From positions 1 to 64,000 of the IMG/VR virus record IMGVR_UViG_3300017991_000072: a stretch of DNA of 64,000 bases, one strand, 5' to 3'. The notes under the pieces are model-generated. The model saw only the letters and a list, made by a program, of their open reading frames with translations, had not been told where the DNA came from and did no database searches. This document shows positions 1 through 64,000 of this stretch, piece by piece. Each line of letters begins with the position of its first letter. The stretch's first letter is position 1. Made by a program: the position numbers and the translations under genes. The stretch is from a virus.

Positions 1-227
1 ATGGGGATGTATCTGTCCCTGTTGTCCAGCTCCTCCCCGCCGTCAATGACCCCCACGATGGGTTCAGAGACCACCAGGTCAAACCGATAATGGCCGCCGC
101 CCACTTCAGCTATGGTTGGGGGTGTGACATCCAGCCCTGTGGACGCCACCTTCAAGGACTCGAATTCTGGCGTCAAGCTTTCCCTTGGAACGCCAGCGTG
201 TTGGAAGTAGACTGTGTATTGGCTCAT
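1..227 (-). CDS. Hypothetical virion/tail-region protein, truncated by window edge
   Basis: ATG at 227 overlaps the stop of 224..544 (ATGA coupling); begins MSQYTVYFQHAGVPRESL and runs toward the window edge. Confidence 0.55.
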   Translation of the reverse strand, partial: MSQYTVYFQHAGVPRESLTPEFESLKVASTGLDVTPPTIAEVGGGHYRFDLVVSEPIVGVIDGGEELDNRDRYIP

Positions 228-544
228 GTGAAACCCCTTCTGGTTCTCCAAGGGCTACCGCCCTGGTTCGTTCCTTGTCCTTCCCAGGCCCCTGGTGGCT
301 TCCCAAGCCTGGACAGGGGGCCTCTGTAGCCGTTCACGTCAAAGCCAAGGATAGCGTGAACGTGTTGACGGTTCCCGAAGACCTCCCACTGGCCCATCAT
401 GGCCACCCTATACTTGGCCACTACCGCGTGGGTCCCTGTCAGGTGGACGTAGTATCTCCGCCCGGTCAAGAGGCCCAAGGGAGTCATGGTCTTCCCCGGA
501 ACCGTGGAGAACCCAAAAGGAGTCAGTGTGACTTGGTCTTCCAT
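224..544 (-). CDS. Hypothetical tail-region protein
   Basis: Abuts 545..2122 and is coupled to the next ORF. Confidence 0.6.
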   Translation of the reverse strand: MEDQVTLTPFGFSTVPGKTMTPLGLLTGRRYYVHLTGTHAVVAKYRVAMMGQWEVFGNRQHVHAILGFDVNGYRGPLSRLGKPPGAWEGQGTNQGGSPWRTRRGFT

Positions 545-2122
545 CTATCCCGCCATCCTTGGAATAGGGTCAATGTAGATGACCTTGGCCCCAGAGAAGG
601 CCGCCAAGATCAGCCTGATAGGGACGCGAAGGTTCACAGGGTCAGTGTGTATAGCCGGTAGTGGAGCGTAGAGGACAAAAGGCGTCAATGATCCCTGGTT
701 CTCCCAGGTTGATGTCAGATCGTCCTCCAAGGGGGTGATCTCCCAAGCGGGGTTCAGAACTGACCTGGTGGCGAAGGTGAACCGCTTACCTTGAAGACCA
801 AAGCCTGAAGCGTCCCCGCTGTCAGTCTCCGCCCATAGTGTCCTCTGGTTCAGCGTAGCTGAACTCCATCCTTCGTGAAGCCCGTGGATGGCAAAGAACC
901 CGAAGGAACTAGGCTCCTGGTCCACGTAGGTGACCTCCAGCCCCCACATGTTGACTACCAGCCGTGGACACCAGTTGGGTCCGAAGGTGTTAGGCTCCAG
1001 CTTGTAGGAGATGGGGTAGGACCCATGTCTGTAGATCGTTGTGTCCGCCGTGATCTGGCCGCCCCATTGCCAGGACTTGTAGGCCGTGGGGTCCCCGTTG
1101 TATTCAGACATGTTCAGCATAGGGAAGGAGTCAGGCAAGAAGCCCCCTGACACAGGGTCAAAGTGAACCGTTTCATGGCTCAGTTCCAGATGTCTACAGT
1201 TCACTATCCCCGCGCTGTGGACGCCGCCCCGTTCCCAGTCAACCCGAAGGTCCGCCGTTGATCCATTCAGCCAAGAGTCATCCAGGCTGACGGGTCCGGT
1301 ACAGTTGACCAGGTTCACTCCGTAGGCGTGGGTCCCTACTATCCCCACGTTGGCCATCTTGATCATGGAGCATCTGTCAAACTCTATCCCGGGAAGGTCT
1401 GACGCTGTCAGCTCTATAGCGCCGGACTCGCTGATCCAGAACGGATCCGCTCCTGATGGGCTGTAGCATCCATAGACGTAGACACCGTAGCTCCACTTGA
1501 TGGACAGGGACTTGTTAGCCCCTCCGTCATCCCGCTGAAAGGAGCAGAAATTGAACAGAAGGTCCCTGGCTCCGGTAACTTCCACAGGCCCGTAGAAGTC
1601 ACAATGTCTGAAGGTGTTCTGGTAGGGGGTCTGTCCTGGCGGATCTCCCAACAGCTCCAGGGTCCCTTCAAATCTACAGTTTTCAAAGTCAGCTCTGAAC
1701 TGGCCCCAGTCACCGTAGGCGTCCCCTGTGACGTTGATCCTGTGGAACCTCTGGTTGGACCCATAGGTCAGAAGGGCTATGTCAGCGTAGTCATAGGTCA
1801 GCGTGTCAGGGTCCCAGTCCGTCCTTGGATCAGGAGAAGGGCCGCCTGTCCCTGGCCGTGTGTCGTAGTATTCGTCCCCGCTTTCTGGCCACCCTATCCA
1901 GGCTACCTTCCCGTCATAGTATTGGAGGAGCATGGCGTTACCGGAGACCCCTGTTCCCACGCGCCTGATCCAGACCTTGTCTCCGCTGGACAAAGCGTTA
2001 ATGATCTCAGTTTCACGCCCCGTCACAGCGTTCCAACATCCTGGAGCGCCTTCTGAAGCCGCGTGGGTGTGGGCCGTCCCGTCACCGAATTCCGCCGCCG
2101 TGAAGTCTATGAAATAATCCAT
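545..2122 (-). CDS. Tail spike/fibre-like protein with right-handed beta-helix (pectin-lyase-like) repeats
   Basis: Repeated FENCRF/FRHCDF/FNFCSF/FDRCS rungs; GGAGA SD; position in distal tail module. Confidence 0.6.
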   Translation of the reverse strand: MDYFIDFTAAEFGDGTAHTHAASEGAPGCWNAVTGRETEIINALSSGDKVWIRRVGTGVSGNAMLLQYYDGKVAWIGWPESGDEYYDTRPGTGGPSPDPRTDWDPDTLTYDYADIALLTYGSNQRFHRINVTGDAYGDWGQFRADFENCRFEGTLELLGDPPGQTPYQNTFRHCDFYGPVEVTGARDLLFNFCSFQRDDGGANKSLSIKWSYGVYVYGCYSPSGADPFWISESGAIELTASDLPGIEFDRCSMIKMANVGIVGTHAYGVNLVNCTGPVSLDDSWLNGSTADLRVDWERGGVHSAGIVNCRHLELSHETVHFDPVSGGFLPDSFPMLNMSEYNGDPTAYKSWQWGGQITADTTIYRHGSYPISYKLEPNTFGPNWCPRLVVNMWGLEVTYVDQEPSSFGFFAIHGLHEGWSSATLNQRTLWAETDSGDASGFGLQGKRFTFATRSVLNPAWEITPLEDDLTSTWENQGSLTPFVLYAPLPAIHTDPVNLRVPIRLILAAFSGAKVIYIDPIPRMAG

Positions 2123-2130
2123 GGTCTCCC

Positions 2131-3144
2131 CTATGCGTCAAGGCCCAACCTGACCGTGAACTTCTGGGCCGTGATGGGCCTGGCGGAAGGATTGATGATC
2201 CGCTTGACCCATATTCCGTATTTGTTCGTGTCTACGTCAGGAGTCACAGGGTCCAGGTGGCCAAGGGACAGCTTGGTGGACTGGGTGGCGTAGGAGAAGG
2301 CTATCAGCGGAGATGATGGTGGCGCGTCCTCCGAAGGGATGATCTGAATGGCTCCGCCGCTGACAGGCTCTATCCCAATCTCCACAGGGGCTCTGTAGGT
2401 GATGGCGTGGCCCGCTATCCCCGCCGCCGGTGTGGTCCCCTTGGCCCCGCGCCCAACAGACGGAATGATCAGGTTGATCCCGTCTGAAGCCTTGGCCGCG
2501 AAGTAGAGCCATTCCCCTGTGACTTCGTTCTGGACAAAGCCGTTCAGGGGGTATTCAGCGGAGTCTCCCACGTTCAGGTAGAAAGCCCCAGAGGAGTCAT
2601 AGTCAACCCCAAGGACTGAAGAAGGAACGTCAGACGTGTCAATGTAGACTATCACGTTGGTCATGATGTCCACGCCCGTGTTCTTGACGATGAAGCCCCT
2701 ATACTCCGTGTCCCCTACTTCACTTTCATCCGCGTCCACATCGTCAAACAAGACGTTTGACAGGTAGGCCATGTTGATGTCCTGGTCCTCCGAAGCTATC
2801 GGAAGACTGGCCTCCACCACAGCCAGAAGGACGTATTTGGACTCCACGATCCCATCAGAGACCTTGTAGACTCCGTCCCCTGTCAGGGAGACCTCCAGCC
2901 CAAAGTCCCCGCCAGGAGCCTTCCACTGGACCGTGGGGGTGGCCGCGTAGTTATAGCGGAGCGTCCCATAGGGGTAGGTCTGAAGATCGTAGGCGTTCAG
3001 CGCCGCCACGTCCTGAAGCGTGATCCCAGAGATGGCTGAAGGGTCCCAGGAAATCATGTCCTGGTTTTCTATGGCTGTTGGGGTGATGGGTCCTCCCAAG
3101 CCGCCCGCCGTCCGATACAGAACAAGGTCTTCTGGCTGTGCCAT
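2131..3144 (-). CDS. Tail tip/minor tail protein
   Basis: GLGGPI, LFDDV..E..GDTEYR and GIWVKR motifs resemble phage minor tail proteins; AGGAGG SD. Confidence 0.6.
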   Translation of the reverse strand: MAQPEDLVLYRTAGGLGGPITPTAIENQDMISWDPSAISGITLQDVAALNAYDLQTYPYGTLRYNYAATPTVQWKAPGGDFGLEVSLTGDGVYKVSDGIVESKYVLLAVVEASLPIASEDQDINMAYLSNVLFDDVDADESEVGDTEYRGFIVKNTGVDIMTNVIVYIDTSDVPSSVLGVDYDSSGAFYLNVGDSAEYPLNGFVQNEVTGEWLYFAAKASDGINLIIPSVGRGAKGTTPAAGIAGHAITYRAPVEIGIEPVSGGAIQIIPSEDAPPSSPLIAFSYATQSTKLSLGHLDPVTPDVDTNKYGIWVKRIINPSARPITAQKFTVRLGLDA

Positions 3145-3153
3145 GATAGCCTC

Positions 3154-5652
3154 CTAAATTGTTCTAAGCTGTCCGCCTGTTTCGTCACAGTAGGACTGAA
3201 GCGTTGACTGGTGTCCTGACCAATACCTGTAGAGACAGTATAGCTTAATGTTCCCCGCTTTGGCTCTGGAGAACGGGCTCCAGTAGCCGTCCGTGTAGTA
3301 TTCTTGGTAGGCGTCCGTGTAGGCGTTGTCAATCCCCCAGTGTCCGTAGCCTTGCCCGAACGGAACTATCCAGGATATTGGGGTGATCCCAACACAGTAG
3401 CACTCCCCGTTGTAGGAACTGTATGGGATTTCATCCGTGAATTCATCGTTGATCGTCAGGCCCCTGACGTTGATCATGTCATGGAGGAACCCGCCTGGGG
3501 CCGTGTTCTCCCAGTAGAAGATGTTCATGTCTGGGGGGTCTGGGCCTGGCCTCTGGTATCCCCAGAAATTCTCTATCTTGTCCTGGATCTCTCCGCTGTT
3601 CCAGGTAGTCTTGGCGTAGTTATGGTAGCCATACCAGGGCTCCCCGAAGTAGGCCGCTATGAACACGTCTTCCTTCCCCTCCAGAAGGCTGTCCAAGTTA
3701 CTGATGGCGGAACTGACCAGCCAGTTGGCCACGTTGACGTTATCCTCCACATCCCGTAGTTCAGAGACCACGTAGCGGTAGACCATACAGTCAGGGGAAA
3801 AGTAGATCCTGATGTGGCTGTCATTCACGTTCATGGGGATCAGTTCATCAAAGGAGATGTCCCTGGGGCCGCTGATGATCCTGTGGTAGGTCTCCATCTC
3901 CCCGTAGCTGTTCTCCCATTCAAACGTCTGATGTTCTACGGCTGACCCTATCTCTTCCAAGGACTCCGCCCACCCTACTTCTTCTTCCTCTTCTTCCGCT
4001 TCTGGGTCCTCCTCCGCGTAGGGGTCAGAGATCTCCCTGTTGAATGGGACGCCTTCATCAGGGCTGATGTTCCCCCACAGCCGCCCGCTGTTGTATTTCC
4101 AGTCCAGGTATTCATGGAGAGAAGTGATGGTAGTGGCCTTCAGCGTGGTGGCGTAGTTAGGGCCAGCCATGGTCAGACACCCTTGGTCAATCATGTCCAA
4201 GATACATTCCCTGGCTTCCCTGAAGTAGTCTCTGAAGTTACACTGACACTGACGAAGATGGGGGACCCCCTCCCAAGATGAAGCCTGTGGTCCGTCAAAG
4301 GTGAAGTCCGTCTTGTCTCCGGTGAAGAACTCTACCTTCCTGGCCGCCCATCTGTCATGGGCTGGAGTGAAGCCGTGTCTGGCCCTGATCTTGACCTTGG
4401 AGAACCCGTCAGGGGCCATCACGATGTAGTGGGACAGAGGGTTGATCCCATAGTCTGACAGGATAGCGGGGTTTATCCCCTGGTTCTGGGAGATGGAGTA
4501 GCCGTCCAGCTCATATAGCGGGGTGGGTTCAAACCTGTACCATAAGGGGTGAACATCCGTGTCCCTACTGTTCTGGTTGAAGACAAAGTCATTGAAGGTT
4601 TCCGTGGAGAAGGTCTCCGCCAGGAACTCCCCGTTCTGTGGCATGTGGGGGTCATTCCCTACCACGCCTGAAAGGGGGTACTTTGGATCTTCCGTCAGCC
4701 TCCAGAACTGTCTCCGTTCTCCCTGGTACTTCTTGAACCCTACGTGGAAGATGAAGGTGTTCTGGCGTGGGGTGAACGGAAGCTTGAACACCAGCTTCTT
4801 CCCTGAATTCTGGCCTTCCAGCGTGTAGACGTTGACCCGCTGTTCCCCTTCAGTTATCTGGACCTCCTGGAAGTAGGCCGTCCTCCCTTCCACTAGGCCA
4901 TGGTAGCCTCCGCTGTAGCTTCCGCCCCAGTCCTTCCACATGGGGTCATCTTGAACAGGGCTACTGTAGGGGACGTAGCGTTCCGTCTCCACAAGGCTTC
5001 CCATAGTGTCCAGGTTGAACCGTTCAGACGCCGCCACAAAATGACGCCACTGTCCGTCAACCTTGGCCCGCGTGTAGAACACAAGCCCTTCCCAAATGTT
5101 AGGGAAGTCACCTTCCAGCCCAAGAACGTCCATTTCATAAGGAACGCCCATGGAAGCGTCAAAGAACTTAGGATGTCCGTTTCCTGGGTGGGCCACATAC
5201 TGGCAAAGGAACGGAACAGAGTAGACTTCCAGCCCTGGGGTGATGTAGCCGTAGGAAGGGCCTGACCCGTGTGTTGGGCTATGCTGAAAAGGGACCACTT
5301 CCAGAATGGCCAGCCTGGAGGAATTGAACCCTAAACCAAAGAAGTCACTGACGAACTTTGAAAAGGAGGACCGTTTACAGTAGTCTAGCCTCCCCGTCTT
5401 CCCCAGGTACAGATGGAAGTCCCAGTCTTCCAGGCCGTTGAAGAACCTGATGTCATTGTGGTAGGTGAAGATCTGGGCAAAATGGCCGTCCCACATGGGG
5501 ACGTTAGCCTGGCCCCACTTGTCGTTGATGTATTGCCAGGTGGTGTCTTCAGGTTCGTAGACCGTGGGAGCGTACCTGTTATCCGGCCAGAAATGGTCCT
5601 GGCGTTCGTTCCGCTTGAAGAAGATGTGATGTGGAAGGAAGACGTATCCCAT
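3154..5652 (-). CDS. Large hypothetical virion protein (832 aa, aromatic-rich)
   Basis: Long ORF, TGATG-coupled to upstream gene, within tail module. Confidence 0.65.
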   Translation of the reverse strand: MGYVFLPHHIFFKRNERQDHFWPDNRYAPTVYEPEDTTWQYINDKWGQANVPMWDGHFAQIFTYHNDIRFFNGLEDWDFHLYLGKTGRLDYCKRSSFSKFVSDFFGLGFNSSRLAILEVVPFQHSPTHGSGPSYGYITPGLEVYSVPFLCQYVAHPGNGHPKFFDASMGVPYEMDVLGLEGDFPNIWEGLVFYTRAKVDGQWRHFVAASERFNLDTMGSLVETERYVPYSSPVQDDPMWKDWGGSYSGGYHGLVEGRTAYFQEVQITEGEQRVNVYTLEGQNSGKKLVFKLPFTPRQNTFIFHVGFKKYQGERRQFWRLTEDPKYPLSGVVGNDPHMPQNGEFLAETFSTETFNDFVFNQNSRDTDVHPLWYRFEPTPLYELDGYSISQNQGINPAILSDYGINPLSHYIVMAPDGFSKVKIRARHGFTPAHDRWAARKVEFFTGDKTDFTFDGPQASSWEGVPHLRQCQCNFRDYFREARECILDMIDQGCLTMAGPNYATTLKATTITSLHEYLDWKYNSGRLWGNISPDEGVPFNREISDPYAEEDPEAEEEEEEVGWAESLEEIGSAVEHQTFEWENSYGEMETYHRIISGPRDISFDELIPMNVNDSHIRIYFSPDCMVYRYVVSELRDVEDNVNVANWLVSSAISNLDSLLEGKEDVFIAAYFGEPWYGYHNYAKTTWNSGEIQDKIENFWGYQRPGPDPPDMNIFYWENTAPGGFLHDMINVRGLTINDEFTDEIPYSSYNGECYCVGITPISWIVPFGQGYGHWGIDNAYTDAYQEYYTDGYWSPFSRAKAGNIKLYCLYRYWSGHQSTLQSYCDETGGQLRTI

Positions 5653-6452
5653 CAGGTGTCATCCAATTCTGTCCCGTAGGCCAAGAACCTGGGAACTCCA
5701 GCCTGTACGGACGCGCCAAGATGGATCAATAGCTGACCCCTGGCTTCTCCTTCAGGTGTCCTGTGAACTCCTATGGCTCCCAGGTTATTGGCACAATAGG
5801 CCGTCCCGCTGGTCTCTACCACAAACGTGTCAGGCTTTGGGTAGACTGACAGCCCCGCCTGAACATAGGACCCAGAGTCTCCCTCCGTCACTTCATCCGT
5901 ATAGGCGTAACACAGCCCTGTCAACTGGACAAGCCAGAGCCCGTTTTCAAGCTTCCCTGTCACTATCCCCATGGGTCTGTGAGTCGTCAAGAGATACTGA
6001 TGATATTCTCCGTCACTTTCAAAGTCTTCACGGTTCTGGAACTGGAACTGGGAACAGGAAGGGATCCCCTCCCCGCTGACCCCAAACCCCACCACCACAG
6101 CCGCGTAGGCTGGAAGCGTGGTTTCATCTCCCGCGTATTCACAGGCCGCGTAGACAGGGGGACCCCATCCGTGGTTATGCTTCCCGTATAGGTGGGGAAT
6201 GAACGGGAGCATGATCTGACCTTCCCGTCCAATCAGGTTCCCGCCCACCAGCTCCGTGGCCAGCTCTATGAACCCCTGGTCTGTGATGGCTACCGCTTTC
6301 CCGCCTTCATAGACCACCTGGGCCTCCGTGGTGGCCGGGTTCTTGGTGGCCCACTCTACCGCCTTGATCCCCCTCCCGAAATTCAGATTAGTCCGCCCCT
6401 TGGAGTCAGACTTTCCGGAGAACATGGCTATGATCCTGTCCCGTAACATCAT
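5652..6452 (-). CDS. Hypothetical tail protein
   Basis: AGGAGG SD, coupled to neighbours. Confidence 0.6.
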   Translation of the reverse strand: MMLRDRIIAMFSGKSDSKGRTNLNFGRGIKAVEWATKNPATTEAQVVYEGGKAVAITDQGFIELATELVGGNLIGREGQIMLPFIPHLYGKHNHGWGPPVYAACEYAGDETTLPAYAAVVVGFGVSGEGIPSCSQFQFQNREDFESDGEYHQYLLTTHRPMGIVTGKLENGLWLVQLTGLCYAYTDEVTEGDSGSYVQAGLSVYPKPDTFVVETSGTAYCANNLGAIGVHRTPEGEARGQLLIHLGASVQAGVPRFLAYGTELDDT

Positions 6453-6637
6453 GTCCTCCTTGTGATCTGTGGTGGCCTCCCAGTCTCTTCACTGGCCAAG
6501 ACCTTGACCACGGGGCCTTCCCTCTGGACCAGGATCTTCCCTGACATCTCCTCCTTGGAGATGATAACTGTGTTTCCGGTACAGATGAAAAGGCCGCGCT
6601 GTCCGTGCGTTGTGTGAACTTCAAACCTATCCTTCAA
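6449..6637 (-). CDS. Small hypothetical protein
   Basis: 4-bp overlaps on both sides. Confidence 0.45.
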   Translation of the reverse strand: MKDRFEVHTTHGQRGLFICTGNTVIISKEEMSGKILVQREGPVVKVLASEETGRPPQITRRT

Positions 6638-6831
6638 ATGATCACCATCTTGTGACCGCCCGCTATGGGGAGCGCCACACGATGGTTCCCCAGATGTCCC
6701 GCTTTTCCTGTTGGGCCAATGATCACAGCCATGTGACCGCCGCCTGTCAGGCCGTAGGACCTCTTCCGCTGAACAGTCATCCTTCTCTTCAGTGTTTCCG
6801 CTCTTGTGTCAAAAATGTGTCTTCTAGCCAT
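6634..6831 (-). CDS. Small basic hypothetical protein
   Basis: Fills the gap between tail genes with overlapping start/stop. Confidence 0.45.
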   Translation of the reverse strand: MARRHIFDTRAETLKRRMTVQRKRSYGLTGGGHMAVIIGPTGKAGHLGNHRVALPIAGGHKMVII

Positions 6832-8938
6832 CGTATCCCACTATGGTCAGCGTGGTGGTGGCGTTTCCTTCGCCATCGTACTGTTTAGACCACCCTTCCA
6901 CCTTGGCGTCATCTCCGTAGTCAATGGGTGGGAAGTCCCTCATGGCGTCCTGGATGGACCCAGTGATCTGGGTCCCCACAGGTACTTCATAGGCTCCCTT
7001 CAAGGTGACCGTGGTCCTGACTTCTATGGAGCCCTGGACCAAGCTGTTGGCCAGGTATTCCGCTATTTCATAGGCGTCATCCCAGTCTACCAATAACCCC
7101 AGGGAGACGGTAGCCATCCCCATGTCCGCGTCCCCTCCAGGAAGGTTCTGGTAGACCTTGATGGGCATGGTCCGCCGCTTGGACCAGGTGACTGGGACCT
7201 CCGCCGCCGGGATCTGGGTCAAGCTGGCCTGGGTCTTGAAGAGCGTGAAGACCTCCGTGTAGGCCCCTGTCTGGCCTGTTCTGTACGGGGGGACCAGATA
7301 CCTGGTGGGGTCCAGCTCTGACCTGTAGGTAGCCCTTTGGGCGTGTCTGTAGGACAGCTCCCTGTAGACATCCTGTTCTAGCCTGATCCTCCATAGGGGC
7401 TTGTCAGGTAGGAGCATGAACGGGACCGCCTCTGTCCTGTCTACGTCCTTCAGGGGGGTGAAGAAGATGGGTCCGCCCTGGTAGTTTGTGGTGAACCCTA
7501 GCTTCCCGTTTTCATCCCTCATGACTTGTTCCGTGAAGACCAGCCCCCATTCCTGGGTGACCACTTCCTGGAGCCGCCCGCCGTAGGTTTCGTCTTCATA
7601 GATGTGTTCTGTCTTCTCCAGGCTTCCTTTGTTCGTCCAGACTCCCGCATAGTTGAACTTCGTCCCTGGATCCACCAAGATGTCATCCGCTGACGTTCCT
7701 TCCGTGGGTATTTCATAGGCCATGGTCCTGGGGAACCCTGACGGAATGTAGAGGGTTTCGTCAGCCGCCGGGGCCGTGTCCGCGCTGAAGTATAGGTAGC
7801 GGAGCCGTTCCGTGTAGGTGGTGGTCAGTAGGGGCCTGTCAAACTCCACGCCCGTGTTCTGGTAGTTATTGACCACGAACTCCACGGACTCCAGCTTGTG
7901 TTTCTCCGGGCTGACGTTCAGCGTGGGCCTTGACGTGTAGACGTTGTATTGTAGGTTCTCCACGTCTCCTATGGAATTTACCGCCAGGGGTTCCCATCTC
8001 TTGTAGACCTCCGTCCACTGATACGTCAGATGGGACACGTCCCCAAAGGGGGTCTTGGCGAATAGCTGATAGACCAGGGTCAACTGGCTGTTGTCAGACG
8101 TGACGGACCACTTCTCTTCCCATCCGCCTGGGCTGGTCACTTGCCAGTATTTCCCGTAGAAGTAGACCTGTTTGGCGGAGGAGGCCCCGCCTTCCCATGG
8201 TCCGTCCCACTCCGTCTCCTTGAACTGTCCTTCTCCGCCCGTGACCTTCAGCTCTGAAGGATAGGCCACAAAGGCCCGCTGACTGGAGATGGTCTCCGCG
8301 TCCGTCAGACTAAGGGACCCTGAAGACGTAGCTGAAGACGCCTTCCCGTAGACGTAGATGGTGTTCCCGTTGACCGTGACCTGGGGGTCCAAGGCTGTCA
8401 GACCTGAAAAGATGTTCTGAAACAGGGGCTCCCCTTCTTGGATCTGGAACTGTTGGACCCAGAAATTGGGGAGGGAATACCAAAGGTTCAGCCCCAGAAC
8501 CTTGGAAAGGGCTGATCTAAGGATGTCCTTCATGGTCCAGCCGCCAACCCCAAAGTCATCCGCCTCCTTCAGGTAGATCTCCGTGTTGTCATCCGTGTCA
8601 TTCTTCATGTCTTCCCAGAACGTCCGTGGGGCTGACACATATAGGTAGTTCTGGGCTGGAGCCTTCAAGATCAGGTTGGACATCCAGTCACGGAAATTCA
8701 CCGTTGTGGATGGTTCGCCTTCTATCCCCTGGCTCTGAAGGTTGACATCTATGACCCGTCCACGGACGCCGTCCAGCGTGGTCTCTTCCCCCGCTTCGTA
8801 GCCCGTGTAGATCCCCTCCAGGTCCAGAGTGATCCGTTCAGACAGGTCTCCTACAGACCTGGCGAAGGTCACGGACTTGACGCGCCCTGACGCCCCTGGG
8901 CTGGCTGAAACTGACTTTTTAGTGTCTATGTATCTCAT
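6824..8938 (-). CDS. Tail tip/hub-like protein
   Basis: 704 aa immediately downstream of tape measure; beta-rich. Confidence 0.55.
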   Translation of the reverse strand: MRYIDTKKSVSASPGASGRVKSVTFARSVGDLSERITLDLEGIYTGYEAGEETTLDGVRGRVIDVNLQSQGIEGEPSTTVNFRDWMSNLILKAPAQNYLYVSAPRTFWEDMKNDTDDNTEIYLKEADDFGVGGWTMKDILRSALSKVLGLNLWYSLPNFWVQQFQIQEGEPLFQNIFSGLTALDPQVTVNGNTIYVYGKASSATSSGSLSLTDAETISSQRAFVAYPSELKVTGGEGQFKETEWDGPWEGGASSAKQVYFYGKYWQVTSPGGWEEKWSVTSDNSQLTLVYQLFAKTPFGDVSHLTYQWTEVYKRWEPLAVNSIGDVENLQYNVYTSRPTLNVSPEKHKLESVEFVVNNYQNTGVEFDRPLLTTTYTERLRYLYFSADTAPAADETLYIPSGFPRTMAYEIPTEGTSADDILVDPGTKFNYAGVWTNKGSLEKTEHIYEDETYGGRLQEVVTQEWGLVFTEQVMRDENGKLGFTTNYQGGPIFFTPLKDVDRTEAVPFMLLPDKPLWRIRLEQDVYRELSYRHAQRATYRSELDPTRYLVPPYRTGQTGAYTEVFTLFKTQASLTQIPAAEVPVTWSKRRTMPIKVYQNLPGGDADMGMATVSLGLLVDWDDAYEIAEYLANSLVQGSIEVRTTVTLKGAYEVPVGTQITGSIQDAMRDFPPIDYGDDAKVEGWSKQYDGEGNATTTLTIVGYDG

Positions 8939-8941
8939 GAC

Positions 8942-11440
8942 CTAGAACATGGGAAGGGTCTTCACTTGTCTGGTGAAGGCTTCCATATCGTCACTCTTGG
9001 ACGGGGACACCGGGTTCCTGGCTTCTTCCTTGGCCTCTGTCAGGGTTTCGTTGGTCTTCTTCTGTTCTTCAAGCTGTTGTTCCTGTAGCTCCAGGAGCCG
9101 CTGGTTGGGAGCGTACAGGCCGCCCTGGGCTCCTTCTCCGTATCTGTTGGTCCCCGCCCACAGCTCTGGAGACATCGTTGGCCCCTGGATGTTGGCCGCG
9201 CCAGCCGCCAGGGCTCCCATCCTGGAGATGGCGTCATTCACGTTGTCAAAGAAGATCCCCATGGTCTCCAGCTTGTCTTCATGAAGACCAAACCTGTCAA
9301 GGCTGGCGTTGAAGGTCTCCAACATCTTGGGGTTGAACTTCTCCCCCAGAAGGTAGGCGAATTCCCGCATAGCGTCCAGGGCGTTCTTCATCCCTTCCGC
9401 CTTGCTCTTCAGGTCCTCCTCCGCCTTCCCAACCTTGTCCACTATCTCCGCCTGGGCCAGTTCTCCCTGTTTCTTCAGGGCCTCCAAGACGCCGCCGTAG
9501 CCGCTGACTATCTCCTCTTCCAGGGACCCAAGATCACCAACACCAGCTTCTCCCCGCTCCTTCCGTAGCTCTTCCAGCCGCCTCCTGGCCTGGAAGGCTT
9601 CTCTGGGATCCTTCGCTTCCCTGATGGTCTTCTGAAGGTCCGCCTCCTCCTTCAACATCCCCTTGACTATGTCCGCCATCTTCTTGTAGGCGTCAGACTG
9701 GGCCTTCAGATCTTGGCGTTCCTGGGCCGCCGCCAGTAGCTCCTGTTGACGGGCCAGGCCCTTGGCGTTCTTCTCCTGGTCATCCAAGAGGCCCTTGGCC
9801 TCCCTGAACCCGTCAATCATGTCTTCCACACCATGGACTACGTTGATCTGTTCTTCCGCTATCTTCCGCCATTCCCCGCGTAGCTTCTCCAGGGCCTTGG
9901 CTGACTCTGATAGGGACTCAAACCCTTTGATGATGTTCTTCCTGTAGTCAATGTAGTCCGCCCGTTGGGCCGCCGTCAGGTCACTTGTCTCCGCCAGGTT
10001 CTCCGCCACCTGGTCCGTGGCCTCCGCCACGCCTTCAGCTTCTTCCTTCAGGCCGCCCATCAGGGACTTCATCATCTCCAGCCCTGACCCCTGGCGTTCC
10101 CAGTCTATGTCATCAAAGGCCCCCTTGTATTGGCCCACAGCGTCTATCAGTTCATTCCAGACAGACCCCGCCTCCTTCTCCTCCTCTGACATGTCCGTGA
10201 CTTCACCTGTGATGAAGGCCAGGTGTCTGTTCAGCTTCTCTATCAGCCCCGTGATGAAGCGTAGCTTCTCCATGGTGGCGTCAAATACCTGTTCCAGGAT
10301 CCTCCTGACCAGGCCAAGAAGACCCACGGACTCCTTGGTCCCCTTCGTGGCCACGTTGAAGCCCATGATCATCCGCTTGGTCAAGACTATGGACAGGTAG
10401 GTCATCCTGTAGAACGTGGAAGTCAGCTTGGCCGTCCATTTGTAGATCTCTCTGACAGGCTCCCCCATCCTCCAGAGGACCACAGCCGTCCTGACTGTGG
10501 CTGACAGGATCTTGGTGAACATGGACCAGATGGCCCCCAAGACCGCCTTCCCCAAGGGGGCCAGCCTGGACAGGTTCTCTATGATCAGCTTGAACGTGGC
10601 TCCTATGCTCTTGGCCCAAGCTTGGCCTGTCTCCCCCTGGAAGAAGCTTTGAAGGCCCTTCAACACCTTGTCCAGGACTCCCACCAGGGCGTCAGAGACC
10701 CCGCTGGTGTAGATCAGGTCCTTGAACTGGTTGAACTGGTCCCCTATGTTGGAGATCTTCACTTCCACAGTGTTGGCCATGGCCTCCATGGTCCCGCCAA
10801 ACTGTAGCTGGATGTATTTTCTGATGGTCTCCAAGGCTTTGGTGGGGTTGGACAGGTCAGGGGTGATGTTGGCCGCTTCCAAGGTGGACATGATCTGGTC
10901 CTTGGAGATACTGAACCGCATCATCAAGGAGCGCCAGTTTCCTTCAGCCGCCGCTTCCTTGATGGCCCACTGGGCGTCCTGAAGGGACCGCCCCATCCCG
11001 TAGGCCAGGTCCGCCATGTCCTCCATGACCACTTTTCCGTTCAACATGCTGGTGGGGTCCAGCCCCACAGCCTTGAACGCGCCGAACACATCCACCACAT
11101 CCTGGACCTTGAACGGGGTCCGCGCCGCTATCTCTATGGCTTCGTTCATGGCCTCCGTGGCCCGCGTGATGTCCTTGTAGAGCGCCTTGAACTTGGCCCT
11201 GAAGCCGTCAAAGGTCTGGCCCGTGGCCAGGATAGACTTTCCTATGCTCATGATGGCATAGGTCAGGCCAGCGAAGACCCCCGTCAAGGCTAGTCCGGCC
11301 GGAGCCATCTTCTTCATCCCTTGGCCAAGAGCGCCCAGGCCCTTCATCAGGCCACCGGCCGCCTTCCCAAGGCCAGCCAGGGCTCCCATGACTTTGGACG
11401 CCCCGCTGGTTAGAAAGCTAAGAATTACACTAGCCGCCAT
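8942..11440 (-). CDS. Tape measure protein
   Basis: 832 aa, Ala/Gly/Lys-rich and helical; AARTPFKVQDVVDVF resembles the tape-measure N-terminal domain; long coiled coil; follows the chaperone pair. Confidence 0.85.
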   Translation of the reverse strand: MAASVILSFLTSGASKVMGALAGLGKAAGGLMKGLGALGQGMKKMAPAGLALTGVFAGLTYAIMSIGKSILATGQTFDGFRAKFKALYKDITRATEAMNEAIEIAARTPFKVQDVVDVFGAFKAVGLDPTSMLNGKVVMEDMADLAYGMGRSLQDAQWAIKEAAAEGNWRSLMMRFSISKDQIMSTLEAANITPDLSNPTKALETIRKYIQLQFGGTMEAMANTVEVKISNIGDQFNQFKDLIYTSGVSDALVGVLDKVLKGLQSFFQGETGQAWAKSIGATFKLIIENLSRLAPLGKAVLGAIWSMFTKILSATVRTAVVLWRMGEPVREIYKWTAKLTSTFYRMTYLSIVLTKRMIMGFNVATKGTKESVGLLGLVRRILEQVFDATMEKLRFITGLIEKLNRHLAFITGEVTDMSEEEKEAGSVWNELIDAVGQYKGAFDDIDWERQGSGLEMMKSLMGGLKEEAEGVAEATDQVAENLAETSDLTAAQRADYIDYRKNIIKGFESLSESAKALEKLRGEWRKIAEEQINVVHGVEDMIDGFREAKGLLDDQEKNAKGLARQQELLAAAQERQDLKAQSDAYKKMADIVKGMLKEEADLQKTIREAKDPREAFQARRRLEELRKERGEAGVGDLGSLEEEIVSGYGGVLEALKKQGELAQAEIVDKVGKAEEDLKSKAEGMKNALDAMREFAYLLGEKFNPKMLETFNASLDRFGLHEDKLETMGIFFDNVNDAISRMGALAAGAANIQGPTMSPELWAGTNRYGEGAQGGLYAPNQRLLELQEQQLEEQKKTNETLTEAKEEARNPVSPSKSDDMEAFTRQVKTLPMF

Positions 11441-12552
11441 TATTCAGTTACCCCTTTGGTTGGCTTCCCGAAGATGTCAGTCACGTGAAGACCTGACACC
11501 GTGGTCTTGAACCCACAAGCCTGGTTGAATTCTTGTAGTAGTCCCTTTAGTCTCCCTTCGTTGAACAGGTTTTGGCCGTGCCACAATGGGACCGCCTCTG
11601 AACCCGCGTTCAATGGTGGCTCCTTGCTCTTGACGCCGTGTTTGATCTCCAGATCTTGGCGTCTACGGACTTCAGAGTCCGTTGGGAACAGGTTGAACGC
11701 CGCCCACCCGATACGGACACACCGTAGAAGAACTTCCTTGGTGGGTTCAACTCCATTCCTTTTCATCCTTTGGTAGATGGACCACAGCTCCTTGTTTATG
11801 GACGCCCGCTTGGCCAAGATGTCCTGACCTTCCAGCGCCGCTTTTCTCTCTGGGGTCCATAGCTTGTCCTTCTCCCTCTGTGTCAGGGGCTTCCCTATCC
11901 TGATGGCCTCCTCCGCCAGCCTGGCGTCCTGTTCTATCATCTTGTCAACGTCAGATGAAGACAGATGGGAGAAGTCCACGTCATAGGGGAAGTCCCTGAA
12001 CGGGTCTTCTATGTATCTCCTGGCTTCCGCCTCCTTGATCTTTCCGCGCCTGTCTAGGACAGGCTTGTTTCCTTCGTCAGGGTTTCCGCCGTGGACCCTG
12101 ACCTGGAAGTCTATTTCATCTATTCTACTCTCCACCATGGCCACGGAGTAGACCGTGAACAAGGTGAAGGTCAGTCCATAGATCCTTTCTGTGGCGTTGG
12201 GGAAGCCGCTGTCAGGGCCACATCCAACTCCTTCACAGAGTCCTGGCCTGTGGCCGCGCCAACAGCGTTCTCCTGTGATCCTACATTCGTGGAACTTGGT
12301 TCCTTGGATGTATTCTCTGGTCCAGCCGTAGCTTCTGGCGAAGGCTTCATAGACTCTGTAGCGTTGGAGGGAAGCTTGAAACCGCGCTTCAAAGCCGCCT
12401 TCTTCATCTTGTCCAGGGCTTCCTGGCGGGATGTCTTGTGGTCCTCCACTTCCGCCAGAGTCTCCAGAGTGATGTCCAACATCTCCTGACTGGGGTTCCT
12501 CCCCTTCCTGATGTTGATCCCAAACATCTCCAGGAAGCCCTCCAAATTTTTT
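11440..12552 (-). CDS. gpT-like part of tail assembly chaperone, reached by -1 frameshift
   Basis: Frame of ORF 11440..12162 stays open without start codons up to 12591; it is the -1 frame of 12171..12995 and encodes YEAFARSYGWTREYI, a gpT-like motif. Confidence 0.65.
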   Translation of the reverse strand, partial: KKFGGLPGDVWDQHQEGEEPQSGDVGHHSGDSGGSGGPQDIPPGSPGQDEEGGFEARFQASLQRYRVYEAFARSYGWTREYIQGTKFHECRITGERCWRGHRPGLCEGVGCGPDSGFPNATERIYGLTFTLFTVYSVAMVESRIDEIDFQVRVHGGNPDEGNKPVLDRRGKIKEAEARRYIEDPFRDFPYDVDFSHLSSSDVDKMIEQDARLAEEAIRIGKPLTQREKDKLWTPERKAALEGQDILAKRASINKELWSIYQRMKRNGVEPTKEVLLRCVRIGWAAFNLFPTDSEVRRRQDLEIKHGVKSKEPPLNAGSEAVPLWHGQNLFNEGRLKGLLQEFNQACGFKTTVSGLHVTDIFGKPTKGVTE

Positions 12553-12995
12553 CGGATGTCTTCCGGTAGGCCCTTCATGGAGAAATTCTGTTCATACAGG
12601 ACAGAGATGATGTGGACGCCTTGACGAAGGGTCATCTTCTTCCTGATGTCCTCCGCGTCCTGTTGTGTGGCTATCCCTATGATCTTGGCCACGCGCCCGC
12701 TAGAAAGCATTTCCTGGAGCGTTTCCTTGATCGTGGTGATCCCCACAGCGATAGGGTCAACGTCCACCTGTTCCTCCACGGACTTCCGCTTCCCGTCCCT
12801 GGACATCAGCGCCTCCGCGATAGCGGACGCCGCCCTGGCGAACATTTCACCTATTTCCACCCATAGCTGTTCAAACTCCCCTTCAGTCAAGGGGAGAATT
12901 TCATGGGCCTCTGTCCCTATCACTATGGTTCTCTTGTCAGTGTCAGGTAGGAGGAACCGGTATTCCTCCGGAACCTCCTTCAACTTCTGTGACAT
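12171..12995 (-). CDS. Tail assembly chaperone (gpG-like)
   Basis: Position before tape measure; slippery A AAA AAT at 12546-12552; AGGAGG SD. Confidence 0.7.
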   Translation of the reverse strand: MSQKLKEVPEEYRFLLPDTDKRTIVIGTEAHEILPLTEGEFEQLWVEIGEMFARAASAIAEALMSRDGKRKSVEEQVDVDPIAVGITTIKETLQEMLSSGRVAKIIGIATQQDAEDIRKKMTLRQGVHIISVLYEQNFSMKGLPEDIRKNLEGFLEMFGINIRKGRNPSQEMLDITLETLAEVEDHKTSRQEALDKMKKAALKRGFKLPSNATESMKPSPEATAGPENTSKEPSSTNVGSQENAVGAATGQDSVKELDVALTAASPTPQKGSMD

Positions 12996-13031
12996 CGTGT
13001 CCTCCTGGGTTCGTGTTTTCGTGCCAATTCA

Positions 13032-14009
13032 TCATGATGTGGTGACCATGACGGGTTCCGCTGGATCACTGGGGGTCCAGTTGTATTTATCCATGTAAAC
13101 GTAGGCCCCAAGGGGTCCTCCGCGCCTGGCCCTGGCCGTTATCGTGACCCAGTAGTCACCCGGAGCCGTTGACAAGGCGAACCCGCCCGCCTCATCTCCT
13201 CCGTTGAAGGTGGTAGCCACGGATGGGATGGCCGCGTCAGCCGCCGCTATGGTAGCGTCAGGGATCATGTCTGGCGTCAGGGCCGTGGGTTTCTCACTCC
13301 TGACCCAAATGTCATAGAACATGACCACTTCATCCTCCACGGGCTGGATGGTGAAGATGACTTCCCCGATACCTCCAGACACATCCGCGAAAGACGGAAC
13401 ACTGGGCTGTTCCAACTGGGTCTTCAGACCAAGCTGTCCTTCATCCCCAAGACAGGAGTCAGGCTTGAACTTGGACAGATTGATCACGATGGAGCCCAAA
13501 GGGAAGGCCGTGTCATTCAGTGTGAAGGTTGGCGGGCTCCCTGGAACAGGTATCTGGACGTTTACCAGGTAGGGCAGAGGAGGAGGCTGGTTAACTATTT
13601 CATGGACGAAGTAGAACCTGAAGCTGTCAACGTCAACTGTTGGATCTACGGAAAAGTCCCTGATGACTAGAAGAAAGTCACCTTCCTCTACTTGAAGGGC
13701 GTCCAGATCTGTGGGGTAGTATAGCGGAATGTATGCTTGGAGCGAAGGGAAAGCCTGTGGTTCTTCTTCTAGGATGGCGTAGGGGATCCTGTGGGACAGC
13801 GCCTTGGGCGTTCCTTCCAGAAGGTCCCTGACCAGGCCGGTGATCTCCTTGAAGTATTGACGCTGGCCCGCCACGCCCTTCAGAATAGGAACTTCAGCTA
13901 TCTGGTCTTCCTTGTCTACCCTGACGCTGTCAATGGACACAGAGACATTCTGTTCCTGTTGGGTGTTGTCACTGGCCCTTGTGTATCGTTGACCTATTTG
14001 GATGGCCAT
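13032..14009 (-). CDS. Virion structural protein, paralog B (tail tube/decoration candidate)
   Basis: Colinear similarity to 14023..14997 (IGQRYTRASD, DSVRVDK, PTDLDALQ, TPSDPAEPV). Confidence 0.7.
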   Translation of the reverse strand: MAIQIGQRYTRASDNTQQEQNVSVSIDSVRVDKEDQIAEVPILKGVAGQRQYFKEITGLVRDLLEGTPKALSHRIPYAILEEEPQAFPSLQAYIPLYYPTDLDALQVEEGDFLLVIRDFSVDPTVDVDSFRFYFVHEIVNQPPPLPYLVNVQIPVPGSPPTFTLNDTAFPLGSIVINLSKFKPDSCLGDEGQLGLKTQLEQPSVPSFADVSGGIGEVIFTIQPVEDEVVMFYDIWVRSEKPTALTPDMIPDATIAAADAAIPSVATTFNGGDEAGGFALSTAPGDYWVTITARARRGGPLGAYVYMDKYNWTPSDPAEPVMVTTS

Positions 14010-14022
14010 CTTCTCCTCCTTC

Positions 14023-14997
14023 TTATGATGTGGTGGTCACCAGAACGGGTTCAGCCGGATCACTTGGCGTCTTGGAGTATTTGCTGAAGTAGTTCAGGAT
14101 CCCTGAAGTAGTGTCAGCGTTCTTTACGTTGGCCGTGACCGTGACCCAGTAGTCATCCACGCTGATGTTCCCGCCACCAGCGAAACCTCCGCCCCCGTAG
14201 GTAGTTATGACCTGGGGAACGCCAACCTGGGAAACGTAGATAGACTCATCTGGGATCATGTCAGGAGTCACCGCCTGGATCTTCTCCTGTGTGACCCAGA
14301 TGTCAAAGGACTCCACAGCTTCATCATCATGTGGATCCACTGTGACCGTTATCTGGATCGTTCCTCCTTCCGCCGTAAAGGTGGGGGAGGCTGGCTGTTC
14401 AAGCCGTGACTTCATCCCAAACTGACCTTCATCTCCCAAGGTGGAGTCAAACTTGAGCTTGGACAGATTGACCAAGATGGAGCCCAGGTAGTAAGGAACA
14501 GGGATGTCCGTCCAGCCCGGGGTAGCGCCTGACACAGGGATCTTCACCGCCGCCTGGGCCGGTGCGGGAGGGGTCCCTGGCGTGATCTCATGACAGAACA
14601 GGTATTCAAAGGCCCCGGGGGTGGTGTCCGTCAAGGGGTCCACGGAAAAGTCCCGAAGAAGGAGGAGGAAGTCACCTACCTCCAACTGAAGGGCGTCCAA
14701 GTCCGTGGGGTTGTATAGTTCTATGTAGGTGTCCAGGGCTTCAATGGGGGCCGCCGTCAGGATGGCGTAGGGGATGTTCCTGGAGATCCCCTGGGGGCTT
14801 CCCTCCAGAAGGTCCCTGACCAGGCTTGTGACCTCCTTGAAGTAGGTCCTCTGGCCAACTGTTCCCTTGATAACGGGGACTTCAAGGATCTGGCCGCCCT
14901 TGTCCACCCTGACGCTGTCCATGGACACCGTGACGTTGTCCTCCTGTTGGGACTTATCGCTGGCCCTGGTATATCTCTGTCCTATCGTGATGGACAT
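14023..14997 (-). CDS. Virion structural protein, paralog A (tail tube/decoration candidate)
   Basis: Tandem duplicate of 13032..14009; strong SD. Confidence 0.7.
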   Translation of the reverse strand: MSITIGQRYTRASDKSQQEDNVTVSMDSVRVDKGGQILEVPVIKGTVGQRTYFKEVTSLVRDLLEGSPQGISRNIPYAILTAAPIEALDTYIELYNPTDLDALQLEVGDFLLLLRDFSVDPLTDTTPGAFEYLFCHEITPGTPPAPAQAAVKIPVSGATPGWTDIPVPYYLGSILVNLSKLKFDSTLGDEGQFGMKSRLEQPASPTFTAEGGTIQITVTVDPHDDEAVESFDIWVTQEKIQAVTPDMIPDESIYVSQVGVPQVITTYGGGGFAGGGNISVDDYWVTVTANVKNADTTSGILNYFSKYSKTPSDPAEPVLVTTTS

Positions 14998-15008
14998 TTT
15001 GTCCTCCT

Positions 15009-15305
15009 TTACACTGGGATCCTTCTCTTTCCCGTGGCTGAAATGTTGAACAGTTGAACGCCAGGCTCTACCTGGGTTATGTTTGGCTGACCGTCCATTG
15101 TGAAACCGCCTTCCCCTCCAGGGAAGACTTCATAGATCCGCTGAAGCCCGTATTCCAAGGTGGTCCAGTCTATGGTCCACTTCTTGACTTCTATCAGGGC
15201 GTTCCTGACAGCCACGCCTGTTCCCCTGACAGAACTTGAAATGTGGTTCTGGGGGTAGCGGTAGACCAACTCGTGTTCATAGTGTAGGGCTTCTCCGGCC
15301 GCCAT
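15009..15305 (-). CDS. Small tail-module protein, paralogous to 15305..15631
   Basis: FTMDGQPNITQVEPGVQLFNISATGK vs YAMDGEPDVSEISPQTRIYNVRVNGK. Confidence 0.6.
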   Translation of the reverse strand: MAAGEALHYEHELVYRYPQNHISSSVRGTGVAVRNALIEVKKWTIDWTTLEYGLQRIYEVFPGGEGGFTMDGQPNITQVEPGVQLFNISATGKRRIPV

Positions 15306-15631
15306 TATCCAGCGGGGACTATCACTGTCCCCGTCTCCTCTATTTCAGGCGTCAGGGGGGACGTTCCAAAGCCCTTCCCGTTCACCCTTACGTTGTAGAT
15401 CCTGGTCTGTGGGCTGATTTCACTGACATCCGGTTCCCCGTCCATGGCGTAGATCCCTTCTTCTTCGTTTATGGCTTCGTCTATGAAGTCCTGGATTTCA
15501 TCTTCATTCAGAAACAGTCCAGTCACCTGGATCATGTGGATGTAGCCTTTCAGCCGCCCCACGTTTGATCCTGGTGTAGTGGACGTGTTCTTGTAGACAG
15601 GGATGGAATACCGGAGCGTGTTTTTACCCAT
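15305..15631 (-). CDS. Small tail-module protein
   Basis: TAATG coupling; paralogy as above. Confidence 0.6.
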   Translation of the reverse strand: MGKNTLRYSIPVYKNTSTTPGSNVGRLKGYIHMIQVTGLFLNEDEIQDFIDEAINEEEGIYAMDGEPDVSEISPQTRIYNVRVNGKGFGTSPLTPEIEETGTVIVPAG

Positions 15632-15634
15632 TAG

Positions 15635-16369
15635 CTAGACCGTAGGAGGCCAAATACCGGCCTGATCGGATCCGTAGTGTTCCTCTATTGTGACTTCAGC
15701 CGTGGCCCAAGCTTCCGCGCTGAAGGTGGTGGTCCTGGAGATGGTGAAATTGGTGGCCAACACCTGGGCCGGAATGGACACACCTTGGACCAGGTGGAGC
15801 GCCCCTACACCGTCAGTCTGTGGAACCACCTTCCGTAGTTCAAACGTGAACTTGTGCCAGTCAGTGATGGACCTGTCCTGGCGTGGGTTGATCAGGATAG
15901 CGTCCTCTATGGTGACGCTGACCGCGCTGGCCGCCGGAATGGCCGTCCCTAGCGTCAAGGTGTATCCTGGGCTCCCGTGTTTGTTTTCTTCGTAGCCTAG
16001 ACCAGCGGTAGGGAGATCCCCAAACCCTGTCACCGTCATGGTGACTTCCTTGGACAAGATCAGAAAGCCGTCAATGAAGACCAGCTTGTCCAATGGCGGA
16101 AGGTTCCCGTCAATGTAGGCTTCATGGGTGGCCACGTTTTCAGACTCCGTCAACGTGACCGTCTCCAGCGTCCTCTGTAGGTCGTTTTCAGCCTGTGGGG
16201 CCAATCCCCAGGCCAGGTTTGTGATGTCTGTGGTGGTCTGTGAGACCGTCCCAGTCTCCGTCCTGTAGACCAGGTCAATGTCCAGGCCGTCCCTGAACTC
16301 TATCAGGTCCGTGGTCCTGGCCAGAGACAGGGAGTCGAAACCAACTGTTCCGAAACCAGGTAGTGGCAT
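15635..16369 (-). CDS. Major tail tube protein candidate
   Basis: Thr-rich, beta-rich, 244 aa, directly after the tail-terminator position. Confidence 0.5.
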   Translation of the reverse strand: MPLPGFGTVGFDSLSLARTTDLIEFRDGLDIDLVYRTETGTVSQTTTDITNLAWGLAPQAENDLQRTLETVTLTESENVATHEAYIDGNLPPLDKLVFIDGFLILSKEVTMTVTGFGDLPTAGLGYEENKHGSPGYTLTLGTAIPAASAVSVTIEDAILINPRQDRSITDWHKFTFELRKVVPQTDGVGALHLVQGVSIPAQVLATNFTISRTTTFSAEAWATAEVTIEEHYGSDQAGIWPPTV

Positions 16370-16381
16370 ACTATCCTCCTA

Positions 16382-16888
16382 TCAAAGAATTACATTTGGC
16401 CGTGGGACGTAGACGTAGTATGTCAGGGGGACAAACTCCACCCCGTCCATGGCTCCCTCATTTTCCGGTCTGGCCATCCCCGTGGCCGATTGTAGAGGAC
16501 CACGTTCTTCAAACCTGATAGCCATTTCCAGCTCTTCACCTTCAAACGTAACCGGGGCCGGGACTTTAGGGTCAACCGTGAAGTCCAAGAATGGGATGGA
16601 CCTGACGTTCAGGGCCTCCCGTAACCGTGTGATCAGTTCTTCCAGCCTCCGTCCCAGTCTATCGTTGACAGGTCTATTGAAACAGCGGAACATCACCGTG
16701 TTGGTAGTGTAGGGGCCGCGCCCAAATGAAATCCAGTTCACGTCCACCCACACGTCCATGGATGGGGTGACCTTGAAAGCCGCGTCCCCGTAGTTCACGG
16801 AATACCCATAGGTCTCCGTGATCCCTTCGTGGACCACTTTCTGGACACTAGCTTTGATGTTTAGGTCTACAGTATCTTCCAGACTCAT
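16382..16888 (-). CDS. Tail terminator-like protein
   Basis: Size and synteny after HK97-gp10-like gene. Confidence 0.5.
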   Translation of the reverse strand: MSLEDTVDLNIKASVQKVVHEGITETYGYSVNYGDAAFKVTPSMDVWVDVNWISFGRGPYTTNTVMFRCFNRPVNDRLGRRLEELITRLREALNVRSIPFLDFTVDPKVPAPVTFEGEELEMAIRFEERGPLQSATGMARPENEGAMDGVEFVPLTYYVYVPRPNVIL

Positions 16889-17364
16889 TTCAATGTCTTG
16901 GTTATCCCGTTTTTCAGGGCCAAGGGGATGGTGTATCTAGCCCTGGCTCTGGTTTCAGGGAGCGTTGATTTCACGATCCCCAAGGGTTTGGTCCCTGGGT
17001 GGTTCACCCAGGCCACCAGTGATATGTCAGACAAGGCTACCAGGGGACCCATCTGTTGGTCCGCCGGGAAGACCGTCAGAGCCTTCTTTGACCGTGGCCT
17101 GATGATGTGTGGCCTGGTCCCGTACTCCAGATAGTCCGCCACTTTGGACGTGTTGTAGACCCTGAACCCCTTTTCTGGGGGACGGTACATCCTGACCTTC
17201 CACTTGGATCTGGTGGTTCCCAGTCTCTTGGGGGTCTTGGATTTCACCCTAGCCAAGGTCCACTTGGACAAGTCCCTGACAGCTCCGCGTAGCTCCCGCC
17301 GTTCGTTCCGCTCCAGCTTCCCTACCCATTTGAAGCCCTTGATGATGTTCTTCATGGCTATCAT
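16885..17364 (-). CDS. HK97 gp10-like tail completion protein
   Basis: Basic; TPKRLG..R..W, YLEYGTRPH and HPGTKP motifs. Confidence 0.75.
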   Translation of the reverse strand: MIAMKNIIKGFKWVGKLERNERRELRGAVRDLSKWTLARVKSKTPKRLGTTRSKWKVRMYRPPEKGFRVYNTSKVADYLEYGTRPHIIRPRSKKALTVFPADQQMGPLVALSDISLVAWVNHPGTKPLGIVKSTLPETRARARYTIPLALKNGITKTLK

Positions 17365-17777
17365 CAGAACCCCGTCTTCTGTGGCCGTAGGTGTAGTTCA
17401 CACCGTCCGGACGGTTCGTGAAAGGTCTTCCGCTGGATGGACCAAAGGTTCCCAGATCCGGACACCATTTCAATGATGTCCGTCTCTTCAGGATCGTGGT
17501 CATAGATGACCACCAACTGATCCTTAGATTGGATCAGCCCCCCAGAATTGGCTATCTTGAACTCCGTGAAGTCCATGAAGGTACAGGGGAACGAACCAAT
17601 GACCACGTCAGTCACGGTCCCTTCAGAGCCCGCGTAGGGGACATCATCGTTCCGCTGATACCTGTGGACAGTCAAGAAGGGATGGCCAAGCCGTAGCCTG
17701 TCCGTCTCCCAGATGACATGTCTGTCCACGTCATGGATGTAGTCTACGTGGTGTTGGCTGATTGGGGTTCTGATCAT
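17364..17777 (-). CDS. Head closure/stopper-like protein
   Basis: Synteny and size. Confidence 0.5.
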   Translation of the reverse strand: MIRTPISQHHVDYIHDVDRHVIWETDRLRLGHPFLTVHRYQRNDDVPYAGSEGTVTDVVIGSFPCTFMDFTEFKIANSGGLIQSKDQLVVIYDHDPEETDIIEMVSGSGNLWSIQRKTFHEPSGRCELHLRPQKTGF

Positions 17778-18586
17778 AGGGGAGCCTCTACTTCATCTGA
17801 AACAGCTACTTTCCCATTGATGTCCTCCGTGACCACCACAAAGAACCAGGAACCTGGTGTCAGGTCACTGACTCTGATGGATGTCTTGTGACGTTCCTTG
17901 ATGGTCTTCAACAGCTCCGCGCTGTTCTTCACGCCCTTGTAGTCCGCGTCTGGATCGTTCAGCGTGGTGGCGTCAGCCAGCCCGCTGTTGGTGTCCGCGT
18001 AGACTTTGTAGGTGTAGAAGTCCGTGTCAGTGTTTTCAGACCAAACAAGATCACAGGAGTCAGGTGGGTTCAGCGCCGCTACAGACAAAGAAGAAGCTTC
18101 AGGCCCCTCTTGGACTGACAGGGGAGTGATGTGGTCCCACAGGTCATCATAGCTGACCAGAGTCCCCATGGTGACCGTCTCCCCTACCTTGGCCCCTATT
18201 TCCAGGTCTTCACAGACCTGGTCATATTCCATTCCTAGCGTCTCCACCAGCTTCATGATGTTGTCAAACCTGGCGGAAGGATCCGCTTCACCCTGTTGGC
18301 CCTTGACGGGAAACTGAAGGGAGACCTGGGTGGCCCTCCACATACAGACTTCCCTCCAGGCCAGGAGGATGACCGGGGCCTCCTCCGCCTTGGGTAGCGT
18401 GTCCCACGTGTAGTCAGGATTGTGGCGTAGAAGGGCTTCCTCCAGGAACGTGGACGCCTCCGCTGAAGAGATTTCAAATTCGTCCTGTTCCTTGATCCGT
18501 GAACGGGACACCAACCGGCTGGTCAAATTGACCAACCGGCTGGTCCCGATAACGGAGGAAACGTCAATCAGCTCCACTATGGGCAT
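17774..18586 (-). CDS. Head-tail adaptor with C-terminal fibronectin type III-like domain
   Basis: LVWS..TDFYTYKVY..VSDLTPGSWFFVVVTED..G..SDEV is Fn3-like; synteny after capsid gene. Confidence 0.55.
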   Translation of the reverse strand: MPIVELIDVSSVIGTSRLVNLTSRLVSRSRIKEQDEFEISSAEASTFLEEALLRHNPDYTWDTLPKAEEAPVILLAWREVCMWRATQVSLQFPVKGQQGEADPSARFDNIMKLVETLGMEYDQVCEDLEIGAKVGETVTMGTLVSYDDLWDHITPLSVQEGPEASSLSVAALNPPDSCDLVWSENTDTDFYTYKVYADTNSGLADATTLNDPDADYKGVKNSAELLKTIKERHKTSIRVSDLTPGSWFFVVVTEDINGKVAVSDEVEAPL

Positions 18587-18589
18587 GAT

Positions 18590-19153
18590 CTAGCCTCCGA
18601 ACGCTGAACCGTTTTCCACCAAGATGGCCGCCACGTTAGGCGGGACCAGGTAGATTTCTCCTTCTTTACAGTGTGGGAATTCCGAAATCCAGCGGAACCT
18701 GAAGCCCTTGGACTTCATCATGGGAGGGGTGTTCAGCGTCTTCAACAGCCGGATGGGGACTAGCCCCGCTTCCTTGGCCGCCTGTGGGGTCTTGGCGGAC
18801 CTGGGATAGTGGGGCTTCTGATTGGAAAGCTTCATCATGATCTCTCTGTTCAGAGAGTCACAGATTTCCTTTTCCGCCACCGGTTCTTCCGCCGCCGCGC
18901 TGTCCCGCCCGTCCTCCGTTTCTTCGTTGGTGGGCGTAGGCGCTGAAGGGGCTTCTTCCGGGGCTTCATCAGCTTCATCCTCCACGAACTCCGGGGGCTC
19001 CACAGCTTCAGCCTCTTCCGTGGCCTCTTCCGTGGTGGGCTCCTCTGGAGTCTCTTCTTCCGAAGGTTGGACCGCTTCTTCCTCCTCCACGGTTTCCACC
19101 GGGATCTGGTCTTCCTTCTCTGTCTTTTTCACTGGTCTCCTGGACTTCGCCAT
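18590..19153 (-). CDS. Acidic head-associated hypothetical protein
   Basis: Glu-rich N-half; directly downstream of capsid gene with AGGAGG SD. Confidence 0.6.
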   Translation of the reverse strand: MAKSRRPVKKTEKEDQIPVETVEEEEAVQPSEEETPEEPTTEEATEEAEAVEPPEFVEDEADEAPEEAPSAPTPTNEETEDGRDSAAAEEPVAEKEICDSLNREIMMKLSNQKPHYPRSAKTPQAAKEAGLVPIRLLKTLNTPPMMKSKGFRFRWISEFPHCKEGEIYLVPPNVAAILVENGSAFGG

Positions 19154-19200
19154 TAGCTGACCTCCTGTTGTGTCAAGTGATCAGGAAGGCCGCCTGTTCT

Positions 19201-20169
19201 TTAGGCGGACTCCCCAATGACCACGTGGCCACCTTCGATCAGCCCGACGCCCCAAATTCCGTACCACGCCAACTTATGACGCCTTCCGAAATCCTTCACG
19301 CCGTCATCTCTCAGTTCCGCCTCCAGGGAGACAGCCAAGCCAAGGGAGTGATCCCCCACCATGATGGCCCTGTAGACATCCACGGTAGGAATGTCAAGGG
19401 TATCTTCACCCGTGTCCAGGCCATCAGCCCAGATGTTCCCCGCGTCATCCACGTAGGGGATCATGGTGGTTTCGATGAACCTCACGTCCTCATACCTTCC
19501 GATTTCTCCACGGAAGATCTGGTCCGGGGCTCCGTAGTGGCTGGCGTCAACCCAGTGTTCATCATCCCGCAGACGCCGCGCCTGGTGGGGATGGATGAAA
19601 CACACGTAGGCGTCCCCGTTGATCTTGGGGGCCTTGTTCGTGGCCAAGATTTCAACCATGTCCTTGACCATCTCTGTGTCGAAATAGTCAGTCCCTCCGA
19701 TGGCCGCCCTGTTGGCCGCCGTCCCCGCGAAGACCACGTTGGACGCCGTCAACAGCTCATCACGGAGCATTCCGTCCCGATACTTGGCCATGTGGTGACC
19801 CAACATGGTGGCGGAGTCGGAAAGGATGTCCGTGAAGGCCGTCCGAAGGGCGAATTCGGTCACCTGAAGGGCTTTCCCGTGTTCAGACACAGTGATCTGG
19901 ATCTGGGAGGCCGTCAGGTTGTCCGTTTCCATGTCCACGTTCTCCTCCAGCGCCGCGTCACCCGTCAGGGCCGCGTAGCGGAGGAAATTGATGGTCCGCC
20001 CGGGAACAACAGACAGCTCTTCCTTCCTGGAGGCTATCTGTTCAAAGCGGAGGAGGGGTTGGGCCTGGAAAAGAATTTCCCGGCTGTAGATCTCCATGAT
20101 GGCCGGAGTGATGGGAACCGCGTTGGGGTCTCCCCCTGCTGCTACTGCTGAAGTAATGTTGTCAGGCAT
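19201..20169 (-). CDS. Major capsid protein (N4-gp56-like family, HK97 fold)
   Basis: PG.TINF.RY, EHG.A, YVCFIHPHQ..LR, GEIGRYEDVRFIET, DFGR.H.LAWY motifs. Confidence 0.9.
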   Translation of the reverse strand: MPDNITSAVAAGGDPNAVPITPAIMEIYSREILFQAQPLLRFEQIASRKEELSVVPGRTINFLRYAALTGDAALEENVDMETDNLTASQIQITVSEHGKALQVTEFALRTAFTDILSDSATMLGHHMAKYRDGMLRDELLTASNVVFAGTAANRAAIGGTDYFDTEMVKDMVEILATNKAPKINGDAYVCFIHPHQARRLRDDEHWVDASHYGAPDQIFRGEIGRYEDVRFIETTMIPYVDDAGNIWADGLDTGEDTLDIPTVDVYRAIMVGDHSLGLAVSLEAELRDDGVKDFGRRHKLAWYGIWGVGLIEGGHVVIGESA

Positions 20170-20221
20170 TTCCTAAACTCCTTCTTTGACAGGAGCCGCT
20201 GACCTCCGGCCGTCCTTCAAT

Positions 20222-21067
20222 CTATCGCTGGTTTGGATACTTCCGCGCCAGTTCCGCGTGAAGGTTCTTCCGTGAAGCCGCGAACTCTTCATCTGTCATT
20301 GACCGGACCTTGGCCGCCATGGCGGAGTCCGCGTCAGCCACCCCAGGCTGGAATTCTCCTCTTCCAGCTCCGTGACCGGCTGGCGGGGGTGTCCCACCAT
20401 TGGACTGACCTTGTCCAGCTTCTCCTTGTTCCTTGGTTCCAGGTTTCGCGCTGTCAACAGTTCTCTGCCACACAGACCGGGCTCTGGCGTAGGAGTCGTC
20501 AATCTCCTCTTCCGTGTTACCGGCTACCAGCTCTTCAATGATCTGGCCTCCAGCCTCCTGGATCTTCGCCGCCCGATACTCCGCCAAGTCCTTCTTCCGT
20601 AGTGTCTCCCGTAGTTCAGCCGTCTCTGAAGCGTGTTTCGTCTGGATGGCTTCAAGCTGTTGGTCAAACTGAACCTTCAGCTTGGTGGCCACTTCTTCAG
20701 TAGCCGCTTCGATCCGCTGGTCAATCTTTTCCGCCGTGGACTTCTTGGGCTTGGCTTCCTCCCCTTCCTTGGGGGTGGCCTGTTGACCGCTCTTTTCAAG
20801 GTCTGATAGACGGGCCTTCAAGGCTTCGTTCTCGCTTTGGATGGCCGCCGCTTTTTCCTCCACAGCCGCCGCCCTGTCTAGCTGGTTCTGAAGCTTCGTC
20901 CGCTCTTCCATCCTGACCTTATCCCTAAACTTGTCAATGTCCTGGGGAACCTTGGGCTCTTCCTGGCTCTTGGCCTCCTGGCCCGTGGTCTCCGTGGACT
21001 GTTCTTGGCCCTTCTGGGCCTCTTTTCCCTGGGCCTCCTGGCCCGCCTTTTCCTCTTGGCCTTCCAT
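20222..21067 (-). CDS. Capsid scaffolding protein
   Basis: Charged coiled coil ending in MTDEEFAASR helix, immediately upstream of capsid gene. Confidence 0.75.
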   Translation of the reverse strand: MEGQEEKAGQEAQGKEAQKGQEQSTETTGQEAKSQEEPKVPQDIDKFRDKVRMEERTKLQNQLDRAAAVEEKAAAIQSENEALKARLSDLEKSGQQATPKEGEEAKPKKSTAEKIDQRIEAATEEVATKLKVQFDQQLEAIQTKHASETAELRETLRKKDLAEYRAAKIQEAGGQIIEELVAGNTEEEIDDSYARARSVWQRTVDSAKPGTKEQGEAGQGQSNGGTPPPAGHGAGRGEFQPGVADADSAMAAKVRSMTDEEFAASRKNLHAELARKYPNQR

Positions 21068-21132
21068 TCCGTCTCCTTTTCAGTGTGAAGTAGTCAGAGG
21101 ATTTCAAGGGGTCACGTGACCCCTGGTTTCAC

Positions 21133-21375
21133 CTACCAGATCTTCTGTCCCTGGGGACCCACGGGCCTGTTGGACCAATAGGTTCCGCTACGGACGGGCT
21201 GGTTCATTCCCTTCCCCGTCATCTCCGAATGACGGACCGGCTGGTGTTTGGAACCCTTCATTCCCTGGTTCCTTCCCTTGGACTTGGAGAACTTCCCCGC
21301 CAAGGGGCCGGTGTTCTTGGGGTACTTTCCAGCCATTCCACGATCTCTTCCGTTTCCTAGCTTAGGCATTGTCAA
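21133..21375 (-). CDS. Small basic (K/R/G-rich) protein
   Basis: Between portal and scaffold, coupled to portal stop. Confidence 0.5.
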   Translation of the reverse strand: MTMPKLGNGRDRGMAGKYPKNTGPLAGKFSKSKGRNQGMKGSKHQPVRHSEMTGKGMNQPVRSGTYWSNRPVGPQGQKIW

Positions 21376-23105
21376 GCCTCCTGTTCTTCTTCTTCTTCAG
21401 GTTCCGCCTCTTCTTCCGCCGCTTCCTCTTGGGGGGTCTCCGTCTCTTCCGTTTCAGGTTCAGCTATAGCCGCCACCTGTTCTTCAATCTGGGAGACTGT
21501 GTCCGCGCTGTCCAGGACTATCTTGTCCAGGTCCGTCCACATTTCCATCAGGCCAGTCAAGAGGGACAAAGACCCAAGAGACAGCGCCCGAAGGTTGGGG
21601 ATGGCTCCGGCGGAAGCCTTGGCCCGTTCAACATCCGTCAGAAGTAGCTCCCTGGCGTCCGCCAGTAGCTCTATGGCCTTCTGTGGGATGTTCTCTACGC
21701 CAAGCTTCTCCAGGGCTCCAAGCTTGGACTCCAGACCCATGTCAAGGAGTCTCTGAAGGATGTCTAGCTTTTCGCCTTGGTCCGTGGGGAGGGGTGATGG
21801 GAATTCAACTGTGAACCGCGTGGCTTTGGCGGGATCTTCAATGTTTCGCGTGATGGGGATGTCAAGAAATCCCTCCGCTATCCGTATTATAGTACCAGCC
21901 GTCTCCACAAGTCCAGCCCCGTAGGTCAATTCCTTCCGCTTGGCCTTTTCAATAGAAGGTAGAAACAAGGTCTTCAGGGCCGCCTCTGACGTGTTGGCCA
22001 GCCCTGGGATCTCCGATAGCGCCGCCATGGGAGTGTTGGAGAATTCCCCCAAGGACAGCTTGATCATCTCCATGTATTGGTTGGCTATGGTCAGCTCCCC
22101 CTGTAGCTGTAGGTTCTCCACCCTGGCGTCCGCCGGGAGACACCACAGCCTGTAGGCCGCCTTCTCCAACTGGCTGGCCCTGGCCCCGAAGATCAGCGTG
22201 ACAGGCTTGGCGTGGTAGTCCATGATCTCCCTGACCGCCGTGGCCGCCGTGTTCAGGTCTTGGTTCAGCTCCTTGATGGGGTCAATGTCCGCGAACCCGA
22301 AGGCTGACGTGGCCAAGGGAAGGTTGGCGATATGGGCCACGCCAATCTCCCCCAGTTTATTGGGGTACGGGGACCCAGGAACTTCCGCCCTGTTCACCCA
22401 TTCCCTGATCTCTGTGGGGGTGATGTAAAGAGAATAGAGCGCCTTGTTCCGCTGGACCGCGTCAGGGTCCAGGGCCACCACCACAGGGCTGGCCGTGCTG
22501 ATGGGATACTGGATCAGACAGGCTTCCATCTTGGTGTAGTCAGGATTGTAGACAGGGTAGACGTAGGCTGAATTCAGGGACCTGACGCTGATGAACCATT
22601 CACTCTTGGGTAGCTCCCGCCGCTGTCCCGTGGTGGGATCCAGGACACCCGTGACCAAGGTGGTCTGGATGTAGGCGTCCCCAGACACAGAGCCCACCTG
22701 GAAAAGGTCATAGACCAGCCTGGGGTAGTCATTCATGTCAAGGACCAGGTTGACCACGTCCGCCGCGTATTCATTCCCTGGGATGGCCTTGATGATGGGA
22801 GGGGTGGCCGCCATCCAGTCCACGGACTTGTCCACCAGGGTCCTACAGTAGTTCAGGACCATCTTCTTCTTCCCGTCCTTCGTCATCTGTTGGAACTGGT
22901 CCCCACGGTAGAACGCCCAGTTCTCTCTGTAGCGGAAGAGCCGCTGGATGGCCGCGTTCCTCCAGTCCAGTTCCAAGAACCCGTCATACGGTTCAAAGAC
23001 AGCTTCCCCCATGATGGCGGAAGTCAGATAGGCGTCAGTCCTCCCCGCGAAGGTGGACCGCCTGATGTTCTGGACCAGAGAATTGACCGTAGACCTGACA
23101 GACAT
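21372..23105 (-). CDS. Portal protein (SPP1 gp6-like)
   Basis: FYRGDQ, LNYCRTLVDKS, GSVSGDAY, HIANLP..FG.ADI, TSEAAL motifs; follows terminase. Confidence 0.9.
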   Translation of the reverse strand: MSVRSTVNSLVQNIRRSTFAGRTDAYLTSAIMGEAVFEPYDGFLELDWRNAAIQRLFRYRENWAFYRGDQFQQMTKDGKKKMVLNYCRTLVDKSVDWMAATPPIIKAIPGNEYAADVVNLVLDMNDYPRLVYDLFQVGSVSGDAYIQTTLVTGVLDPTTGQRRELPKSEWFISVRSLNSAYVYPVYNPDYTKMEACLIQYPISTASPVVVALDPDAVQRNKALYSLYITPTEIREWVNRAEVPGSPYPNKLGEIGVAHIANLPLATSAFGFADIDPIKELNQDLNTAATAVREIMDYHAKPVTLIFGARASQLEKAAYRLWCLPADARVENLQLQGELTIANQYMEMIKLSLGEFSNTPMAALSEIPGLANTSEAALKTLFLPSIEKAKRKELTYGAGLVETAGTIIRIAEGFLDIPITRNIEDPAKATRFTVEFPSPLPTDQGEKLDILQRLLDMGLESKLGALEKLGVENIPQKAIELLADARELLLTDVERAKASAGAIPNLRALSLGSLSLLTGLMEMWTDLDKIVLDSADTVSQIEEQVAAIAEPETEETETPQEEAAEEEAEPEEEEEQEA

Positions 23106-23114
23106 GTGGTTCTC

Positions 23115-24815
23115 CTATGCGAACAAGAAATTCTCCTGGTGGACCTCCACCACAGACCCTACAGGGGGTGTGTTGGCCGCCAGGTTCGCCAACATGGCGC
23201 TGTCACAGTAGTCATCCCTGGCTGACTTTTCATCCGGACAATGACACTTCATCAGGTCTCCCGTATAGCTTTTCTGTAGATCCAACATTTGATGGACAAA
23301 CCGCTTCCATCTCTTGTCCTTCTGGGCCTCCTGGCCCGCCGGGAACTTGAAGCGGCCTGACACTATATCCGTGTGGAGTATCTTGTATCCTTCGCTTTTC
23401 CTTGGAGCCGTCAGGACAACACCTTCAACTTCAACCCTGTCCCCTATCTCCGTGATGAACCGGTCCAATAGAACAGCCCCCAGACCCGTGGCGTCTACAG
23501 AGATCTTCTGAAGGTTGGGGATCTTCAGAAGGTAGTCCACGATGGCCGCGAACTGGATTTCATAGTTATCCCCTTGGATCTCCAGCCAGTCTATGATGGA
23601 CTTGGTGTAGGCTTCAAAGTAGGCGTTCCCTTCGCTGGAGAAGGACTCCACAGCCTGACAGATCGTGGGGTCATCCCAGTCCACTTCCGCTACCGTGACC
23701 ACTGTGGAAGACTGGCCCTTTCCAAAGTCTATCCCCGCCGCCTGGTATAGGTTGGCGTCCGCCTTCCCCAGAAGGGAGTAGCGCCCTGCCTTCACACAGA
23801 CGATAGGAGCGAATAGCTGATCAGGGGTGACGAACTGGCCGCGTTCAAGGACCCATTCACACAGGTAGGACATCCTGAATTCATCGCTGTCCGCCCCGTA
23901 GTGGTCCATCTCCTGTTTGACGAAGTCTCCATAGAGGGAGTTATAGGCCGCCGCCGTCAGCCAGTTGTATTCAAAATGATCCTGTTTTCCGCCCTGAAGC
24001 CTCCGCTCCATGTTGGCCTTGATCATGTGGTGGAATTCACCCTTCTGGGTAGTGGCCGTTCCTACCGCCATGGTGGTTCCCTTTGTGGCCGCTATCATGG
24101 GACGGAGGGACTTCTTGATCTTCCTGGAGGAGATGTCCTGGGCCTCCTCCAGGGCCAGGATGTCATGGGTGGATCCTTCCACCTTGGACTGTTCGCTGGC
24201 CGAACAGGCCCGGATCTCTGATCCGTTGGTCAGCCTGACCGTGTCCCTGTTCCAGGTGTCACATTCAATCCCCAGTTCCTCCAGGATCTCCTTGGCTTCG
24301 TTCGTCTTCAGGTCCTTCATCAGACGCCTGAACTGGATCTGGGCCTGTTCCAGCTTGGGAGCGTAGATCCCCACTGAAATCCCGTTCTTGAAGCCTCTGT
24401 AGCGCCCTTGTTCGTCCGTCAGGTTGAACCGCCAGTCCCGTTCAAACTCCGGGTCATTGGCTATAACAGGAAGAAGGATGGCCATGGCCGCCAAGATGGC
24501 CGCCACCATCTCCGTCTTCCCGCTCTGGCGGGAGAAGAGCGCCGTGACCGTGGCCCCTTCGTGGAGTAGGACAGACTCCACCAGCCTGGCCGCTGGCGTG
24601 ATCTGGTAGGGGTAGAACTGGATCCCAGAGATCATCTGGGCTGTCTGAATGACTACAGACACCAGGTCCTTGGTGGGGACCTTGGCGTCCGCTTCAGACG
24701 TGTAGGGAGTACAGATGGGACACATGGCGTCAGCCGTCTGGCCGCCTGTAGCCCTCTTCCTCCGCGTCCTCCGCTTCTTAGCTGGTTTGACCTGTTCTAC
24801 CTGGATCTGGGACAT
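23115..24815 (-). CDS. terL: Terminase large subunit
   Basis: Walker A SRQSGKT, Walker B LALEEAQD, coupling motif VGT, nuclease motifs GIDFGK, DATGLG, DDYCDS. Confidence 0.95.
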   Translation of the reverse strand: MSQIQVEQVKPAKKRRTRRKRATGGQTADAMCPICTPYTSEADAKVPTKDLVSVVIQTAQMISGIQFYPYQITPAARLVESVLLHEGATVTALFSRQSGKTEMVAAILAAMAILLPVIANDPEFERDWRFNLTDEQGRYRGFKNGISVGIYAPKLEQAQIQFRRLMKDLKTNEAKEILEELGIECDTWNRDTVRLTNGSEIRACSASEQSKVEGSTHDILALEEAQDISSRKIKKSLRPMIAATKGTTMAVGTATTQKGEFHHMIKANMERRLQGGKQDHFEYNWLTAAAYNSLYGDFVKQEMDHYGADSDEFRMSYLCEWVLERGQFVTPDQLFAPIVCVKAGRYSLLGKADANLYQAAGIDFGKGQSSTVVTVAEVDWDDPTICQAVESFSSEGNAYFEAYTKSIIDWLEIQGDNYEIQFAAIVDYLLKIPNLQKISVDATGLGAVLLDRFITEIGDRVEVEGVVLTAPRKSEGYKILHTDIVSGRFKFPAGQEAQKDKRWKRFVHQMLDLQKSYTGDLMKCHCPDEKSARDDYCDSAMLANLAANTPPVGSVVEVHQENFLFA

Positions 24816-24963
24816 GTCCGCCTGGTTTCTTCCACCTGGCCTTGATGGCCAGGGCTTCAGAAGAACTTAGGCGTGTGGGGGGTGTGTCTGATGGGCGTGT
24901 TTTCGTGATGTTCTTCTTGATGGTGGCCCCCGTGGGGACCTCTTTTTTGATCTTCTGGGCCAT
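24778..24963 (-). CDS. Small basic protein
   Basis: TAATG coupling to upstream basic gene. Confidence 0.5.
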   Translation of the reverse strand: MAQKIKKEVPTGATIKKNITKTRPSDTPPTRLSSSEALAIKARWKKPGGHVPDPGRTGQTS

Positions 24964-25153
24964 TATCGCTTCTTCCTCTTCCGTAGCCTGGCCCGCGCCT
25001 TCTTGGGGGTGACCCCTGTCTTCTTGGCGAAGGTGGACAGAGCCACCTTCTTCCCTTTGACTATGGGCTTCTTTCCTTGGGCCACCCTACGAAGGTTCCG
25101 CCGCCTGGCCGCCCCAAGGGCCTTCAGAGACTTCCTCCGTCCTGGTGTACCCA

Positions 25154-25154
<1 letters not shown>
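24963..25154 (-). CDS. Highly basic protein MGTPGRRK..RLRKRKKR (63 aa)
   Basis: AGGAGG SD before ATG at 25154; start revised from ORF track. Confidence 0.6.
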
Positions 25155-25218
<64 letters not shown>

Positions 25219-25219
<1 letters not shown>

Positions 25220-25527
25220 CATGGACCTCCGTTCCCTTGGCGTTCAATATCGCGTTGGGCCTCTTCAAGCTGTTGGATCAGCTCCGTGACTTTGGACTGA
25301 AGGTCAGGAACCAGACATTGGCGCTGACTTAGGGCCGTGACCAAACTGACCACAGCCTGACCCAGGGTTACCACGGAGACGGAATTTTTATCCACAGCCC
25401 TGGCCATCACCTTCATGGCTTCGTTCTGGTCCTTCTGTTGATCTCTGGACCACTTCAACATGATGATGACAGCTACCAGGACGATCCCCGCCGTCCCAAG
25501 ATCAGCCAACCAAGATAGTTCATTCAA
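25219..25527 (-). CDS. Holin-like membrane protein (single N-terminal TM plus coiled coil, BhlA-like layout)
   Basis: LGTAGIVLVAVIIMLKW TM segment; TTG start with AGGAGG SD. Confidence 0.45.
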
Positions 25528-26731
25528 TGTAGCCTCCTGACCCTGTTTCTTCATCCGCCACGCCGCCAGTCAGGCCGTGACCTGAACCCGTGGAAGCCGA
25601 AGAAGCCCGGCTGGCGTAGACGCCCGCCTGTTCGTTGGTCAAAGTGATGGTCCCCGCGTTGTCAGGGGTGGTCACCTGACCGTTCCCATCTATGTCAAAG
25701 TAGTCAGCGCCGGTCCCCACCACCTGGTAGAGCCCGTCCGTGATCCCCGCGTTCCCCGTGATGTCAACCCAGACGCCGTAGTCCTGGTCATTCTGGGACA
25801 GAGCCCCACAGGTGATCCTCCAGACATCTCCGCCCTGGTCCGCCACGTTGGTGATGGTCTTTCCAGCCCCACAGGTCACGTCCGCCTTGATGGACACATA
25901 GCTGGAATGGCGTGTCTGGACCGCCCGTTTACAGGACTGGATCACCGTGTTCTCCACGGAGCCCTTGGAATTCCCCACCAGGTATATCCCCGCTTCCTCC
26001 CTGGCGATATAACAGCCCGTGACCACGATGTTCCCCGCTTCAATGACGTAGATCCCCGTCCTGTTGGCCGCGTAGGCGTCATCCGCTATCAGACAGTCCT
26101 TGACCGTCACGTCATCACATTGGGAGATGGCCACGCCGCCGCCGTTGTTCTCCATCCCGTAGACCTTCAGGCCGTCCAGGATGACTCCGTTGGACCTGGC
26201 CACGATGACCGCCACTGTGGCCGGAGCGCCAAGACTGGGGAAGACAGCGCCAAGGGGGTTCTCCGCCTTGATCCGTAGCTTCCCAGTTCCCTGACATTTC
26301 ACGCCGTCCACCCAGATCCACGCCGGAACGCTGACAGTCCCGTAGGGATGAACCGTCAGCTCCCTGGTGATGGGATTGGAAGCGTAGGTCCCGTCCGCCA
26401 ACTGGATGGTCACTTCACAGTTCTTGACGGACTTCCCCGCTACCAGCGCCAAGGCCGCGTTCACGGAAGCCAATGGGTTGACATCCGCGCCTGATCCCTC
26501 CGCGTCATCCCCTCCCGTGGGGTCCACGTAGATGGTCAGGGGCTTGGTGATGGTCTCTTCCTTCATCCTGATGGCCATATATTGGTCAGGCGTCAGGATC
26601 TTCAGTCCCCCGCCGCCATCCCTGACCACGTAGTCCCCAATGTCCCCGTGGACCGTGTAGCCAGGAGAAGGAAACACCTTCCCTATCTCCATGTCCACGG
26701 GAGCCGCCAGGACCTCAACTATTTCATACAT
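25520..26731 (-). CDS. Right-handed beta-helix protein 3
   Basis: IYVDPTGGDD..NPLASVNAAL..LADGTY cap followed by beta-helix rungs. Confidence 0.7.
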   Translation of the reverse strand: MYEIVEVLAAPVDMEIGKVFPSPGYTVHGDIGDYVVRDGGGGLKILTPDQYMAIRMKEETITKPLTIYVDPTGGDDAEGSGADVNPLASVNAALALVAGKSVKNCEVTIQLADGTYASNPITRELTVHPYGTVSVPAWIWVDGVKCQGTGKLRIKAENPLGAVFPSLGAPATVAVIVARSNGVILDGLKVYGMENNGGGVAISQCDDVTVKDCLIADDAYAANRTGIYVIEAGNIVVTGCYIAREEAGIYLVGNSKGSVENTVIQSCKRAVQTRHSSYVSIKADVTCGAGKTITNVADQGGDVWRITCGALSQNDQDYGVWVDITGNAGITDGLYQVVGTGADYFDIDGNGQVTTPDNAGTITLTNEQAGVYASRASSASTGSGHGLTGGVADEETGSGGYIE

Positions 26732-26740
26732 GGTGACCTC

Positions 26741-27997
26741 CTATGATCCCACCCTGATGACTCCGCCGTTGAATTCACTGTCCAAGCCTGAACCTTTAAT
26801 GGAAGATGTCCCTGATCTCCAGATCACGCCGTTGTCCTCCGCCCTGTGGGCCGCGTTTTTCTGGGAAGGCGTGGCCACACCTGTCTGTCCCAGGTTTTCC
26901 TCCATGGGCACTTCTGAAGCGTCCACGTCCAGGTAGTTAGGACCAGCGCCAGCGTTCAAGACCCGAAGGTTGGCGTTATTGACCAGGGGAGTCAGCCCCG
27001 TGGTCTTGACCCATCGTAGGAAGTCCTGTTCATCCTGGGTCAGAGTCTCCGAAATTAGAAGCCTGAAGACATCTCCACCCATGTCCTGGACGCCTGTGAC
27101 CGTCAAAGACCGTCCACTGGTACAGTCATTGTCAACCGTAAGGACTCCACAGCTTTCCGCTTTGACTCCGTACTTGTTACTGTGGACCGTACACTTGGAC
27201 AGCCCCACGAAAGAACCGAAGCCTGACACCGCCCCTTCACTGAAGCCCGCCAGATAACATTCCGTGGCCGTGACGTATTCGCTGTTCAGCGGAAAAATGG
27301 CCGGGAAGAATGGGGGGCTCAACAGACCAGGGGGGTCAGGGTAGGCGTCCGCCATGTAACAGTTGAAGAAATGGACAGACTTGGACTGGCTGATACCGGC
27401 CAGCCCGCGTATCTTCATTCTGTGGATCTGGATGTTCTCACACAAGAGAATAGCCAGACCATAGGTGTTCCACGTGAAGTATCCGGGGCCTTCACCCTGG
27501 ATGATGAACTGTCCACCGGCTACTCCAGAGATCCTTCTAGGGCAACAGTAGGATGTCCCTGGAACCGTGATCCACCCTACGTCCCTGGAGTAGATGTATT
27601 CAACCCCAGACCATTCATTCAGGGAGTAGTCACCGTCCGCCACATGAAGCGTGACGGTAGTGGCCTCTATGGTCTTCCCTTCCATCTGGCCCAAGACCTT
27701 CTCAAATGACCTCCAGGGGTTGGCCTCTGTCCCGTCCCCAACAGCATCATCCCCCGTTGGGGAGATGTAGATGTCCGTGGGCGTGTTGATCACAGACTGG
27801 GCCAGCCGCCAGGCCGTGAAGTCTTCGTCCTTCACTATGACCTGGTAGCCGTCTTCGTAAGTTATCAGCCAGTCCGGGTAGTCCCCGGAGATCTCCTCCG
27901 TGTAGATTGGGGTCCCACCTGGACCGTCCAAGGCTTCCCTTGGCGTGATGGTGGTAGGCCCCGTCAACTGAACCGCTGTGTATCTTGGCGCACTCAT
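26741..27997 (-). CDS. Right-handed beta-helix protein 2
   Basis: IYISPTGDD..GTEANPWRS..VADGDY cap. Confidence 0.7.
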   Translation of the reverse strand: MSAPRYTAVQLTGPTTITPREALDGPGGTPIYTEEISGDYPDWLITYEDGYQVIVKDEDFTAWRLAQSVINTPTDIYISPTGDDAVGDGTEANPWRSFEKVLGQMEGKTIEATTVTLHVADGDYSLNEWSGVEYIYSRDVGWITVPGTSYCCPRRISGVAGGQFIIQGEGPGYFTWNTYGLAILLCENIQIHRMKIRGLAGISQSKSVHFFNCYMADAYPDPPGLLSPPFFPAIFPLNSEYVTATECYLAGFSEGAVSGFGSFVGLSKCTVHSNKYGVKAESCGVLTVDNDCTSGRSLTVTGVQDMGGDVFRLLISETLTQDEQDFLRWVKTTGLTPLVNNANLRVLNAGAGPNYLDVDASEVPMEENLGQTGVATPSQKNAAHRAEDNGVIWRSGTSSIKGSGLDSEFNGGVIRVGS

Positions 27998-29457
27998 GAC
28001 AAAGCCTCCTCTATGAGATCATCAGGCCACTGTAGCGTGTTGGGGTTTCCGCGTAGGTGCCATTGGGTGATGTAGTAGGGGACGTAGACCGTCCCGCCGT
28101 ATCTGGAGTGAACCGCTGGTCCTATGTTGGAGATGTCCACGGACCCGGGGCTGGTGGCCTCATTTGCCGCTGTGGGGTTGTAGGCCCTGATGATGTTGTC
28201 CTCCCCCAAGGACTGGGGGGTGGCCAAGACATCAAAGAACCCGTTATTCTGGGACGCCGCGTCATAGACGTAGATCTGGTTGATCTCCTGGTCCCACCTG
28301 TGAAGGGTTCCCTCCAAGGTGATGACCATGTTGTCCCCGTCCTTCGCTATGCTAAGGATTTCATAGGGGTTATTGTAGCCTGACTTGGTGTTGGACCCTA
28401 GTTCAATGACTGATCCGTGAACGGCTGAAACGCCCAGAGTGTTTCCGTAGCTGTTGACGTATCTGGTACTGACCTGGGATCCAGCGTCAGCCAGTATTCC
28501 TTCACTACCTCCAAAGAACCAACAGTTGGTGAACAGGATCCCACGGCTATCCCTGACCCAGACCTTGGGCCAGTTCCGTGGAATGGAGGGAGCGTAGGTA
28601 TAGCCCATGATCATCCAGGCCAGGTGACAGTTTTCACACCTGTCTATCAGCCCGTAGAAGCTTCTGTGGCCTGAAACATAGATCCCCGAACACCTAGTCA
28701 TCCCAAATGTCCCGCCGTTGGCTGACCCGTAGGCGTCCACGCTAAGGAAGCCTCCAGCTCCGTCATGGGGTCCTATGAACACGTTGGCCCCGTTGATGGC
28801 GTGGGTGTCCGTCAGGGACAAGGAGACGTTCCCAAACAAGACTTCATTCCCTGTGTTTCTCCGGAGCCAGGGGTGAAGCTTCTTGATGACGCCGTTGTAG
28901 GCGTCCTCCGTTGGGCCTGGTTCAATGAAGATCCTGACCAGGACTCCCGGTCCCGTGACCGTCTTTCCCCTGATCTGATCCGCCGCCTTGTTAGGGCTGA
29001 ACCATGGGTTCCCTATCGTCCCGTCTCCTGTGACATCGTCCCCGCTGTAGTGAACGTAGTAGTCCACAGACTCCGTGATGAAGCCTGGTGACGGTCCCGC
29101 CGGTCCTTCTGGCCCTGGTGGCCCTGGGACGCCCCCGCCACCAATGGCAGAAACGCCCCTAGACGCGAAAGGGCCAGACATCACCCGAACTTCCACGGTT
29201 CCGGCTACCGCCCTGACCCCTATGACTTCAGGGGTTCCTTGGCCTTCTCCTCCGAAGGCCAGAGACTCCCCCAAGGACAGGATGGGACTGACCGATGGGT
29301 CCGCGTCTGGGACCTTCCCTTCAGTGATGTAGATCTCTCCGTCTATGGCCGTCACTACCAGGGGGTCCCTGGCGTTCTCTGTCCTGATCAGCGTTCCTGA
29401 CCCGTCATCAGAGAAATGGCCGCCTTTCTTGTTTTCAAGGATGAAATCAGCCATCAC
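27994..29457 (-). CDS. Right-handed beta-helix protein 1 with short collagen-like linker
   Basis: GPPGPEGPAGP followed by YYVHYSGDD..GTIGNPW cap. Confidence 0.7.
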   Translation of the reverse strand: MMADFILENKKGGHFSDDGSGTLIRTENARDPLVVTAIDGEIYITEGKVPDADPSVSPILSLGESLAFGGEGQGTPEVIGVRAVAGTVEVRVMSGPFASRGVSAIGGGGVPGPPGPEGPAGPSPGFITESVDYYVHYSGDDVTGDGTIGNPWFSPNKAADQIRGKTVTGPGVLVRIFIEPGPTEDAYNGVIKKLHPWLRRNTGNEVLFGNVSLSLTDTHAINGANVFIGPHDGAGGFLSVDAYGSANGGTFGMTRCSGIYVSGHRSFYGLIDRCENCHLAWMIMGYTYAPSIPRNWPKVWVRDSRGILFTNCWFFGGSEGILADAGSQVSTRYVNSYGNTLGVSAVHGSVIELGSNTKSGYNNPYEILSIAKDGDNMVITLEGTLHRWDQEINQIYVYDAASQNNGFFDVLATPQSLGEDNIIRAYNPTAANEATSPGSVDISNIGPAVHSRYGGTVYVPYYITQWHLRGNPNTLQWPDDLIEEALS

Positions 29458-29717
29458 ATCCTCCCTTCCTTCTCCAGGTCACTGACGTTCTTCCGCGTCA
29501 AGGTGGCCTGGCCTGTGATGACCTCCTGGGCCGTGGCCTTCATCCTGGCGTTCAAGGGGGACAGGGGCTTCATGAACTTGTCATTGTCCCCTGGCTTTCC
29601 CTTGCCAGGACGGAGACCCGTGTTGGTGGCCAGGGAGGACGTGGGCCGCTTGGGGGTCCGCTTTGCCCGTTCCTTCCGCGACAGAAACCGGCTGTTAATT
29701 CCCAACTGGTTAGCCAT
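29454..29717 (-). CDS. Small basic protein
   Basis: Coupled ORF with GGAGG SD. Confidence 0.5.
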   Translation of the reverse strand: MANQLGINSRFLSRKERAKRTPKRPTSSLATNTGLRPGKGKPGDNDKFMKPLSPLNARMKATAQEVITGQATLTRKNVSDLEKEGRM

Positions 29718-29985
29718 TGTCTTCCTCCGTCATTTGGTTGAAGAACCAGATCACGTCTGAAACAGTCATGTCCGCCAGGTCTTCCGTCTTGACTCCCATG
29801 GCCACCCCGTCCACGGAGATCTTGGTCATGGGGTTTCCAAAATGGATCTCCATGACGGACCCCACAGGAATAGGGACCAGCTCTGGCTGAAAGCGTTCAA
29901 CCCGTCCGCCACATCCTGGGCGTGGACAGGTGGTCAGCTTCCCTTGTAGGGCTTCATCCTCTGGTTGGGAGAAGACCTCCATCAC
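29710..29985 (-). CDS. Hypothetical protein
   Basis: Overlaps next gene; operon context. Confidence 0.45.
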   Translation of the reverse strand: MMEVFSQPEDEALQGKLTTCPRPGCGGRVERFQPELVPIPVGSVMEIHFGNPMTKISVDGVAMGVKTEDLADMTVSDVIWFFNQMTEEDNG

Positions 29986-30020
29986 GAAGTCACAGGGGTC
30001 CTTCAGACACCTATACTCCG

Positions 30021-30311
30021 CTACTGGTTCCTGTTCTGTTGGTCTCTGGTCTGTTTCGTTGATCTCTTTTCCCTTCCGCTACCGTATTTCAGCGTCCTGG
30101 CCGCTACCGCTTTGATGGAGGACGCCGAACCCTTCCGCCCTTCTCCGCGCCTGGGGGATGGGTCAATCTTCTCCCCCTGGGACGCCTGTTGAAGGGCTTC
30201 CCTATCCTGAACTGACTTCTCCGCCGTCTCCATAGTCCGCTCCAGGTCCCAGTCCGTGTAGAACTTGAACCCTTCCATGAACGTCTTCTTGGCTTCTTCT
30301 AGTTTCAGCAT
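30021..30311 (-). CDS. Hypothetical protein
   Basis: Operon context. Confidence 0.45.
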   Translation of the reverse strand: MLKLEEAKKTFMEGFKFYTDWDLERTMETAEKSVQDREALQQASQGEKIDPSPRRGEGRKGSASSIKAVAARTLKYGSGREKRSTKQTRDQQNRNQ

Positions 30312-30313
30312 AG

Positions 30314-30751
30314 TCAGGCCAGAACGATGGTCAAGACTTGGATCAGAGCGTAGAGCGTAGTCTTCCCAAGGGACTTCAGAAACTTCTTCCGCCTCTTGGC
30401 TTCGTCTATCAGCTCCAACATCTCCTCCGCGTTTGACGTTAGTGACTTGATGACCAGGGCCGCGTCCATGTGGTCAGCCGCCAGCTCCAAAGCCTCCTCC
30501 AGCTTTCCCTGGCGAAGCTTGAAGTAGATGACTTCCAACAGCTCCCGGCCAAAGGCCAGGAACAGGTCCGCGTTCTGGACAAGAACTTGAAGGTCCGTGG
30601 CTGTGAATAGATCTCCCACAGGGAGATCACCAAGGGAAAGATCACCCAAAGGGGTCTCTATGGTAGGTCCCGTGTCTTCCGTGTGACTTTCAAGAAGGTC
30701 TTTGACAGTGTCTACCGCTTTTTCCCAATCTTCACTTTTCAGTGTACCCAT
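30314..30751 (-). CDS. Helical protein with hydrophobic C-terminal tail
   Basis: Ends TLYALIQVLTIVLA. Confidence 0.55.
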   Translation of the reverse strand: MGTLKSEDWEKAVDTVKDLLESHTEDTGPTIETPLGDLSLGDLPVGDLFTATDLQVLVQNADLFLAFGRELLEVIYFKLRQGKLEEALELAADHMDAALVIKSLTSNAEEMLELIDEAKRRKKFLKSLGKTTLYALIQVLTIVLA

Positions 30752-30816
30752 TTTCTATACCCATTTCCAGTCCCCGGGGTCAAGACCCCCGGTTTCTGTT
30801 CCGCTGGCCTCCTATT

Positions 30817-31716
30817 TCAGGATACCAGGAACGTCTTCATGGAGTCCAAGGGGAGCCTGTGACAAGAAGAGACCGTCTCCCCAAGAGGAACACCAGCCTC
30901 CTTTCCTATCAGTTGGCCTACTTCCCAGATGGGCCTGGCCTCCTCCTCCACGCCTTCCTTCCCAGAGTAGACACAGAGCGTGTCCGTGGCGTGTTCTCCT
31001 CCGAAGGGGTCAAAGCCGTGGTCTCCACAGACCACCCAGAAATCAGGCTTCAACATCCAGACCAACAGGCTGAAGATCTGTTCCAGCCAGGAGTAGATCC
31101 CCAAGACCCCGTTGGAAGCTAGGTTGGGGTAGGCGTGGGACACCCTGTCCGCCGCCTTGGTCCCCACACAGACAATGTCACGCCGCCGTAGATCGTTAGC
31201 GTGGCGGAACAGGAACCCGCTGTGGTAGCCAAGAACCAGGACCAGCTTGTCCAGGATGGCCTCCGCGTGGTCCCCGCTGTTCATGTAGCCCCACGTGGTT
31301 CCCAGTCTTTCGTCCATGATGTCAAACAGGAATTCCTCCGGAAGATCAATCCCCTGGGCCACTTCCAGATCCGTGGGACAAGGGAAGCCTGGAATGATCC
31401 AGCTCTTCCCGTGGGCCTTTAGGCCCCACGTGAACGGGGCCAGGAAGGACGCTATGTTCTCTCCATCCAGCCAGGTGGAAGACCTGACATCCGCGAAGGT
31501 AGGCCCTGACAAGGACCTCCCGTTCATGATGACCCCGTGATCCACAGGAGCCAGGCCCGTGTAGACGCTGGCCCAGTTTGGCCCAGAGTAGGGCCGTCCC
31601 TCTATGATGTCTGTGACCACAGACTCCGCTCTGAAGAAGGTCCCCTGTCTGGTGAAGAATTCCTTTTCCTTGGCGTAGTGGTAGGACAGCCCGTCCACAG
31701 CGTAAACTAGGATCAT
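30817..31716 (-). CDS. Alkaline phosphatase superfamily / type I phosphodiesterase-like enzyme
   Basis: VDGL metal ligand, SGPNWASVYTG..P.DHGV nucleophile region, DRVSH and GDHGF motifs. Confidence 0.8.
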   Translation of the reverse strand: MILVYAVDGLSYHYAKEKEFFTRQGTFFRAESVVTDIIEGRPYSGPNWASVYTGLAPVDHGVIMNGRSLSGPTFADVRSSTWLDGENIASFLAPFTWGLKAHGKSWIIPGFPCPTDLEVAQGIDLPEEFLFDIMDERLGTTWGYMNSGDHAEAILDKLVLVLGYHSGFLFRHANDLRRRDIVCVGTKAADRVSHAYPNLASNGVLGIYSWLEQIFSLLVWMLKPDFWVVCGDHGFDPFGGEHATDTLCVYSGKEGVEEEARPIWEVGQLIGKEAGVPLGETVSSCHRLPLDSMKTFLVS

Positions 31717-31728
31717 GGCTCCTCCTCC

Positions 31729-34700
31729 TTAGATGTCATCCCCGAAGACTATGATCTGGTCTATTTCAATGGCGTCCCCAATGGTTGGGTCTTGGTTCTG
31801 GAACCTTATTCCAAAATTGGCGTTATTGTCACAGGCTCCGCCTGAATGGGTGGAGATGTTGAAGACGTGGGGTCCTGTCCACAGCGTTGGGCTTTGGAAG
31901 ACCGTTCCCCTGGTGGTGTAGGTGGACCCGTTGGTGGTGTAGAGAAGCGTGACATCCGCGTTGTCATCCGTAGTAGCCCAGAAGGAGACCCTGATGTTGT
32001 CCTTCCCCACTGTGGAGATGGGCATGGTGATATGGTGGTTAGCGCCTCCGTTCAGGACCACATAGCCCTTTCCAGTGAAGTCCGTGAAGCCGTAGCCCGG
32101 CTTCTGGTACACAGAGTAGCCTTCATCAGGGTTGAAGACCCAGGCTTTCCATTCAGCCCCTACGTGGGCCGTGGACCATTCATTGTGAGCCGTGTATACA
32201 TCGTAAGGAAAGCCGGGATCCGAGTCAGACGATGACCAAGGTGGGATCTCCACTGTGGGCTGACGGTAGTCCTCCCAGTCTTCGTAGAACAGGATACTGT
32301 CAGAGTCAGAGCGCATAGGATAGCCGTCACAGGCCACCAGTTGGATGTGGTCAACGTAGGACTGGCCTGAAGACACTGTTCCATCAGCCAGTTCAAACCT
32401 GATCAATAGCCGCGTGTTATGGCAGAAAGGACCCACGCCACACCAGCGCGTGTTCCCATCAGATATAGGGGGTGGCTCTTCAGCCCATTCATGAGCGCCC
32501 ACCAGGTTCATGGACACGTAGGTCCACGTGGACCCAATGTAGGGAGACTCCCATACTTGACTCTCTGTGGAAATGTTGTGGACCAGCCAGTTGTCCCCAT
32601 CGTTGGGGGAAACCTTGACCGTCAGGTAGCTAGGGCCGGAGTCTCCAACTGTGTGCCAGTTCTTGTACCAGAACCGGATGACAGGTTCATAGCGTCCCCT
32701 CATGTCCAGATGAACCGTGTGGTCCAGCCAGACCGCGTCATCAAAGGCGAACTTGTGGATCCGGCCTTCATAATTGCTCCCGTCCCTCCCATAGTCCGCC
32801 ACGGAGACTTCCGTGGGATCGTCAGCCGTCCAAGGAGGACTCTGGTCTGTCCAGTTCAGTCCATCTTCAAAACTTTCCGTGAACCTGACAAAGCCCGTAC
32901 AGGCCGTAGGCGTTGGGGTTGGCGTTGGCGTGTTCGTTGGCGTATCCGTTGGCGTGTTCGTTGGCGTGAAGGTTGGGGTATTGGTAGGCGTGTTCGTGGG
33001 TGTGTTCGTGGGGGTGGACGTGGGCGTAGGCGTTGGCGTGAACGTGGGGAGCGTGGGGTCATAACAGCCTATCAGCTTCACGTCATCTATGAAGACACAG
33101 GAGGAACTGTTGGTGGTGGGCTTGTCTATCCAGACCTTGAACGTCATGTCATGCTGGTGGGAGTAGACACTGTTGTCCAGGTGGTGTTCACTGTAGCCCC
33201 AAAAATTGTTCCCCGCGTGGCCAAACCCAAAGCTATCCAAAGTCTCCCAGGGACCCGTGGGACCAGGGGCCACCTGGATGTTCCCCTTGGCCGCCTGAAC
33301 TGTGATGGACGCCTTGGTCCAGTAGGAGATGACCAGGTCAACCTGGGACTGGGTGTTGTGGGTGTAGGTGACGTATTTGGCCCCCGTCCCCGTTCCAACT
33401 CCAACCCGTCCTTCACTGTCAGAGTCATCACGCCCGTAGTTCCCTACTTCATACCATGCGTCCTGAACATTCTGATACCAGTTGACCGTCCCTGGGACCG
33501 TGTTCAGTTGGTCAAAGTCACTTTCCAGTTCAAAGTCCTCTTCATAGAGAATTGGACAGGTGGTGGGCGTGGCCGTTGGCGTAGCCGTGGGAGTCAGCGT
33601 GGGCGTGTTCGTAGGAATAGGCGTGGGCGTTGGGGAACACTGGTAGGGTCTACACTTATACAGGTTCCACTGTTTGGCTTCGTTCTGGCGTTCATAGGCT
33701 ATCCATTCCTGGGCCGGGTCCCAGGTCAGGTAGGTGTGGTCATAGGGAGTGATGGTGACCACCTGGCCGCCTGTTCCCGGGGAAGACATGGCCTGGTCAA
33801 CGTCAATGACGAAGACTTGGAAGACTCCCGCGTTGGTCTGTCTCTGACAGGCTATTAACTGACCGTCAGGAGACCACAGGGGCCTGTAGTGGTGATATTG
33901 GCCCCTTGTTATGGAGTAGTCCTCCGCCGGGAAAGGCCCTGTCAGTAGGTCCAAGACACAGATCTGGAAGTAGCCGTCTTCGTCCCTCTTGGCGTATGCC
34001 AGCCCAGAATGTGGTCCCCAGTCAAGGTCTATTCTGTCTCCAGGGGAGGCCGTCAGCGGATCCTCCACAGCCATCCCCACGCCCGCCTTGGGATCCGTCA
34101 GGTCAGCCCTGTAGACGTTGAAATTCAGATCAATCCCGTCCTGTTTGATGTAGGCCGCTGTGTTATCATCTGGGCTGAAGCAAGGGAACCCGCGCCAGTT
34201 GGAGTAGTCCGTGACGTTCCTGAACCCTGGCCCCGCCTGGTATAACATGATCTGCCAATGGCCTGATCCCCGCTCTGGCTCCCTTCTACACATCAGCCAT
34301 AAGTTATCAGAAGAGTATTTGACCTGACCGTAGTCTATGGTGTCATCCCCAATCCCAAACCACATCTGGCCAAGACCCGCCACGCCTGTGAACGCCAGCT
34401 TGGTCCTCCCGGTGGTGTTGTTCATGACCTCCGCTATCCCCGCCATGGGTGGTCCTCCAAAGGACGCCCTGGGCCTGAAATGGCTGTAGTCCGCGTTGGC
34501 CGTGACAGGATAGTTCCGCTCCTCCGCCAGGTTCCAGGCTCCTGTCTGGAAGCCGTAGGTGGGGTCCAGGTAGCTGTGAAAGATCCAGTCCCCCGCTGGA
34601 GCCCAGTGTGGATGTCTATGGGTAGACGCTGACTTCTTGGCGCTGATCCTGATGTTGTCCACGTAGAAGGGAGAATTCATCCCAGGGACAGAGTCAGACT

Positions 34701-36192
34701 GGGACCTGAACCTGATGACCAGATCGTTCTGGTTATCACAGGCCGCTGGAAGCGTCTTGGTTTCGTTCTTCCACTCCATGGGGGTGGAGATCTCCATTCC
34801 GTCCATGAAGTCATGTTGAACCCACGGACCTCCTGGCCCGTCCACAGAGTAGTCCAGGTAGCCCTTGGTGTAGGGAGGAAAGATGTCTGTCCCCGTCCAG
34901 CGCCAAGAGACCGTCACGTCCTTCATGGACTGGGTGTTCAGTTGGATGTAGGCGTATTCCACAGCGCCTTCCAGGGAGTCAATCAGCCCTTCATAGGTAC
35001 TGTCCGCCGCGCCGTAGTCCGCCACTGTGACCTTGGCCTCCGTGGACTCCGTCCAGGCCGGGTCCTGGGAGTCCCAGTCCTGGCCGTCTTCAAAGTCTTC
35101 ATAGACCAGGTCCACCAGGTCAGGAACCGTGATCAGGATTTCAGGACACACCTGGGGAAGAGGGGTTGGCGTGGCCGTAGGCGTGGCCGTGGGGACCACG
35201 GGGGTAGGCGTGTTCGTTGGGCCTGGAATGGGCGTGGCCGTGGCTATGGGCCTGACACCTGGGGGTGGGTCCGTCTCTGGGTCAAAGTAGAGCCGGAGCG
35301 CGTAGCGTCCAAGGTAGGCCCCTGGGTCAGGATCCTCTGGCCCCTCCCAGGCTTCTCCATCTTGCCACTTCAGCCAGCCGTAGCCTCCTTCCCCCCAACC
35401 TAGCCCCCAGGAATTCTTGATCTTGAACGCTGATATACTGTCATCATAGCCCACAATGGCTACCGCGTGGGTCCCCAGATATTCTCCCCAAGCGTATTCA
35501 TAGACGCCCCCCGTGTAGTAGATGATGTCTTCATAGATGACCAGCGTGGCCTCCACGGGACCTCTGAAGACCGCCGCCTTGATGGCCTCCACGTTGACGG
35601 TTCCGTAGGATAACCAGGACCATTGATTGACCTTCCAGACTCTATCTTCCCAGTCTTCACACCGGTCAAAACAGTTGTTATCCACGCCAGAGTAGCGGAG
35701 ACAGGCGTCATCTGGGACGCCCGTGTTCTTGAATAACTGGGCCGCCGCTGAAATAGACATCCCTATTTCACAGTCTCCGCCTCCACAGGAGAAGACGAAC
35801 TGTTCAGACAGATCTATGGAGTAGTCCTGGAAGCCCGTGACGATCCTGACCACAGCTTCATAGACCGCCACCTGGCTGAAGGCCGAACAGGCCCCACAGC
35901 TTCCCTGTTGTTTGACGGAAGTCATCCACGGGGACCAGTCCCAGTAGGGAGGAAGAAGGGAGAAGGCCGTGGCTGGCGGATCGTCTCCGGCTGACGTGTC
36001 ATGGGGTGGTTCCGACGCCGGGAACATGGACTTCAGTTGGGCCGTTGACTTCTCTGACAGAGATGTGTGGCCCGCTGACCAGTTCAAGCCCTTGTCCTGG
36101 ATCTCCTGTTGGATCGTGGTCATCTTGACCGCGTCCCCCAGAGCCCACACAGTCACCAAACACATCCACGTCCACAGGATGGACTTCTTCAT
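31729..36192 (-). CDS. Secreted papain-family (C1A) cysteine peptidase with TolB-like propeller and beta-sandwich modules
   Basis: Signal peptide; [36 protein letters not shown]; PD40-like P.WSPDG repeats; Pro-Thr linkers. Confidence 0.9.
32905..33057. repeat. Coding tandem repeats of 6/12 bp (PT/PTNT linker)
   Basis: Repeated GGCGTGTTCGTT-type units; shorter linkers at about 33565-33632 and 35165-35245. Confidence 0.85.
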
Positions 36193-36959
36193 CCGCTGTC
36201 CTCCGCTTCACCCCCTGGAACGGGGGTCTCTGGTTCGCTGGTTCCGTTCGTGTTCCCGCCTTCTTCGTCCTCCCCCTCTTCTTCCTTTGGACGTTCCTTC
36301 CCGTTCAAGAGACAGTCAAAGGAAGTCCACAGCTCCGCGTTGATCTTGATGAACGCCTGTTCCTCTTCCCTGGTGGTCTTCTCTTCCTCCACCAGCTCCG
36401 CCATCCTCCTGGACAGGATGGCGTTCTGGGCCGTCATGGTCTTGGCCGCGAAGGGAACACAGCCGGTCAGAGTCAGCGCCAAGAGAAGGAGGCCCGTGGC
36501 CTGGGCCGCGAAGGCTGACGCCTTGGCCAGCTTCCTCTTCAGCCTTCTCTTCACCTTCGCCTCCTCCTTCTTCTTCAGCTTCTTGACCATCTCCCTGGTC
36601 AAGTCTCTGTATTCGTCGGGGGTTGAAACGTAGACTTCCTCCGGCGGAGAGTGATATTCACACCAGCCGTCTGACCCGTATTCTCTACAGATGTGGGTTC
36701 GTCGCTGTCTATGAATTGAACAGCGTCCCCGTTCAAGATACTGGCAAGGGATTCTGACGTAGAGCGTCCAGGCTCCTTCTTCTGGTCTTCCTCCATCAGT
36801 CTCCGGAGTGAATCCAATGACTGTCTGTCCGTTTCTATACAGATACCAGAGGCCATATTCCCATTCCTCCAAGGTGGTGGGCTTGTCCAGCTCCATTCCG
36901 AAATACTCACAACACCGTCCGCCACATTCAGGGGGACATCCACGGGGGTTCTGGGCCAT
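36189..36959 (-). CDS. YkgJ/CxxCxxCC-type cysteine-cluster domain joined to a lipoprotein-like C-terminal part
   Basis: C..ECGGRCC, CQYL..RCSIH.R..ICR.Y; internal basic stretch plus LLLLALTLTGC lipobox. Confidence 0.65.
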   Translation of the reverse strand: MAQNPRGCPPECGGRCCEYFGMELDKPTTLEEWEYGLWYLYRNGQTVIGFTPETDGGRPEEGAWTLYVRIPCQYLERGRCSIHRQRRTHICREYGSDGWCEYHSPPEEVYVSTPDEYRDLTREMVKKLKKKEEAKVKRRLKRKLAKASAFAAQATGLLLLALTLTGCVPFAAKTMTAQNAILSRRMAELVEEEKTTREEEQAFIKINAELWTSFDCLLNGKERPKEEEGEDEEGGNTNGTSEPETPVPGGEAEDSG

Positions 36960-37013
36960 CGTCTCCTCCTTGTCTTCGTGTAGGGATAGGTCTGGGGAAG
37001 TCTGTCAGGATCC

Positions 37014-37043
37014 ATAATACCCCAGAACAGTCCGGACCATCAA
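37014..37043 (-). promoter_or_regulatory. Possible leftward sigma70 promoter
   Basis: TTGATG-N18-TATTAT on the minus strand at the divergence point. Confidence 0.35.
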
Positions 37044-37162
37044 GCCGGGTTTGTCAAGGGGGTCCGGTTTCGCGTGTGGGATCCGGGGCCATGCTCCCCT
37101 CCCCTACCGTCCCGGACACACTATACTGTAGGCCGCGCCCACGGACGCCCCCACATCTTGGG

Positions 37163-37284
37163 CCTGAAAAAAAGTTCTCCCTGGGTCATTTTTTCTTCAT
37201 TTTTCTCTTGACAAATGGACGGGGATGGTTTAGACTATAGCCATGATGAACGAAGAAACAAACCCCAAACCCCAGGAGGCCAAG
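37163..37284 (+). promoter_or_regulatory. Promoter module 1
   Basis: T-rich tract, TTGACA(37208)-17-TAGACT, ATG 37243, shared leader plus SD. Confidence 0.85.
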
Positions 37285-37536
37285 ATGATCACCCTGACAG
37301 ACGAACAGATAGCCGTAGTGGCGGAAGCGGACAGCGTTCATGACTACGCCTGGTCCTACATCACCATCAGGAAACAGACCGCGTCCTTCCAGCGGGCCTT
37401 CTACCTGGTGGAGACGATGGTTCACAAGGCTGAACACATGGAACTGGCGGAGGACCAGGTGTCAGGGCTCCAGGTGGCCACGGAATGGCTGAAACATGAG
37501 ATCAAGAACGCGGGCCACCCAGTAGCCGGACTGTAG
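37243..37536 (+). CDS. Hypothetical early protein (second start 37285)
   Basis: Promoter module, two in-frame starts. Confidence 0.7.
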   Translation: MMNEETNPKPQEAKMITLTDEQIAVVAEADSVHDYAWSYITIRKQTASFQRAFYLVETMVHKAEHMELAEDQVSGLQVATEWLKHEIKNAGHPVAGL

Positions 37537-37595
37537 AACCCCACGGGCTCCCTGGGGATCACCCAGGGAGCCCAGAACCCCAGAAGGAGGACCCC

Positions 37596-37787
37596 ATGAT
37601 ACGGACGAAGAAAGCCAAGAAGGTTCTGACGAAGAAGGAACAGCGCCACCTGACAGAGTCCAACATACACACCATGGCCGCCATGGAGCGCCAGGTGGCC
37701 TTCCTGAAGACCTACGAAGGGAACCCCACCATCTATCCCTGTTGGGAGTGTAGGGCCATAGCCCGGAAGCTTGGTCTGATGGACTGA
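37596..37787 (+). CDS. Hypothetical protein (CWEC motif)
   Basis: Hairpin, leader and AGGAGG SD. Confidence 0.7.
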   Translation: MIRTKKAKKVLTKKEQRHLTESNIHTMAAMERQVAFLKTYEGNPTIYPCWECRAIARKLGLMD

Positions 37788-37802
37788 CGCCCAGGACCCC
37801 CG

Positions 37803-37931
37803 TGACCCCTGGAGAAAAAAATTCTCCAGGGGTCATTTTTTCTTCATTTTTCTCTTGACTTTTCTGGCTCCCTGGGTTACAATAAGATCATGGAAACACA
37901 GAAAACACCCCAAACCCCCAAGGAGGAGACG
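37803..37931 (+). promoter_or_regulatory. Terminator-promoter module 2
   Basis: TGACCCCTGGAGAA/TTCTCCAGGGGTCA stem, T tract, TTGACT(37855)-17-TACAAT. Confidence 0.9.
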
Positions 37932-38324
37932 ATGAACTGGACCAAAGAAATCAGCCAAGAGGCCGCTGACAAGGTGAAGAAGGCTGGCTACGTGGACCCC
38001 ACAGCCAACCATCACCTGATCTCTGAAGCCGCCGCTGAAGCCCACACGATCCTGGGCCAGGAGATCTTCCTGGCGAAGGACCACGCCTGTGAAGTCAGCG
38101 TCCAGATCCCCAAGACGATCACGGATGAATTCCAGGCCACCTATGACGCCTACAAGCTGATCATGATGGAGATGGAAGCCATCCACCCGGCCAACAAACC
38201 AGAACTGACGCCCCAAGGCTATGACCGCCTGATGGCTGGCCTTCAGGAAAAGGCCGCGCCCCTTCGTTCCAAGCTTTACTCCCTGGAGATGGTCCTGGTG
38301 TCCATCGTCCAGGCCCAGATCTGA
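37890..38324 (+). CDS. Hypothetical early protein (second start 37932)
   Basis: Module 2. Confidence 0.7.
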   Translation: METQKTPQTPKEETMNWTKEISQEAADKVKKAGYVDPTANHHLISEAAAEAHTILGQEIFLAKDHACEVSVQIPKTITDEFQATYDAYKLIMMEMEAIHPANKPELTPQGYDRLMAGLQEKAAPLRSKLYSLEMVLVSIVQAQI

Positions 38325-38391
38325 CGAACCACGGGGGAGGGACCACGGGGGTCCCTCCCCTTCCCCCAACCCCACAGAGGAGGACAAGAAG

Positions 38392-38826
38392 ATGAAAGCC
38401 ACCAAGGACCAGATCAGAGGAATAGTAGGAGTCTTCCAGGACATCCTGGCCAAGGCGGAAGACAAGCTGAACACCAAGGAGATGGAGATGACAGAGCCCT
38501 ACGCCCACTACACTCCCGCCAAGGACGGAGGGACCTACAGGGCTGTCTGTCTGAATGACCTTCCCAGTGAAGCCTTCCAGGCCATGGACTCCGCCACGGA
38601 GGCCGTCTCCCGCGCCAAGATGGTCATCAGGGAAGGACTCCGCTTCTGGGAATTGGGTCAGATCTCTGATGAAGACCTGGTCTTCAAGGCCGCCCAGGCC
38701 AACGTCAACCTGGCCATGGAGGCCGTGGACAAGGCCCTGGAAGCCCCCAACCCCAGGCCCAAGACCAGGCCCAGGCCCATCAAGGCCAGGTTTGGGGAGA
38801 CCAGGCCAGCGTTCCCCGTGTCATAG
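38392..38826 (+). CDS. Hypothetical protein
   Basis: Hairpin, leader and SD. Confidence 0.7.
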   Translation: MKATKDQIRGIVGVFQDILAKAEDKLNTKEMEMTEPYAHYTPAKDGGTYRAVCLNDLPSEAFQAMDSATEAVSRAKMVIREGLRFWELGQISDEDLVFKAAQANVNLAMEAVDKALEAPNPRPKTRPRPIKARFGETRPAFPVS

Positions 38827-38835
38827 TTGACACAG

Positions 38836-38972
38836 CCCCCTGGTGAAAAAAAATTCGCCAGGGGGTCTTTTTTCTTCACTTTTCTCTTGACAAATGGGGG
38901 ACCATGGTTTATAATAGAGCCATGATGAAGGAAGGAAACAAACCCCAAACCCCCCAAAAGGAGGAGGACCTG
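38836..38972 (+). promoter_or_regulatory. Terminator-promoter module 3
   Basis: Stem with a G-U pair, TTGACA(38887)-17-TATAAT. Confidence 0.9.
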
Positions 38973-39383
38973 ATGATGACCCTTCAAGAAGCTACCGCTG
39001 GACTGATCGCTGGAACCGTGACCACGGATGACCTGAAGGTCCAAGGGTTCACGGCTGATGAACTGATCGCTGTGGTGGAGGCCATCCCGCCGTTCACAGG
39101 CTGTCCCTGTTGTTCGGATGAAGAGCCCGGCGCTGACTACGCGGACTTCAACATGTCCCTGTCCCGTCAGTTGGCCTTGGCTGACGTGAAGGTCTGTGGG
39201 TCCTGTGGAGCCATCCACGGAACCGTGGAGACCTGGGAAGCGGCCCACATGGTCTACCACCCCACGATGGTGGCCAAGGCCACGGGGGAGGAGATCTACG
39301 TGGACCTGACGATCCGTTCAGAGAATGAACGGTTCCATGGCTGGATGGACTCCGCCACCAAGAACCTGACCCAGGTTGGCTAG
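38922..39383 (+). CDS. Hypothetical Zn-binding protein (CPCC..CGSC; second start 38973)
   Basis: Module 3. Confidence 0.7.
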   Translation: MMKEGNKPQTPQKEEDLMMTLQEATAGLIAGTVTTDDLKVQGFTADELIAVVEAIPPFTGCPCCSDEEPGADYADFNMSLSRQLALADVKVCGSCGAIHGTVETWEAAHMVYHPTMVAKATGEEIYVDLTIRSENERFHGWMDSATKNLTQVG

Positions 39384-39457
39384 GACCTGGGAGGAAGCCA
39401 GGGAGGGACCCGTGGGTCCCTCCCTTCTTCGTTCAACCCCAAACCCAGGAGGAGACG

Positions 39458-39664
39458 ATGACCAGAGAAGAGGCCCAACGGATGGACCCAGAGGAGGCCA
39501 AGCTGAAGGCCAAGAGACTGGCCCAGGAAGCTGATGAACTGATCTCCAAGATGGAACTGGCCCACCCCCATTCCCAACGCTACACTGAACTGTGGAACGA
39601 ACTGACAGCCGTGGAACAGGAACAGCTAGTTCTGACCTGGGCTCCAGGCTACGGAGCCTGGTGA
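39458..39664 (+). CDS. Hypothetical protein
   Basis: Hairpin, leader and SD. Confidence 0.7.
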   Translation: MTREEAQRMDPEEAKLKAKRLAQEADELISKMELAHPHSQRYTELWNELTAVEQEQLVLTWAPGYGAW

Positions 39665-39722
39665 CGGAATAGAGCCCAGGCCCTACCCCTGGCGAACGAT
39701 CCAGGGGAGGGACCTGGGACGG

Positions 39723-39755
39723 GAGCCCCGGCGTTCAGACCGGGGCTCTTTTTTT
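39723..39755 (+). terminator. Intrinsic terminator
   Basis: GAGCCCCGG..CCGGGGCTC followed by T7. Confidence 0.8.
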
Positions 39756-39859
39756 GTCTGGATCCCCTGGCCTATGCTCCGCCTCCGCACCGTCCCGGAT
39801 GTGGTATTATCCCACCACAATGTCAAGAGAAGAGTGAAAAAAATTTCGTCTGGTGTCAA

Positions 39860-40001
39860 GATTTCTTCATTTTTCTCTTGACTTTTAGGATTGACCTGGG
39901 GTATAATAGGGCCACAGTCAAGATAGTTGACTGGTTGAATTCGGATCTTTGACAACTGAATAACGGACACAGAAACCCCCAAACCCCAAGGAGGGAAACC
40001 C
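39860..40001 (+). promoter_or_regulatory. Promoter module 4 with hairpin and rrn-type boxA in the leader
   Basis: TTGACT(39878)-18-TATAAT; hairpin 39915-39933; GATCTTTGACAACTGAATA at 39944-39962. Confidence 0.75.
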
Positions 40002-40241
40002 ATGGACGTGTTCTCTGTTCTGATCATCGTGGCTGTGGTTCTGACCAAGGTGGAGGCCCTGGAGGACGCCCTGGAGGCTTCTGAAGCGGACTTCTTCCCC
40101 GCCCAGGTCCTTGTGGTCCTGGTGGCCAGGGACGCCCTGGTGGGAGCCCTGGCGGGCTTCCTGGAGACGGGAACGGGGCTCCAGGATCTCCTGGACGCGG
40201 CCCTGGACCTGGATGACGCCCTGGTCAAGCTGGCGAAGTAG
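40002..40241 (+). CDS. Hypothetical Leu/Ala-rich protein
   Basis: Leader and GGAGG SD. Confidence 0.6.
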   Translation: MDVFSVLIIVAVVLTKVEALEDALEASEADFFPAQVLVVLVARDALVGALAGFLETGTGLQDLLDAALDLDDALVKLAK

Positions 40242-40246
40242 AAACA

Positions 40247-40380
40247 GACCCCCAGAGAAAAAAATTCTCTGGGGGTCATTTTTTCTTCATTTTTCCCTTG
40301 ACTTTTAGGAATGGGTGGTTTATAATAGGGTCATGATGAACGAAGGAAACAAACCCCAAACCCCCAAGAAGGAGGAAACC
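40247..40380 (+). promoter_or_regulatory. Terminator-promoter module 5
   Basis: GACCCCCAGAGAA/TTCTCTGGGGGTC; TTGACT(40298)-17-TATAAT. Confidence 0.9.
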
Positions 40381-40638
40381 ATGAACCAGATGACAACGAA
40401 GAAGAACGCGGGAAGAGACATGGTCCGGAAGGTGAAGGCGGAACAGATGTCCTTTGTGACGGAGGACCAGTTGGCCGTTATCGCGGAGGACGATGAAACC
40501 AGGATGACCCCCATCCTTGTCCGCTGTGGGAATGGACGCTTCACGTGTCCCGCCCAGAACGCGGCCTGGTTCATTGACATCATCACCAAGGAAGGGACGG
40601 ACTACGTCAGGGACGCCTCCATCTACTCCAGCTACTAG
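40333..40638 (+). CDS. Hypothetical early protein (second start 40381)
   Basis: Module 5. Confidence 0.7.
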   Translation: MMNEGNKPQTPKKEETMNQMTTKKNAGRDMVRKVKAEQMSFVTEDQLAVIAEDDETRMTPILVRCGNGRFTCPAQNAAWFIDIITKEGTDYVRDASIYSSY

Positions 40639-40652
40639 CCTGAACCCCTCCA

Positions 40653-40786
40653 GCCCCCCAGAGAAAAAAATTCTCTGGGGGGCCTTTTTTCTTCACTTTT
40701 CTCTTGACTTTCTTGACGGGGTGGGCTATAATAAGATCATGGAAACAGCGAACAAACCCCAAACCCCCAAACCCCAGGAGGACAGA
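40653..40786 (+). promoter_or_regulatory. Terminator-promoter module 6
   Basis: Same stem; TTGACT(40704)-17-TATAAT. Confidence 0.9.
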
Positions 40787-41191
40787 ATGTCAGTCACACA
40801 GTTCAGCGCGGAAGCCGTTTCCCAGATGGCCCACAGCATAGCCGCCCACGCCCGTCTTGATGAAGAGTTGGCGGAGATCATCCTGGAGTCCAAGGCGGCC
40901 CACCACGCTGGCCGCGTGGAGTTCAACCTGGACACGGATGACGTTTCCTTCAAGCTGGTCCACTACATGAGGCTGTCCAACCTGGTGGCCTACTCCATCC
41001 AATACCAGGAGCCCATGGTTCCCGTCTACACCATTGATGACTACTACGGGGAACCCCTGGTGGCCAAGGAGCTGGCGGAGGAAATTGACCACTGGATCTA
41101 CAACGTCCAGACCAACGCGGGGACCGCCCTGGTGGACCCGCTCTGGTTTGAACTGTTCCAGGCTGTCAGGGACCACCTGGCCGCGAAGTAG
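40739..41191 (+). CDS. Hypothetical early protein (second start 40787)
   Basis: Module 6. Confidence 0.7.
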   Translation: METANKPQTPKPQEDRMSVTQFSAEAVSQMAHSIAAHARLDEELAEIILESKAAHHAGRVEFNLDTDDVSFKLVHYMRLSNLVAYSIQYQEPMVPVYTIDDYYGEPLVAKELAEEIDHWIYNVQTNAGTALVDPLWFELFQAVRDHLAAK

Positions 41192-41204
41192 CCCACGGCC
41201 TCCA

Positions 41205-41332
41205 GACCCCCAGAGAAAAAAATTCTCTGGGGGTCATTTTTTCTTCATTTTTCTCTTGACTTTTCCCCGGGGATGGGTTACAATAAGATCATGGAAACAG
41301 GAAATCAACCCCAAACCCCGAAGGAGCCCAAG
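41205..41332 (+). promoter_or_regulatory. Terminator-promoter module 7
   Basis: Same stem; TTGACT(41256)-17-TACAAT. Confidence 0.9.
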
Positions 41333-41563
41333 ATGAAGATGAACCCCAACGGATCAGTCAGTTTCAGCTATGAAGAGATCGTGGCGGCGGCGGAAGAGAC
41401 CAAGAAGGCGGAAGCGGCCCGCGCCAACGCGCCCATGATGGCCGTCAGCTATGAAACCCCCGTAGGGACCTTCAAGGACTGGATCAAGGCGGCGGAGCGC
41501 GTGGAGGCTTTGGACATGGACCCCGTGGAGGTCATCAAGGTAGTCAGAACCCCTATCAGCTAA
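41291..41563 (+). CDS. Hypothetical early protein (second start 41333)
   Basis: Module 7. Confidence 0.7.
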   Translation: METGNQPQTPKEPKMKMNPNGSVSFSYEEIVAAAEETKKAEAARANAPMMAVSYETPVGTFKDWIKAAERVEALDMDPVEVIKVVRTPIS

Positions 41564-41630
41564 GGACAGGAACCACGCCCCCCCAGGATCCCCTGGGGGG
41601 CCAACCCCAACCCCAACGAAGGAGGACACG

Positions 41631-42029
41631 ATGAACAGACAAGCCAAGATCCCCCAGGAGATGGCCACCTACCTGGTGGACGCGGAGGACAAAGGCTGGA
41701 CCGGTGGCCAGGTGACCAGGTGGGTCCGGAACTGGATGAAGGACCTAGTCTGGGATGACAAGGACCCCCTGGGGGAGTCCGTGGCCGTGACCGTCCCCTG
41801 TTCCCTGGTGGACCAATACGGGAAGCTGATGGCCAAGGAGGACGAAGTCAGGACCTTGATGGAGACCAGAGCCCAGACCCTTGGCCTGGTGTCCTGTGAC
41901 CCCAGGTCTGAAGAGTACAGGGAGACCAGGAGGAAACACCTGAACCTAGTCAACGCCCTGGACATGGTCAGGGAGTCCAGGAGGAACCTGGAAGACGCCA
42001 TGACCTGGGTCCTGTTGGCCCAACTGTAG
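41631..42029 (+). CDS. Hypothetical protein
   Basis: Hairpin, leader and SD. Confidence 0.7.
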   Translation: MNRQAKIPQEMATYLVDAEDKGWTGGQVTRWVRNWMKDLVWDDKDPLGESVAVTVPCSLVDQYGKLMAKEDEVRTLMETRAQTLGLVSCDPRSEEYRETRRKHLNLVNALDMVRESRRNLEDAMTWVLLAQL

Positions 42030-42080
42030 ACGAACCCAACGCGGCCCCCTGGGGAGACCTGGGGGGCCAAGGAGGACCCC

Positions 42081-42386
42081 ATGGAAGGACAAGAACCCAA
42101 GATGGTCTCCGTCATGGTGGCGGAGAAGCTTCTACAGGATTATGACACGGCCTTGATGGGAGCCAGGAACATGGAGGGACGCCTATTGAACGCTGAACAG
42201 TGTCTTCTCCAGTCCGTCCTGGACTGTGACCAGGAAGCCTATGAAGAGGCCCTGGCCCAGAGGGACAGGGTCCAGGCTTCTCTGGACCTGGCCAAGAACC
42301 AGGCGGCGGCCCTGTCCGTCACGATAGCCAAGAAGGCCCTTCAAGACTGGATGACCCCAGGGACTCCAGTCTTCCCAGAGGATTGA
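42081..42386 (+). CDS. Hypothetical coiled-coil protein
   Basis: Hairpin and AAGGAGG SD. Confidence 0.7.
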   Translation: MEGQEPKMVSVMVAEKLLQDYDTALMGARNMEGRLLNAEQCLLQSVLDCDQEAYEEALAQRDRVQASLDLAKNQAAALSVTIAKKALQDWMTPGTPVFPED

Positions 42387-42387
42387 A

Positions 42388-42446
42388 CCACGGGTCCTCC
42401 CGTGGGTTTGGGGTGGGGCTCCCCCAGGGGTGGGGGAGCCCCTTTC
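42388..42446 (+). ncRNA. 3'-end anti-leader element plus terminator
   Basis: GTCCTCCCGTGGGTTTGGGGT (antisense to shared leader), then GGGGCTCCCCCA/TGGGGGAGCCCC stem and TTT. Confidence 0.55.
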
Positions 42447-42448
42447 TA

Positions 42449-42477
42449 TTGACTTCAGGCGGACCATGGTCTACACT
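42449..42477 (+). promoter_or_regulatory. sigma70 promoter for sRNA-1
   Basis: TTGACT-17-TACACT. Confidence 0.7.
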
Positions 42478-42483
42478 GAAGCC

Positions 42484-42565
42484 TGATCCACAGGGAACGG
42501 CGGGGCTTCCCCGTCCTCCTTGGGGTTTGGGGTAGGGGTCCAGGAGGGGTCCTGGACCCCTCTTT
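42484..42565 (+). ncRNA. Putative anti-leader sRNA-1
   Basis: Own promoter and terminator, no ORF; 42513-42533 is the exact reverse complement of ACCCCAAACCCCAAGGAGGAC. Confidence 0.65.
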
Positions 42566-42615
42566 ATATTGTGGTTCTTCTTGAACAGCTCCCCCACATG
42601 TGGTATGGTGGAACC

Positions 42616-42705
42616 TGCTAGGGCTGACTTGGTGTCCGTACCAGCGCCGGGTCACTCTGTTTCCTCCTTTGGGCTCCCCACGCGCCACGGGGAGCCCTTC
42701 CCTTC
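42616..42705 (+). ncRNA. Putative anti-SD sRNA-2
   Basis: TTGAAC(42581)-17-TATGGT promoter, 10-bp stem with three G-U pairs, GTTTCCTCCTTTGGG, terminator-like stem 42671-42697. Confidence 0.5.
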
Positions 42706-42707
42706 TA

Positions 42708-42723
42708 TGTTCCACGTGAAACC
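42708..42723. promoter_or_regulatory. parS-like site
   Basis: TGTTCCACGTGAAACC, 15/16 match to TGTTNCACGTGAAACA; intergenic. Confidence 0.55.
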
Positions 42724-42863
42724 CTGACTCCCTGGACCCCCGGGCCATGCTCCGGCCGGAGACCGTCCCGGATGTGGTATTCATCCACCACAACGTCAAG
42801 TCCCCACTTGACACGCCCCCCTTCCTCCTCCCCCCTGGTTATGCTCCCCCCAGGAAATCCGGG

Positions 42864-42911
42864 ACACCACATGTGGTATACCCACGGCCACGGACCCCCT
42901 ACATTTTGTGG
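42864..42911. promoter_or_regulatory. Tandem NrdR-box-like operator pair (32 bp apart)
   Basis: ACACCACATGTGGTAT and CCCCTACATTTTGTGG. Confidence 0.5.
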
Positions 42912-42919
42912 TGTCATAT

Positions 42920-43029
42920 AGCGAATTTTTCTACACTGAACCCTTGACAACAGGGGGTCCCCTGGTGTATATTAGGGGTAGATAGTGAGAATGAAACGGA
43001 CCCCAGAACCCCAAACCAAGGAGGACAGG
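42920..43029 (+). promoter_or_regulatory. Promoter module 8 (divergent copy)
   Basis: TTGACA(42944)-18-TATATT with TG; leader and SD. Confidence 0.75.
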
Positions 43030-43416
43030 ATGAACGCAAGAACCAACGATGACTTCAGGAAGGAAGGAACCAGGAAGGCCACGCTGGCGTTCCTTTCCGC
43101 CCTGACAGAACAGGAGGAAAGCGGAGAACCCCCGGCCATGTTCATGATCTGTCAACAGAAGAACCCCATCACGGGACGGAGGAATGAAGTCAGGTTGACG
43201 GCCGGTGTTCAGGCCATGGGAGCCATAGCGGCCGGTCACGTCCTGAAAGCCGTTCATGACTTTGACACCTTCACAGAGGATAATGACCCCTACGGGGAAC
43301 ATGACTTTGGGATCGTCAGGATGGAAGGGGAAACCCTGAACTGGAAGATTGATGACTACCAGGGCTATGATGGGATTGAATTGGTCCTGACCATCATGAC
43401 GGCCATGGAATACTAG
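42991..43416 (+). CDS. DUF3768-like protein (second start 43030)
   Basis: FDTFTEDNDPYGEHDFG, WKIDDY, VLTIMTAMEY signature. Confidence 0.8.
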   Translation: MKRTPEPQTKEDRMNARTNDDFRKEGTRKATLAFLSALTEQEESGEPPAMFMICQQKNPITGRRNEVRLTAGVQAMGAIAAGHVLKAVHDFDTFTEDNDPYGEHDFGIVRMEGETLNWKIDDYQGYDGIELVLTIMTAMEY

Positions 43417-43477
43417 AAACCCCAGGGAGCCCGGCCACGGCCGGGCTCCCACCACCCCCCAAACCAAGGAGGACAGA

Positions 43478-43741
43478 ATGGACCCCATCACGAACCCAAG
43501 ACCCACCACCCACCAATGGAAGGAAGGGGACAGGGTAGCCTTTTCTAAAGCCTTCCTCCGCAACACTGGCCAGTGTGACTATGAAACGGCCAGAGGCCGG
43601 GGGACCATCATCAGCGTGGCCCCCGTGGGGGACCTGACCATAGCGTCTATCAGATGGGACGGGATAGGTCTGGTCACTAACGTCAACGTGTTGAACCTGT
43701 CCCTGGTCACCAGGGACGGGGTAGTTCAGGACAGGGACTAG
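43478..43741 (+). CDS. Small SH3-like beta-barrel hypothetical protein
   Basis: GDRVAFSK.FLR..RGTI..IRWD..NV..NL. Confidence 0.65.
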   Translation: MDPITNPRPTTHQWKEGDRVAFSKAFLRNTGQCDYETARGRGTIISVAPVGDLTIASIRWDGIGLVTNVNVLNLSLVTRDGVVQDRD

Positions 43742-43801
43742 GAAGTCACCAGGGAGCCCTGGCGCTGGCCGGGGCTCCCACCCCCACCCAAGGAGGACAG
43801 G

Positions 43802-44041
43802 ATGGATCTGGAACGCTACAGGGTCTTCACAGCCCAGAAATTCATGGCCATGACCACGGGGGAACGCCAGAGGACAAAGCCCACCATGATGTTCAGCCGG
43901 GAATACCTGGCCCTGGCCCTGGCGCTGGCCTCTGAAAAGGTCATCATCTATGACGCCCAGGAAGACCTGGCGTGGCATTGTGGGGACCTGGTCACGAAGG
44001 CGGGATGGTACGATGGGAGCGGACAGCTAGTCAACCCGTAG
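43802..44041 (+). CDS. Hypothetical protein
   Basis: Hairpin, leader and SD. Confidence 0.65.
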   Translation: MDLERYRVFTAQKFMAMTTGERQRTKPTMMFSREYLALALALASEKVIIYDAQEDLAWHCGDLVTKAGWYDGSGQLVNP

Positions 44042-44267
44042 CCCTTCACCGGGGACCTGGTGAAGGGGTCCCCTTGGTTAGCCGGTCCCGGGGAAACCCG
44101 GGGCCGGTCTTTTTATGCTCCCCTCTGGCCCCGTCCCGGATTGTGGTATACTGTATCCACAATGTCAAGCCCTGGCTTGACGGGCCGTCTGCTAATCCAC
44201 GAAAAGCCGGGACGGCCCCACATGTGGTAGGCCCCGTCCACCACCCCTATATTTTGTGGTGTCCGTG

Positions 44268-44382
44268 GGCGTCTTTTTCTTCACTTTTCTCTTGACAAAA
44301 GGGGAACGCCGGGCGTATAATAGACCTGTAAGCTGAACAAAGGGTTCAGCGAAACCCCAACCCCCAACCAAGGGAGGACAGA
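44268..44382 (+). promoter_or_regulatory. Promoter module 9
   Basis: TTGACA(44292)-18-TATAAT; 5' hairpin GCTGAAC/GTTCAGC in place of an upstream ATG. Confidence 0.85.
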
Positions 44383-44580
44383 ATGTTGGTAGCGTGTTAC
44401 AAGACCAAGAAGGCTTTGAAGGAAGCCGTGGGACAGGCTCTTCTATATGAAGAGACTTCCTTGTTCGGGGAGGAATACCGCCCGGACGGGACGTTCCCAG
44501 TGGTAGGCCCCGGGGCCTATGAGCGTAAATGGTACGCGGAAGTTACCATGAAGGGAGGGAAGATCCACAAGGTCAAGTAG
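44383..44580 (+). CDS. Small phage hypothetical protein
   Basis: YKTKKALKEAVG..ETSLFGEEY..RKWYAEVTM pattern; leader and SD. Confidence 0.75.
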   Translation: MLVACYKTKKALKEAVGQALLYEETSLFGEEYRPDGTFPVVGPGAYERKWYAEVTMKGGKIHKVK

Positions 44581-44639
44581 GAACCTGAACCGGCCCGGGG
44601 CTCCGGCCCCGGGCCATTCTTCCAACCAAGGGAGGAACC

Positions 44640-44924
44640 ATGAACACACAAGAGACCCTAGAATTCACTGGACACCAGATGGCCCGGGCCAATACGGTCC
44701 TGTCAAGCCTTGACGGAGCTGGCCCTATGTCCGTCTGTAAAGCCGCCGCCGTGGCCCAGAAGGCCAACCAAATAGCGGAAAGCCTACCAGCCCTTGACAA
44801 GCTGGCCGGACACCTTGAAAGCCATCCTGATGACCCCGTGGCCCTTCTGGCCGTTCAAGCCTATACCGTGGCCGTGGGCGTCCACCTTGACCTTCTGGAA
44901 CTGACCCTTCAAATGACCCTATAG
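44640..44924 (+). CDS. Hypothetical protein
   Basis: Hairpin, leader and SD. Confidence 0.65.
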   Translation: MNTQETLEFTGHQMARANTVLSSLDGAGPMSVCKAAAVAQKANQIAESLPALDKLAGHLESHPDDPVALLAVQAYTVAVGVHLDLLELTLQMTL

Positions 44925-45185
44925 CCTCCCCCCAGGGGGGAGGAATTCCCCCTTGGTTGGCCCCGGTCCCTTCTGGGACCGGGGCCTTTCTTTTGTCAAC
45001 CCCAGACTTGACATAGTGGTGTGCAAATGTCATTTTCCGTCCCGGACGTTGACCGTTTCCCAGGGCTCCCAGAGCGGAGCGGAGCGGAGCGGGTCCCCGT
45101 AGGGGACCACGGCCCCCGTCCCATCCGGGACGGGGGCCGGGAACCGCATAGAGAGAAGAGACCGGAACCGGACCCGGCCGGACCC

Positions 45186-45311
45186 ACCTGAAAAAAAATT
45201 CGCGGGAGGACGTTTTTTCTTCACTTTTCCCTTGACTTTCGTTCTGGGATGGTTTAGAATAGGGGTGTAATGAGGAAACGAAACACACCCCAAACCCCGA
45301 AGGAGGCCAAG
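45186..45311 (+). promoter_or_regulatory. Promoter module 10
   Basis: TTGACT(45232)-17-TAGAAT. Confidence 0.85.
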
Positions 45312-46226
45312 ATGGCAACACAGAGCGGACAGGACAAGGTTTTCCAGATCTTCACAGACCAGATCATGGACATGTTGGAAGAGGGGACGGTCCCCTGGCG
45401 TCAACCTTGGAAGGGCGGGAAGATCCCCATGTCCTTCCAGACCAAGCGGCCCTACCGTGGGATGAACGTCTGGTTCCTGAACAGCGTGGCCATTCATCGC
45501 GGCTACACATCCAACTGGTGGGTGTCCCTGAAGTCAGTGAAGAAGGCCAAGGGCTGGATCAAGGACGATGAATTCAAGAAGTCAGTGACCGTGATCTTCT
45601 GTAGGCCCAAGCGGTACGAAGTGGAGACGGACGAAGTGGACGAACAGGGCCAGCCGGTCAAGGAAGAGCGGATGTCCTTCATCTACTTCTACCACACGGT
45701 ATGGAACATGGACCAGGTGGAAGGGATGACGGCCCCTGACGCGGACCAGGACGCGGAGGAGCGGACCCCCAACCAGATCCTTGAAGAGGCCCAGGCCATC
45801 ATTGACGGCTACCAGAACGGCCCAGAGATCAGCCACGGCGGGACCAGGGCTTTCTATCGTCCCTCTGATGACTCCGTGACGGTCCCAGAGATGGAACTGT
45901 TCCAGGACAGCGAGAACTACTACCACGTGATGTATCATGAACTGGCACACTCCACGGGTCACGGTTCCCGCCTTGGGCGGAAGGGAGTCATGGACCTGAC
46001 CATGTTTGGATCCCATGACTACTCCAAGGAGGAACTGGTGGCGGAGATGGGAGCGGGCTTCCTGGGAGCCCTGGTGGGACTGACCCCCAGGACCATTGAC
46101 AACACGGCGGCCTACATCCAGTCCTGGCTGAAGGCCCTGAACGATGACAAGCGGCTCCTGGTCTACGCGGCCAGCAAAGGCCAGGCGGCGGCGGAACACA
46201 TCCTGGGCGTGACCTGGGAAGGATAA
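45270..46226 (+). CDS. ardC: ArdC-like ssDNA-binding anti-restriction protein (DUF1738 plus zincin-like domain; second start 45312)
   Basis: PWRQPW, RPYRGMN, VWN.DQ.EG, AFYRPS.D, HELAHSTGH..RL.R, YSKEELVAE, AAYIQSWL. Confidence 0.9.
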   Translation: MRKRNTPQTPKEAKMATQSGQDKVFQIFTDQIMDMLEEGTVPWRQPWKGGKIPMSFQTKRPYRGMNVWFLNSVAIHRGYTSNWWVSLKSVKKAKGWIKDDEFKKSVTVIFCRPKRYEVETDEVDEQGQPVKEERMSFIYFYHTVWNMDQVEGMTAPDADQDAEERTPNQILEEAQAIIDGYQNGPEISHGGTRAFYRPSDDSVTVPEMELFQDSENYYHVMYHELAHSTGHGSRLGRKGVMDLTMFGSHDYSKEELVAEMGAGFLGALVGLTPRTIDNTAAYIQSWLKALNDDKRLLVYAASKGQAAAEHILGVTWEG

Positions 46227-46301
46227 CAGGGAGGAAGCCTGGGAGTCCCACAGTGGGGCTCCCAGGCCCTTCAAACCCCAAACCAGAAGGAGGACAGAAC
46301 G

Positions 46302-46775
46302 ATGGAACAGACAGACTACACAGCGGACAGAGAACTGGCGGTCAAGGCCCTGGAACAGATGGACTACATCCACCTGGAACGCGGACAGGTGGCGGCCCTG
46401 GTGGACACCTACCGGGTCATCACCACCCATAACCCTGGCGCGGTCCCAGGCCATGAAGAGGAACTAGGGACCCTGGCCGGGCTCCTGGTCATGAGCGTAG
46501 GAACTGGCGTCAAGCTGATCCCAGAGGACGGACCCCCCAACGTCCGGGTGGGAGTCCCCAGGCTCCTGGTGGAAGCCATCAAGGACATCAACATCCAGAG
46601 GGACAAACTGGCGGCCTACAAGGAGGAACACAAGGACGGAGGAGGACCAATAGACCCCAAGTCCATGGAAGTCCTGGAGGCCCAACAGGCTACCCACAGG
46701 GCGGCCCTTTCCACGGCCCTGGTCAACGTCATCATCACGGACTTGGCTGGAATGGCGGACGCTGGAAGCTACTAG
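46302..46775 (+). CDS. Hypothetical protein
   Basis: Hairpin, leader and SD; terminator at about 46793-46832. Confidence 0.7.
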   Translation: MEQTDYTADRELAVKALEQMDYIHLERGQVAALVDTYRVITTHNPGAVPGHEEELGTLAGLLVMSVGTGVKLIPEDGPPNVRVGVPRLLVEAIKDINIQRDKLAAYKEEHKDGGGPIDPKSMEVLEAQQATHRAALSTALVNVIITDLAGMADAGSY

Positions 46776-46916
46776 ACTGACCCTCCCCCACAGAGCCCCG
46801 GCCCGGTTCGTCCGGTCCGGGGCTCTTCTTTTATGCGGGCCGGGACTAGCGTCCCGGATATACGCCATTTCCCACGGTCCCCATCACGTGGTAGACTATG
46901 GATGAAAGGAGATCCC

Positions 46917-47219
46917 ATGACCTACACTCTATCCCAGGCGGGGACGGCCTACGCTGAAGCGGCGGCCACGTGGGCCAGGGCTATGGAAGCGGAGGAGGCG
47001 GTCAGACAAGAAGGCCCTGACCTGAAGGTTGACAAGTTCCTCCACGTGACGGCCTTGTCCACAGTGATCCGCCAGGCTATGAACGGCCTGTCCCAGGCTG
47101 TCATGATCTTCATCTGGCGAAACAACGAAGGGAACCACGCGGTCCTGGAAGCGGCCATGGCGGAGACTATCCGCGTGACGGCGGACGCCAACGCCCTTAT
47201 GGACTCCTACGGATACTGA
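46917..47219 (+). CDS. Hypothetical Ala-rich protein
   Basis: AAGGAG SD; TGG-TAGACT extended -10 upstream. Confidence 0.6.
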   Translation: MTYTLSQAGTAYAEAAATWARAMEAEEAVRQEGPDLKVDKFLHVTALSTVIRQAMNGLSQAVMIFIWRNNEGNHAVLEAAMAETIRVTADANALMDSYGY

Positions 47220-47365
47220 ACCCCCTGGACCCCTGGGCCACCAATGACTGTTTATTAACCCTGAACTGTCATTCTGTTGTTACCGGTTATCAGGCCCAGG
47301 GGTCTTTTCTTTCCCCCACGCGGGCGCGGGCGGGCGCGTGGGCGCGTATACGCGGGCGCGGGGCT

Positions 47366-47490
47366 CCTGAAAAAAGTTCTCCCAGGGCGTTTTTTTCTTC
47401 ACTTTTCTCTTGACATCCGTGGACGGGTCCCCTATAATAAGGACCATGGACACAGCGACAAACCCCAAACCCCAAACCACGGAGGACAAC
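47366..47490 (+). promoter_or_regulatory. Promoter module 11
   Basis: TTGACA(47410)-17-TATAAT. Confidence 0.85.
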
Positions 47491-47829
47491 ATGTCCACAC
47501 TGAACGCCCTTGGAACCCTTCTCTACAGCCTCCCCGTTCCCACCCGTCACGCCTACACCATCACCATCTGTGACCAATACCAGGACACAGAGCCTACCAC
47601 CTGTGTGGTCAACGCGGAGACCCAGGGCGCGGCCCTGGCCAAGGCTGTGGAGGTCTACTCCACAGAATTCTACGGCCACGCGGTCACCCTGGACCCCCAG
47701 GTCCTTCATGACGCTGTCACCGTCATCTTCCATCCTGACGGCGGCGTGAACCCCGTGGGGTTCTTCGCCAGTGACCCCCAACCCATCCGCCTTCAGCGCC
47801 TTGGGGACCCTGTCCCCTTGTCCGCGTAA
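47446..47829 (+). CDS. Hypothetical protein (second start 47491)
   Basis: Module 11. Confidence 0.65.
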   Translation: MDTATNPKPQTTEDNMSTLNALGTLLYSLPVPTRHAYTITICDQYQDTEPTTCVVNAETQGAALAKAVEVYSTEFYGHAVTLDPQVLHDAVTVIFHPDGGVNPVGFFASDPQPIRLQRLGDPVPLSA

Positions 47830-47895
47830 GCGGACCCCCTGGGGGGTGGGAATTCTCCCACCCCCCGGCTGGAACCCCAAACCCAGGAGGACATC

Positions 47896-48096
47896 ATGGA
47901 CCAAGTCAAGAAGAGCCTGACCAAGAAAGCCCTGAAGGCCAAGCTGAACCAAGCCAGGGAAGAGCTGACCTACCTGGAGGACTTCCTGGCGGGACCCTGT
48001 TGTGTGTCCCACGCGGAGATTGACGCGGCCGGGGATGACACCTACAGGCTTCAGAAGGAGATCAGGGAGCTGAAGGAGGCCCTGGCGGCCCTGTGA
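47896..48096 (+). CDS. Small coiled-coil protein
   Basis: Hairpin, leader and SD. Confidence 0.7.
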   Translation: MDQVKKSLTKKALKAKLNQAREELTYLEDFLAGPCCVSHAEIDAAGDDTYRLQKEIRELKEALAAL

Positions 48097-48111
48097 TCTT
48101 TTTTTCGTCAG

Positions 48112-48210
48112 GCGGCGTTTTTTCTTCACTTTTCTCTTGACAAAGCCTGAAGGATGGTTTACACTTACACCATGGACACAGACCGCAAACCCCAGACCCA
48201 GGAGGACACG
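48112..48210 (+). promoter_or_regulatory. Promoter module 12
   Basis: TTGACA(48137)-17-TACACT. Confidence 0.85.
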
Positions 48211-48819
48211 ATGAACGAAGATCACATCACCCAAGAGGCCACGCGGCGGCTGGAAGCCCTTCACCCCTACCTGACCAGGGAGATCAAGCTGGCTCCCCCG
48301 TCTCCCCCAGAGAAGACGGCTGAAGAGTACAGGGAAGAAGCGGCCCGTCACGCGGCGGAGCGCCTACGGTCCCAACAGGAGTCAGACACGGACGGGTTCC
48401 TGTCCCAGTGGGCCAGCGGCCTGAACAGTTCCCTGGCGTCCAGGCGGGCGGAGATCAAGGAGAACGGCGGGAACTGGGAGTTCTGGGGACTCTACCGTAG
48501 GGCGGACGGGAAGCGGATCAGGGCCAAGATGATAGACGGGAAGTATGGCCTCTGTTGGGCCATCTGTGACGAACATTCCACCTTCACGGGTCAGTTCTTC
48601 TCCGTGGACGGGACGGGCTCCAAGAGGACCAAGCTGTGGAAGGCTGGCCTGGAAGAGCGGCGTGAAATGGCCCCGGCTTGGGCCAAGATGGACGGGAAGG
48701 GAACGGGCCTGTCAGGTCAGGCTTGGGTGTCCACCTACAGGATAGACGGCGGCTACCCCTTGGACGCGGTCAACCTGGACTCCCCCGTGGAGGACCCTGA
48801 CCCCACGCCGGACCCATAG
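48172..48819 (+). CDS. Phage hypothetical protein (SDTDGFLSQWASG motif; second start 48211)
   Basis: Module 12. Confidence 0.7.
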   Translation: MDTDRKPQTQEDTMNEDHITQEATRRLEALHPYLTREIKLAPPSPPEKTAEEYREEAARHAAERLRSQQESDTDGFLSQWASGLNSSLASRRAEIKENGGNWEFWGLYRRADGKRIRAKMIDGKYGLCWAICDEHSTFTGQFFSVDGTGSKRTKLWKAGLEERREMAPAWAKMDGKGTGLSGQAWVSTYRIDGGYPLDAVNLDSPVEDPDPTPDP

Positions 48820-48879
48820 CCTTCCCCCAAGAAGGCCAAGAGGACGGAAGCGGAACTACGGCGGGACCTTTCCGCCATC

Positions 48880-49011
48880 ATGAGGGGTCACAGAGTATGT
48901 CAGGACTGTGGCCAGGTCAGGCCCACGGCTGAAGTCCACGTCCCTGGACGTGGGATGGCTAGGGTCTGTCAGGACTGCTATGACGTGGCTGTCTATGAAC
49001 TGACGGCCTAA
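48880..49011 (+). CDS. Possible 43-aa zinc-ribbon peptide
   Basis: MRGHRVCQDC..VCQDCY; weak SD. Confidence 0.35.
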   Translation: MRGHRVCQDCGQVRPTAEVHVPGRGMARVCQDCYDVAVYELTA

Positions 49012-49041
49012 CCCCAACCCCCAGGACAGGAGGAAGGAACG

Positions 49042-50343
49042 ATGGACAAGGAGAAGATCAAGGAGCTGTGTGACAAGGTGGAACACCTGACTGAATGGGC
49101 TGAAATAGGCGCGGCCTGGACAAGGGACCAGGCCACGTCAGAGTCCACGGAGAAGGACGCCAGGGTCAACCTGGAACTGGCCCACCAGGAGGAGAAGGAA
49201 CTGTTGGACTTCCTGACGGGCCTGATCAAGGAGGAGGACACCAGGTCCCCGGAGATGGTGTCCCTGGATTGGATGTTTGACGCGGCGGAGGAACACCTTC
49301 TGGACGAAGACGGAGAAGTCACCTGTGAAGTGGAGGAACTACGGACCCACTACCAGGTAGTCCTGAACAACTTGAAGGAGCTGGCCCTTCTTCGTGAACG
49401 CTACCAGTCCTTGAAGATCAGGGCCTTCTCCGCCATGTATGGAACCTTCATTCCCGCCAGGGAGGACGGGCTGAACCACTACTTCCAGTCCATCACGGCG
49501 GAGCGGGAGGCCAAGGAAATGACGGAGGCCCTGGACGCCCTGGAACACCTGAACAAGGAGGCCAGGGAAGGGAACATAGCTGTCTACGATGGGGAAGAGA
49601 ACTGTGAAGCCCTTCTTCAGGACATCAAGGACGCCTACAGGATCCTGTGGGACTTCATCACGGGCTCCAACACCAGGAACATTCAGAACCTTCCCAGGAC
49701 GGTCACAGGACGGTTCACGGACTCCCCCAATTTCCAGGAGGTCCCCAAGACGGAGTCCACGGCGCGGCCCATCGTGAAGGCCCCTGGTCCCTCCCCCTAC
49801 GCCCAGATCTTCCAGGTCATTGGGAACGTGGTTCCCCAGGAAGCGGCGGAAGCTGTGGACCTGGCCATCCGTCAGTATGACGGATCCTTCAGCGGGACTC
49901 CCCTGAAGGACCTAGTGATGAAGACCTGGGGAGCCCTGGACGGGGACGCCAGGATGGCCCATGACAGGCTGTCAGGCCACATCCAGACCAGCGCGGACCC
50001 AGACATCAGGGAGGACAGGCTGAAGGACCTGGTGACCCTGGTGGGCTCCCTGAACGCTGAAGAGAAGGCCAGCTACTCCGTGGCTGTGGACATGTTCCTG
50101 AAGGCCAGGATCATCTCCACGTTTGAACGGGCCTTTGACATCAACCATACGGAAGCGGCGGAGATCTTTGACAGGGTCCAGGACGGGGAGCCCTTGGAGG
50201 CCATCCTGGTGGACATCCTGACCGTGGCGGAACGCCATGACCCCAACCAGTTCAGGGCGGGGATCTTGGCCATCCTGAAGAAGGGACATGGGATCTCCAA
50301 CGCCCAGAACAAGATTGGGGGTGATCCCAGTGATAAAGAGTGA
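49042..50343 (+). CDS. Hypothetical helical protein (433 aa)
   Basis: Leader and SD; typical codon usage. Confidence 0.75.
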   Translation: MDKEKIKELCDKVEHLTEWAEIGAAWTRDQATSESTEKDARVNLELAHQEEKELLDFLTGLIKEEDTRSPEMVSLDWMFDAAEEHLLDEDGEVTCEVEELRTHYQVVLNNLKELALLRERYQSLKIRAFSAMYGTFIPAREDGLNHYFQSITAEREAKEMTEALDALEHLNKEAREGNIAVYDGEENCEALLQDIKDAYRILWDFITGSNTRNIQNLPRTVTGRFTDSPNFQEVPKTESTARPIVKAPGPSPYAQIFQVIGNVVPQEAAEAVDLAIRQYDGSFSGTPLKDLVMKTWGALDGDARMAHDRLSGHIQTSADPDIREDRLKDLVTLVGSLNAEEKASYSVAVDMFLKARIISTFERAFDINHTEAAEIFDRVQDGEPLEAILVDILTVAERHDPNQFRAGILAILKKGHGISNAQNKIGGDPSDKE

Positions 50344-51262
50344 CATCCTGGACATGGTGGACAAGATGGTCCAGGCGGGCCAGCTACACACGGAAGTCCT
50401 GGAGGCCCTGGGACACCTGGCGGACGAACACACGGACCACATCCTGAAGGAGAAGCTGGACCACCAGGCGGCGGAACACGCCCGGCGCTGTGACCAGTTT
50501 GTTGACCAGATCGTTCAGACAGATCAGCGGTTCATGGACTTCCTGAAGATGGCCTACGCCATGGACGCGGACACGGCCAAGGAGACCCTGAAGCTGATCA
50601 AGCGGGGACTGTTCCCAAGCCAGATCCTACGGGACGCCCTGTCTGAAGGAGAACGCCAGAAGGCGGCCCTGGAACACGCGGGCCTGGGGGACGCCATGAA
50701 GGCGGCCGGGGATGTCTTCAGGGAGCTGGAAAGTGAGAAGCCCAAGCTGAAGGTCACCCTTCCTGACGGGTCCACGCGGGAGTCCGTCCCAGACAAACCC
50801 TGGGACCCTGACGGCTCCAGGCCAAACCACCAGCCCAAGTCTCCGTTCCCTCTGGTGGTGGATGTCAAGGTGGACCCAGAGAACGAAGAACACAGGGACT
50901 ATGTGATGGGCCTGATCTGTGAACATCTCCCTGACGGCCAGCTACAGGTCAGATGTGACCTGGACCCGGACACGGAGGACCTGGCCTTCATCTGGAGGAT
51001 TGAATGGTCCTTCCAGGAGAAGCGGACGGACGGGGAGATCCCTGTGACCCGTGGCGTGGCCCTGGAAATAGGCCACAAGGAAGGGACCCTGGTCAAGGAT
51101 CTCCCTGGGGTAGCCATGGGACTGGCCAGGACCCTGAAGGCCAAGAGGAAGCGGGCCTATGGAGACATAGAAGCCCCCTGTCTGGAATGTGAAGGAGCCT
51201 ACGCGGACGGAAACCCATGTCAAGACTGTGACGAAGGAGAAGGAAATGGCCATCAAGGATAG
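50330..51262 (+). CDS. Hypothetical protein with C-terminal CxxC..CxxC
   Basis: Overlapping GTG start with GGGGGTG SD. Confidence 0.7.
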   Translation: MIKSDILDMVDKMVQAGQLHTEVLEALGHLADEHTDHILKEKLDHQAAEHARRCDQFVDQIVQTDQRFMDFLKMAYAMDADTAKETLKLIKRGLFPSQILRDALSEGERQKAALEHAGLGDAMKAAGDVFRELESEKPKLKVTLPDGSTRESVPDKPWDPDGSRPNHQPKSPFPLVVDVKVDPENEEHRDYVMGLICEHLPDGQLQVRCDLDPDTEDLAFIWRIEWSFQEKRTDGEIPVTRGVALEIGHKEGTLVKDLPGVAMGLARTLKAKRKRAYGDIEAPCLECEGAYADGNPCQDCDEGEGNGHQG

Positions 51263-51470
51263 AGGAGAACTGGAAGAGCGCGGGATTGAAATTGATCTGT
51301 CAGGTCCCCAGGGGAACGGGTTTGTCCTGATTGGGTACGCCAGGAAATGGGCCAAACAGTTGGGGAAGGACGCGGACGCCATCACCAAGGACATGGAGTC
51401 AGGAGACTATGACCACCTGGTTGAAGTCCTGGAACGGGAGTTTGGGGACTACGTCACCATCTACAGGTAG
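51246..51470 (+). CDS. Small phage protein (IDLSGPQGNGF motif)
   Basis: Motif recognised from small phage proteins; SD present. Confidence 0.7.
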   Translation: MAIKDRGELEERGIEIDLSGPQGNGFVLIGYARKWAKQLGKDADAITKDMESGDYDHLVEVLEREFGDYVTIYR

Positions 51471-51479
51471 GAGCCCAAG

Positions 51480-51689
51480 ATGAAACACATCAGACTGGGA
51501 AGACCCCAGGTCTTCAACGTCCAGACAGGTGACGAAAGATGCTACTTCTGTGACAAGCCACCCACGGGGGCCTGTAGGAGCTGTGGAGCCCACGTCTGTG
51601 ACGATCATGACGAACACCAGGGACAGGACGGGAAGCCCTGTCCCACGGGGAGCGTCCACGGAGCCCCGAAGGAGGACGCTGATGGCTAA
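51480..51689 (+). CDS. Double zinc-finger family protein
   Basis: CYFC-x6-CRSC-x4-CDDH. Confidence 0.65.
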   Translation: MKHIRLGRPQVFNVQTGDERCYFCDKPPTGACRSCGAHVCDDHDEHQGQDGKPCPTGSVHGAPKEDADG

Positions 51690-52110
51690 GTTCACACGGC
51701 CACGGATCCATTGGGAGAAGTCAGGGGTGGAAGTGTGCTACTTTTGCCTGACTGAACTACCTGAACACGTCTGTCCACGATGTAGAGCCCACGTGTGTGA
51801 CCTACACTGGAAGAAGCGGCCCAAGATGTGTTCCCAGTGTCACCTTGGACACTACCCTGACCAATACACCAAGGAAAGGCTTCTGAAGAACCTGGACACC
51901 CTGGTGGCGGTCACGGCCAAGACGTGGGCGGAACAGACCCCCAACTGGCAAACCATACAGAGGAAGGAACGGATCACGGATGTCAGGCTGATGGGGGAGG
52001 CCATCCGCCACTACATCCTGTCAAGTGAAAAATGTTCCCAGGAAGAGGCCCAGAAGCCCCCAGAAGAAGAGCGGAGCGGGGGAAGGATACTACGGAGCCC
52101 GAAGAACTGA
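51682..52110 (+). CDS. Double zinc-finger family protein
   Basis: CYFC-x8-CPRC-x4-CDLH-x8-CSQC; AAGGAGG SD. Confidence 0.7.
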   Translation: MAKFTRPRIHWEKSGVEVCYFCLTELPEHVCPRCRAHVCDLHWKKRPKMCSQCHLGHYPDQYTKERLLKNLDTLVAVTAKTWAEQTPNWQTIQRKERITDVRLMGEAIRHYILSSEKCSQEEAQKPPEEERSGGRILRSPKN

Positions 52111-52125
52111 AGAGTCTACATGAAG

Positions 52126-52187
52126 CCCACAGGTCCTCCTGTGGGGTTTGGGGTGGGGAGCCCGGAGGGGTCCGGGCTCCCCTTTTC
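52126..52187 (+). ncRNA. 3'-end anti-leader element plus terminator
   Basis: CCCACAGG-TCCT-CCTGTGGG hairpin, GTTTGGGGT, then GGGGAGCCCGGA/TCCGGGCTCCCC stem and TTTT. Confidence 0.55.
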
Positions 52188-52303
52188 TATGGGGGCGGGG
52201 GTCTTGACGCTGGTGGCGTGAAGTGGATAGGCTGTCAACATTGGCGGGAAGACTGGGCCTGGCGGGGACATACTACCTGTGGGGGGTAGTGAAGGAGGAC
52301 AGG

Positions 52304-52714
52304 ATGAAGAAGATCCTGACTCTGGCCCTGTTGGCTGTCTTGGTGTGGAGCCTTGGCGGCTGTTCAACCATTGGCCAGGCTATGGTCCAGAAGAGCATGA
52401 ACGGCGCGGAGATAGCCAAAGCCTACTATGACCAAGGGAAGGACGGGAGGACCTACAACCCCGTCATCCTGGAGGCGGCGGAAGGGGAAACCATGTCCAT
52501 CACCATCAACGGGTTGGCCAAGGTGGCCCTGACTACGCCACATGAACCCCTTAGCGTATACCCAAGGGATCCTTCCACCCTGGGCCAACTGTTGGACGGT
52601 CTGTGGAAGATAGGGACCGTCATTGGGTCCACCATCGTAGGGGAGAAGATGGTGGAAGGTCTGTCACGCGGGCCTACCATCGTGGAGCCCAAGGTGGTCA
52701 CCGTCCCCAGATAG
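52304..52714 (+). CDS. Lipoprotein
   Basis: MKKILTLALLAVLVWSLGG-C signal; possible own promoter TTGACG-18-TAGGCT at about 52204. Confidence 0.75.
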   Translation: MKKILTLALLAVLVWSLGGCSTIGQAMVQKSMNGAEIAKAYYDQGKDGRTYNPVILEAAEGETMSITINGLAKVALTTPHEPLSVYPRDPSTLGQLLDGLWKIGTVIGSTIVGEKMVEGLSRGPTIVEPKVVTVPR

Positions 52715-52974
52715 AAAAGAGGAGCCCCTGGGGACATGTGCGAAACCCCAGGGACTCTACCATGGCTGGCGTGATGGGAAAAGAAATGGAGCCTCATGTC
52801 AGAGCCCCTAAAGAAACCCATCACAGGACCTATGATACGCGGCCCCTGGGGCTCCTGTCAAGAGAAAAATGTTCCCTGTGTTTCTTCCTGGGGACCCCCG
52901 GGCGCGGCGTAGCCAGGCGAACAGGCCAACGGGGGTCCAGACCCCCGTGGTCTACGTCTGTTCCTACCGTGCTA

Positions 52975-54693
52975 CTACTCCCAGAACGATTGAAGGTCAA
53001 CTTCATCCTGTGGCTCCTGTTCCTGTGGGGTAGCTGTCTTCAGATCCGTCAGCCCATCGTTCCCATCACTACCGTCCGTCAAGTCTTCATTGTCAAGTGA
53101 AGAATGTTCTTGGTCACCTTGGTCACTCACCAGTCCTCCAGAGGTCATTTCAGAGCCAGCGCCAAGATGTGAACGGTATGAGTCTTCGTGAAGTCTCCGT
53201 GAAGCCTCCTGGGGAGACATCCCTGGAAGGACTGACATGGAAGGTAGGAGGCCCCGCTTGGCCTTCTCTATCAGGACGGCCACCTGGCCGGTCCCATCTG
53301 ATAGGGTCAGGCTCCTCTTGACTTCCCCGCTGTCAGGGTCCAACAATTTCACCAGGTCCTTCAGCCTTTTGTGGACTTCCCCTACTAGAATGTCTGTTCT
53401 CTCTTCTGGAACCCCAGTGATAGCCTCCCTCAATAGGGCTTCTTCTATCCTGGCCAGATCCTTGGTAGCCAGGCCAGCCATGGCGGCCAGGGCGTCAAGG
53501 TGTGAGCCTATGACATGTCTGTCCAGTAGCCCCTGGTGTTTACAGTCATGGCCCTGGTCATAGTCTGGACACTTCCCCTTCAGAGGACACCTGTCACAGG
53601 TACGCTTCACAGCCCCACCAAATAGGCCACCCTCCAGTTGGATAGGCCCCATCTGTGTCCCTGGTGACCCACAGGTTCCGATAATATCAGTTATGTTAAC
53701 TTTTCCAGGGACCCCTGACCCCACAGGGACCCCTTCCTGACCCCCTTCTGTCAAGGTCCCACATGACAGGGGGTCCCCAGGAGCCCCCTGGCTATGCTCT
53801 TCTCCATCTCCGTCCCGGATCTCGCTTATATCTAGCCCATTCGTCAAGTTATTACTTGACAAAGTCTCCTTCACAACATCTTGTGGCGCTCCATCTTGTG
53901 GTACATTCCCTTGTGGTACTACATCTTGTGGCCCTAGATCTTGTGGCCCCTCTGCTAATCGTCGAAGATCCGGGACGGGAGAATGCGGCGGGACAGGAGA
54001 AACAGCCCCAATATCTTGTAGCACTACATCTTGTGGTACTACATCTGGCCCCCTACCGCTTGTACCACTAGATCTTGTACTACTAGATGTGGTGGCGTCC
54101 AGAAAACGCTCCAAGAGGGACCGGCGGACAGGAGGCCCTTGGGGTTCTTCCTTATTGACCCCTGTTTTCACCTGGGGTCCTTCCTCTGTAGGGTCCAATG
54201 TATCCCTGGCTTTCCCCTTTGTATTCTGGGGAACTTCCTTCTCTGTGTTCTGTTCTTCCGCTTTGGCTGACCCTCCACCCCGCGCCCTGGGTTTCCCCGT
54301 TCCCTGTTCTTGTCTGGACTCCAGTTCCTCCATCCCCTTCTTGGCTCTGTCCAATGGATCGTCTGACTGGTCTTCCTTGTAGCCTGTCAGGGCCTTCATC
54401 ATAGCTGTAGCCATGTCTGGACCCTTGGCTGGACCCTTCCCCGCCGCCTGGGGTTCCCCCTTCTCCGCCTTCTGACCCTGTACTGTGGGGACCTTCAGGA
54501 GCCTCTTCTTCTTGGCTCCCCCCTTTGTCCGCCGTGAAGTCCCATTTTCTGGGGTCTTTCCGCTGAAATCTTCGTTTTTGGGTGGGGGTGTTTCCGCTTT
54601 CAGCTTTCTTTTCTTGACAACAGGGGGTTCCCCACGCCCTGTCTTTTCCGCTGAATTCCGCTTCTTGGCCATGGTGGCCTCCTTCCTTGACAT
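52975..54693 (-). CDS. Large protein: disordered K-rich N-terminus, PQDVV repeats, C-terminal CxxC..C..C and helical domain
   Basis: 572-codon ORF; SD before MAKKRN at 54672; function unknown. Confidence 0.6.
   Translation of the reverse strand: MSRKEATMAKKRNSAEKTGRGEPPVVKKRKLKAETPPPKNEDFSGKTPENGTSRRTKGGAKKKRLLKVPTVQGQKAEKGEPQAAGKGPAKGPDMATAMMKALTGYKEDQSDDPLDRAKKGMEELESRQEQGTGKPRARGGGSAKAEEQNTEKEVPQNTKGKARDTLDPTEEGPQVKTGVNKEEPQGPPVRRSLLERFLDATTSSSTRSSGTSGRGPDVVPQDVVLQDIGAVSPVPPHSPVPDLRRLAEGPQDLGPQDVVPQGNVPQDGAPQDVVKETLSSNNLTNGLDISEIRDGDGEEHSQGAPGDPLSCGTLTEGGQEGVPVGSGVPGKVNITDIIGTCGSPGTQMGPIQLEGGLFGGAVKRTCDRCPLKGKCPDYDQGHDCKHQGLLDRHVIGSHLDALAAMAGLATKDLARIEEALLREAITGVPEERTDILVGEVHKRLKDLVKLLDPDSGEVKRSLTLSDGTGQVAVLIEKAKRGLLPSMSVLPGMSPQEASRRLHEDSYRSHLGAGSEMTSGGLVSDQGDQEHSSLDNEDLTDGSDGNDGLTDLKTATPQEQEPQDEVDLQSFWE
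53871..54095. repeat. Two clusters (5+6) of 15-bp-period repeats, consensus ACTACATCTTGTGG
   Basis: Units start at about 53871, 53886, 53901, 53916, 53931 and 54006, 54021, 54036, 54050, 54065, 54080. Confidence 0.9.
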
Positions 54694-54753
54694 TCAGTGA
54701 AGAGCCCCTTCTGGAGCCCGCGCCGTTTCTTGACTACCCCTCCATCATAGACC

Positions 54754-54800
54754 AAAAAAGAAGGGCTGACCAGGGGAGGACAGGAGCCCCCAGTCAGCCC
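54754..54800 (-). terminator. Intrinsic terminator (minus strand)
   Basis: GGGCTGAC..GTCAGCCC stem followed by TTCTTTTTT on the minus strand. Confidence 0.7.
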
Positions 54801-54828
54801 ATGGACGGACCAGACAGGAATTGGTCCG

Positions 54829-55287
54829 CTATATGTTCAGGGTCCCTCCTTCAACCTTTTCTCCGGCGTCAATCATGGACTCCACGCCAAGGTTCAGGTC
54901 CTCCACGTCAAAGGGCTCCACCTTCTCCAAGGCGCTTTCTGGGATGGCCAGGTTTTCCTTGTGGGACAGGATGTAGACCTTCCCGTCATTATGGGTTCTG
55001 AAGGCCAGACAAGGGACGAAGGCCGCCCCCATGGGATCAGTCATGAAATGGATGACCCCATAGTAGGAAACCCGCCGTCCAGTCTCCTTCTCCCAGGAGC
55101 GTAGGAACTCCGCCGCCAGTTCCGTCACTGTGGCCGCGTCTTCATAGAAGCCGCCCAGTTCGTGGTCTGGATTGTTGTTCTTCGCCATTCTACGTCCAAA
55201 ACACAGGTCAGGTTCAAGGCCGCCGAAGAAGGCTACCTTGACTTTCAGAGCGTACAAATACAGGGTCTTGATCATCATGTTCTCCAA
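54829..55287 (-). CDS. Hypothetical protein
   Basis: ORF track; followed by terminator. Confidence 0.6.
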   Translation of the reverse strand: MENMMIKTLYLYALKVKVAFFGGLEPDLCFGRRMAKNNNPDHELGGFYEDAATVTELAAEFLRSWEKETGRRVSYYGVIHFMTDPMGAAFVPCLAFRTHNDGKVYILSHKENLAIPESALEKVEPFDVEDLNLGVESMIDAGEKVEGGTLNI

Positions 55288-55330
55288 TTCAGGTTCCAGG
55301 TTTCAGTTCTTGGTCACAGTCCGCCGTGTG

Positions 55331-55423
55331 TCAACTCCTCCTTCCGCCAAACATCCAGACCAAGAACTGGGTGATCAGGGCCGTGAAGGCCACCATCAGG
55401 ACCGCTTGTAGCCTCCAATCCAT
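55331..55423 (-). CDS. 30-aa single-TM peptide MDWRLQAVLMVAFTALITQFLVWMFGGRRS
   Basis: AAGGAG SD; hydrophobic core. Confidence 0.5.
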   Translation of the reverse strand: MDWRLQAVLMVAFTALITQFLVWMFGGRRS

Positions 55424-55436
55424 CCCTGACTCCTTC

Positions 55437-55577
55437 CTAGTCATCCTTCCTTGGTTTCGCCTTCGCTTCCTCCGGTCCTTCTTCTCTCCAGCGCCGCCAC
55501 CATGTTCTGATCATGTCCAGGGCCAGGAGGACCAGGATGATGATCTTGATGATGATGGCCAGGAGAAGGTTCTTCAC
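55437..55577 (-). CDS. 46-aa single-TM peptide MKNLLLAIIIKIIILVLLALD..
   Basis: GTGA coupling to upstream ORF. Confidence 0.5.
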   Translation of the reverse strand: MKNLLLAIIIKIIILVLLALDMIRTWWRRWREEGPEEAKAKPRKDD

Positions 55578-55774
55578 TGATCCAGCCCCTTGAACTTGGT
55601 GGGGGAGATCTCCAGGTCCAATTCTTCAGGGCTCTGTTCGTTCTTGGTGACCAGGATGGCCTCCAGGGCCTTCAGCCGTTCTTCATGATCGGAGATGACC
55701 TCTTCCGCCTTGGTCAGCCTGGCCACGTATTCCTTGGCCTTTTCCATCAAGGCCGCCTTCACTCCGTTCAACAT
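55574..55774 (-). CDS. Small coiled-coil protein
   Basis: GAGGGG SD before MLNGVK. Confidence 0.6.
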   Translation of the reverse strand: MLNGVKAALMEKAKEYVARLTKAEEVISDHEERLKALEAILVTKNEQSPEELDLEISPTKFKGLDQ

Positions 55775-56037
55775 GTCAGTCCCCTCTGTTCCGCTATGGC
55801 CTCCAGGACCATGATGGCGTCTTTGGCCGTCTGGGCCGGGGCTCTGTTGATGGGGGCCAGGAGGACGGACACAGACGCCCTTTTCACGGAGGGGTTCCCT
55901 TTGGGGGTCTTCCACCCGCTGATGGTGACGTAGATCTTGGGGACCTTCGTCTTGGGTGGGTCCAATTCGTGGAACTCCACCCTGTCATCCCCAAAATGGT
56001 CCATGATCCTGTTCTTGAAGATCCCTAGCCTGTCCAT
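55768..56037 (-). CDS. Hypothetical protein
   Basis: Operon context. Confidence 0.6.
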   Translation of the reverse strand: MDRLGIFKNRIMDHFGDDRVEFHELDPPKTKVPKIYVTISGWKTPKGNPSVKRASVSVLLAPINRAPAQTAKDAIMVLEAIAEQRGLTC

Positions 56038-56047
56038 GTCCTACATT

Positions 56048-56164
56048 CTACCTTAATTTCACAGGGAACCTGACCGCTATGACCAGCCTGATGAAGGTTA
56101 TGGCCGCCAGGGCCACCAGGAGAACCAGCTTCAGGTTGGGTCCCACATCCAAGGTGACGTTCAT
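56048..56164 (-). CDS. 38-aa single-TM peptide
   Basis: MNVTLDVGPNLKLVLLVALAAITFIRLVIAVRFPVKLR; TGATG coupling. Confidence 0.5.
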   Translation of the reverse strand: MNVTLDVGPNLKLVLLVALAAITFIRLVIAVRFPVKLR

Positions 56165-56424
56165 CATGTCTTCCTCTTTTCTAGCCTTCTTCTGACCCGC
56201 CTGGTCAGCCATTTCCTGGCCGCCGCCATGGAGATCAGGGCCTCCATCTTGGCCTTGGCTTCATTGGCCTCCGCTACCGTGGGGAACCTGTCAAACAGGG
56301 GAGGGATAGGCTTCATCCTCTTGGCCGCCTCTTCCAGGGCCTCCCAGGAAGGCTCCTCCAGATGGCCTCCAGCTTCACCCAAGATCCACCCCATGTCCTT
56401 GGTGTTCCACACATGGTCAGCCAT
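56164..56424 (-). CDS. Hypothetical protein
   Basis: GGAGG SD, coupled. Confidence 0.55.
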   Translation of the reverse strand: MADHVWNTKDMGWILGEAGGHLEEPSWEALEEAAKRMKPIPPLFDRFPTVAEANEAKAKMEALISMAAARKWLTRRVRRRLEKRKT

Positions 56425-56755
56425 TCATCATCCTCCCAAAGGAGTCCCTGACGATCCTGGCCGCTTCATAGGCCGCTTCCATGACTCCAGAGCATAGTGG
56501 GCCGTATCTGGGGTCATCTTCAGTCATCCCTTGGAGACAGGTGGCGTGAACCGCTATGTCCACTGACATCCCATATCCTTCCCCATCCGTTTCAGGATAG
56601 CCCACGGAGACCTTGACCTTGGCCTTGTCCCGAAGAACCCGCCCCCCACACAGGGGACAGTTCAGGATAGACCCGGCCAGGGCCTCCGCTTCTTCCATGA
56701 TGATCTGGGGATCCCTGGGGGTGACTTCTGGGAAATCCTGGCTTTCCATCTTCAC
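56417..56755 (-). CDS. Hypothetical protein (CPLC..H..C)
   Basis: Coupled ORF. Confidence 0.6.
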   Translation of the reverse strand: MKMESQDFPEVTPRDPQIIMEEAEALAGSILNCPLCGGRVLRDKAKVKVSVGYPETDGEGYGMSVDIAVHATCLQGMTEDDPRYGPLCSGVMEAAYEAARIVRDSFGRMMNG

Positions 56756-57045
56756 CTGTTGTCCCTCCTCCAGTCACAGTGAAGATAGTGTGACAGTTGG
56801 TCCAGTTTGTTGTGTAGCTCCTCTACACTGACCGCCAGCTCCGCCAGAGCCTCCCTGTCAGACAGGGGATCCTGTAGCCTACGGATCCAGTCCTTCTTGA
56901 TGGCTTCCCGCTGTTCGTCCGTGAAGATACGCCTTCCTGGCTGACCATATCTAGGGTGAATTGGAAGCGTGACCACCCCGTTGGTCCAGTTCTGTCCTGT
57001 GAATTGGTGTTTCCTCAGTTTCTCCGCCTGGTCCGTTTCCGCCAT
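56752..57045 (-). CDS. Hypothetical protein
   Basis: GGAGG SD. Confidence 0.55.
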   Translation of the reverse strand: MAETDQAEKLRKHQFTGQNWTNGVVTLPIHPRYGQPGRRIFTDEQREAIKKDWIRRLQDPLSDREALAELAVSVEELHNKLDQLSHYLHCDWRRDNR

Positions 57046-57316
57046 CCGTTTCCTCCTCTTCTTCTATCCATTCCTGTTCACGCCACTTCCCATCAGGCCC
57101 CTTTTCATACCAGACCCCTTCCACCCAGATCATGGATGGGCCAGGGCCAGGGGATGGCTTGGTCAACTCTTCCACCATGTCCTTCAACATGTCCGTGGTG
57201 ATCCCTTCAGCCTCCAGGTCCTCCTGGGTCATCTGTTTCACGTCAATCCTGTGTTCCTTCCCTTCGTGTTCAAAGGTGAAGAAGGAATGATGGCCGTGGG
57301 ACCCTATCTTCTTCAT
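56951..57316 (-). CDS. Hypothetical acidic protein
   Basis: ATGA-coupled start MKKIGSHG. Confidence 0.55.
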   Translation of the reverse strand: MKKIGSHGHHSFFTFEHEGKEHRIDVKQMTQEDLEAEGITTDMLKDMVEELTKPSPGPGPSMIWVEGVWYEKGPDGKWREQEWIEEEEETDGGNGPGGETEETPIHRTELDQRGGHASNSP

Positions 57317-57738
57317 GACTTCTCCCTGGCCTTCTTGTAGTCCTTGTAGGAGTCCCAGGAGGCTTGAATTGGGGCCTCTGGTTTCAGCCCCCTGTCCATA
57401 GGGAGACATCCCAAAATGGGGACAGGAACGGGCTTGGAAGTAGGCCAGAAACAGACCATGGCCACGGGGACCGTGTTCTTGACCTCCATGTAGCCAGGGT
57501 CATAGTCATAGCCTGACCCTGTGGACATGTGGCTGAAGCCTTCCTGGAGCCACCTGACCCCACAGAACCAGCCCACCCTGGGACGATACTTCCCGCCCCA
57601 TCCCTTCAGATCTACCTGTTCCCAGGTGACCCTGTGACCCCGTTTCCCGGAGTCCCAGACCTGTTTCCTCTTCAGGATGAACTCCACCTTGACCTTCCGC
57701 CCCATGAACGGAAGTAGCGCCTTCAGATCAATCTTCAT
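57313..57738 (-). CDS. Hypothetical protein
   Basis: AGGAGG SD before MKIDLK. Confidence 0.65.
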   Translation of the reverse strand: MKIDLKALLPFMGRKVKVEFILKRKQVWDSGKRGHRVTWEQVDLKGWGGKYRPRVGWFCGVRWLQEGFSHMSTGSGYDYDPGYMEVKNTVPVAMVCFWPTSKPVPVPILGCLPMDRGLKPEAPIQASWDSYKDYKKAREKS

Positions 57739-58120
57739 CTGTCCTGTCCTCCTTGAAGGCCCGTCTCCCGTGTTCTTGGGCTCCCCACCTACAACCGGCC
57801 CAGGACTCCCTTGGGTTCTGAACGTAGATCCCACAGGTCTCCCAGGACCCACATTCACATGGGGGCTCCTTCAGGGGTTTCTGGTAGCCTCCGTCAGCGT
57901 GATAGTAGCAGGGCCGCCGGGGGAATAGGACCACGCCAAAGGTGGAACTTCCAATGGTCCCTGACTCCAGGTGGGCCTTCAGGTCTATGTCCCTGGCGTC
58001 AATCCAGACAGCCTTGGCCTTCTTCAGCCTGACCCTGGCTATGGCCAGGGCTTCATCCAGGTCATTGGTGACCCCCTGGTCCATGATGTCATTAGCCAGT
58101 TCATGTTCCTGGAACGTCAT
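57728..58120 (-). CDS. Hypothetical Cys-containing protein
   Basis: ATGA coupling. Confidence 0.55.
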   Translation of the reverse strand: MTFQEHELANDIMDQGVTNDLDEALAIARVRLKKAKAVWIDARDIDLKAHLESGTIGSSTFGVVLFPRRPCYYHADGGYQKPLKEPPCECGSWETCGIYVQNPRESWAGCRWGAQEHGRRAFKEDRTDED

Positions 58121-58386
58121 AGACCGCCCGCTTCTGACCACCTTGATGGATCCAGCTTGTCCTGAAGCCTCTTGATCAGGTCCTTGACCTCCGCCCTGGC
58201 TTCAGGAGTCCTGACGCTGTCCAGGGCCTCCACAGCCTCCTGAAGGGTACAGACAGAACAGACCATGAAGCATTCATGGCCAACTATGTGTTCTTCACAG
58301 GTTGGCCTCCCACAGCGCCCTTCACAGTTTCCGTCTCCGTAGCCTTCGCCTTCCTTCCCACAGATCCAACAGGTGACCTTCTTCAT
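58117..58386 (-). CDS. Double zinc-finger family protein
   Basis: CWIC..CEGRC-x4-CEEH..CSVC. Confidence 0.65.
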   Translation of the reverse strand: MKKVTCWICGKEGEGYGDGNCEGRCGRPTCEEHIVGHECFMVCSVCTLQEAVEALDSVRTPEARAEVKDLIKRLQDKLDPSRWSEAGGL

Positions 58387-58592
58387 GTCCCGTGTTTCCC
58401 TTCTTCCTCCGCCATCCACTTCTGTTCCTGGTAGTAGTCATTGACCGCCTGACAGATGTCCTCTTCTGGGCCAAGAGTCAGGAACAGCTCTTCATCCATC
58501 AGAGCCCGCTGACAGTTGGCCTTCTCTGGACATCCTGGCCTACAGGATTTCATGGCCTCCTTGACAGCCGCCTCCATCTCCACTCTGTTCAC
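58383..58592 (-). CDS. Small Cys-containing protein
   Basis: GTGA coupling; GGAGG SD. Confidence 0.5.
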   Translation of the reverse strand: MNRVEMEAAVKEAMKSCRPGCPEKANCQRALMDEELFLTLGPEEDICQAVNDYYQEQKWMAEEEGKHGT

Positions 58593-58900
58593 TTCTTCCC
58601 TCCGTGGGTGTTCTTGGGGAACGGGATGATCCACAGCCAGCCGTTTGGGGCCTTGTGGCGTCTGTTCTTCCAAGCCTTGATCATGTCTTGGGCCGTCTTT
58701 GCCAGGGCGTCTTGGTCCTTGGTGTCCCAGGCCGCCCTGTAGCTGTCCAAGAGCGCCTTGAACTTGGGGTCCCAGGTAGTAGCCCACATGAAATGTATTT
58801 CCCCGTATAGGGGACCGTTGAAACACAGTTCCCCACGTTCCTGGTGAATACACTTCTCTATGTGGTCCCTGTTGACGCCCTGGCAAGGAACAAACCGCAT
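58589..58900 (-). CDS. Hypothetical protein
   Basis: Operon context. Confidence 0.55.
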   Translation of the reverse strand: MRFVPCQGVNRDHIEKCIHQERGELCFNGPLYGEIHFMWATTWDPKFKALLDSYRAAWDTKDQDALAKTAQDMIKAWKNRRHKAPNGWLWIIPFPKNTHGGKK

Positions 58901-58901
58901 A

Positions 58902-59831
58902 TCAGGCCCCCGCCTCCTTCTTCTTCTTCCGCCTCTTGTTCTCCATGGATTTCTTGTAGCTGGCCTCCAACTCCGCCAACATCTGTCCTTCCATCCTTGC
59001 TCTGGTTTCTTCGTCAGGCCACTGGACGGGGGGCCAGTCCTCTTCCTCCAACTGTTTCTTGAACTGTTCTATCCCTGACTTGATGAATAGCCGCCCCATT
59101 TCACCCTGGTAGAGCGTTCTGGGAAAGTCTCCTTCATCCAGGTAGGCTTGGAGGATGTTGAAGTCCAGCATATCAGAGACCCCTACCCTGGCCGTGATAG
59201 TACAGAACTCCGTGGGGGCCTTTTCTGATGTGTCCACGGGAAACCCGTTGACGTGGCCAGGTCTAGGTGGGGCCTCCTTCGTCTCCTTGGGCCGCCTGGG
59301 AAGCAAGGATACAGGGTTCTCCTCCAGCGTGGTGATCCTGGCTTCCAGCCTGTTCAGGGCTCCAAGGATCTGGGCCAGGGCTCCTTCTTCTTGTTCTCCT
59401 GGATCGTCCAGTTCGTCCTCCTGTGTGTCAAGGTCCCCGTGTTCGTGTTCCATCGTGTTCTCCTTTCGTGGTTTCAGTGTGTCCATGAACCTATCAAAGG
59501 CCGCTTCTAGGTCTTCTTCTTCGTTCTGTTCGTCAAAGAAGACCTGTCTGAACCTGTCTATCATGTCATCTTCCACCATATACAAGGTCCTGTCCCCGTC
59601 ATATTCCACGGAAATGAAGCCGCGTTCCTTGTTCAATTCTTCGTAGGGAATGGCTTCTGTTCTCTCCAGGAAGTCCCCGTAGGCCAGCTCATACTTCATG
59701 ATCTCCTTGATGACCGCGTCAGACCCCAGACGGGTCAAGGTCATGTCTGGGATCCACCTGGCTATGGCCCTGAAGATCTTGTGACAGTGAATAGGGATCC
59801 GGATGGACAAGGATGTGTGTGTTCTTGGCAT
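58902..59831 (-). CDS. Putative transcription regulator with ribbon-helix-helix-like segments
   Basis: TSLSIRIP.. and CTITARVG.. strand-helix-helix patterns; AAGGAG SD before MPRTHT. Confidence 0.45.
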   Translation of the reverse strand: MPRTHTSLSIRIPIHCHKIFRAIARWIPDMTLTRLGSDAVIKEIMKYELAYGDFLERTEAIPYEELNKERGFISVEYDGDRTLYMVEDDMIDRFRQVFFDEQNEEEDLEAAFDRFMDTLKPRKENTMEHEHGDLDTQEDELDDPGEQEEGALAQILGALNRLEARITTLEENPVSLLPRRPKETKEAPPRPGHVNGFPVDTSEKAPTEFCTITARVGVSDMLDFNILQAYLDEGDFPRTLYQGEMGRLFIKSGIEQFKKQLEEEDWPPVQWPDEETRARMEGQMLAELEASYKKSMENKRRKKKKEAGA

Positions 59832-59866
59832 TGTATAGGCTCCTTTCGTGTGTTCGTGTTTTCGTG

Positions 59867-60439
59867 TCAGGGAGTCATAGCCTGGGCCTTGTCCCTCCAC
59901 TTCTTGGCTTCGTCTTCCCTGAAGAAATTGTAGTCTTCGTCTGGATCCAAGGTCAGGACAGCCACCACCAGCTTGGCCAAACAGGACGGACACAGCCCCA
60001 TGGGATGGTGTCTGTCCTGGATGTTCCAGTGTGCCACTGGATGGTAGGAACAGTGTTCTCTACAGACAGCCGTGTAGCAGACCTGACAGGCCCGGATGGC
60101 CTTCTGGTTACAGTAGACCGTGGGAGACCCTATGGAAGGCTTTCTGGCGTATTGACAGTTGGTCCCGCCGCTGTTGACCATCTGGCTCTTCACCATCCAG
60201 GGCTCCAACTGGCCTTCCCCAAGACGGACGGAGCCTGGCCTGGGTTGGGGTGACAGCTCCATGGTGGACATCCTGGTCAGGGCCGCTATCCGCTGGATCT
60301 GGCTGTTGAACTCCCTGGTGGTCCTGGCCGCCTCTACCAGAGCGCCAGTCATGGTCTTTCCAATCTCCACCAGACCACCACCCTTCTTCTTCATGTTGGC
60401 CCTTCCTCCTCTGATGATCCCATTCCTGGCCCGCGCCAT
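59867..60439 (-). CDS. Double zinc-finger family protein
   Basis: CQVC-x4-CREHC..CPSC. Confidence 0.65.
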   Translation of the reverse strand: MARARNGIIRGGRANMKKKGGGLVEIGKTMTGALVEAARTTREFNSQIQRIAALTRMSTMELSPQPRPGSVRLGEGQLEPWMVKSQMVNSGGTNCQYARKPSIGSPTVYCNQKAIRACQVCYTAVCREHCSYHPVAHWNIQDRHHPMGLCPSCLAKLVVAVLTLDPDEDYNFFREDEAKKWRDKAQAMTP

Positions 60440-60440
60440 T

Positions 60441-61001
60441 TTAGCCCCTTAGATATGGATAGATCTTCTCCAGCCTGGACATGGCCTCCTGGGCCACCTG
60501 GAACTCCCTGGCCTCCTTCTCCGCCTTCTTGGTCCAGGCCCCTATCTCCTCCATGACCCTCTTGTCCAAGACCCCTTCAATGGCCCTGATCAAGATCAGC
60601 CGCCAGAACTCCTTCAACCAACAGTCCCTACAGACGATCCACCAGAGCGTGATTTCAGGATCCATGACCTGGTAGGCCGGGTGTTCAACCTTGTGGAAGG
60701 ACATCATCTGGCAGAATTCACAGACTGGCTTCTGACAGGTCACACAAAGCTTGAAGGACCTGGCCTTCCCACAGCCCTGACACAGACCACGATCCTGGCC
60801 GCCCAGAACGGAGTCCATAGCGTAGACTCCGTTCTTGGGCTTGATGGCGTTCTTGGACAGGAAGTAGATGGCGTCCTTGATCTCCTTGGCCAACAGGTTG
60901 GCGTTGGACTTCCCCGCCTGTCTGGGGGCCAGGGTCTTGAACGTCACTGGCTTGTGGCCAGGGCCGTGGATCTGGATGGTGATGGGATCCTTGGGGCTCA
61001 C
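60441..61001 (-). CDS. Double zinc-finger family protein
   Basis: CQGC-x8-CVTC-x4-CEFC..CRDC. Confidence 0.7.
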   Translation of the reverse strand: MSPKDPITIQIHGPGHKPVTFKTLAPRQAGKSNANLLAKEIKDAIYFLSKNAIKPKNGVYAMDSVLGGQDRGLCQGCGKARSFKLCVTCQKPVCEFCQMMSFHKVEHPAYQVMDPEITLWWIVCRDCWLKEFWRLILIRAIEGVLDKRVMEEIGAWTKKAEKEAREFQVAQEAMSRLEKIYPYLRG

Positions 61002-61273
61002 AAGGAAACGTCCTTCAGCTTACCTTCACAGGCCGGACACAGGCCATCTTCTTCCACACAGTCTTCACAGAAGAACATCCGACAGGACAAACACAGGAAA
61101 TGATAGTCATCTACCCCACAGGTGAAACAGGGAAGATGTGGTCTTTCCCCCGTGTCCATCATCTCTTCCAGCTCTTCATCCTCCAGCGTGTCAGCCAGGG
61201 CGTCAGGATCTACCCATTCATCTTCATAGGAGGAGTCATCATCATAGAACTCTTCCATGTCAGTCCCTTTCAC
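60998..61273 (-). CDS. Double zinc-finger family protein with acidic N-terminus
   Basis: CFTC-x8-CLSC-x4-CEDC-x6-CPAC. Confidence 0.7.
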   Translation of the reverse strand: MKGTDMEEFYDDDSSYEDEWVDPDALADTLEDEELEEMMDTGERPHLPCFTCGVDDYHFLCLSCRMFFCEDCVEEDGLCPACEGKLKDVSL

Positions 61274-61577
61274 TGACTTCCAGGGCGTGGTCCTTCCGCC
61301 ACGCCAAGTCAGCCTCCACTTCTTCCAGTTTCCGCTTCAGCTCCTTGATCTCCAGCTTCAGCTCCCCGTTGACCCGCTCCTGGTGATGTAGGGCTGACTC
61401 CAGCTCTTGGATCCGCCGGGCCTGTTGTTTGGTCCCGCCGTCCCCTCCCAGGAAGTCAAAGGTGGCCTTCTTCAGGTCCTTGATCTGGCCTACCACCAAC
61501 TGGCCGCTGGACGCCAGGTCTTCCGCCTGGTCCCAGAGGACATCCAGGTGGCCGTCATTGATGGCTTCATCCATCAT
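61260..61577 (-). CDS. Coiled-coil protein, paralog of 61567..61983
   Basis: Shared LK..T..FLGGDGGTK.Q..I..L motif. Confidence 0.65.
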   Translation of the reverse strand: MMDEAINDGHLDVLWDQAEDLASSGQLVVGQIKDLKKATFDFLGGDGGTKQQARRIQELESALHHQERVNGELKLEIKELKRKLEEVEADLAWRKDHALEVSERD

Positions 61578-61983
61578 CTTCATCTTCCTCCTCTGGATCC
61601 TCCCCCAATTCCTCCTCCAGTTCTGCCACTTTGGCCACCAGCTCCCCGGAGACCTTCTCCAGCTCTGAAGCCCTGGCGTCCGCTTCGTTGGCCTTGGTGA
61701 CCTGTTGTTCAAGGGCTCCCTCCAGGTTCTCTACCCTTTCCTTCAGGGTCTTGTTCTCTTCCATGACCTTCTCCAGGGCCTCCTGGCCTTCCTCCAGCTT
61801 GGCCGTCAGGTCCACGATCTGGTCAGACTGGGCCTTGGTTCCGCCGTCTCCGCCAAGGAACTCCACAGTCTCCGCTTTCAGGGCTCCCAATTCAGCCGCC
61901 ACGGAAGCCCCGCCTCCCTTGGCTACCTTCTTCACGATGGCCGCCCACTTCCCTTCCAGTGTTGCGTCAGTGATCTCTACCAT
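61567..61983 (-). CDS. Coiled-coil protein
   Basis: FLGGDGGTK motif; SD present. Confidence 0.7.
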   Translation of the reverse strand: MVEITDATLEGKWAAIVKKVAKGGGASVAAELGALKAETVEFLGGDGGTKAQSDQIVDLTAKLEEGQEALEKVMEENKTLKERVENLEGALEQQVTKANEADARASELEKVSGELVAKVAELEEELGEDPEEEDEDDG

Positions 61984-62006
61984 TTCCTTCTCCTTTCATG
62001 GGTCTC

Positions 62007-62909
62007 CTACGGACGTTCAATGTCCATCCCACCATAGCCGTCAGGCTTGATGATCTGGACGGTTCTTCCTTCCTGGGTGATGTGAACCGTCTTTCCCTTG
62101 GCCACTTCCCGCCGGACTCTGGCCATGATGTCCATCATGGGGTCACCAGCGTCCTTCAGGCCCTTCAATAGCTCTGTGTCTGGTAGTTTGTACTGTTCCA
62201 GCTCTGGCGTCCCCTGGGGGCCGTCAGGGGGCTCTGGTGGCGTTTCTCCAAGGGCCAGGGCCTCCAGCCGCTTCTTCTCCTCTTCTTCCTTCCTGAAGAT
62301 CTCCAGAAGCGTCTTGTCCCGCTCCTTGGCCATGTGTTGTCCCAGTTCCGCCGCCTTGTTCAGAAGGTCAGCCTCTTCTGGTGTGACCGTCCGCCCACCA
62401 GGGAACAGGGGAAGCCTCTTCAGCCCGCCAGCCCCGTCCTGTTGGATGGGGATTGACATCTGTTTGATCATGTTGGCCATGGCCGTCTGTTTCAGGACCT
62501 CCATGATCATGTCATTCAATTCCTGAAGGTCCTGGCTGGTCTGGATGGCCGCCCTGGCCGTCTGGATCGTGGACAACATCTGAAGGACTTCAATGGACAG
62601 CTCCTCCCCGTCCAGAAGCCCCTTCAGTTGGAGCATGAAACAGTCAGGACAGACCCTAGCTTCCCATTCATTGGGCTGACGGTAGCTCACCAAGGAGCCA
62701 AAGGAGCAATCATGACAGAAGGACTGAAGACAGCCAGGACAGACTTCACCGTAGGCCCATTCACGGTCCATAGGGCTGGTTCCCGCTACCTGAATGACTC
62801 CGCCCTTCCTCTTGTCTACGCTGAACCCACAGCTCCTACAATGGGCCGCCTTCTTCGTCTGTCTCCACTTCTCTTCTGGGGTTTGGACGTTGGCCGCTGT
62901 CCCATTCAT
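62007..62909 (-). CDS. Double zinc-finger family protein with helical C-terminus
   Basis: CRSC..CPGC-x4-CHDC..CPDC. Confidence 0.7.
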   Translation of the reverse strand: MNGTAANVQTPEEKWRQTKKAAHCRSCGFSVDKRKGGVIQVAGTSPMDREWAYGEVCPGCLQSFCHDCSFGSLVSYRQPNEWEARVCPDCFMLQLKGLLDGEELSIEVLQMLSTIQTARAAIQTSQDLQELNDMIMEVLKQTAMANMIKQMSIPIQQDGAGGLKRLPLFPGGRTVTPEEADLLNKAAELGQHMAKERDKTLLEIFRKEEEEKKRLEALALGETPPEPPDGPQGTPELEQYKLPDTELLKGLKDAGDPMMDIMARVRREVAKGKTVHITQEGRTVQIIKPDGYGGMDIERP

Positions 62910-63244
62910 CCCAGGGTCCTCCTTAGTATCCCCGTGTCCTTGGGTTCACTCCTGGCCAGCTTCCGCTGGATCCGAACAAACCAGCCATTCAGGGCTGACA
63001 GGGCGTCAGGGTCTCCGTTCAGGGCCAACATGACCTCCCCGCACCAACAGGAGGAACAAATATACTGACTAGACCACAGGGAATTCATCCTGTGGGCCGG
63101 ACACACCTTCTTCCCACAGGCTCCACAGGATGTCATGTCTGACTGTCTGAACTCCCCGCAAACTACACAGCCTCCCCAAGGATCTCCCCTGGTAGCCGTG
63201 GCCGTGTAGCGCGTAGATGGTCCGCGTGGTGTTCGTGTTCTCAT
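62906..63244 (-). CDS. Double zinc-finger family protein
   Basis: CVVC-x10-CGAC-x4-CPAH..CSSC; ATGA coupling. Confidence 0.65.
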   Translation of the reverse strand: MRTRTPRGPSTRYTATATRGDPWGGCVVCGEFRQSDMTSCGACGKKVCPAHRMNSLWSSQYICSSCWCGEVMLALNGDPDALSALNGWFVRIQRKLARSEPKDTGILRRTLG

Positions 63245-63615
63245 TTGAACCGCTCCAGATCCGTGAAGTAGGTGTAGGTGACCAAGGGCTCCCCTGTGGC
63301 CCAGTCCACGCCCTGGGTGACTGTGACCTCCGCTATTTCTCCCTTCAGGATGGAGACCACTTCTTCCACCAGACAGGCTTGACACTGGGAGTGAATGATG
63401 TCAACCATGGGCCTGAAGAGAACTGGCCCCCTGTGTTCAGGACAGGTCAGCTTCCCACAGAAGTCACAGGTCATCATCAGTGACTTGGGTTCGTCAGGGC
63501 CTTTCCGGCCGTAGCCCACGCCACAGAAGTCACAGGGGTAGTTCTTCTGAACCATTTCCGCCTTGGCCAGGACCTTCTGTAGGCCCGTGGCTCTTCTTGG
63601 CCTAACTGGTGACAT
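63241..63615 (-). CDS. Double zinc-finger family protein
   Basis: CDFC..CDFC-x4-CPEH..CQAC. Confidence 0.7.
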   Translation of the reverse strand: MSPVRPRRATGLQKVLAKAEMVQKNYPCDFCGVGYGRKGPDEPKSLMMTCDFCGKLTCPEHRGPVLFRPMVDIIHSQCQACLVEEVVSILKGEIAEVTVTQGVDWATGEPLVTYTYFTDLERFK

Positions 63616-63985
63616 TGGCCTGTCTTTTCATCTTGTTCAACATTTGTCTGGTCAGCGTGTAGCTTCTAGCCTGGACCATCTCTTCTCCCGTGATCTCCAC
63701 AGACCCGTTCATCAGAATGACCTTGATCTCCAAGACCAAACAGTCAGGACAGATCCTCTTCATGACGCTGAACTGGGCCAGAGACGGGGCCACGTGGCTC
63801 CCACAGACTACCCTATGACACCTGGGACAGTTGGCCGTCCTGGGGTTCTTGTAGTAAACGTCAGCCCCACAGAAACAACAGGAGCCCTTCCCTGGGCCTG
63901 GTGGGTTCTGTAGCTGTGTCTTTAGGTTCTGGAGCCGTGGTGTCATCATAGCCGCGTCCGTGACGTGGTAGTCCGCCGTCATCAT
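63602..63985 (-). CDS. Double zinc-finger family protein (start uncertain near window edge)
   Basis: CCFC..CPRC-x4-CGSH..CPDC. Confidence 0.65.
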   Translation of the reverse strand: MMTADYHVTDAAMMTPRLQNLKTQLQNPPGPGKGSCCFCGADVYYKNPRTANCPRCHRVVCGSHVAPSLAQFSVMKRICPDCLVLEIKVILMNGSVEITGEEMVQARSYTLTRQMLNKMKRQANVTS

Positions 63986-64000
63986 GATGGGGGTGTTGAT

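What the first reader, a model, noticed from the sequence alone, without database searches (positions are those of the whole stretch)
42449..42565. Phage sRNA perfectly antisense to the ribosome-binding leader shared by about 22 early genes: candidate one-RNA off-switch for a whole regulon
Seen: most plus-strand genes from 37.2 to 49.0 kb are preceded by a variant of ACCCCAAACCCC-AAGGAGGAC-N3-6-ATG (e.g. near 37261, 37906, 38941, 39435, 39974, 40351, 40755, 41307, 41604, 43000, 43452, 44352, 45287, 46273, 47460, 47873, 48187, 49010). At 42449 there is a promoter (TTGACT-17-TACACT), then about 80 nt with no ORF containing GTCCTCCTTGGGGTTTGGGGT (42513-42533), the exact reverse complement of that consensus. 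An intrinsic terminator follows immediately (AGGGGTCCAGGA/TCCTGGACCCCT, then CTTT). Established: bacterial sRNAs repress translation by occluding the SD. Inference: the C-rich leader is an address tag that distinguishes phage early mRNAs from host and late mRNAs (late genes have the SD without the C-tracts), so one RNA could time or dampen all cassette genes, including newly acquired ones. I do not know of a described phage regulon built this way.
Basis: partly seen in the sequence, partly recalled or inferred. Interest (0 to 1): 0.92.

Follow-up and report, generated by a model that had tools for sequence, protein, structure and literature searches.

The report
Phage small RNA mirroring early-gene leaders
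An uncultured 100-kb phage and two related phages keep a promoter-to-terminator unit for an RNA of about 80 bases, plus two sister copies at operon ends, whose conserved core mirrors the ribosome-binding leader of about 20 early genes, so it probably turns early protein synthesis down, though no transcript has been seen.

Summary
About 20 plus-strand genes between 37.2 and 49.0 kb carry a C-tract leader followed by GGAGGAC and ATG. The reverse complement occurs on the plus strand exactly three times in the 99,864-bp genome.

- **The three copies:** 42394-42414 and 52133-52154 lie in 3'UTRs. 42513-42533 has its own sigma-70-type promoter. Each abuts an intrinsic terminator.
- **Conservation:** Two related metagenomic phages (ArdC-like protein 70% and 66% identical) keep the leaders and the anti-leader copies. 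Against the more distant one, seed, terminator and promoter hexamers stay 83-95% identical, while the promoter spacer, the RNA's 5' part and the rest of the island fall to 33-49%.
- **Predicted pairing:** The RNA's 16 best targets among 125 SD-led starts are all early genes.

- The match is perfect only to the consensus. Real leaders pair in two blocks.
- There are three, perhaps four, such RNAs, not one.
- The free RNA is predicted to hide most of its seed in a conserved 5' hairpin.
- Its promoter is of the early class, which suggests feedback damping or a timer rather than a late switch.

No expression data could be obtained. Earlier notes of this scan report similar anti-leader RNAs in at least eight unrelated phages (unchecked).

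The parts
42449..42477 (+). Promoter P2 of the stand-alone anti-leader RNA (-35 at 42449-42454, 17-nt spacer, -10 at 42472-42477)
   Evidence: Consensus scan. In the most distant relative, L046, the hexamers keep 5/6 and 5/6 while the spacer keeps 8/17. The spacer resembles that of the early promoter at 38887.
42484..42566 (+). Predicted RNA of about 80 nt (sRNA2): long 5' hairpin, seed, terminator. The start is inferred from the -10 box.
   Evidence: Folds at -53.7 kcal/mol, z = -4.0. Indels of 8 and 2 nt in L046 rule out a conserved ORF.
42513..42533 (+). Seed 2: anti-SD followed by two G-tracts, the exact reverse complement of the leader consensus
   Evidence: 0 mismatches. 20/21 identical in L046 and 21/21 in L045.
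42534..42570 (+). Intrinsic terminator of sRNA2: 12-bp stem, GGGG loop, T-rich tail
   Evidence: 26/28 identical in L046, with one A-U to U-A double change at the stem base.
42388..42448 (+). Anti-leader copy 1 in the 3'UTR of gene 42081-42386: hairpin 42388-42405 with the anti-SD in its loop and 3' arm, G-tract linker to 42414, terminator 42415-42442
   Evidence: Conserved in L044, L045 and L046, with the loop growing from 4 to 6 nt and compensatory changes in the terminator stem.
52126..52190 (+). Anti-leader copy 3 in the 3'UTR of gene 51682-52110: hairpin 52126-52145, G-tract linker to 52154, terminator 52155-52182
   Evidence: The counterpart in L046 at 16896-16966 keeps the anti-SD, G-tracts and GGGG loop, but with an inserted hairpin and a different stem.
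42581..42705 (+). Possible fourth unit: promoter 42581-42609, 5' hairpin, anti-SD-like stretch 42659-42673, GC stem 42673-42700
   Evidence: The anti-SD stretch is kept in L044 and L045 but not in L046 (6/17), so support is weaker.
37263..49033 (+). Target set: about 20 gene starts with a C-tract leader plus GGAGGAC plus ATG (gene starts from 37285 to 49042)
   Evidence: Net predicted binding to sRNA2 averages -14.3 kcal/mol (n=24), against -3.2 for the other 101 SD-led starts.

Best explanation
The unit at 42449-42570 is a small non-coding RNA gene. Host RNA polymerase transcribes it from an early-class sigma-70 promoter, and it ends at an intrinsic terminator.

Its conserved core (anti-SD plus two G-tracts) pairs with the C-tract leader and Shine-Dalgarno site of about 20 early phage messages. 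This blocks ribosome binding and probably speeds their decay. Two sister modules at the 3' ends of early operons (42388-42448 and 52126-52190) carry the same core. They may act as parts of their mRNAs or as stable 3' fragments.

The anti-SD half is held in a hairpin in all copies. Pairing therefore probably starts at the G-tracts on the unstructured C-tract 'address' and then spreads over the SD. That would spare host and late messages, which have the SD only. All these RNAs are made together with their targets, so the likely effect is delayed negative feedback that limits or ends early protein synthesis.

Shown: the sequence anatomy, the selective conservation and the predicted energetics. 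Inferred: transcription, pairing in vivo, repression and timing.
For: 1. Exact complement of the leader consensus, with none expected by chance. There are only three reverse copies in 100 kb, each directly upstream of a plus-strand terminator.
2. Relatives L045 and L046 (neighbouring ArdC-like protein 70% and 66% identical) keep many leaders and both tandem copies. L046 also keeps copy 3.
3. Conservation has the shape of an RNA gene. Window against L046: seed 20/21, terminator 26/28, -35 5/6, -10 5/6. By contrast: promoter spacer 8/17, RNA 5' part 17/35, remaining island 79/240.
4. Stems change while pairing is kept. The inner stem of the 5' hairpin has a different sequence in L045 and L046 yet still pairs, and six different terminator stems all close the same loop.
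5. Net cofold energy, after paying for opening both RNAs, ranks early genes first. The top 16 of 125 starts are all early genes, at -14 to -22 kcal/mol. Late genes with a full SD but no C-tract reach only -7.5 to -9.1.
6. No minus-strand ORF follows the reverse copies in a conserved way.
7. The downstream gene at 43030 has its own strong promoter, so P2 is not needed as its leader.
Against: - No transcript evidence.
- The free RNA is predicted to pair almost the whole seed with a leader-like 5' arm, in all three lineages. An open toehold is therefore not evident for this copy, and a chaperone, processing or slow kinetics would be needed.
- Leaders and anti-leaders are too similar among the three lineages to test co-variation of tag and mirror.
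- Only three lineages are available, and only one classical double-sided change was counted in the four-sequence alignment.
- The host is unknown, so Hfq or RNase III dependence cannot be judged.
- The RNA is made from an early-class promoter, which fits damping better than a switch.
Confidence: 0.55

Rival explanations
1. The seed-plus-terminator module is a cis-acting termination device. Its four G-tracts (two in the seed, one opening the stem, one as the loop) could fold into an RNA G-quadruplex before the 3' arm of the terminator is made. Leader RNA pairing with the seed would then decide between quadruplex (read-through) and hairpin (stop).
For: Only 5 quadruplex-type motifs lie on the + strand of the 100-kb genome, and 3 of them are these modules. 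The A-GGGG-U stem apex is invariant in all 8 distinct modules although the stems differ. The seed always abuts the stem.
Against: The G-tracts are largely forced by complementarity to the C-tract leader and by GC-rich stems. It does not explain the conserved anti-SD. The 12-13-bp GC hairpins are very stable. No quadruplex prediction or assay was run.
Confidence: 0.1
2. The copies act only in cis. Like the icaR 3'UTR, each pairs with leaders on its own transcript, and the stand-alone unit is a duplicated remnant or an attenuator-type short transcript such as lambda 6S RNA.
For: Copies 1 and 3 lie 2-25 nt after stop codons of operons that contain leader-bearing genes. The tandem terminators form a barrier between two parts of the early block.
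Against: The stand-alone unit has its own conserved promoter and no mRNA attached. The next gene has its own 11/12 promoter. Nothing prevents 3'UTR copies from also acting in trans.
Confidence: 0.12
3. The RNA is real, but its main targets are not the phage's own early genes. It could act on host messages with C-rich leaders, or on early messages of co-infecting related phages (exclusion or immunity, as with P4 CI RNA or P1/P7 c4 RNA).
For: The same C-tract plus SD motif precedes single genes in many bacterial phyla. The sigma-70 promoter would work without phage factors. RNA immunity factors with repeated targets are known (PMC4825925 text, PMC12197685).
Against: About 20 targets sit in the phage itself. 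No integrase or repressor was seen among the larger genes scanned (not exhaustive). The host genome is unknown, so this is untestable here.
Confidence: 0.08
4. The reverse copies are neutral relics of inverted cassette junctions (terminator plus leader), or leaders of minus-strand genes.
For: The reverse complement of copy 1 resembles a normal junction: leader, SD and GTG, and it shares a motif with the hairpin at 39400. Cassettes with repeated promoters and terminators invite recombination (PMC2839356).
Against: Seeds stay 93-100% identical where neighbouring non-coding DNA falls to 33-49%. All three copies persist in the relatives whose contigs cover them. The terminators work only on the + strand (T-tails). 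The minus-strand reading frames are 4-16 codons long and not conserved.
Confidence: 0.05

Closest known systems
c4 antisense RNA of phages P1/P7 and CI RNA of satellite phage P4
   Same: Small phage RNAs that pair with repeated complementary sites in the phage's own early transcripts. c4 covers a ribosome-binding site, with the pairing bases presented in structured RNA (review PMC12197685). CI has two targets (PMC4825925 text).
   Different: Those RNAs are processed from the leader of the operon they control, have 1-2 targets and serve lysogenic immunity. CI acts by transcription termination. Here the RNA has its own promoter, about 20 targets and an apparently virulent genome. No Rfam family reached its curated threshold in 36-54 kb, and no C4-type model appeared among the seven sub-threshold matches.
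icaR mRNA 3'UTR anti-SD motif, Staphylococcus aureus (PMC3868564)
   Same: A C-rich anti-SD stretch in a 3'UTR pairs with an SD region, blocks initiation and creates an RNase III substrate. This is the nearest match for copies 1 and 3.
   Different: icaR acts on its own message only. Here the same core also sits in a stand-alone RNA gene, and it matches a leader shared by many genes.
Start-associated sequences (SAS) of cluster K mycobacteriophages (PMC3203893)
   Same: A conserved motif that includes the SD lies just upstream of many non-structural genes, in one orientation. Four of the genomes have a single copy on the opposite strand not tied to a gene. The authors left open whether an RNA or protein binds it.
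   Different: The sequences are unrelated. No RNA gene, promoter or terminator was described around the reverse SAS copy. Here the reverse copies are embedded in terminator modules.
T4 RegB endoribonuclease and RegA translational repressor (PMC3014915)
   Same: One early phage product inactivates many early messages at their ribosome-binding sites and eases the shift away from early expression. RegB targets GGAG plus flanking context, which spares late messages.
   Different: These are proteins, not RNA, and recognition is not by base pairing.
PeSL promoter-terminator cassettes of T4-type phages (PMC2839356, PMC4122927)
   Same: Repeated regulatory modules (stem-loop terminator plus early promoter) flank small early ORFs of unknown function, as in the 37-49 kb block.
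   Different: PeSLs are discussed as recombination substrates. No antisense copy or shared translated leader is part of their definition.

Membership tests
Trans-encoded base-pairing small RNA (promoter, seed, intrinsic terminator) | Own promoter | tested here: met
   Site scoring 9/12 at 42449-42477. The hexamers are conserved and the spacer is not.
Trans-encoded base-pairing small RNA (promoter, seed, intrinsic terminator) | Intrinsic terminator with U-tail at the 3' end | tested here: met
   12-bp stem at 42534-42561 plus a T-rich tail. The tail is short, with three U before an A or C.
Trans-encoded base-pairing small RNA (promoter, seed, intrinsic terminator) | No conserved ORF | tested here: met
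   Frame-breaking indels in L046 and L044.
Trans-encoded base-pairing small RNA (promoter, seed, intrinsic terminator) | Conserved seed complementary to targets encoded elsewhere | tested here: met
Trans-encoded base-pairing small RNA (promoter, seed, intrinsic terminator) | Seed accessible (single-stranded) | tested here: not met
   Predicted unpaired probability is near 0 over most of the seed in all four sRNA2 sequences. This is a prediction only.
Trans-encoded base-pairing small RNA (promoter, seed, intrinsic terminator) | Transcript detected and target regulation shown | not testable with these tools
No host is known.
C4 / CI phage antisense RNA family (Rfam) | Match to the covariance model | tested here: not met
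   A permissive cmscan (E up to 1) of 36000-54000 listed seven sub-threshold matches to unrelated families and nothing of this family.
C4 / CI phage antisense RNA family (Rfam) | Processed from the leader of the operon it controls | tested here: not met
   The stand-alone unit has its own promoter and terminator. Copies 1 and 3 lie in 3'UTRs, not in leaders.
3'UTR anti-SD element (icaR type) | Anti-SD motif in the 3'UTR of an mRNA whose own SD it can pair with | tested here: inconclusive
   Met in position for copies 1 and 3. Not applicable to the unit under review. Cis pairing was not examined separately.
Start-associated sequences (cluster K mycobacteriophages) | The 13-bp SAS consensus | tested here: not met
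   The leader here is a different sequence. The resemblance is in arrangement only.

The most novel reading that the evidence does not exclude
This would be an address-tagged translational regulon. An unstructured C-tract in front of the SD marks about 20 early phage messages. Three hairpin-guarded anti-leader RNAs open only on messages that carry the tag (toehold-type strand invasion). The phage would thereby shut down its own early proteins without touching host or late messages. The invariant G-tracts may add a quadruplex-or-hairpin choice at the terminators. Together with the unchecked notes of similar RNAs in at least eight unrelated phages, this would be a widespread, undescribed class of phage gene control.
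Probability: 0.35. Interest if true: 0.88.

Novelty: new variant of a known kind. Interest (0 to 1): 0.72.

Why it matters
If confirmed, one short RNA motif would control a whole block of about 20 host-takeover and anti-defence genes, including an ArdC-like anti-restriction gene, through a private tag on their messages. Any newly captured gene that lands behind the tag would come under the same control.

It would give an RNA counterpart to T4 RegA and RegB. It would offer a function for the unexplained start-associated sequences of mycobacteriophages and their lone reverse copies. It would also provide natural parts (tag plus guarded anti-tag) for orthogonal translational control. The case can be tested with simple reporters even though the host is unknown.

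Tried and rejected
- **IMG/VR scans without relatives:** two leader patterns gave only chance matches. The 433-aa early protein, the ArdC alignment and the DUF3768 alignment found no relatives.
- **Terminase relatives:** four contigs turned up, two at 88% identity, one at 99% and a 4-kb fragment, but none covers the early block. The leader pattern gave no match in three of them and one match at the end of the 99% contig.
- **Phage GenBank collection:** no DNA match.
- **Genome contigs:** no ArdC relatives. The module pattern gave 37 unrelated hits, several of them visibly ordinary bacterial gene starts read backwards, so there is no host clue.
- **Rfam:** nothing at or near threshold.
- **Minus-strand leader reading:** rejected. 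The frames are short and not conserved, and the terminators are one-directional.
- **Leader as a conserved peptide:** rejected. The C-tract is read in two different frames in the in-frame upstream extensions.
- **Pair counts on the eight terminator modules:** not run. The plain alignment puts the 3' arms of two modules out of register, so the stems were compared by eye.

Full report
**Context.** The window is the first 64 kb of a 99,864-bp IMG/VR phage record with 57% G+C.
- Structural genes (major head, portal, large terminase, tape measure) lie on the minus strand at 0.5-37 kb.
- Replication genes (family-A DNA polymerase, DnaB-type helicase, UvsX-like recombinase, a DNA methyltransferase, a queuine-transglycosylase-like protein) lie on the minus strand beyond 53 kb.
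- Between them, at 37.2-52.7 kb, is the only plus-strand block. It holds some 25 mostly small genes of unknown function, plus an ArdC-like anti-restriction protein (45312-46223) and a DUF3768 protein (43030-43413).
- This block is dense in sigma-70-type promoters, 24 against 3.7 expected, and in intrinsic terminators. It is best read as an early, host-polymerase-transcribed block. That reading is an inference.

**The observation.**
- A scan of the whole genome finds 20-21 gene starts preceded by two or three C-tracts separated by A's, then GGAGGAC, then ATG. All are on the plus strand between 37263 and 49033.
- The reverse complement of this leader occurs on the plus strand exactly three times: 42394-42414, 42513-42533 and 52133-52154.
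- The 11-mer that ends the seed occurs on the plus strand only at these three places in the window.
- It is preceded by TTGACT-17-TACACT (42449-42477) and followed at once by a 12-bp terminator stem and a T-rich tail (42534-42570).
- The claim must be trimmed in one respect. Only one gene (start 40002) offers 18 unbroken complementary bases. Most leaders pair in two blocks, a 10-14-nt C-tract block and a 7-12-nt SD block, with a small internal loop between them.

**Surroundings.** The unit lies in a 640-bp gene-free island (42387-43029) packed with signals.
- Directly after the stop codon of gene 42081-42386 comes copy 1. It is a 7-bp hairpin with the anti-SD in its loop and 3' arm, the G-tract linker and a terminator (42388-42442).
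- Six bases later the promoter of the reviewed unit begins.
- After its terminator comes another promoter (42581-42609) with an RNA of about 90 nt. That RNA carries an anti-SD-like stretch (42659-42673) before a GC stem.
- The DUF3768 gene then has its own 11/12 promoter, so the small units are not needed as its leader.
- Copy 3 lies 10 kb away behind gene 51682-52110 and has the same plan: an 8-bp hairpin of different sequence, the same 4-nt loop, the same linker and a terminator.

**Relatives.**
- DNA-pattern and protein scans of IMG/VR gave no contig that covers an early block.
- A scan of JGI metagenome contigs with an alignment of the ArdC-like protein and its two nearest database relatives gave three loci. 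L044 is a near-identical strain, L045 has 70% protein identity and L046 has 66%.
- All three carry many leaders of the same type on the plus strand. All three carry both tandem reverse copies at the same place, upstream of the DUF3768 gene. L046, whose contig reaches far enough, also has copy 3.

**Pattern of conservation (window against L046).**

| Element | Identical positions |
|---|---|
| Seed | 20/21 |
| Terminator | 26/28 |
| -35 hexamer | 5/6 |
| -10 hexamer | 5/6 |
| Promoter spacer | 8/17 |
| 5' part of the RNA | 17/35 (with 8-nt and 2-nt deletions) |
| Rest of the island | 79/240 |

This is the footprint expected of a promoter, a functional RNA core and a terminator. It is not the footprint of a protein-coding gene or of neutral DNA. 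Structure is kept through sequence change:
- The inner stem of the 5' hairpin has a different sequence in L045 and L046 yet still pairs.
- The eight distinct seed-terminator modules of the three lineages have six different 12-13-bp stems, all closing the same loop.
- With only four sequences, the formal count is one double-sided change. The covariation evidence is therefore suggestive, not statistical.

**Energetics.** I folded the predicted RNA (42484-42565) together with the -45 to +15 region of 125 SD-led starts from the whole genome. I then subtracted the folding energies of the two partners alone.
- The 16 best targets are all early plus-strand genes, at -14 to -22 kcal/mol.
- The early block averages -14.3 kcal/mol (n=24), against -3.2 for the rest (n=101).
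- Late genes with a full SD but no C-tract reach only -7.5 to -9.1 kcal/mol, so the C-tract supplies the selectivity.

**A complication.** In the minimum-energy, centroid and consensus folds, the free RNA pairs almost its whole seed with a leader-like 5' arm. This holds in all three lineages, and the last G-tract pairs weakly with the tail.
- Copies 1 and 3 are more open. The anti-SD is shown in a 4-6-nt loop and the G-tract linker is partly free.
- The simple picture of an exposed seed is therefore not met for the reviewed copy.
- The recurrent guarding of the anti-SD in all copies suggests a purpose. An unguarded anti-SD would bind every strong SD in the cell. A guarded one could open only on messages that offer the C-tract as a landing site. 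This is my inference and is untested.

**Timing.** The promoter resembles the early promoters of the block, including the spacer motif before the -10 box. Copies 1 and 3 are made as parts of early operons. The anti-leader RNAs should therefore accumulate along with their targets. That fits delayed negative feedback or damping better than a separately timed switch.

**Rivals considered.**
- **Termination device.** All modules carry four G-tracts and an invariant apex. Three of the five quadruplex-type motifs on the plus strand of the genome are these modules. A quadruplex-against-hairpin choice at the terminator is conceivable, but it leaves the conserved anti-SD unexplained.
- **Purely cis action, as in the icaR 3'UTR.** This fits copies 1 and 3 by position but not the stand-alone unit.
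- **Host or competitor targets.** These cannot be examined without a host. The same C-tract plus SD arrangement precedes single genes in many bacterial phyla.
- **Neutral relic or minus-strand leader.** Selective conservation, one-directional terminators and the absence of a conserved minus-strand frame argue against both.

**Comparison with known systems.**
- Nearest in mechanism are the phage antisense RNAs c4 (P1/P7), which covers a ribosome-binding site, and CI (P4), which has two repeated targets (PMC12197685; PMC4825925). Both are processed from the controlled operon's leader and serve immunity. No Rfam model of that family or any other reaches threshold here.
- The 3'UTR copies resemble the icaR anti-SD element (PMC3868564).
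- In arrangement, the closest published case is the start-associated sequence of cluster K mycobacteriophages. It is shared by many non-structural genes, has a single unexplained reverse copy in several genomes, and its binding partner was explicitly left open (PMC3203893).
- In function, T4 RegB and RegA do the same job with proteins (PMC3014915).
- The repeated promoter-terminator cassettes recall PeSLs (PMC2839356, PMC4122927).
- I found no paper that describes a phage regulon controlled by an RNA antisense to a shared leader. This is absence in a limited library, not proof.

**Earlier notes of this scan.** Other readers and one follow-up agent described the same three or four modules in this genome. 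Follow-up reports exist for similar anti-leader RNAs in at least eight unrelated phages. These are unchecked AI notes. I used them as leads (the icaR and SAS papers, and the in-frame upstream ATGs) and tested what I could.

**Verdict.** A conserved, non-coding, plus-strand RNA element that mirrors the early-gene leader is very likely real (about 0.8). That it represses early-gene translation in trans is the best explanation (about 0.55) but rests on sequence, conservation and predicted energies only.

Noticed in passing
window 37243-48213 (e.g. 37243, 37890, 38922, 40333, 40739, 42991, 45270, 47446, 48172): In 10 promoter-proximal cassettes an ATG lies 6-9 nt (17 nt in one) after the -10 box, at or near the predicted transcript start. 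It is always in frame with the SD-led ATG 39-51 nt downstream. The C-tract is read in two different frames (NPKPQ or KPQTPK), so the constraint is on nucleotides. This suggests dual leaderless and SD-led initiation.
   Followed up: partly
window, minus strand at 37115, 39798, 42771, 44139, 53818 (weaker at 45045, 46857): A repeated minus-strand module: -35/-10-like boxes, then CCGGGACGG, about 10 nt, then GAGCATRG. One copy heads the minus-strand structural operon, and the others point antisense into the early block. The core is conserved in L045 and L046, but the promoter part is not.
   Followed up: partly
window 42404-42430, 42522-42549, 52143-52170; L045 and L046 counterparts: Every anti-leader module keeps four G-tracts and an invariant A-GGGG-U terminator apex, so it could form an RNA G-quadruplex. 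Only five such motifs lie on the plus strand of the whole genome.
   Followed up: partly
window 37802-37836, 38835-38866, 40247-40277, 40653-40683, 41205-41235: Five near-identical terminators with an A7/T loop, each followed by an early promoter. These repeated regulatory cassettes resemble the PeSLs of T4-type phages.
   Followed up: no
window 38336-38362 and 39400-39425: Two terminator-like hairpins are built from an SD-like 5' arm and an anti-SD-like 3' arm. Each is followed directly by a C-tract leader.
   Followed up: no
window 42581-42705: A second tandem small unit (promoter with TG-extended -10, 5' hairpin, anti-SD-like stretch, GC stem). Its anti-SD stretch is kept in L044 and L045 but lost in L046 (6/17).
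   Followed up: partly
window 42903-42914 and 44251-44262; 42597, 42870, 44221: Two short motifs recur in the non-coding islands and are invariant in relatives where aligned: ATTTTGTGGTGT twice, and CATGTGGTA three times. Their role is unknown.
   Followed up: no
L047:8909-10081 (genome 72909-74081, minus strand): A queuine tRNA-ribosyltransferase-like protein (PHROG 887, E 2e-32) lies next to an ATPase and a methyltransferase. This may indicate 7-deazaguanine-type DNA modification.
   Followed up: no
loci L049-L085 (genome-contig scan): In several of the 37 hits to the module pattern, read on the opposite strand, a C-tract plus SD precedes the ATG of a single bacterial gene, in different phyla. 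C-rich leaders before strong SDs are therefore not unique to this phage.
   Followed up: partly

Follow-up and report, generated by a model that had tools for sequence, protein, structure and literature searches.

The 64-kb window analyzed here is the first part of a 99,864-bp IMG/VR virus record that is 100% complete according to CheckV, and its source is an uncultured tailed phage of ~100 kb from sediment. The genes for the portal, the large terminase, and the tape-measure protein are situated at 8.9–24.8 kb. The plus-strand early region at 37–52.7 kb contains ~14 sigma-70-type promoters, and the genes for PolA, a DnaB-like helicase, RecA, and a ResIII helicase are found at 84–97 kb. Because the promoters of the phage are of the sigma-70 type, the host is a bacterium. 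A search with TerL against 185,579 species genomes gave no match, and a search of a protein atlas returned viral clusters only. No tRNA genes were detected in the 64-kb window. The public runs that contain the locus are sediment and seawater metagenomes, and no RNA run is listed among them.

Eleven phased repeats inside a coding sequence had been noticed in a preliminary description of this DNA, and their presence was confirmed. They are arranged as five plus six units in two blocks that together cover 225 bp of a conserved phage ORF (Table 1). Tandem Repeats Finder reports two 15-bp arrays, one at 53872–53947 (5.1 copies) and one at 54013–54085 (4.9 copies), and a separate repeat search gave the same phasing. 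When the units are read as 16-mers with a 1-nt overlap between neighbours, they start at positions 53871, 53886, 53901, 53916, and 53931 in block A and at positions 54006, 54021, 54036, 54050, 54065, and 54080 in block B. The 1-nt register shift described earlier is found between the units at 54036 and 54050, which are 14 nt apart; the box frame changes from P-Q-D-V-V to T-x-S-x-G at this step. The 99,864-bp genome has six copies of the nine-base core ATCTTGTGG, five of them within the array, against a Markov expectation of 1.1. Identical contigs are present in the runs of two other studies, so the array is not an assembly artefact.

The array is 600–800 bp inside an ORF that encodes a protein of 572 amino acids. 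A basic N-terminal segment and a Cys4-plus-helical C-terminal domain (approximately residues 330–572) are conserved in this protein, and the middle, which carries the array, is variable and of low complexity. Neither the ORF nor its neighbours have a Pfam or PHROG match, the remote HMMER matches (P0006–P0013) are without informative domains, and an AF2 model of the C-terminal domain has a pLDDT of 46.8 and is unusable. The protein does not match the Pfam Pentapeptide family, and the repeat peptide varies by frame and by strand among relatives. Searches for relatives of the ORF in IMG/VR and among GenBank phages gave none.

Table 1. Positions of the array, its surroundings, and related elements of the phage genome
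Feature	Position	Strand	Description
TerL	23115–24815		29 kb from array
Single box	37148–37163		12.0 bits; same module type, upstream of early promoter at 37208
Box pair	42559–42606		10.3 + 14.2 bits, 16-bp spacer
Box pair	42864–42911		16.9 + 13.4 bits, 16-bp spacer
Box pair	44215–44259		12.2 + 13.5 bits, 13-bp spacer; upstream of early promoter 44292–44320 (+)
ORF carrying the array	52975–54693	-	572 aa; all units inside
Inverted repeat, left arm	53810–53822	+	CCGTCCCGGATCT, perfect 13 bp, flanks block A
Hairpin-type inverted repeat	53840–53863		GTCAAG-N6-CTTGAC, fixed offset from left arm
Block A	53871–53946		five contiguous 16-bp NrdR-type boxes, 15-bp period
Inverted repeat, right arm	53966–53978	-	AGATCCGGGACGG on plus strand, 13 bp
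Block B	54006–54095		six boxes, one 14-nt step
NrdD-like ORF	G000 97138–97395 (= L125:1372–1629)	-	85 aa, beside ResIII helicase

To judge the units as NrdR boxes, criteria were taken from measured binding data (PMC13584703) instead of the old consensus. The data set comprises ten natural boxes from E. coli and S. coelicolor as well as a logo-based synthetic box, ACACAACATCTAGTGG. In these experiments C4 and G13 are essential and must be spaced by 8 bp, A6 and T11 have an influence, positions 3, 5, 7, 10, and 14 are free, and the central AT is dispensable provided that A/T makes up at least 63% of the interior (PMC13584703). C4, T11, and G13 are present in all eleven units of the array, with C4 and G13 8 bp apart. 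A6 is found in nine units (the exceptions carry one C and one T), and nine also have the central AT. Between C4 and G13, 5 to 7 of the 8 positions are A/T in ten of the units, and the unit at 54050 has 4 of 8. Eight units contain everything required by the mutagenesis in PMC13584703, and three are degenerate. In block A the boxes at 53871, 53916, and 53931 are complete, and those at 53886 (C6) and 53901 (T6, CC centre) are degenerate. Five of the six boxes in block B are complete; the one at 54050 is weak (50% A/T). The consensus of the units agrees with ACACAACATCTAGTGG at 12 of 16 positions, or at 14 if the two A/T (w) positions are counted, and units such as TCACAACATCTTGTGG and GTACTACATCTTGTGG are nearly equal to the synthetic box and to natural boxes, for example E. 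coli nrdEF box 2.

The enrichment of such boxes in the array is pronounced. Under a strict rule (C4, A6, T11, and G13, with at least 5 of 8 A/T inside), the genome contains nine matching 16-mers, eight of which are the phased boxes, where 0.3 would be expected (Poisson P = 4e-11). A symmetrised position weight matrix (PWM) derived from the ten natural boxes scores these boxes at 11.4–19.5 bits and places seven of the units at 14.4–16.8 bits, inside the natural range. At 14 bits or above there are 11 matches in the genome, including 7 in the array, compared with 0.5 expected genome-wide. The matrix of the array and that of the natural boxes show a correlation of 0.72, and when column shuffles were compared over all offsets and both strands, none of 3000 reached this value (maximum 0.63). 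The preliminary description had noted that most units keep C4, A6, A8, T9, T11, and G13 of the NrdR box, and the likeness turns out to be better than the old consensus implied. The units deviate from that consensus at positions 7 and 10, both of which are experimentally free. Judged by their sequence, the units are near-consensus NrdR-type boxes when set against boxes with measured binding.

It had also been proposed that the constraint on the array is on DNA, and this is borne out by the use of two reading frames, by rare codons, and by a strand flip in relatives. Within the one gene, boxes are read in a PQDVV-type and in a TxSxG-type frame. On the coding (minus) strand, block A specifies PQD-type pentapeptides, and block B specifies PDVV/PQDVV/LQDIG in one frame and TSSST/RSSGT in the other. 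Codon usage in the array differs from that of the whole genome. CAA accounts for 7 of 7 Gln codons in the array versus 18% genome-wide (P = 7e-6), GAT for 8 of 9 versus 24%, and GTA for 6 of 12 versus 9%. These rare codons provide the box positions A6, T9, and T11/A12.

Homologues of the protein are encoded at four loci in JGI metagenomes, with identities of 81% (L002, to which L004 is nearly identical), 61%, and 48%. The gene copy at L004:1524–3195 has a frameshift just past the array and a stop after 285 residues; this copy may have arisen in assembly or may be a genuine truncated allele. Relatives down to 48% amino acid identity keep five to seven boxes at the position of the array, and the copy number varies among them. 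In L002, L004, and L003, the downstream block, beside the LSSNNL codons, contains the same motif on the opposite strand, with three boxes encoding xSCGT versus five encoding PQDxx, and a stretch of 22 nt is identical in reverse complement. A simple inversion between the 13-bp inverted repeats was considered and is ruled out by the unchanged orientation of the flanking LSSNNL codons. Contigs from two other studies contain matching joints between opposite strands, and the version of the array present in the window is unchanged in two other studies. In the orthologous boxes of block B, the six NrdR-critical positions are changed in 3 of 72 comparisons versus 17 of 120 at the remaining positions (Fisher P = 0.03). 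In L005, the most distant relative, five boxes are kept, whereas the inverted repeat arm beside them and the hairpin are gone. Synonymous identity in a sliding window is mildly raised over the array, which is not decisive. The reading frames, the codon usage, and the comparison with relatives indicate that the array is maintained by selection on DNA rather than on peptide.

NrdR needs two boxes (PMC13584703), and binding occurs with spacers of 14–17 bp and 24–27 bp (PMC12051234). With a 14-bp spacer the KD values are 2 nM for the Listeria protein, 169 nM for that of E. coli, and 154 nM for that of S. coelicolor, and with a 13-bp spacer they are 117 nM for E. coli and 158 nM for S. coelicolor (PMC12051234). 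A spacer of 14 bp is at the lower edge of the range, where the proteins of E. coli and S. coelicolor bind 2–3 times more weakly (PMC12051234), and T. maritima nrdJ has three boxes separated by 14-bp linkers (PMC13584703). Adjacent boxes in the phage array abut with a 1-bp overlap. Boxes n and n+2 are separated by 14 bp, or by 13 bp across the register shift, so box pairs should be usable, at the lower edge of the range. The abutting layout itself is without a known example among bacterial operators.

Outside the array there are 18 PWM matches of at least 10 bits, where 8.9 ± 3.0 are expected. They include three box pairs that are 29–32 bp apart from start to start (42559/42591, 42864/42896, and 44215/44244), and no such pairs appeared in 200 Markov shuffles. 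Two of the three have the canonical 16-bp spacer. Two pairs, 42864/42896 and 44215/44244, are situated ~33 bp upstream of the -35 element of an early promoter; for the former the distance is 33 bp and the promoter is at 42944–42973 (+). Equivalent box pairs are present in L005 at a syntenic position.

The boxes are part of a composite module that is found upstream of early promoters (window positions 37067–46950) and once inside an ORF (53770–53980). The module starts with a CTGG-YY-ATGCTC element, followed by CCGTCCCGGA and, 32–33 bp later, by the GTCAAG-N6-CTTGAC hairpin. Next come an inverted arm, CTGCTAATC...CCGGGACGG, and then the boxes. The hairpin-type repeat beside the array is also present in the modules at 42796 and 44165. 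The octamer GTCCCGGA has ten copies in the genome, which occur only beside the array and in the early region at 37–47 kb. Downstream of the array, at ~54154, there is a decayed promoter-like stretch (TTGACC...CTGGGG). The parts of the module other than the boxes may bind a phage protein.

The preliminary description saw no ribonucleotide reductase (RNR) gene in the window. This holds for the whole 99.8-kb record, with the exception of a 38-residue C-terminal piece of NrdD. The record lacks an ATP-cone, NrdR, a class I/II large subunit, and a small subunit; there is no match to PF02867 or PF00268, and the sole PF13597 match is the 38-residue piece, located 43 kb from the array. This match falls in the NrdD-like ORF, the first ~40 residues of which align with the final 38 positions of Pfam NRDD at 43.6 bits; the aligned part contains the glycyl-radical loop RVVGYYRP. 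The ORF is a stand-alone NrdD C-terminal piece and may serve as a spare-part radical domain for the anaerobic RNR of the host. Together with the absence of an RNR, this piece points to a host that has a class III RNR and to a phage reliant on host dNTP synthesis. NrdR is present in 77% of bacterial genomes (PMC13584703). The array is not at the promoter of an RNR operon or of nrdR; it is inside the ORF at 52975–54693.

When 185,579 bacterial species genomes were searched with a stringent triple-box pattern, no true case emerged; all four matches were unrelated simple repeats. With a looser pattern, ~27 convincing contiguous triple arrays were identified in IMG/VR contigs. Those at L007, L015, L021, L022, L026, L028, L033, L047, L055, L061, L062, L068, L077, L079, L085, L091, L094, L096, L097, L105, L109, L113, L117, L120, and L121 have three contiguous 15-bp-phased NrdR-type boxes and are mostly on marine contigs. 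The triple arrays are mostly intergenic, ~300–400 bp upstream of a gene for the large terminase or for a zeta-toxin/AAA_33 kinase-like protein, and they are often at most a few hundred base pairs from a contig end. There is no RNR gene among the scanned ORFs that neighbour them. Since abutting triples are found in phages and not in bacteria, the layout is a phage feature, and it looks recurrent among phages. A layout that is restricted to phages fits a use beyond ordinary promoter repression, but would be equally compatible with another protein as the binder. Triple 15-bp-phased box-like arrays were also seen inside ORFs of unrelated viral contigs, at L035:7142–7187 (ORF 6903–7949, minus strand, DUF5764), L088:2650–2695 (ORF 2202–3986, plus strand), and L067:2323–2368 (ORF 1647–3668, plus strand). 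These may be further boxes written in frame.

NrdR operators have been described for E. coli nrdAB, nrdHIEF, and nrdDG and for S. coelicolor nrdAB and nrdRJ (PMC13584703, PMC12051234, PMC9110341). Like the array, they are built from a 16-bp partly palindromic box with C4, A6, A8-T9, T11, G13, and an A/T-rich interior. Their spacing also has a parallel in the phage, where pairs with the canonical 16-bp spacer are located at early promoters and the 14-bp spacer between boxes n and n+2 is in the bound range, at its lower edge. The bacterial operators consist of two or three boxes at RNR promoters, whereas the array has eleven contiguous abutting boxes in a coding sequence, in a genome without an RNR gene. 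A literature search found no paper describing NrdR boxes used in phages in the manner of the array.

Two other systems provide a comparison. The iterons of the lambda origin are situated inside gene O, bind the product of that gene, adjoin an A/T-rich region, and are within the replication module. Both the lambda origin and the array consist of repeated, partly symmetric sites of a protein-binding type, placed in frame in the flexible linker of a phage gene. In contrast to the lambda iterons, the units of the array match the site of a host repressor, an A/T-rich region is missing, and the replication genes lie at a distance. The E. coli datA locus is a chromosomal cluster of DnaA sites that acts on the cell's own initiator. 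The proposed role of both clusters is to reduce the amount of free regulator and not to control an adjacent gene, but the phage array would be a sink of viral origin that takes up a host repressor and multiplies as the genome replicates.

The interpretation starts from direct observations: the boxes are of good quality, they are under selection at the DNA level and are conserved in relatives, canonical pairs occur at other places in the genome, and the phage encodes neither RNR nor NrdR. On balance, and with some reserve, we favour the explanation that the units are bound by NrdR of the host and form a candidate operator array encoded within the disordered central region of a phage protein. 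In this way the phage probably takes hold of host NrdR or exploits it. The host NrdR tetramer, loaded with ATP/dATP, would bind pairs of boxes two units apart, and one copy of the genome could hold approximately four or five tetramers on alternating helix faces. Replicating phage DNA would then soak up NrdR. Such a sink would lift repression both from the nrd operons of the host and from NrdR-gated promoters of the phage itself at the time that dNTPs are needed. Because the phage lacks RNR and NrdR and has box pairs at early promoters, the soaking up of NrdR is the most likely consequence of binding. NrdR as the binder, its possession by the host, and titration as the effect are the three steps that we infer.

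In its full form, as a viral DNA sponge in which hundreds of copies of the eleven-box array titrate NrdR and thereby switch on host RNR operons, the proposal is a tentative one that we hold at well under even confidence. Since NrdR dissociates from DNA unaided at falling dATP, it is not obvious what a sink would gain the phage. If the sponge were real, the stand-alone NrdD piece could keep the anaerobic RNR of the host working, and contiguous box arrays would be a phage-specific device, used by several phage lineages and absent from bacterial genomes. Bare DNA sites that act as a repressor sink would also be a new way for viruses to take over host functions.

Binding by NrdR could instead serve a cis-acting switch that responds to the dNTP state. 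With the boxes occupied at high dATP, transcription through the gene would be blocked, an antisense transcript controlled, or the DNA bent for another process, and this would tie the 572-residue protein's gene or the neighbouring convergent junction to the dNTP state of the cell. The canonical box pairs at early promoters do look regulatory, the module of the array is common to promoter regions (the decayed promoter-like stretch at ~54154 included), and NrdR bends DNA sharply at each box (PMC13584703). A single pair would suffice for a switch, however, and eleven boxes in two blocks are excessive. The array is also deep inside the ORF, and a promoter scan of both strands found no promoter-like site in or beside it. 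We regard the switch as conceivable but rather doubtful. The computation presented here cannot separate a decoy function from a switch of this kind; given NrdR binding, we have a slight preference for the sink. In either case, binding by NrdR would mean that a virus manipulates or reads the dNTP sensor of its host through DNA alone.

The preliminary description offered iterons and a packaging site as alternatives to NrdR boxes, and both are disfavoured by the present analysis. As iterons, the repeats would bind a phage protein, possibly the 572-residue protein itself, at an origin, a partition site, or an architectural site, and the likeness to NrdR boxes would be convergent. This would suit repeats located in the linker of a gene with a Cys4 domain and a basic N terminus and flanked by a perfect 13-bp inverted repeat and a hairpin. 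It would also suit a contiguous 15-bp phasing that is found in phages only and is not known from bacterial NrdR operators, and it would make room for the other module elements, which are otherwise unexplained. Yet the match to the NrdR box is too good for chance, as no column shuffle attained it, and substitutions spare the critical positions. The same boxes are paired at the canonical 16-bp spacer by promoters, the inverted repeat and hairpin are lost in L005 where the boxes are kept, there is no A/T-rich unwinding stretch (none beyond ~20 bp, at a GC content of 0.56–0.57), and the genes for PolA, the DnaB-like helicase, and RecA are more than 30 kb away. We therefore consider iterons unlikely. 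Still less can be said for repeats that are functionless as DNA, in which a pentapeptide repeat in a disordered linker has grown by slippage. The 15-bp period does equal five codons, the region is of low complexity, and the copy number differs between relatives, but the peptide varies while the DNA motif is kept in two frames and on two strands, strongly disfavoured codons are used, critical positions are spared, and the repeat matches an independently defined operator. The strand flip comes close to excluding a pure peptide repeat, and we think this origin highly improbable. Lowest in our estimate is a pac or cos-type packaging site. Other IMG/VR contigs have triple boxes ~400 bp upstream of the large terminase gene, often near contig ends, but here TerL and the portal gene are 29 kb from the array, and contigs of several runs span the array with no pile-up of ends, although contigs are poor at showing ends.

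The known role of NrdR is that of an RNR-specific repressor with sites at nrd promoters. At this locus, near-consensus sites form a contiguous array that is encoded by rare codons in a gene of a phage without an RNR and is rewritten onto the other strand in close relatives, where the units are still NrdR-type boxes. The locus is a clear example of a protein-binding DNA code that overrides codon choice and peptide identity. A test of NrdR binding is straightforward, since a reporter assay is available and NrdR from both E. coli and S. coelicolor recognizes heterologous boxes.

Two further observations concern the genome as a whole and its early region. TGT makes up 92% of the Cys codons in a genome with a GC content of 57%, which may reflect the avoidance of a restriction site. 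The early gene at 45270–46226 (+) has an ArdC-like look, with a HELAH zincin motif after the N-terminal region, which suggests an anti-restriction function.
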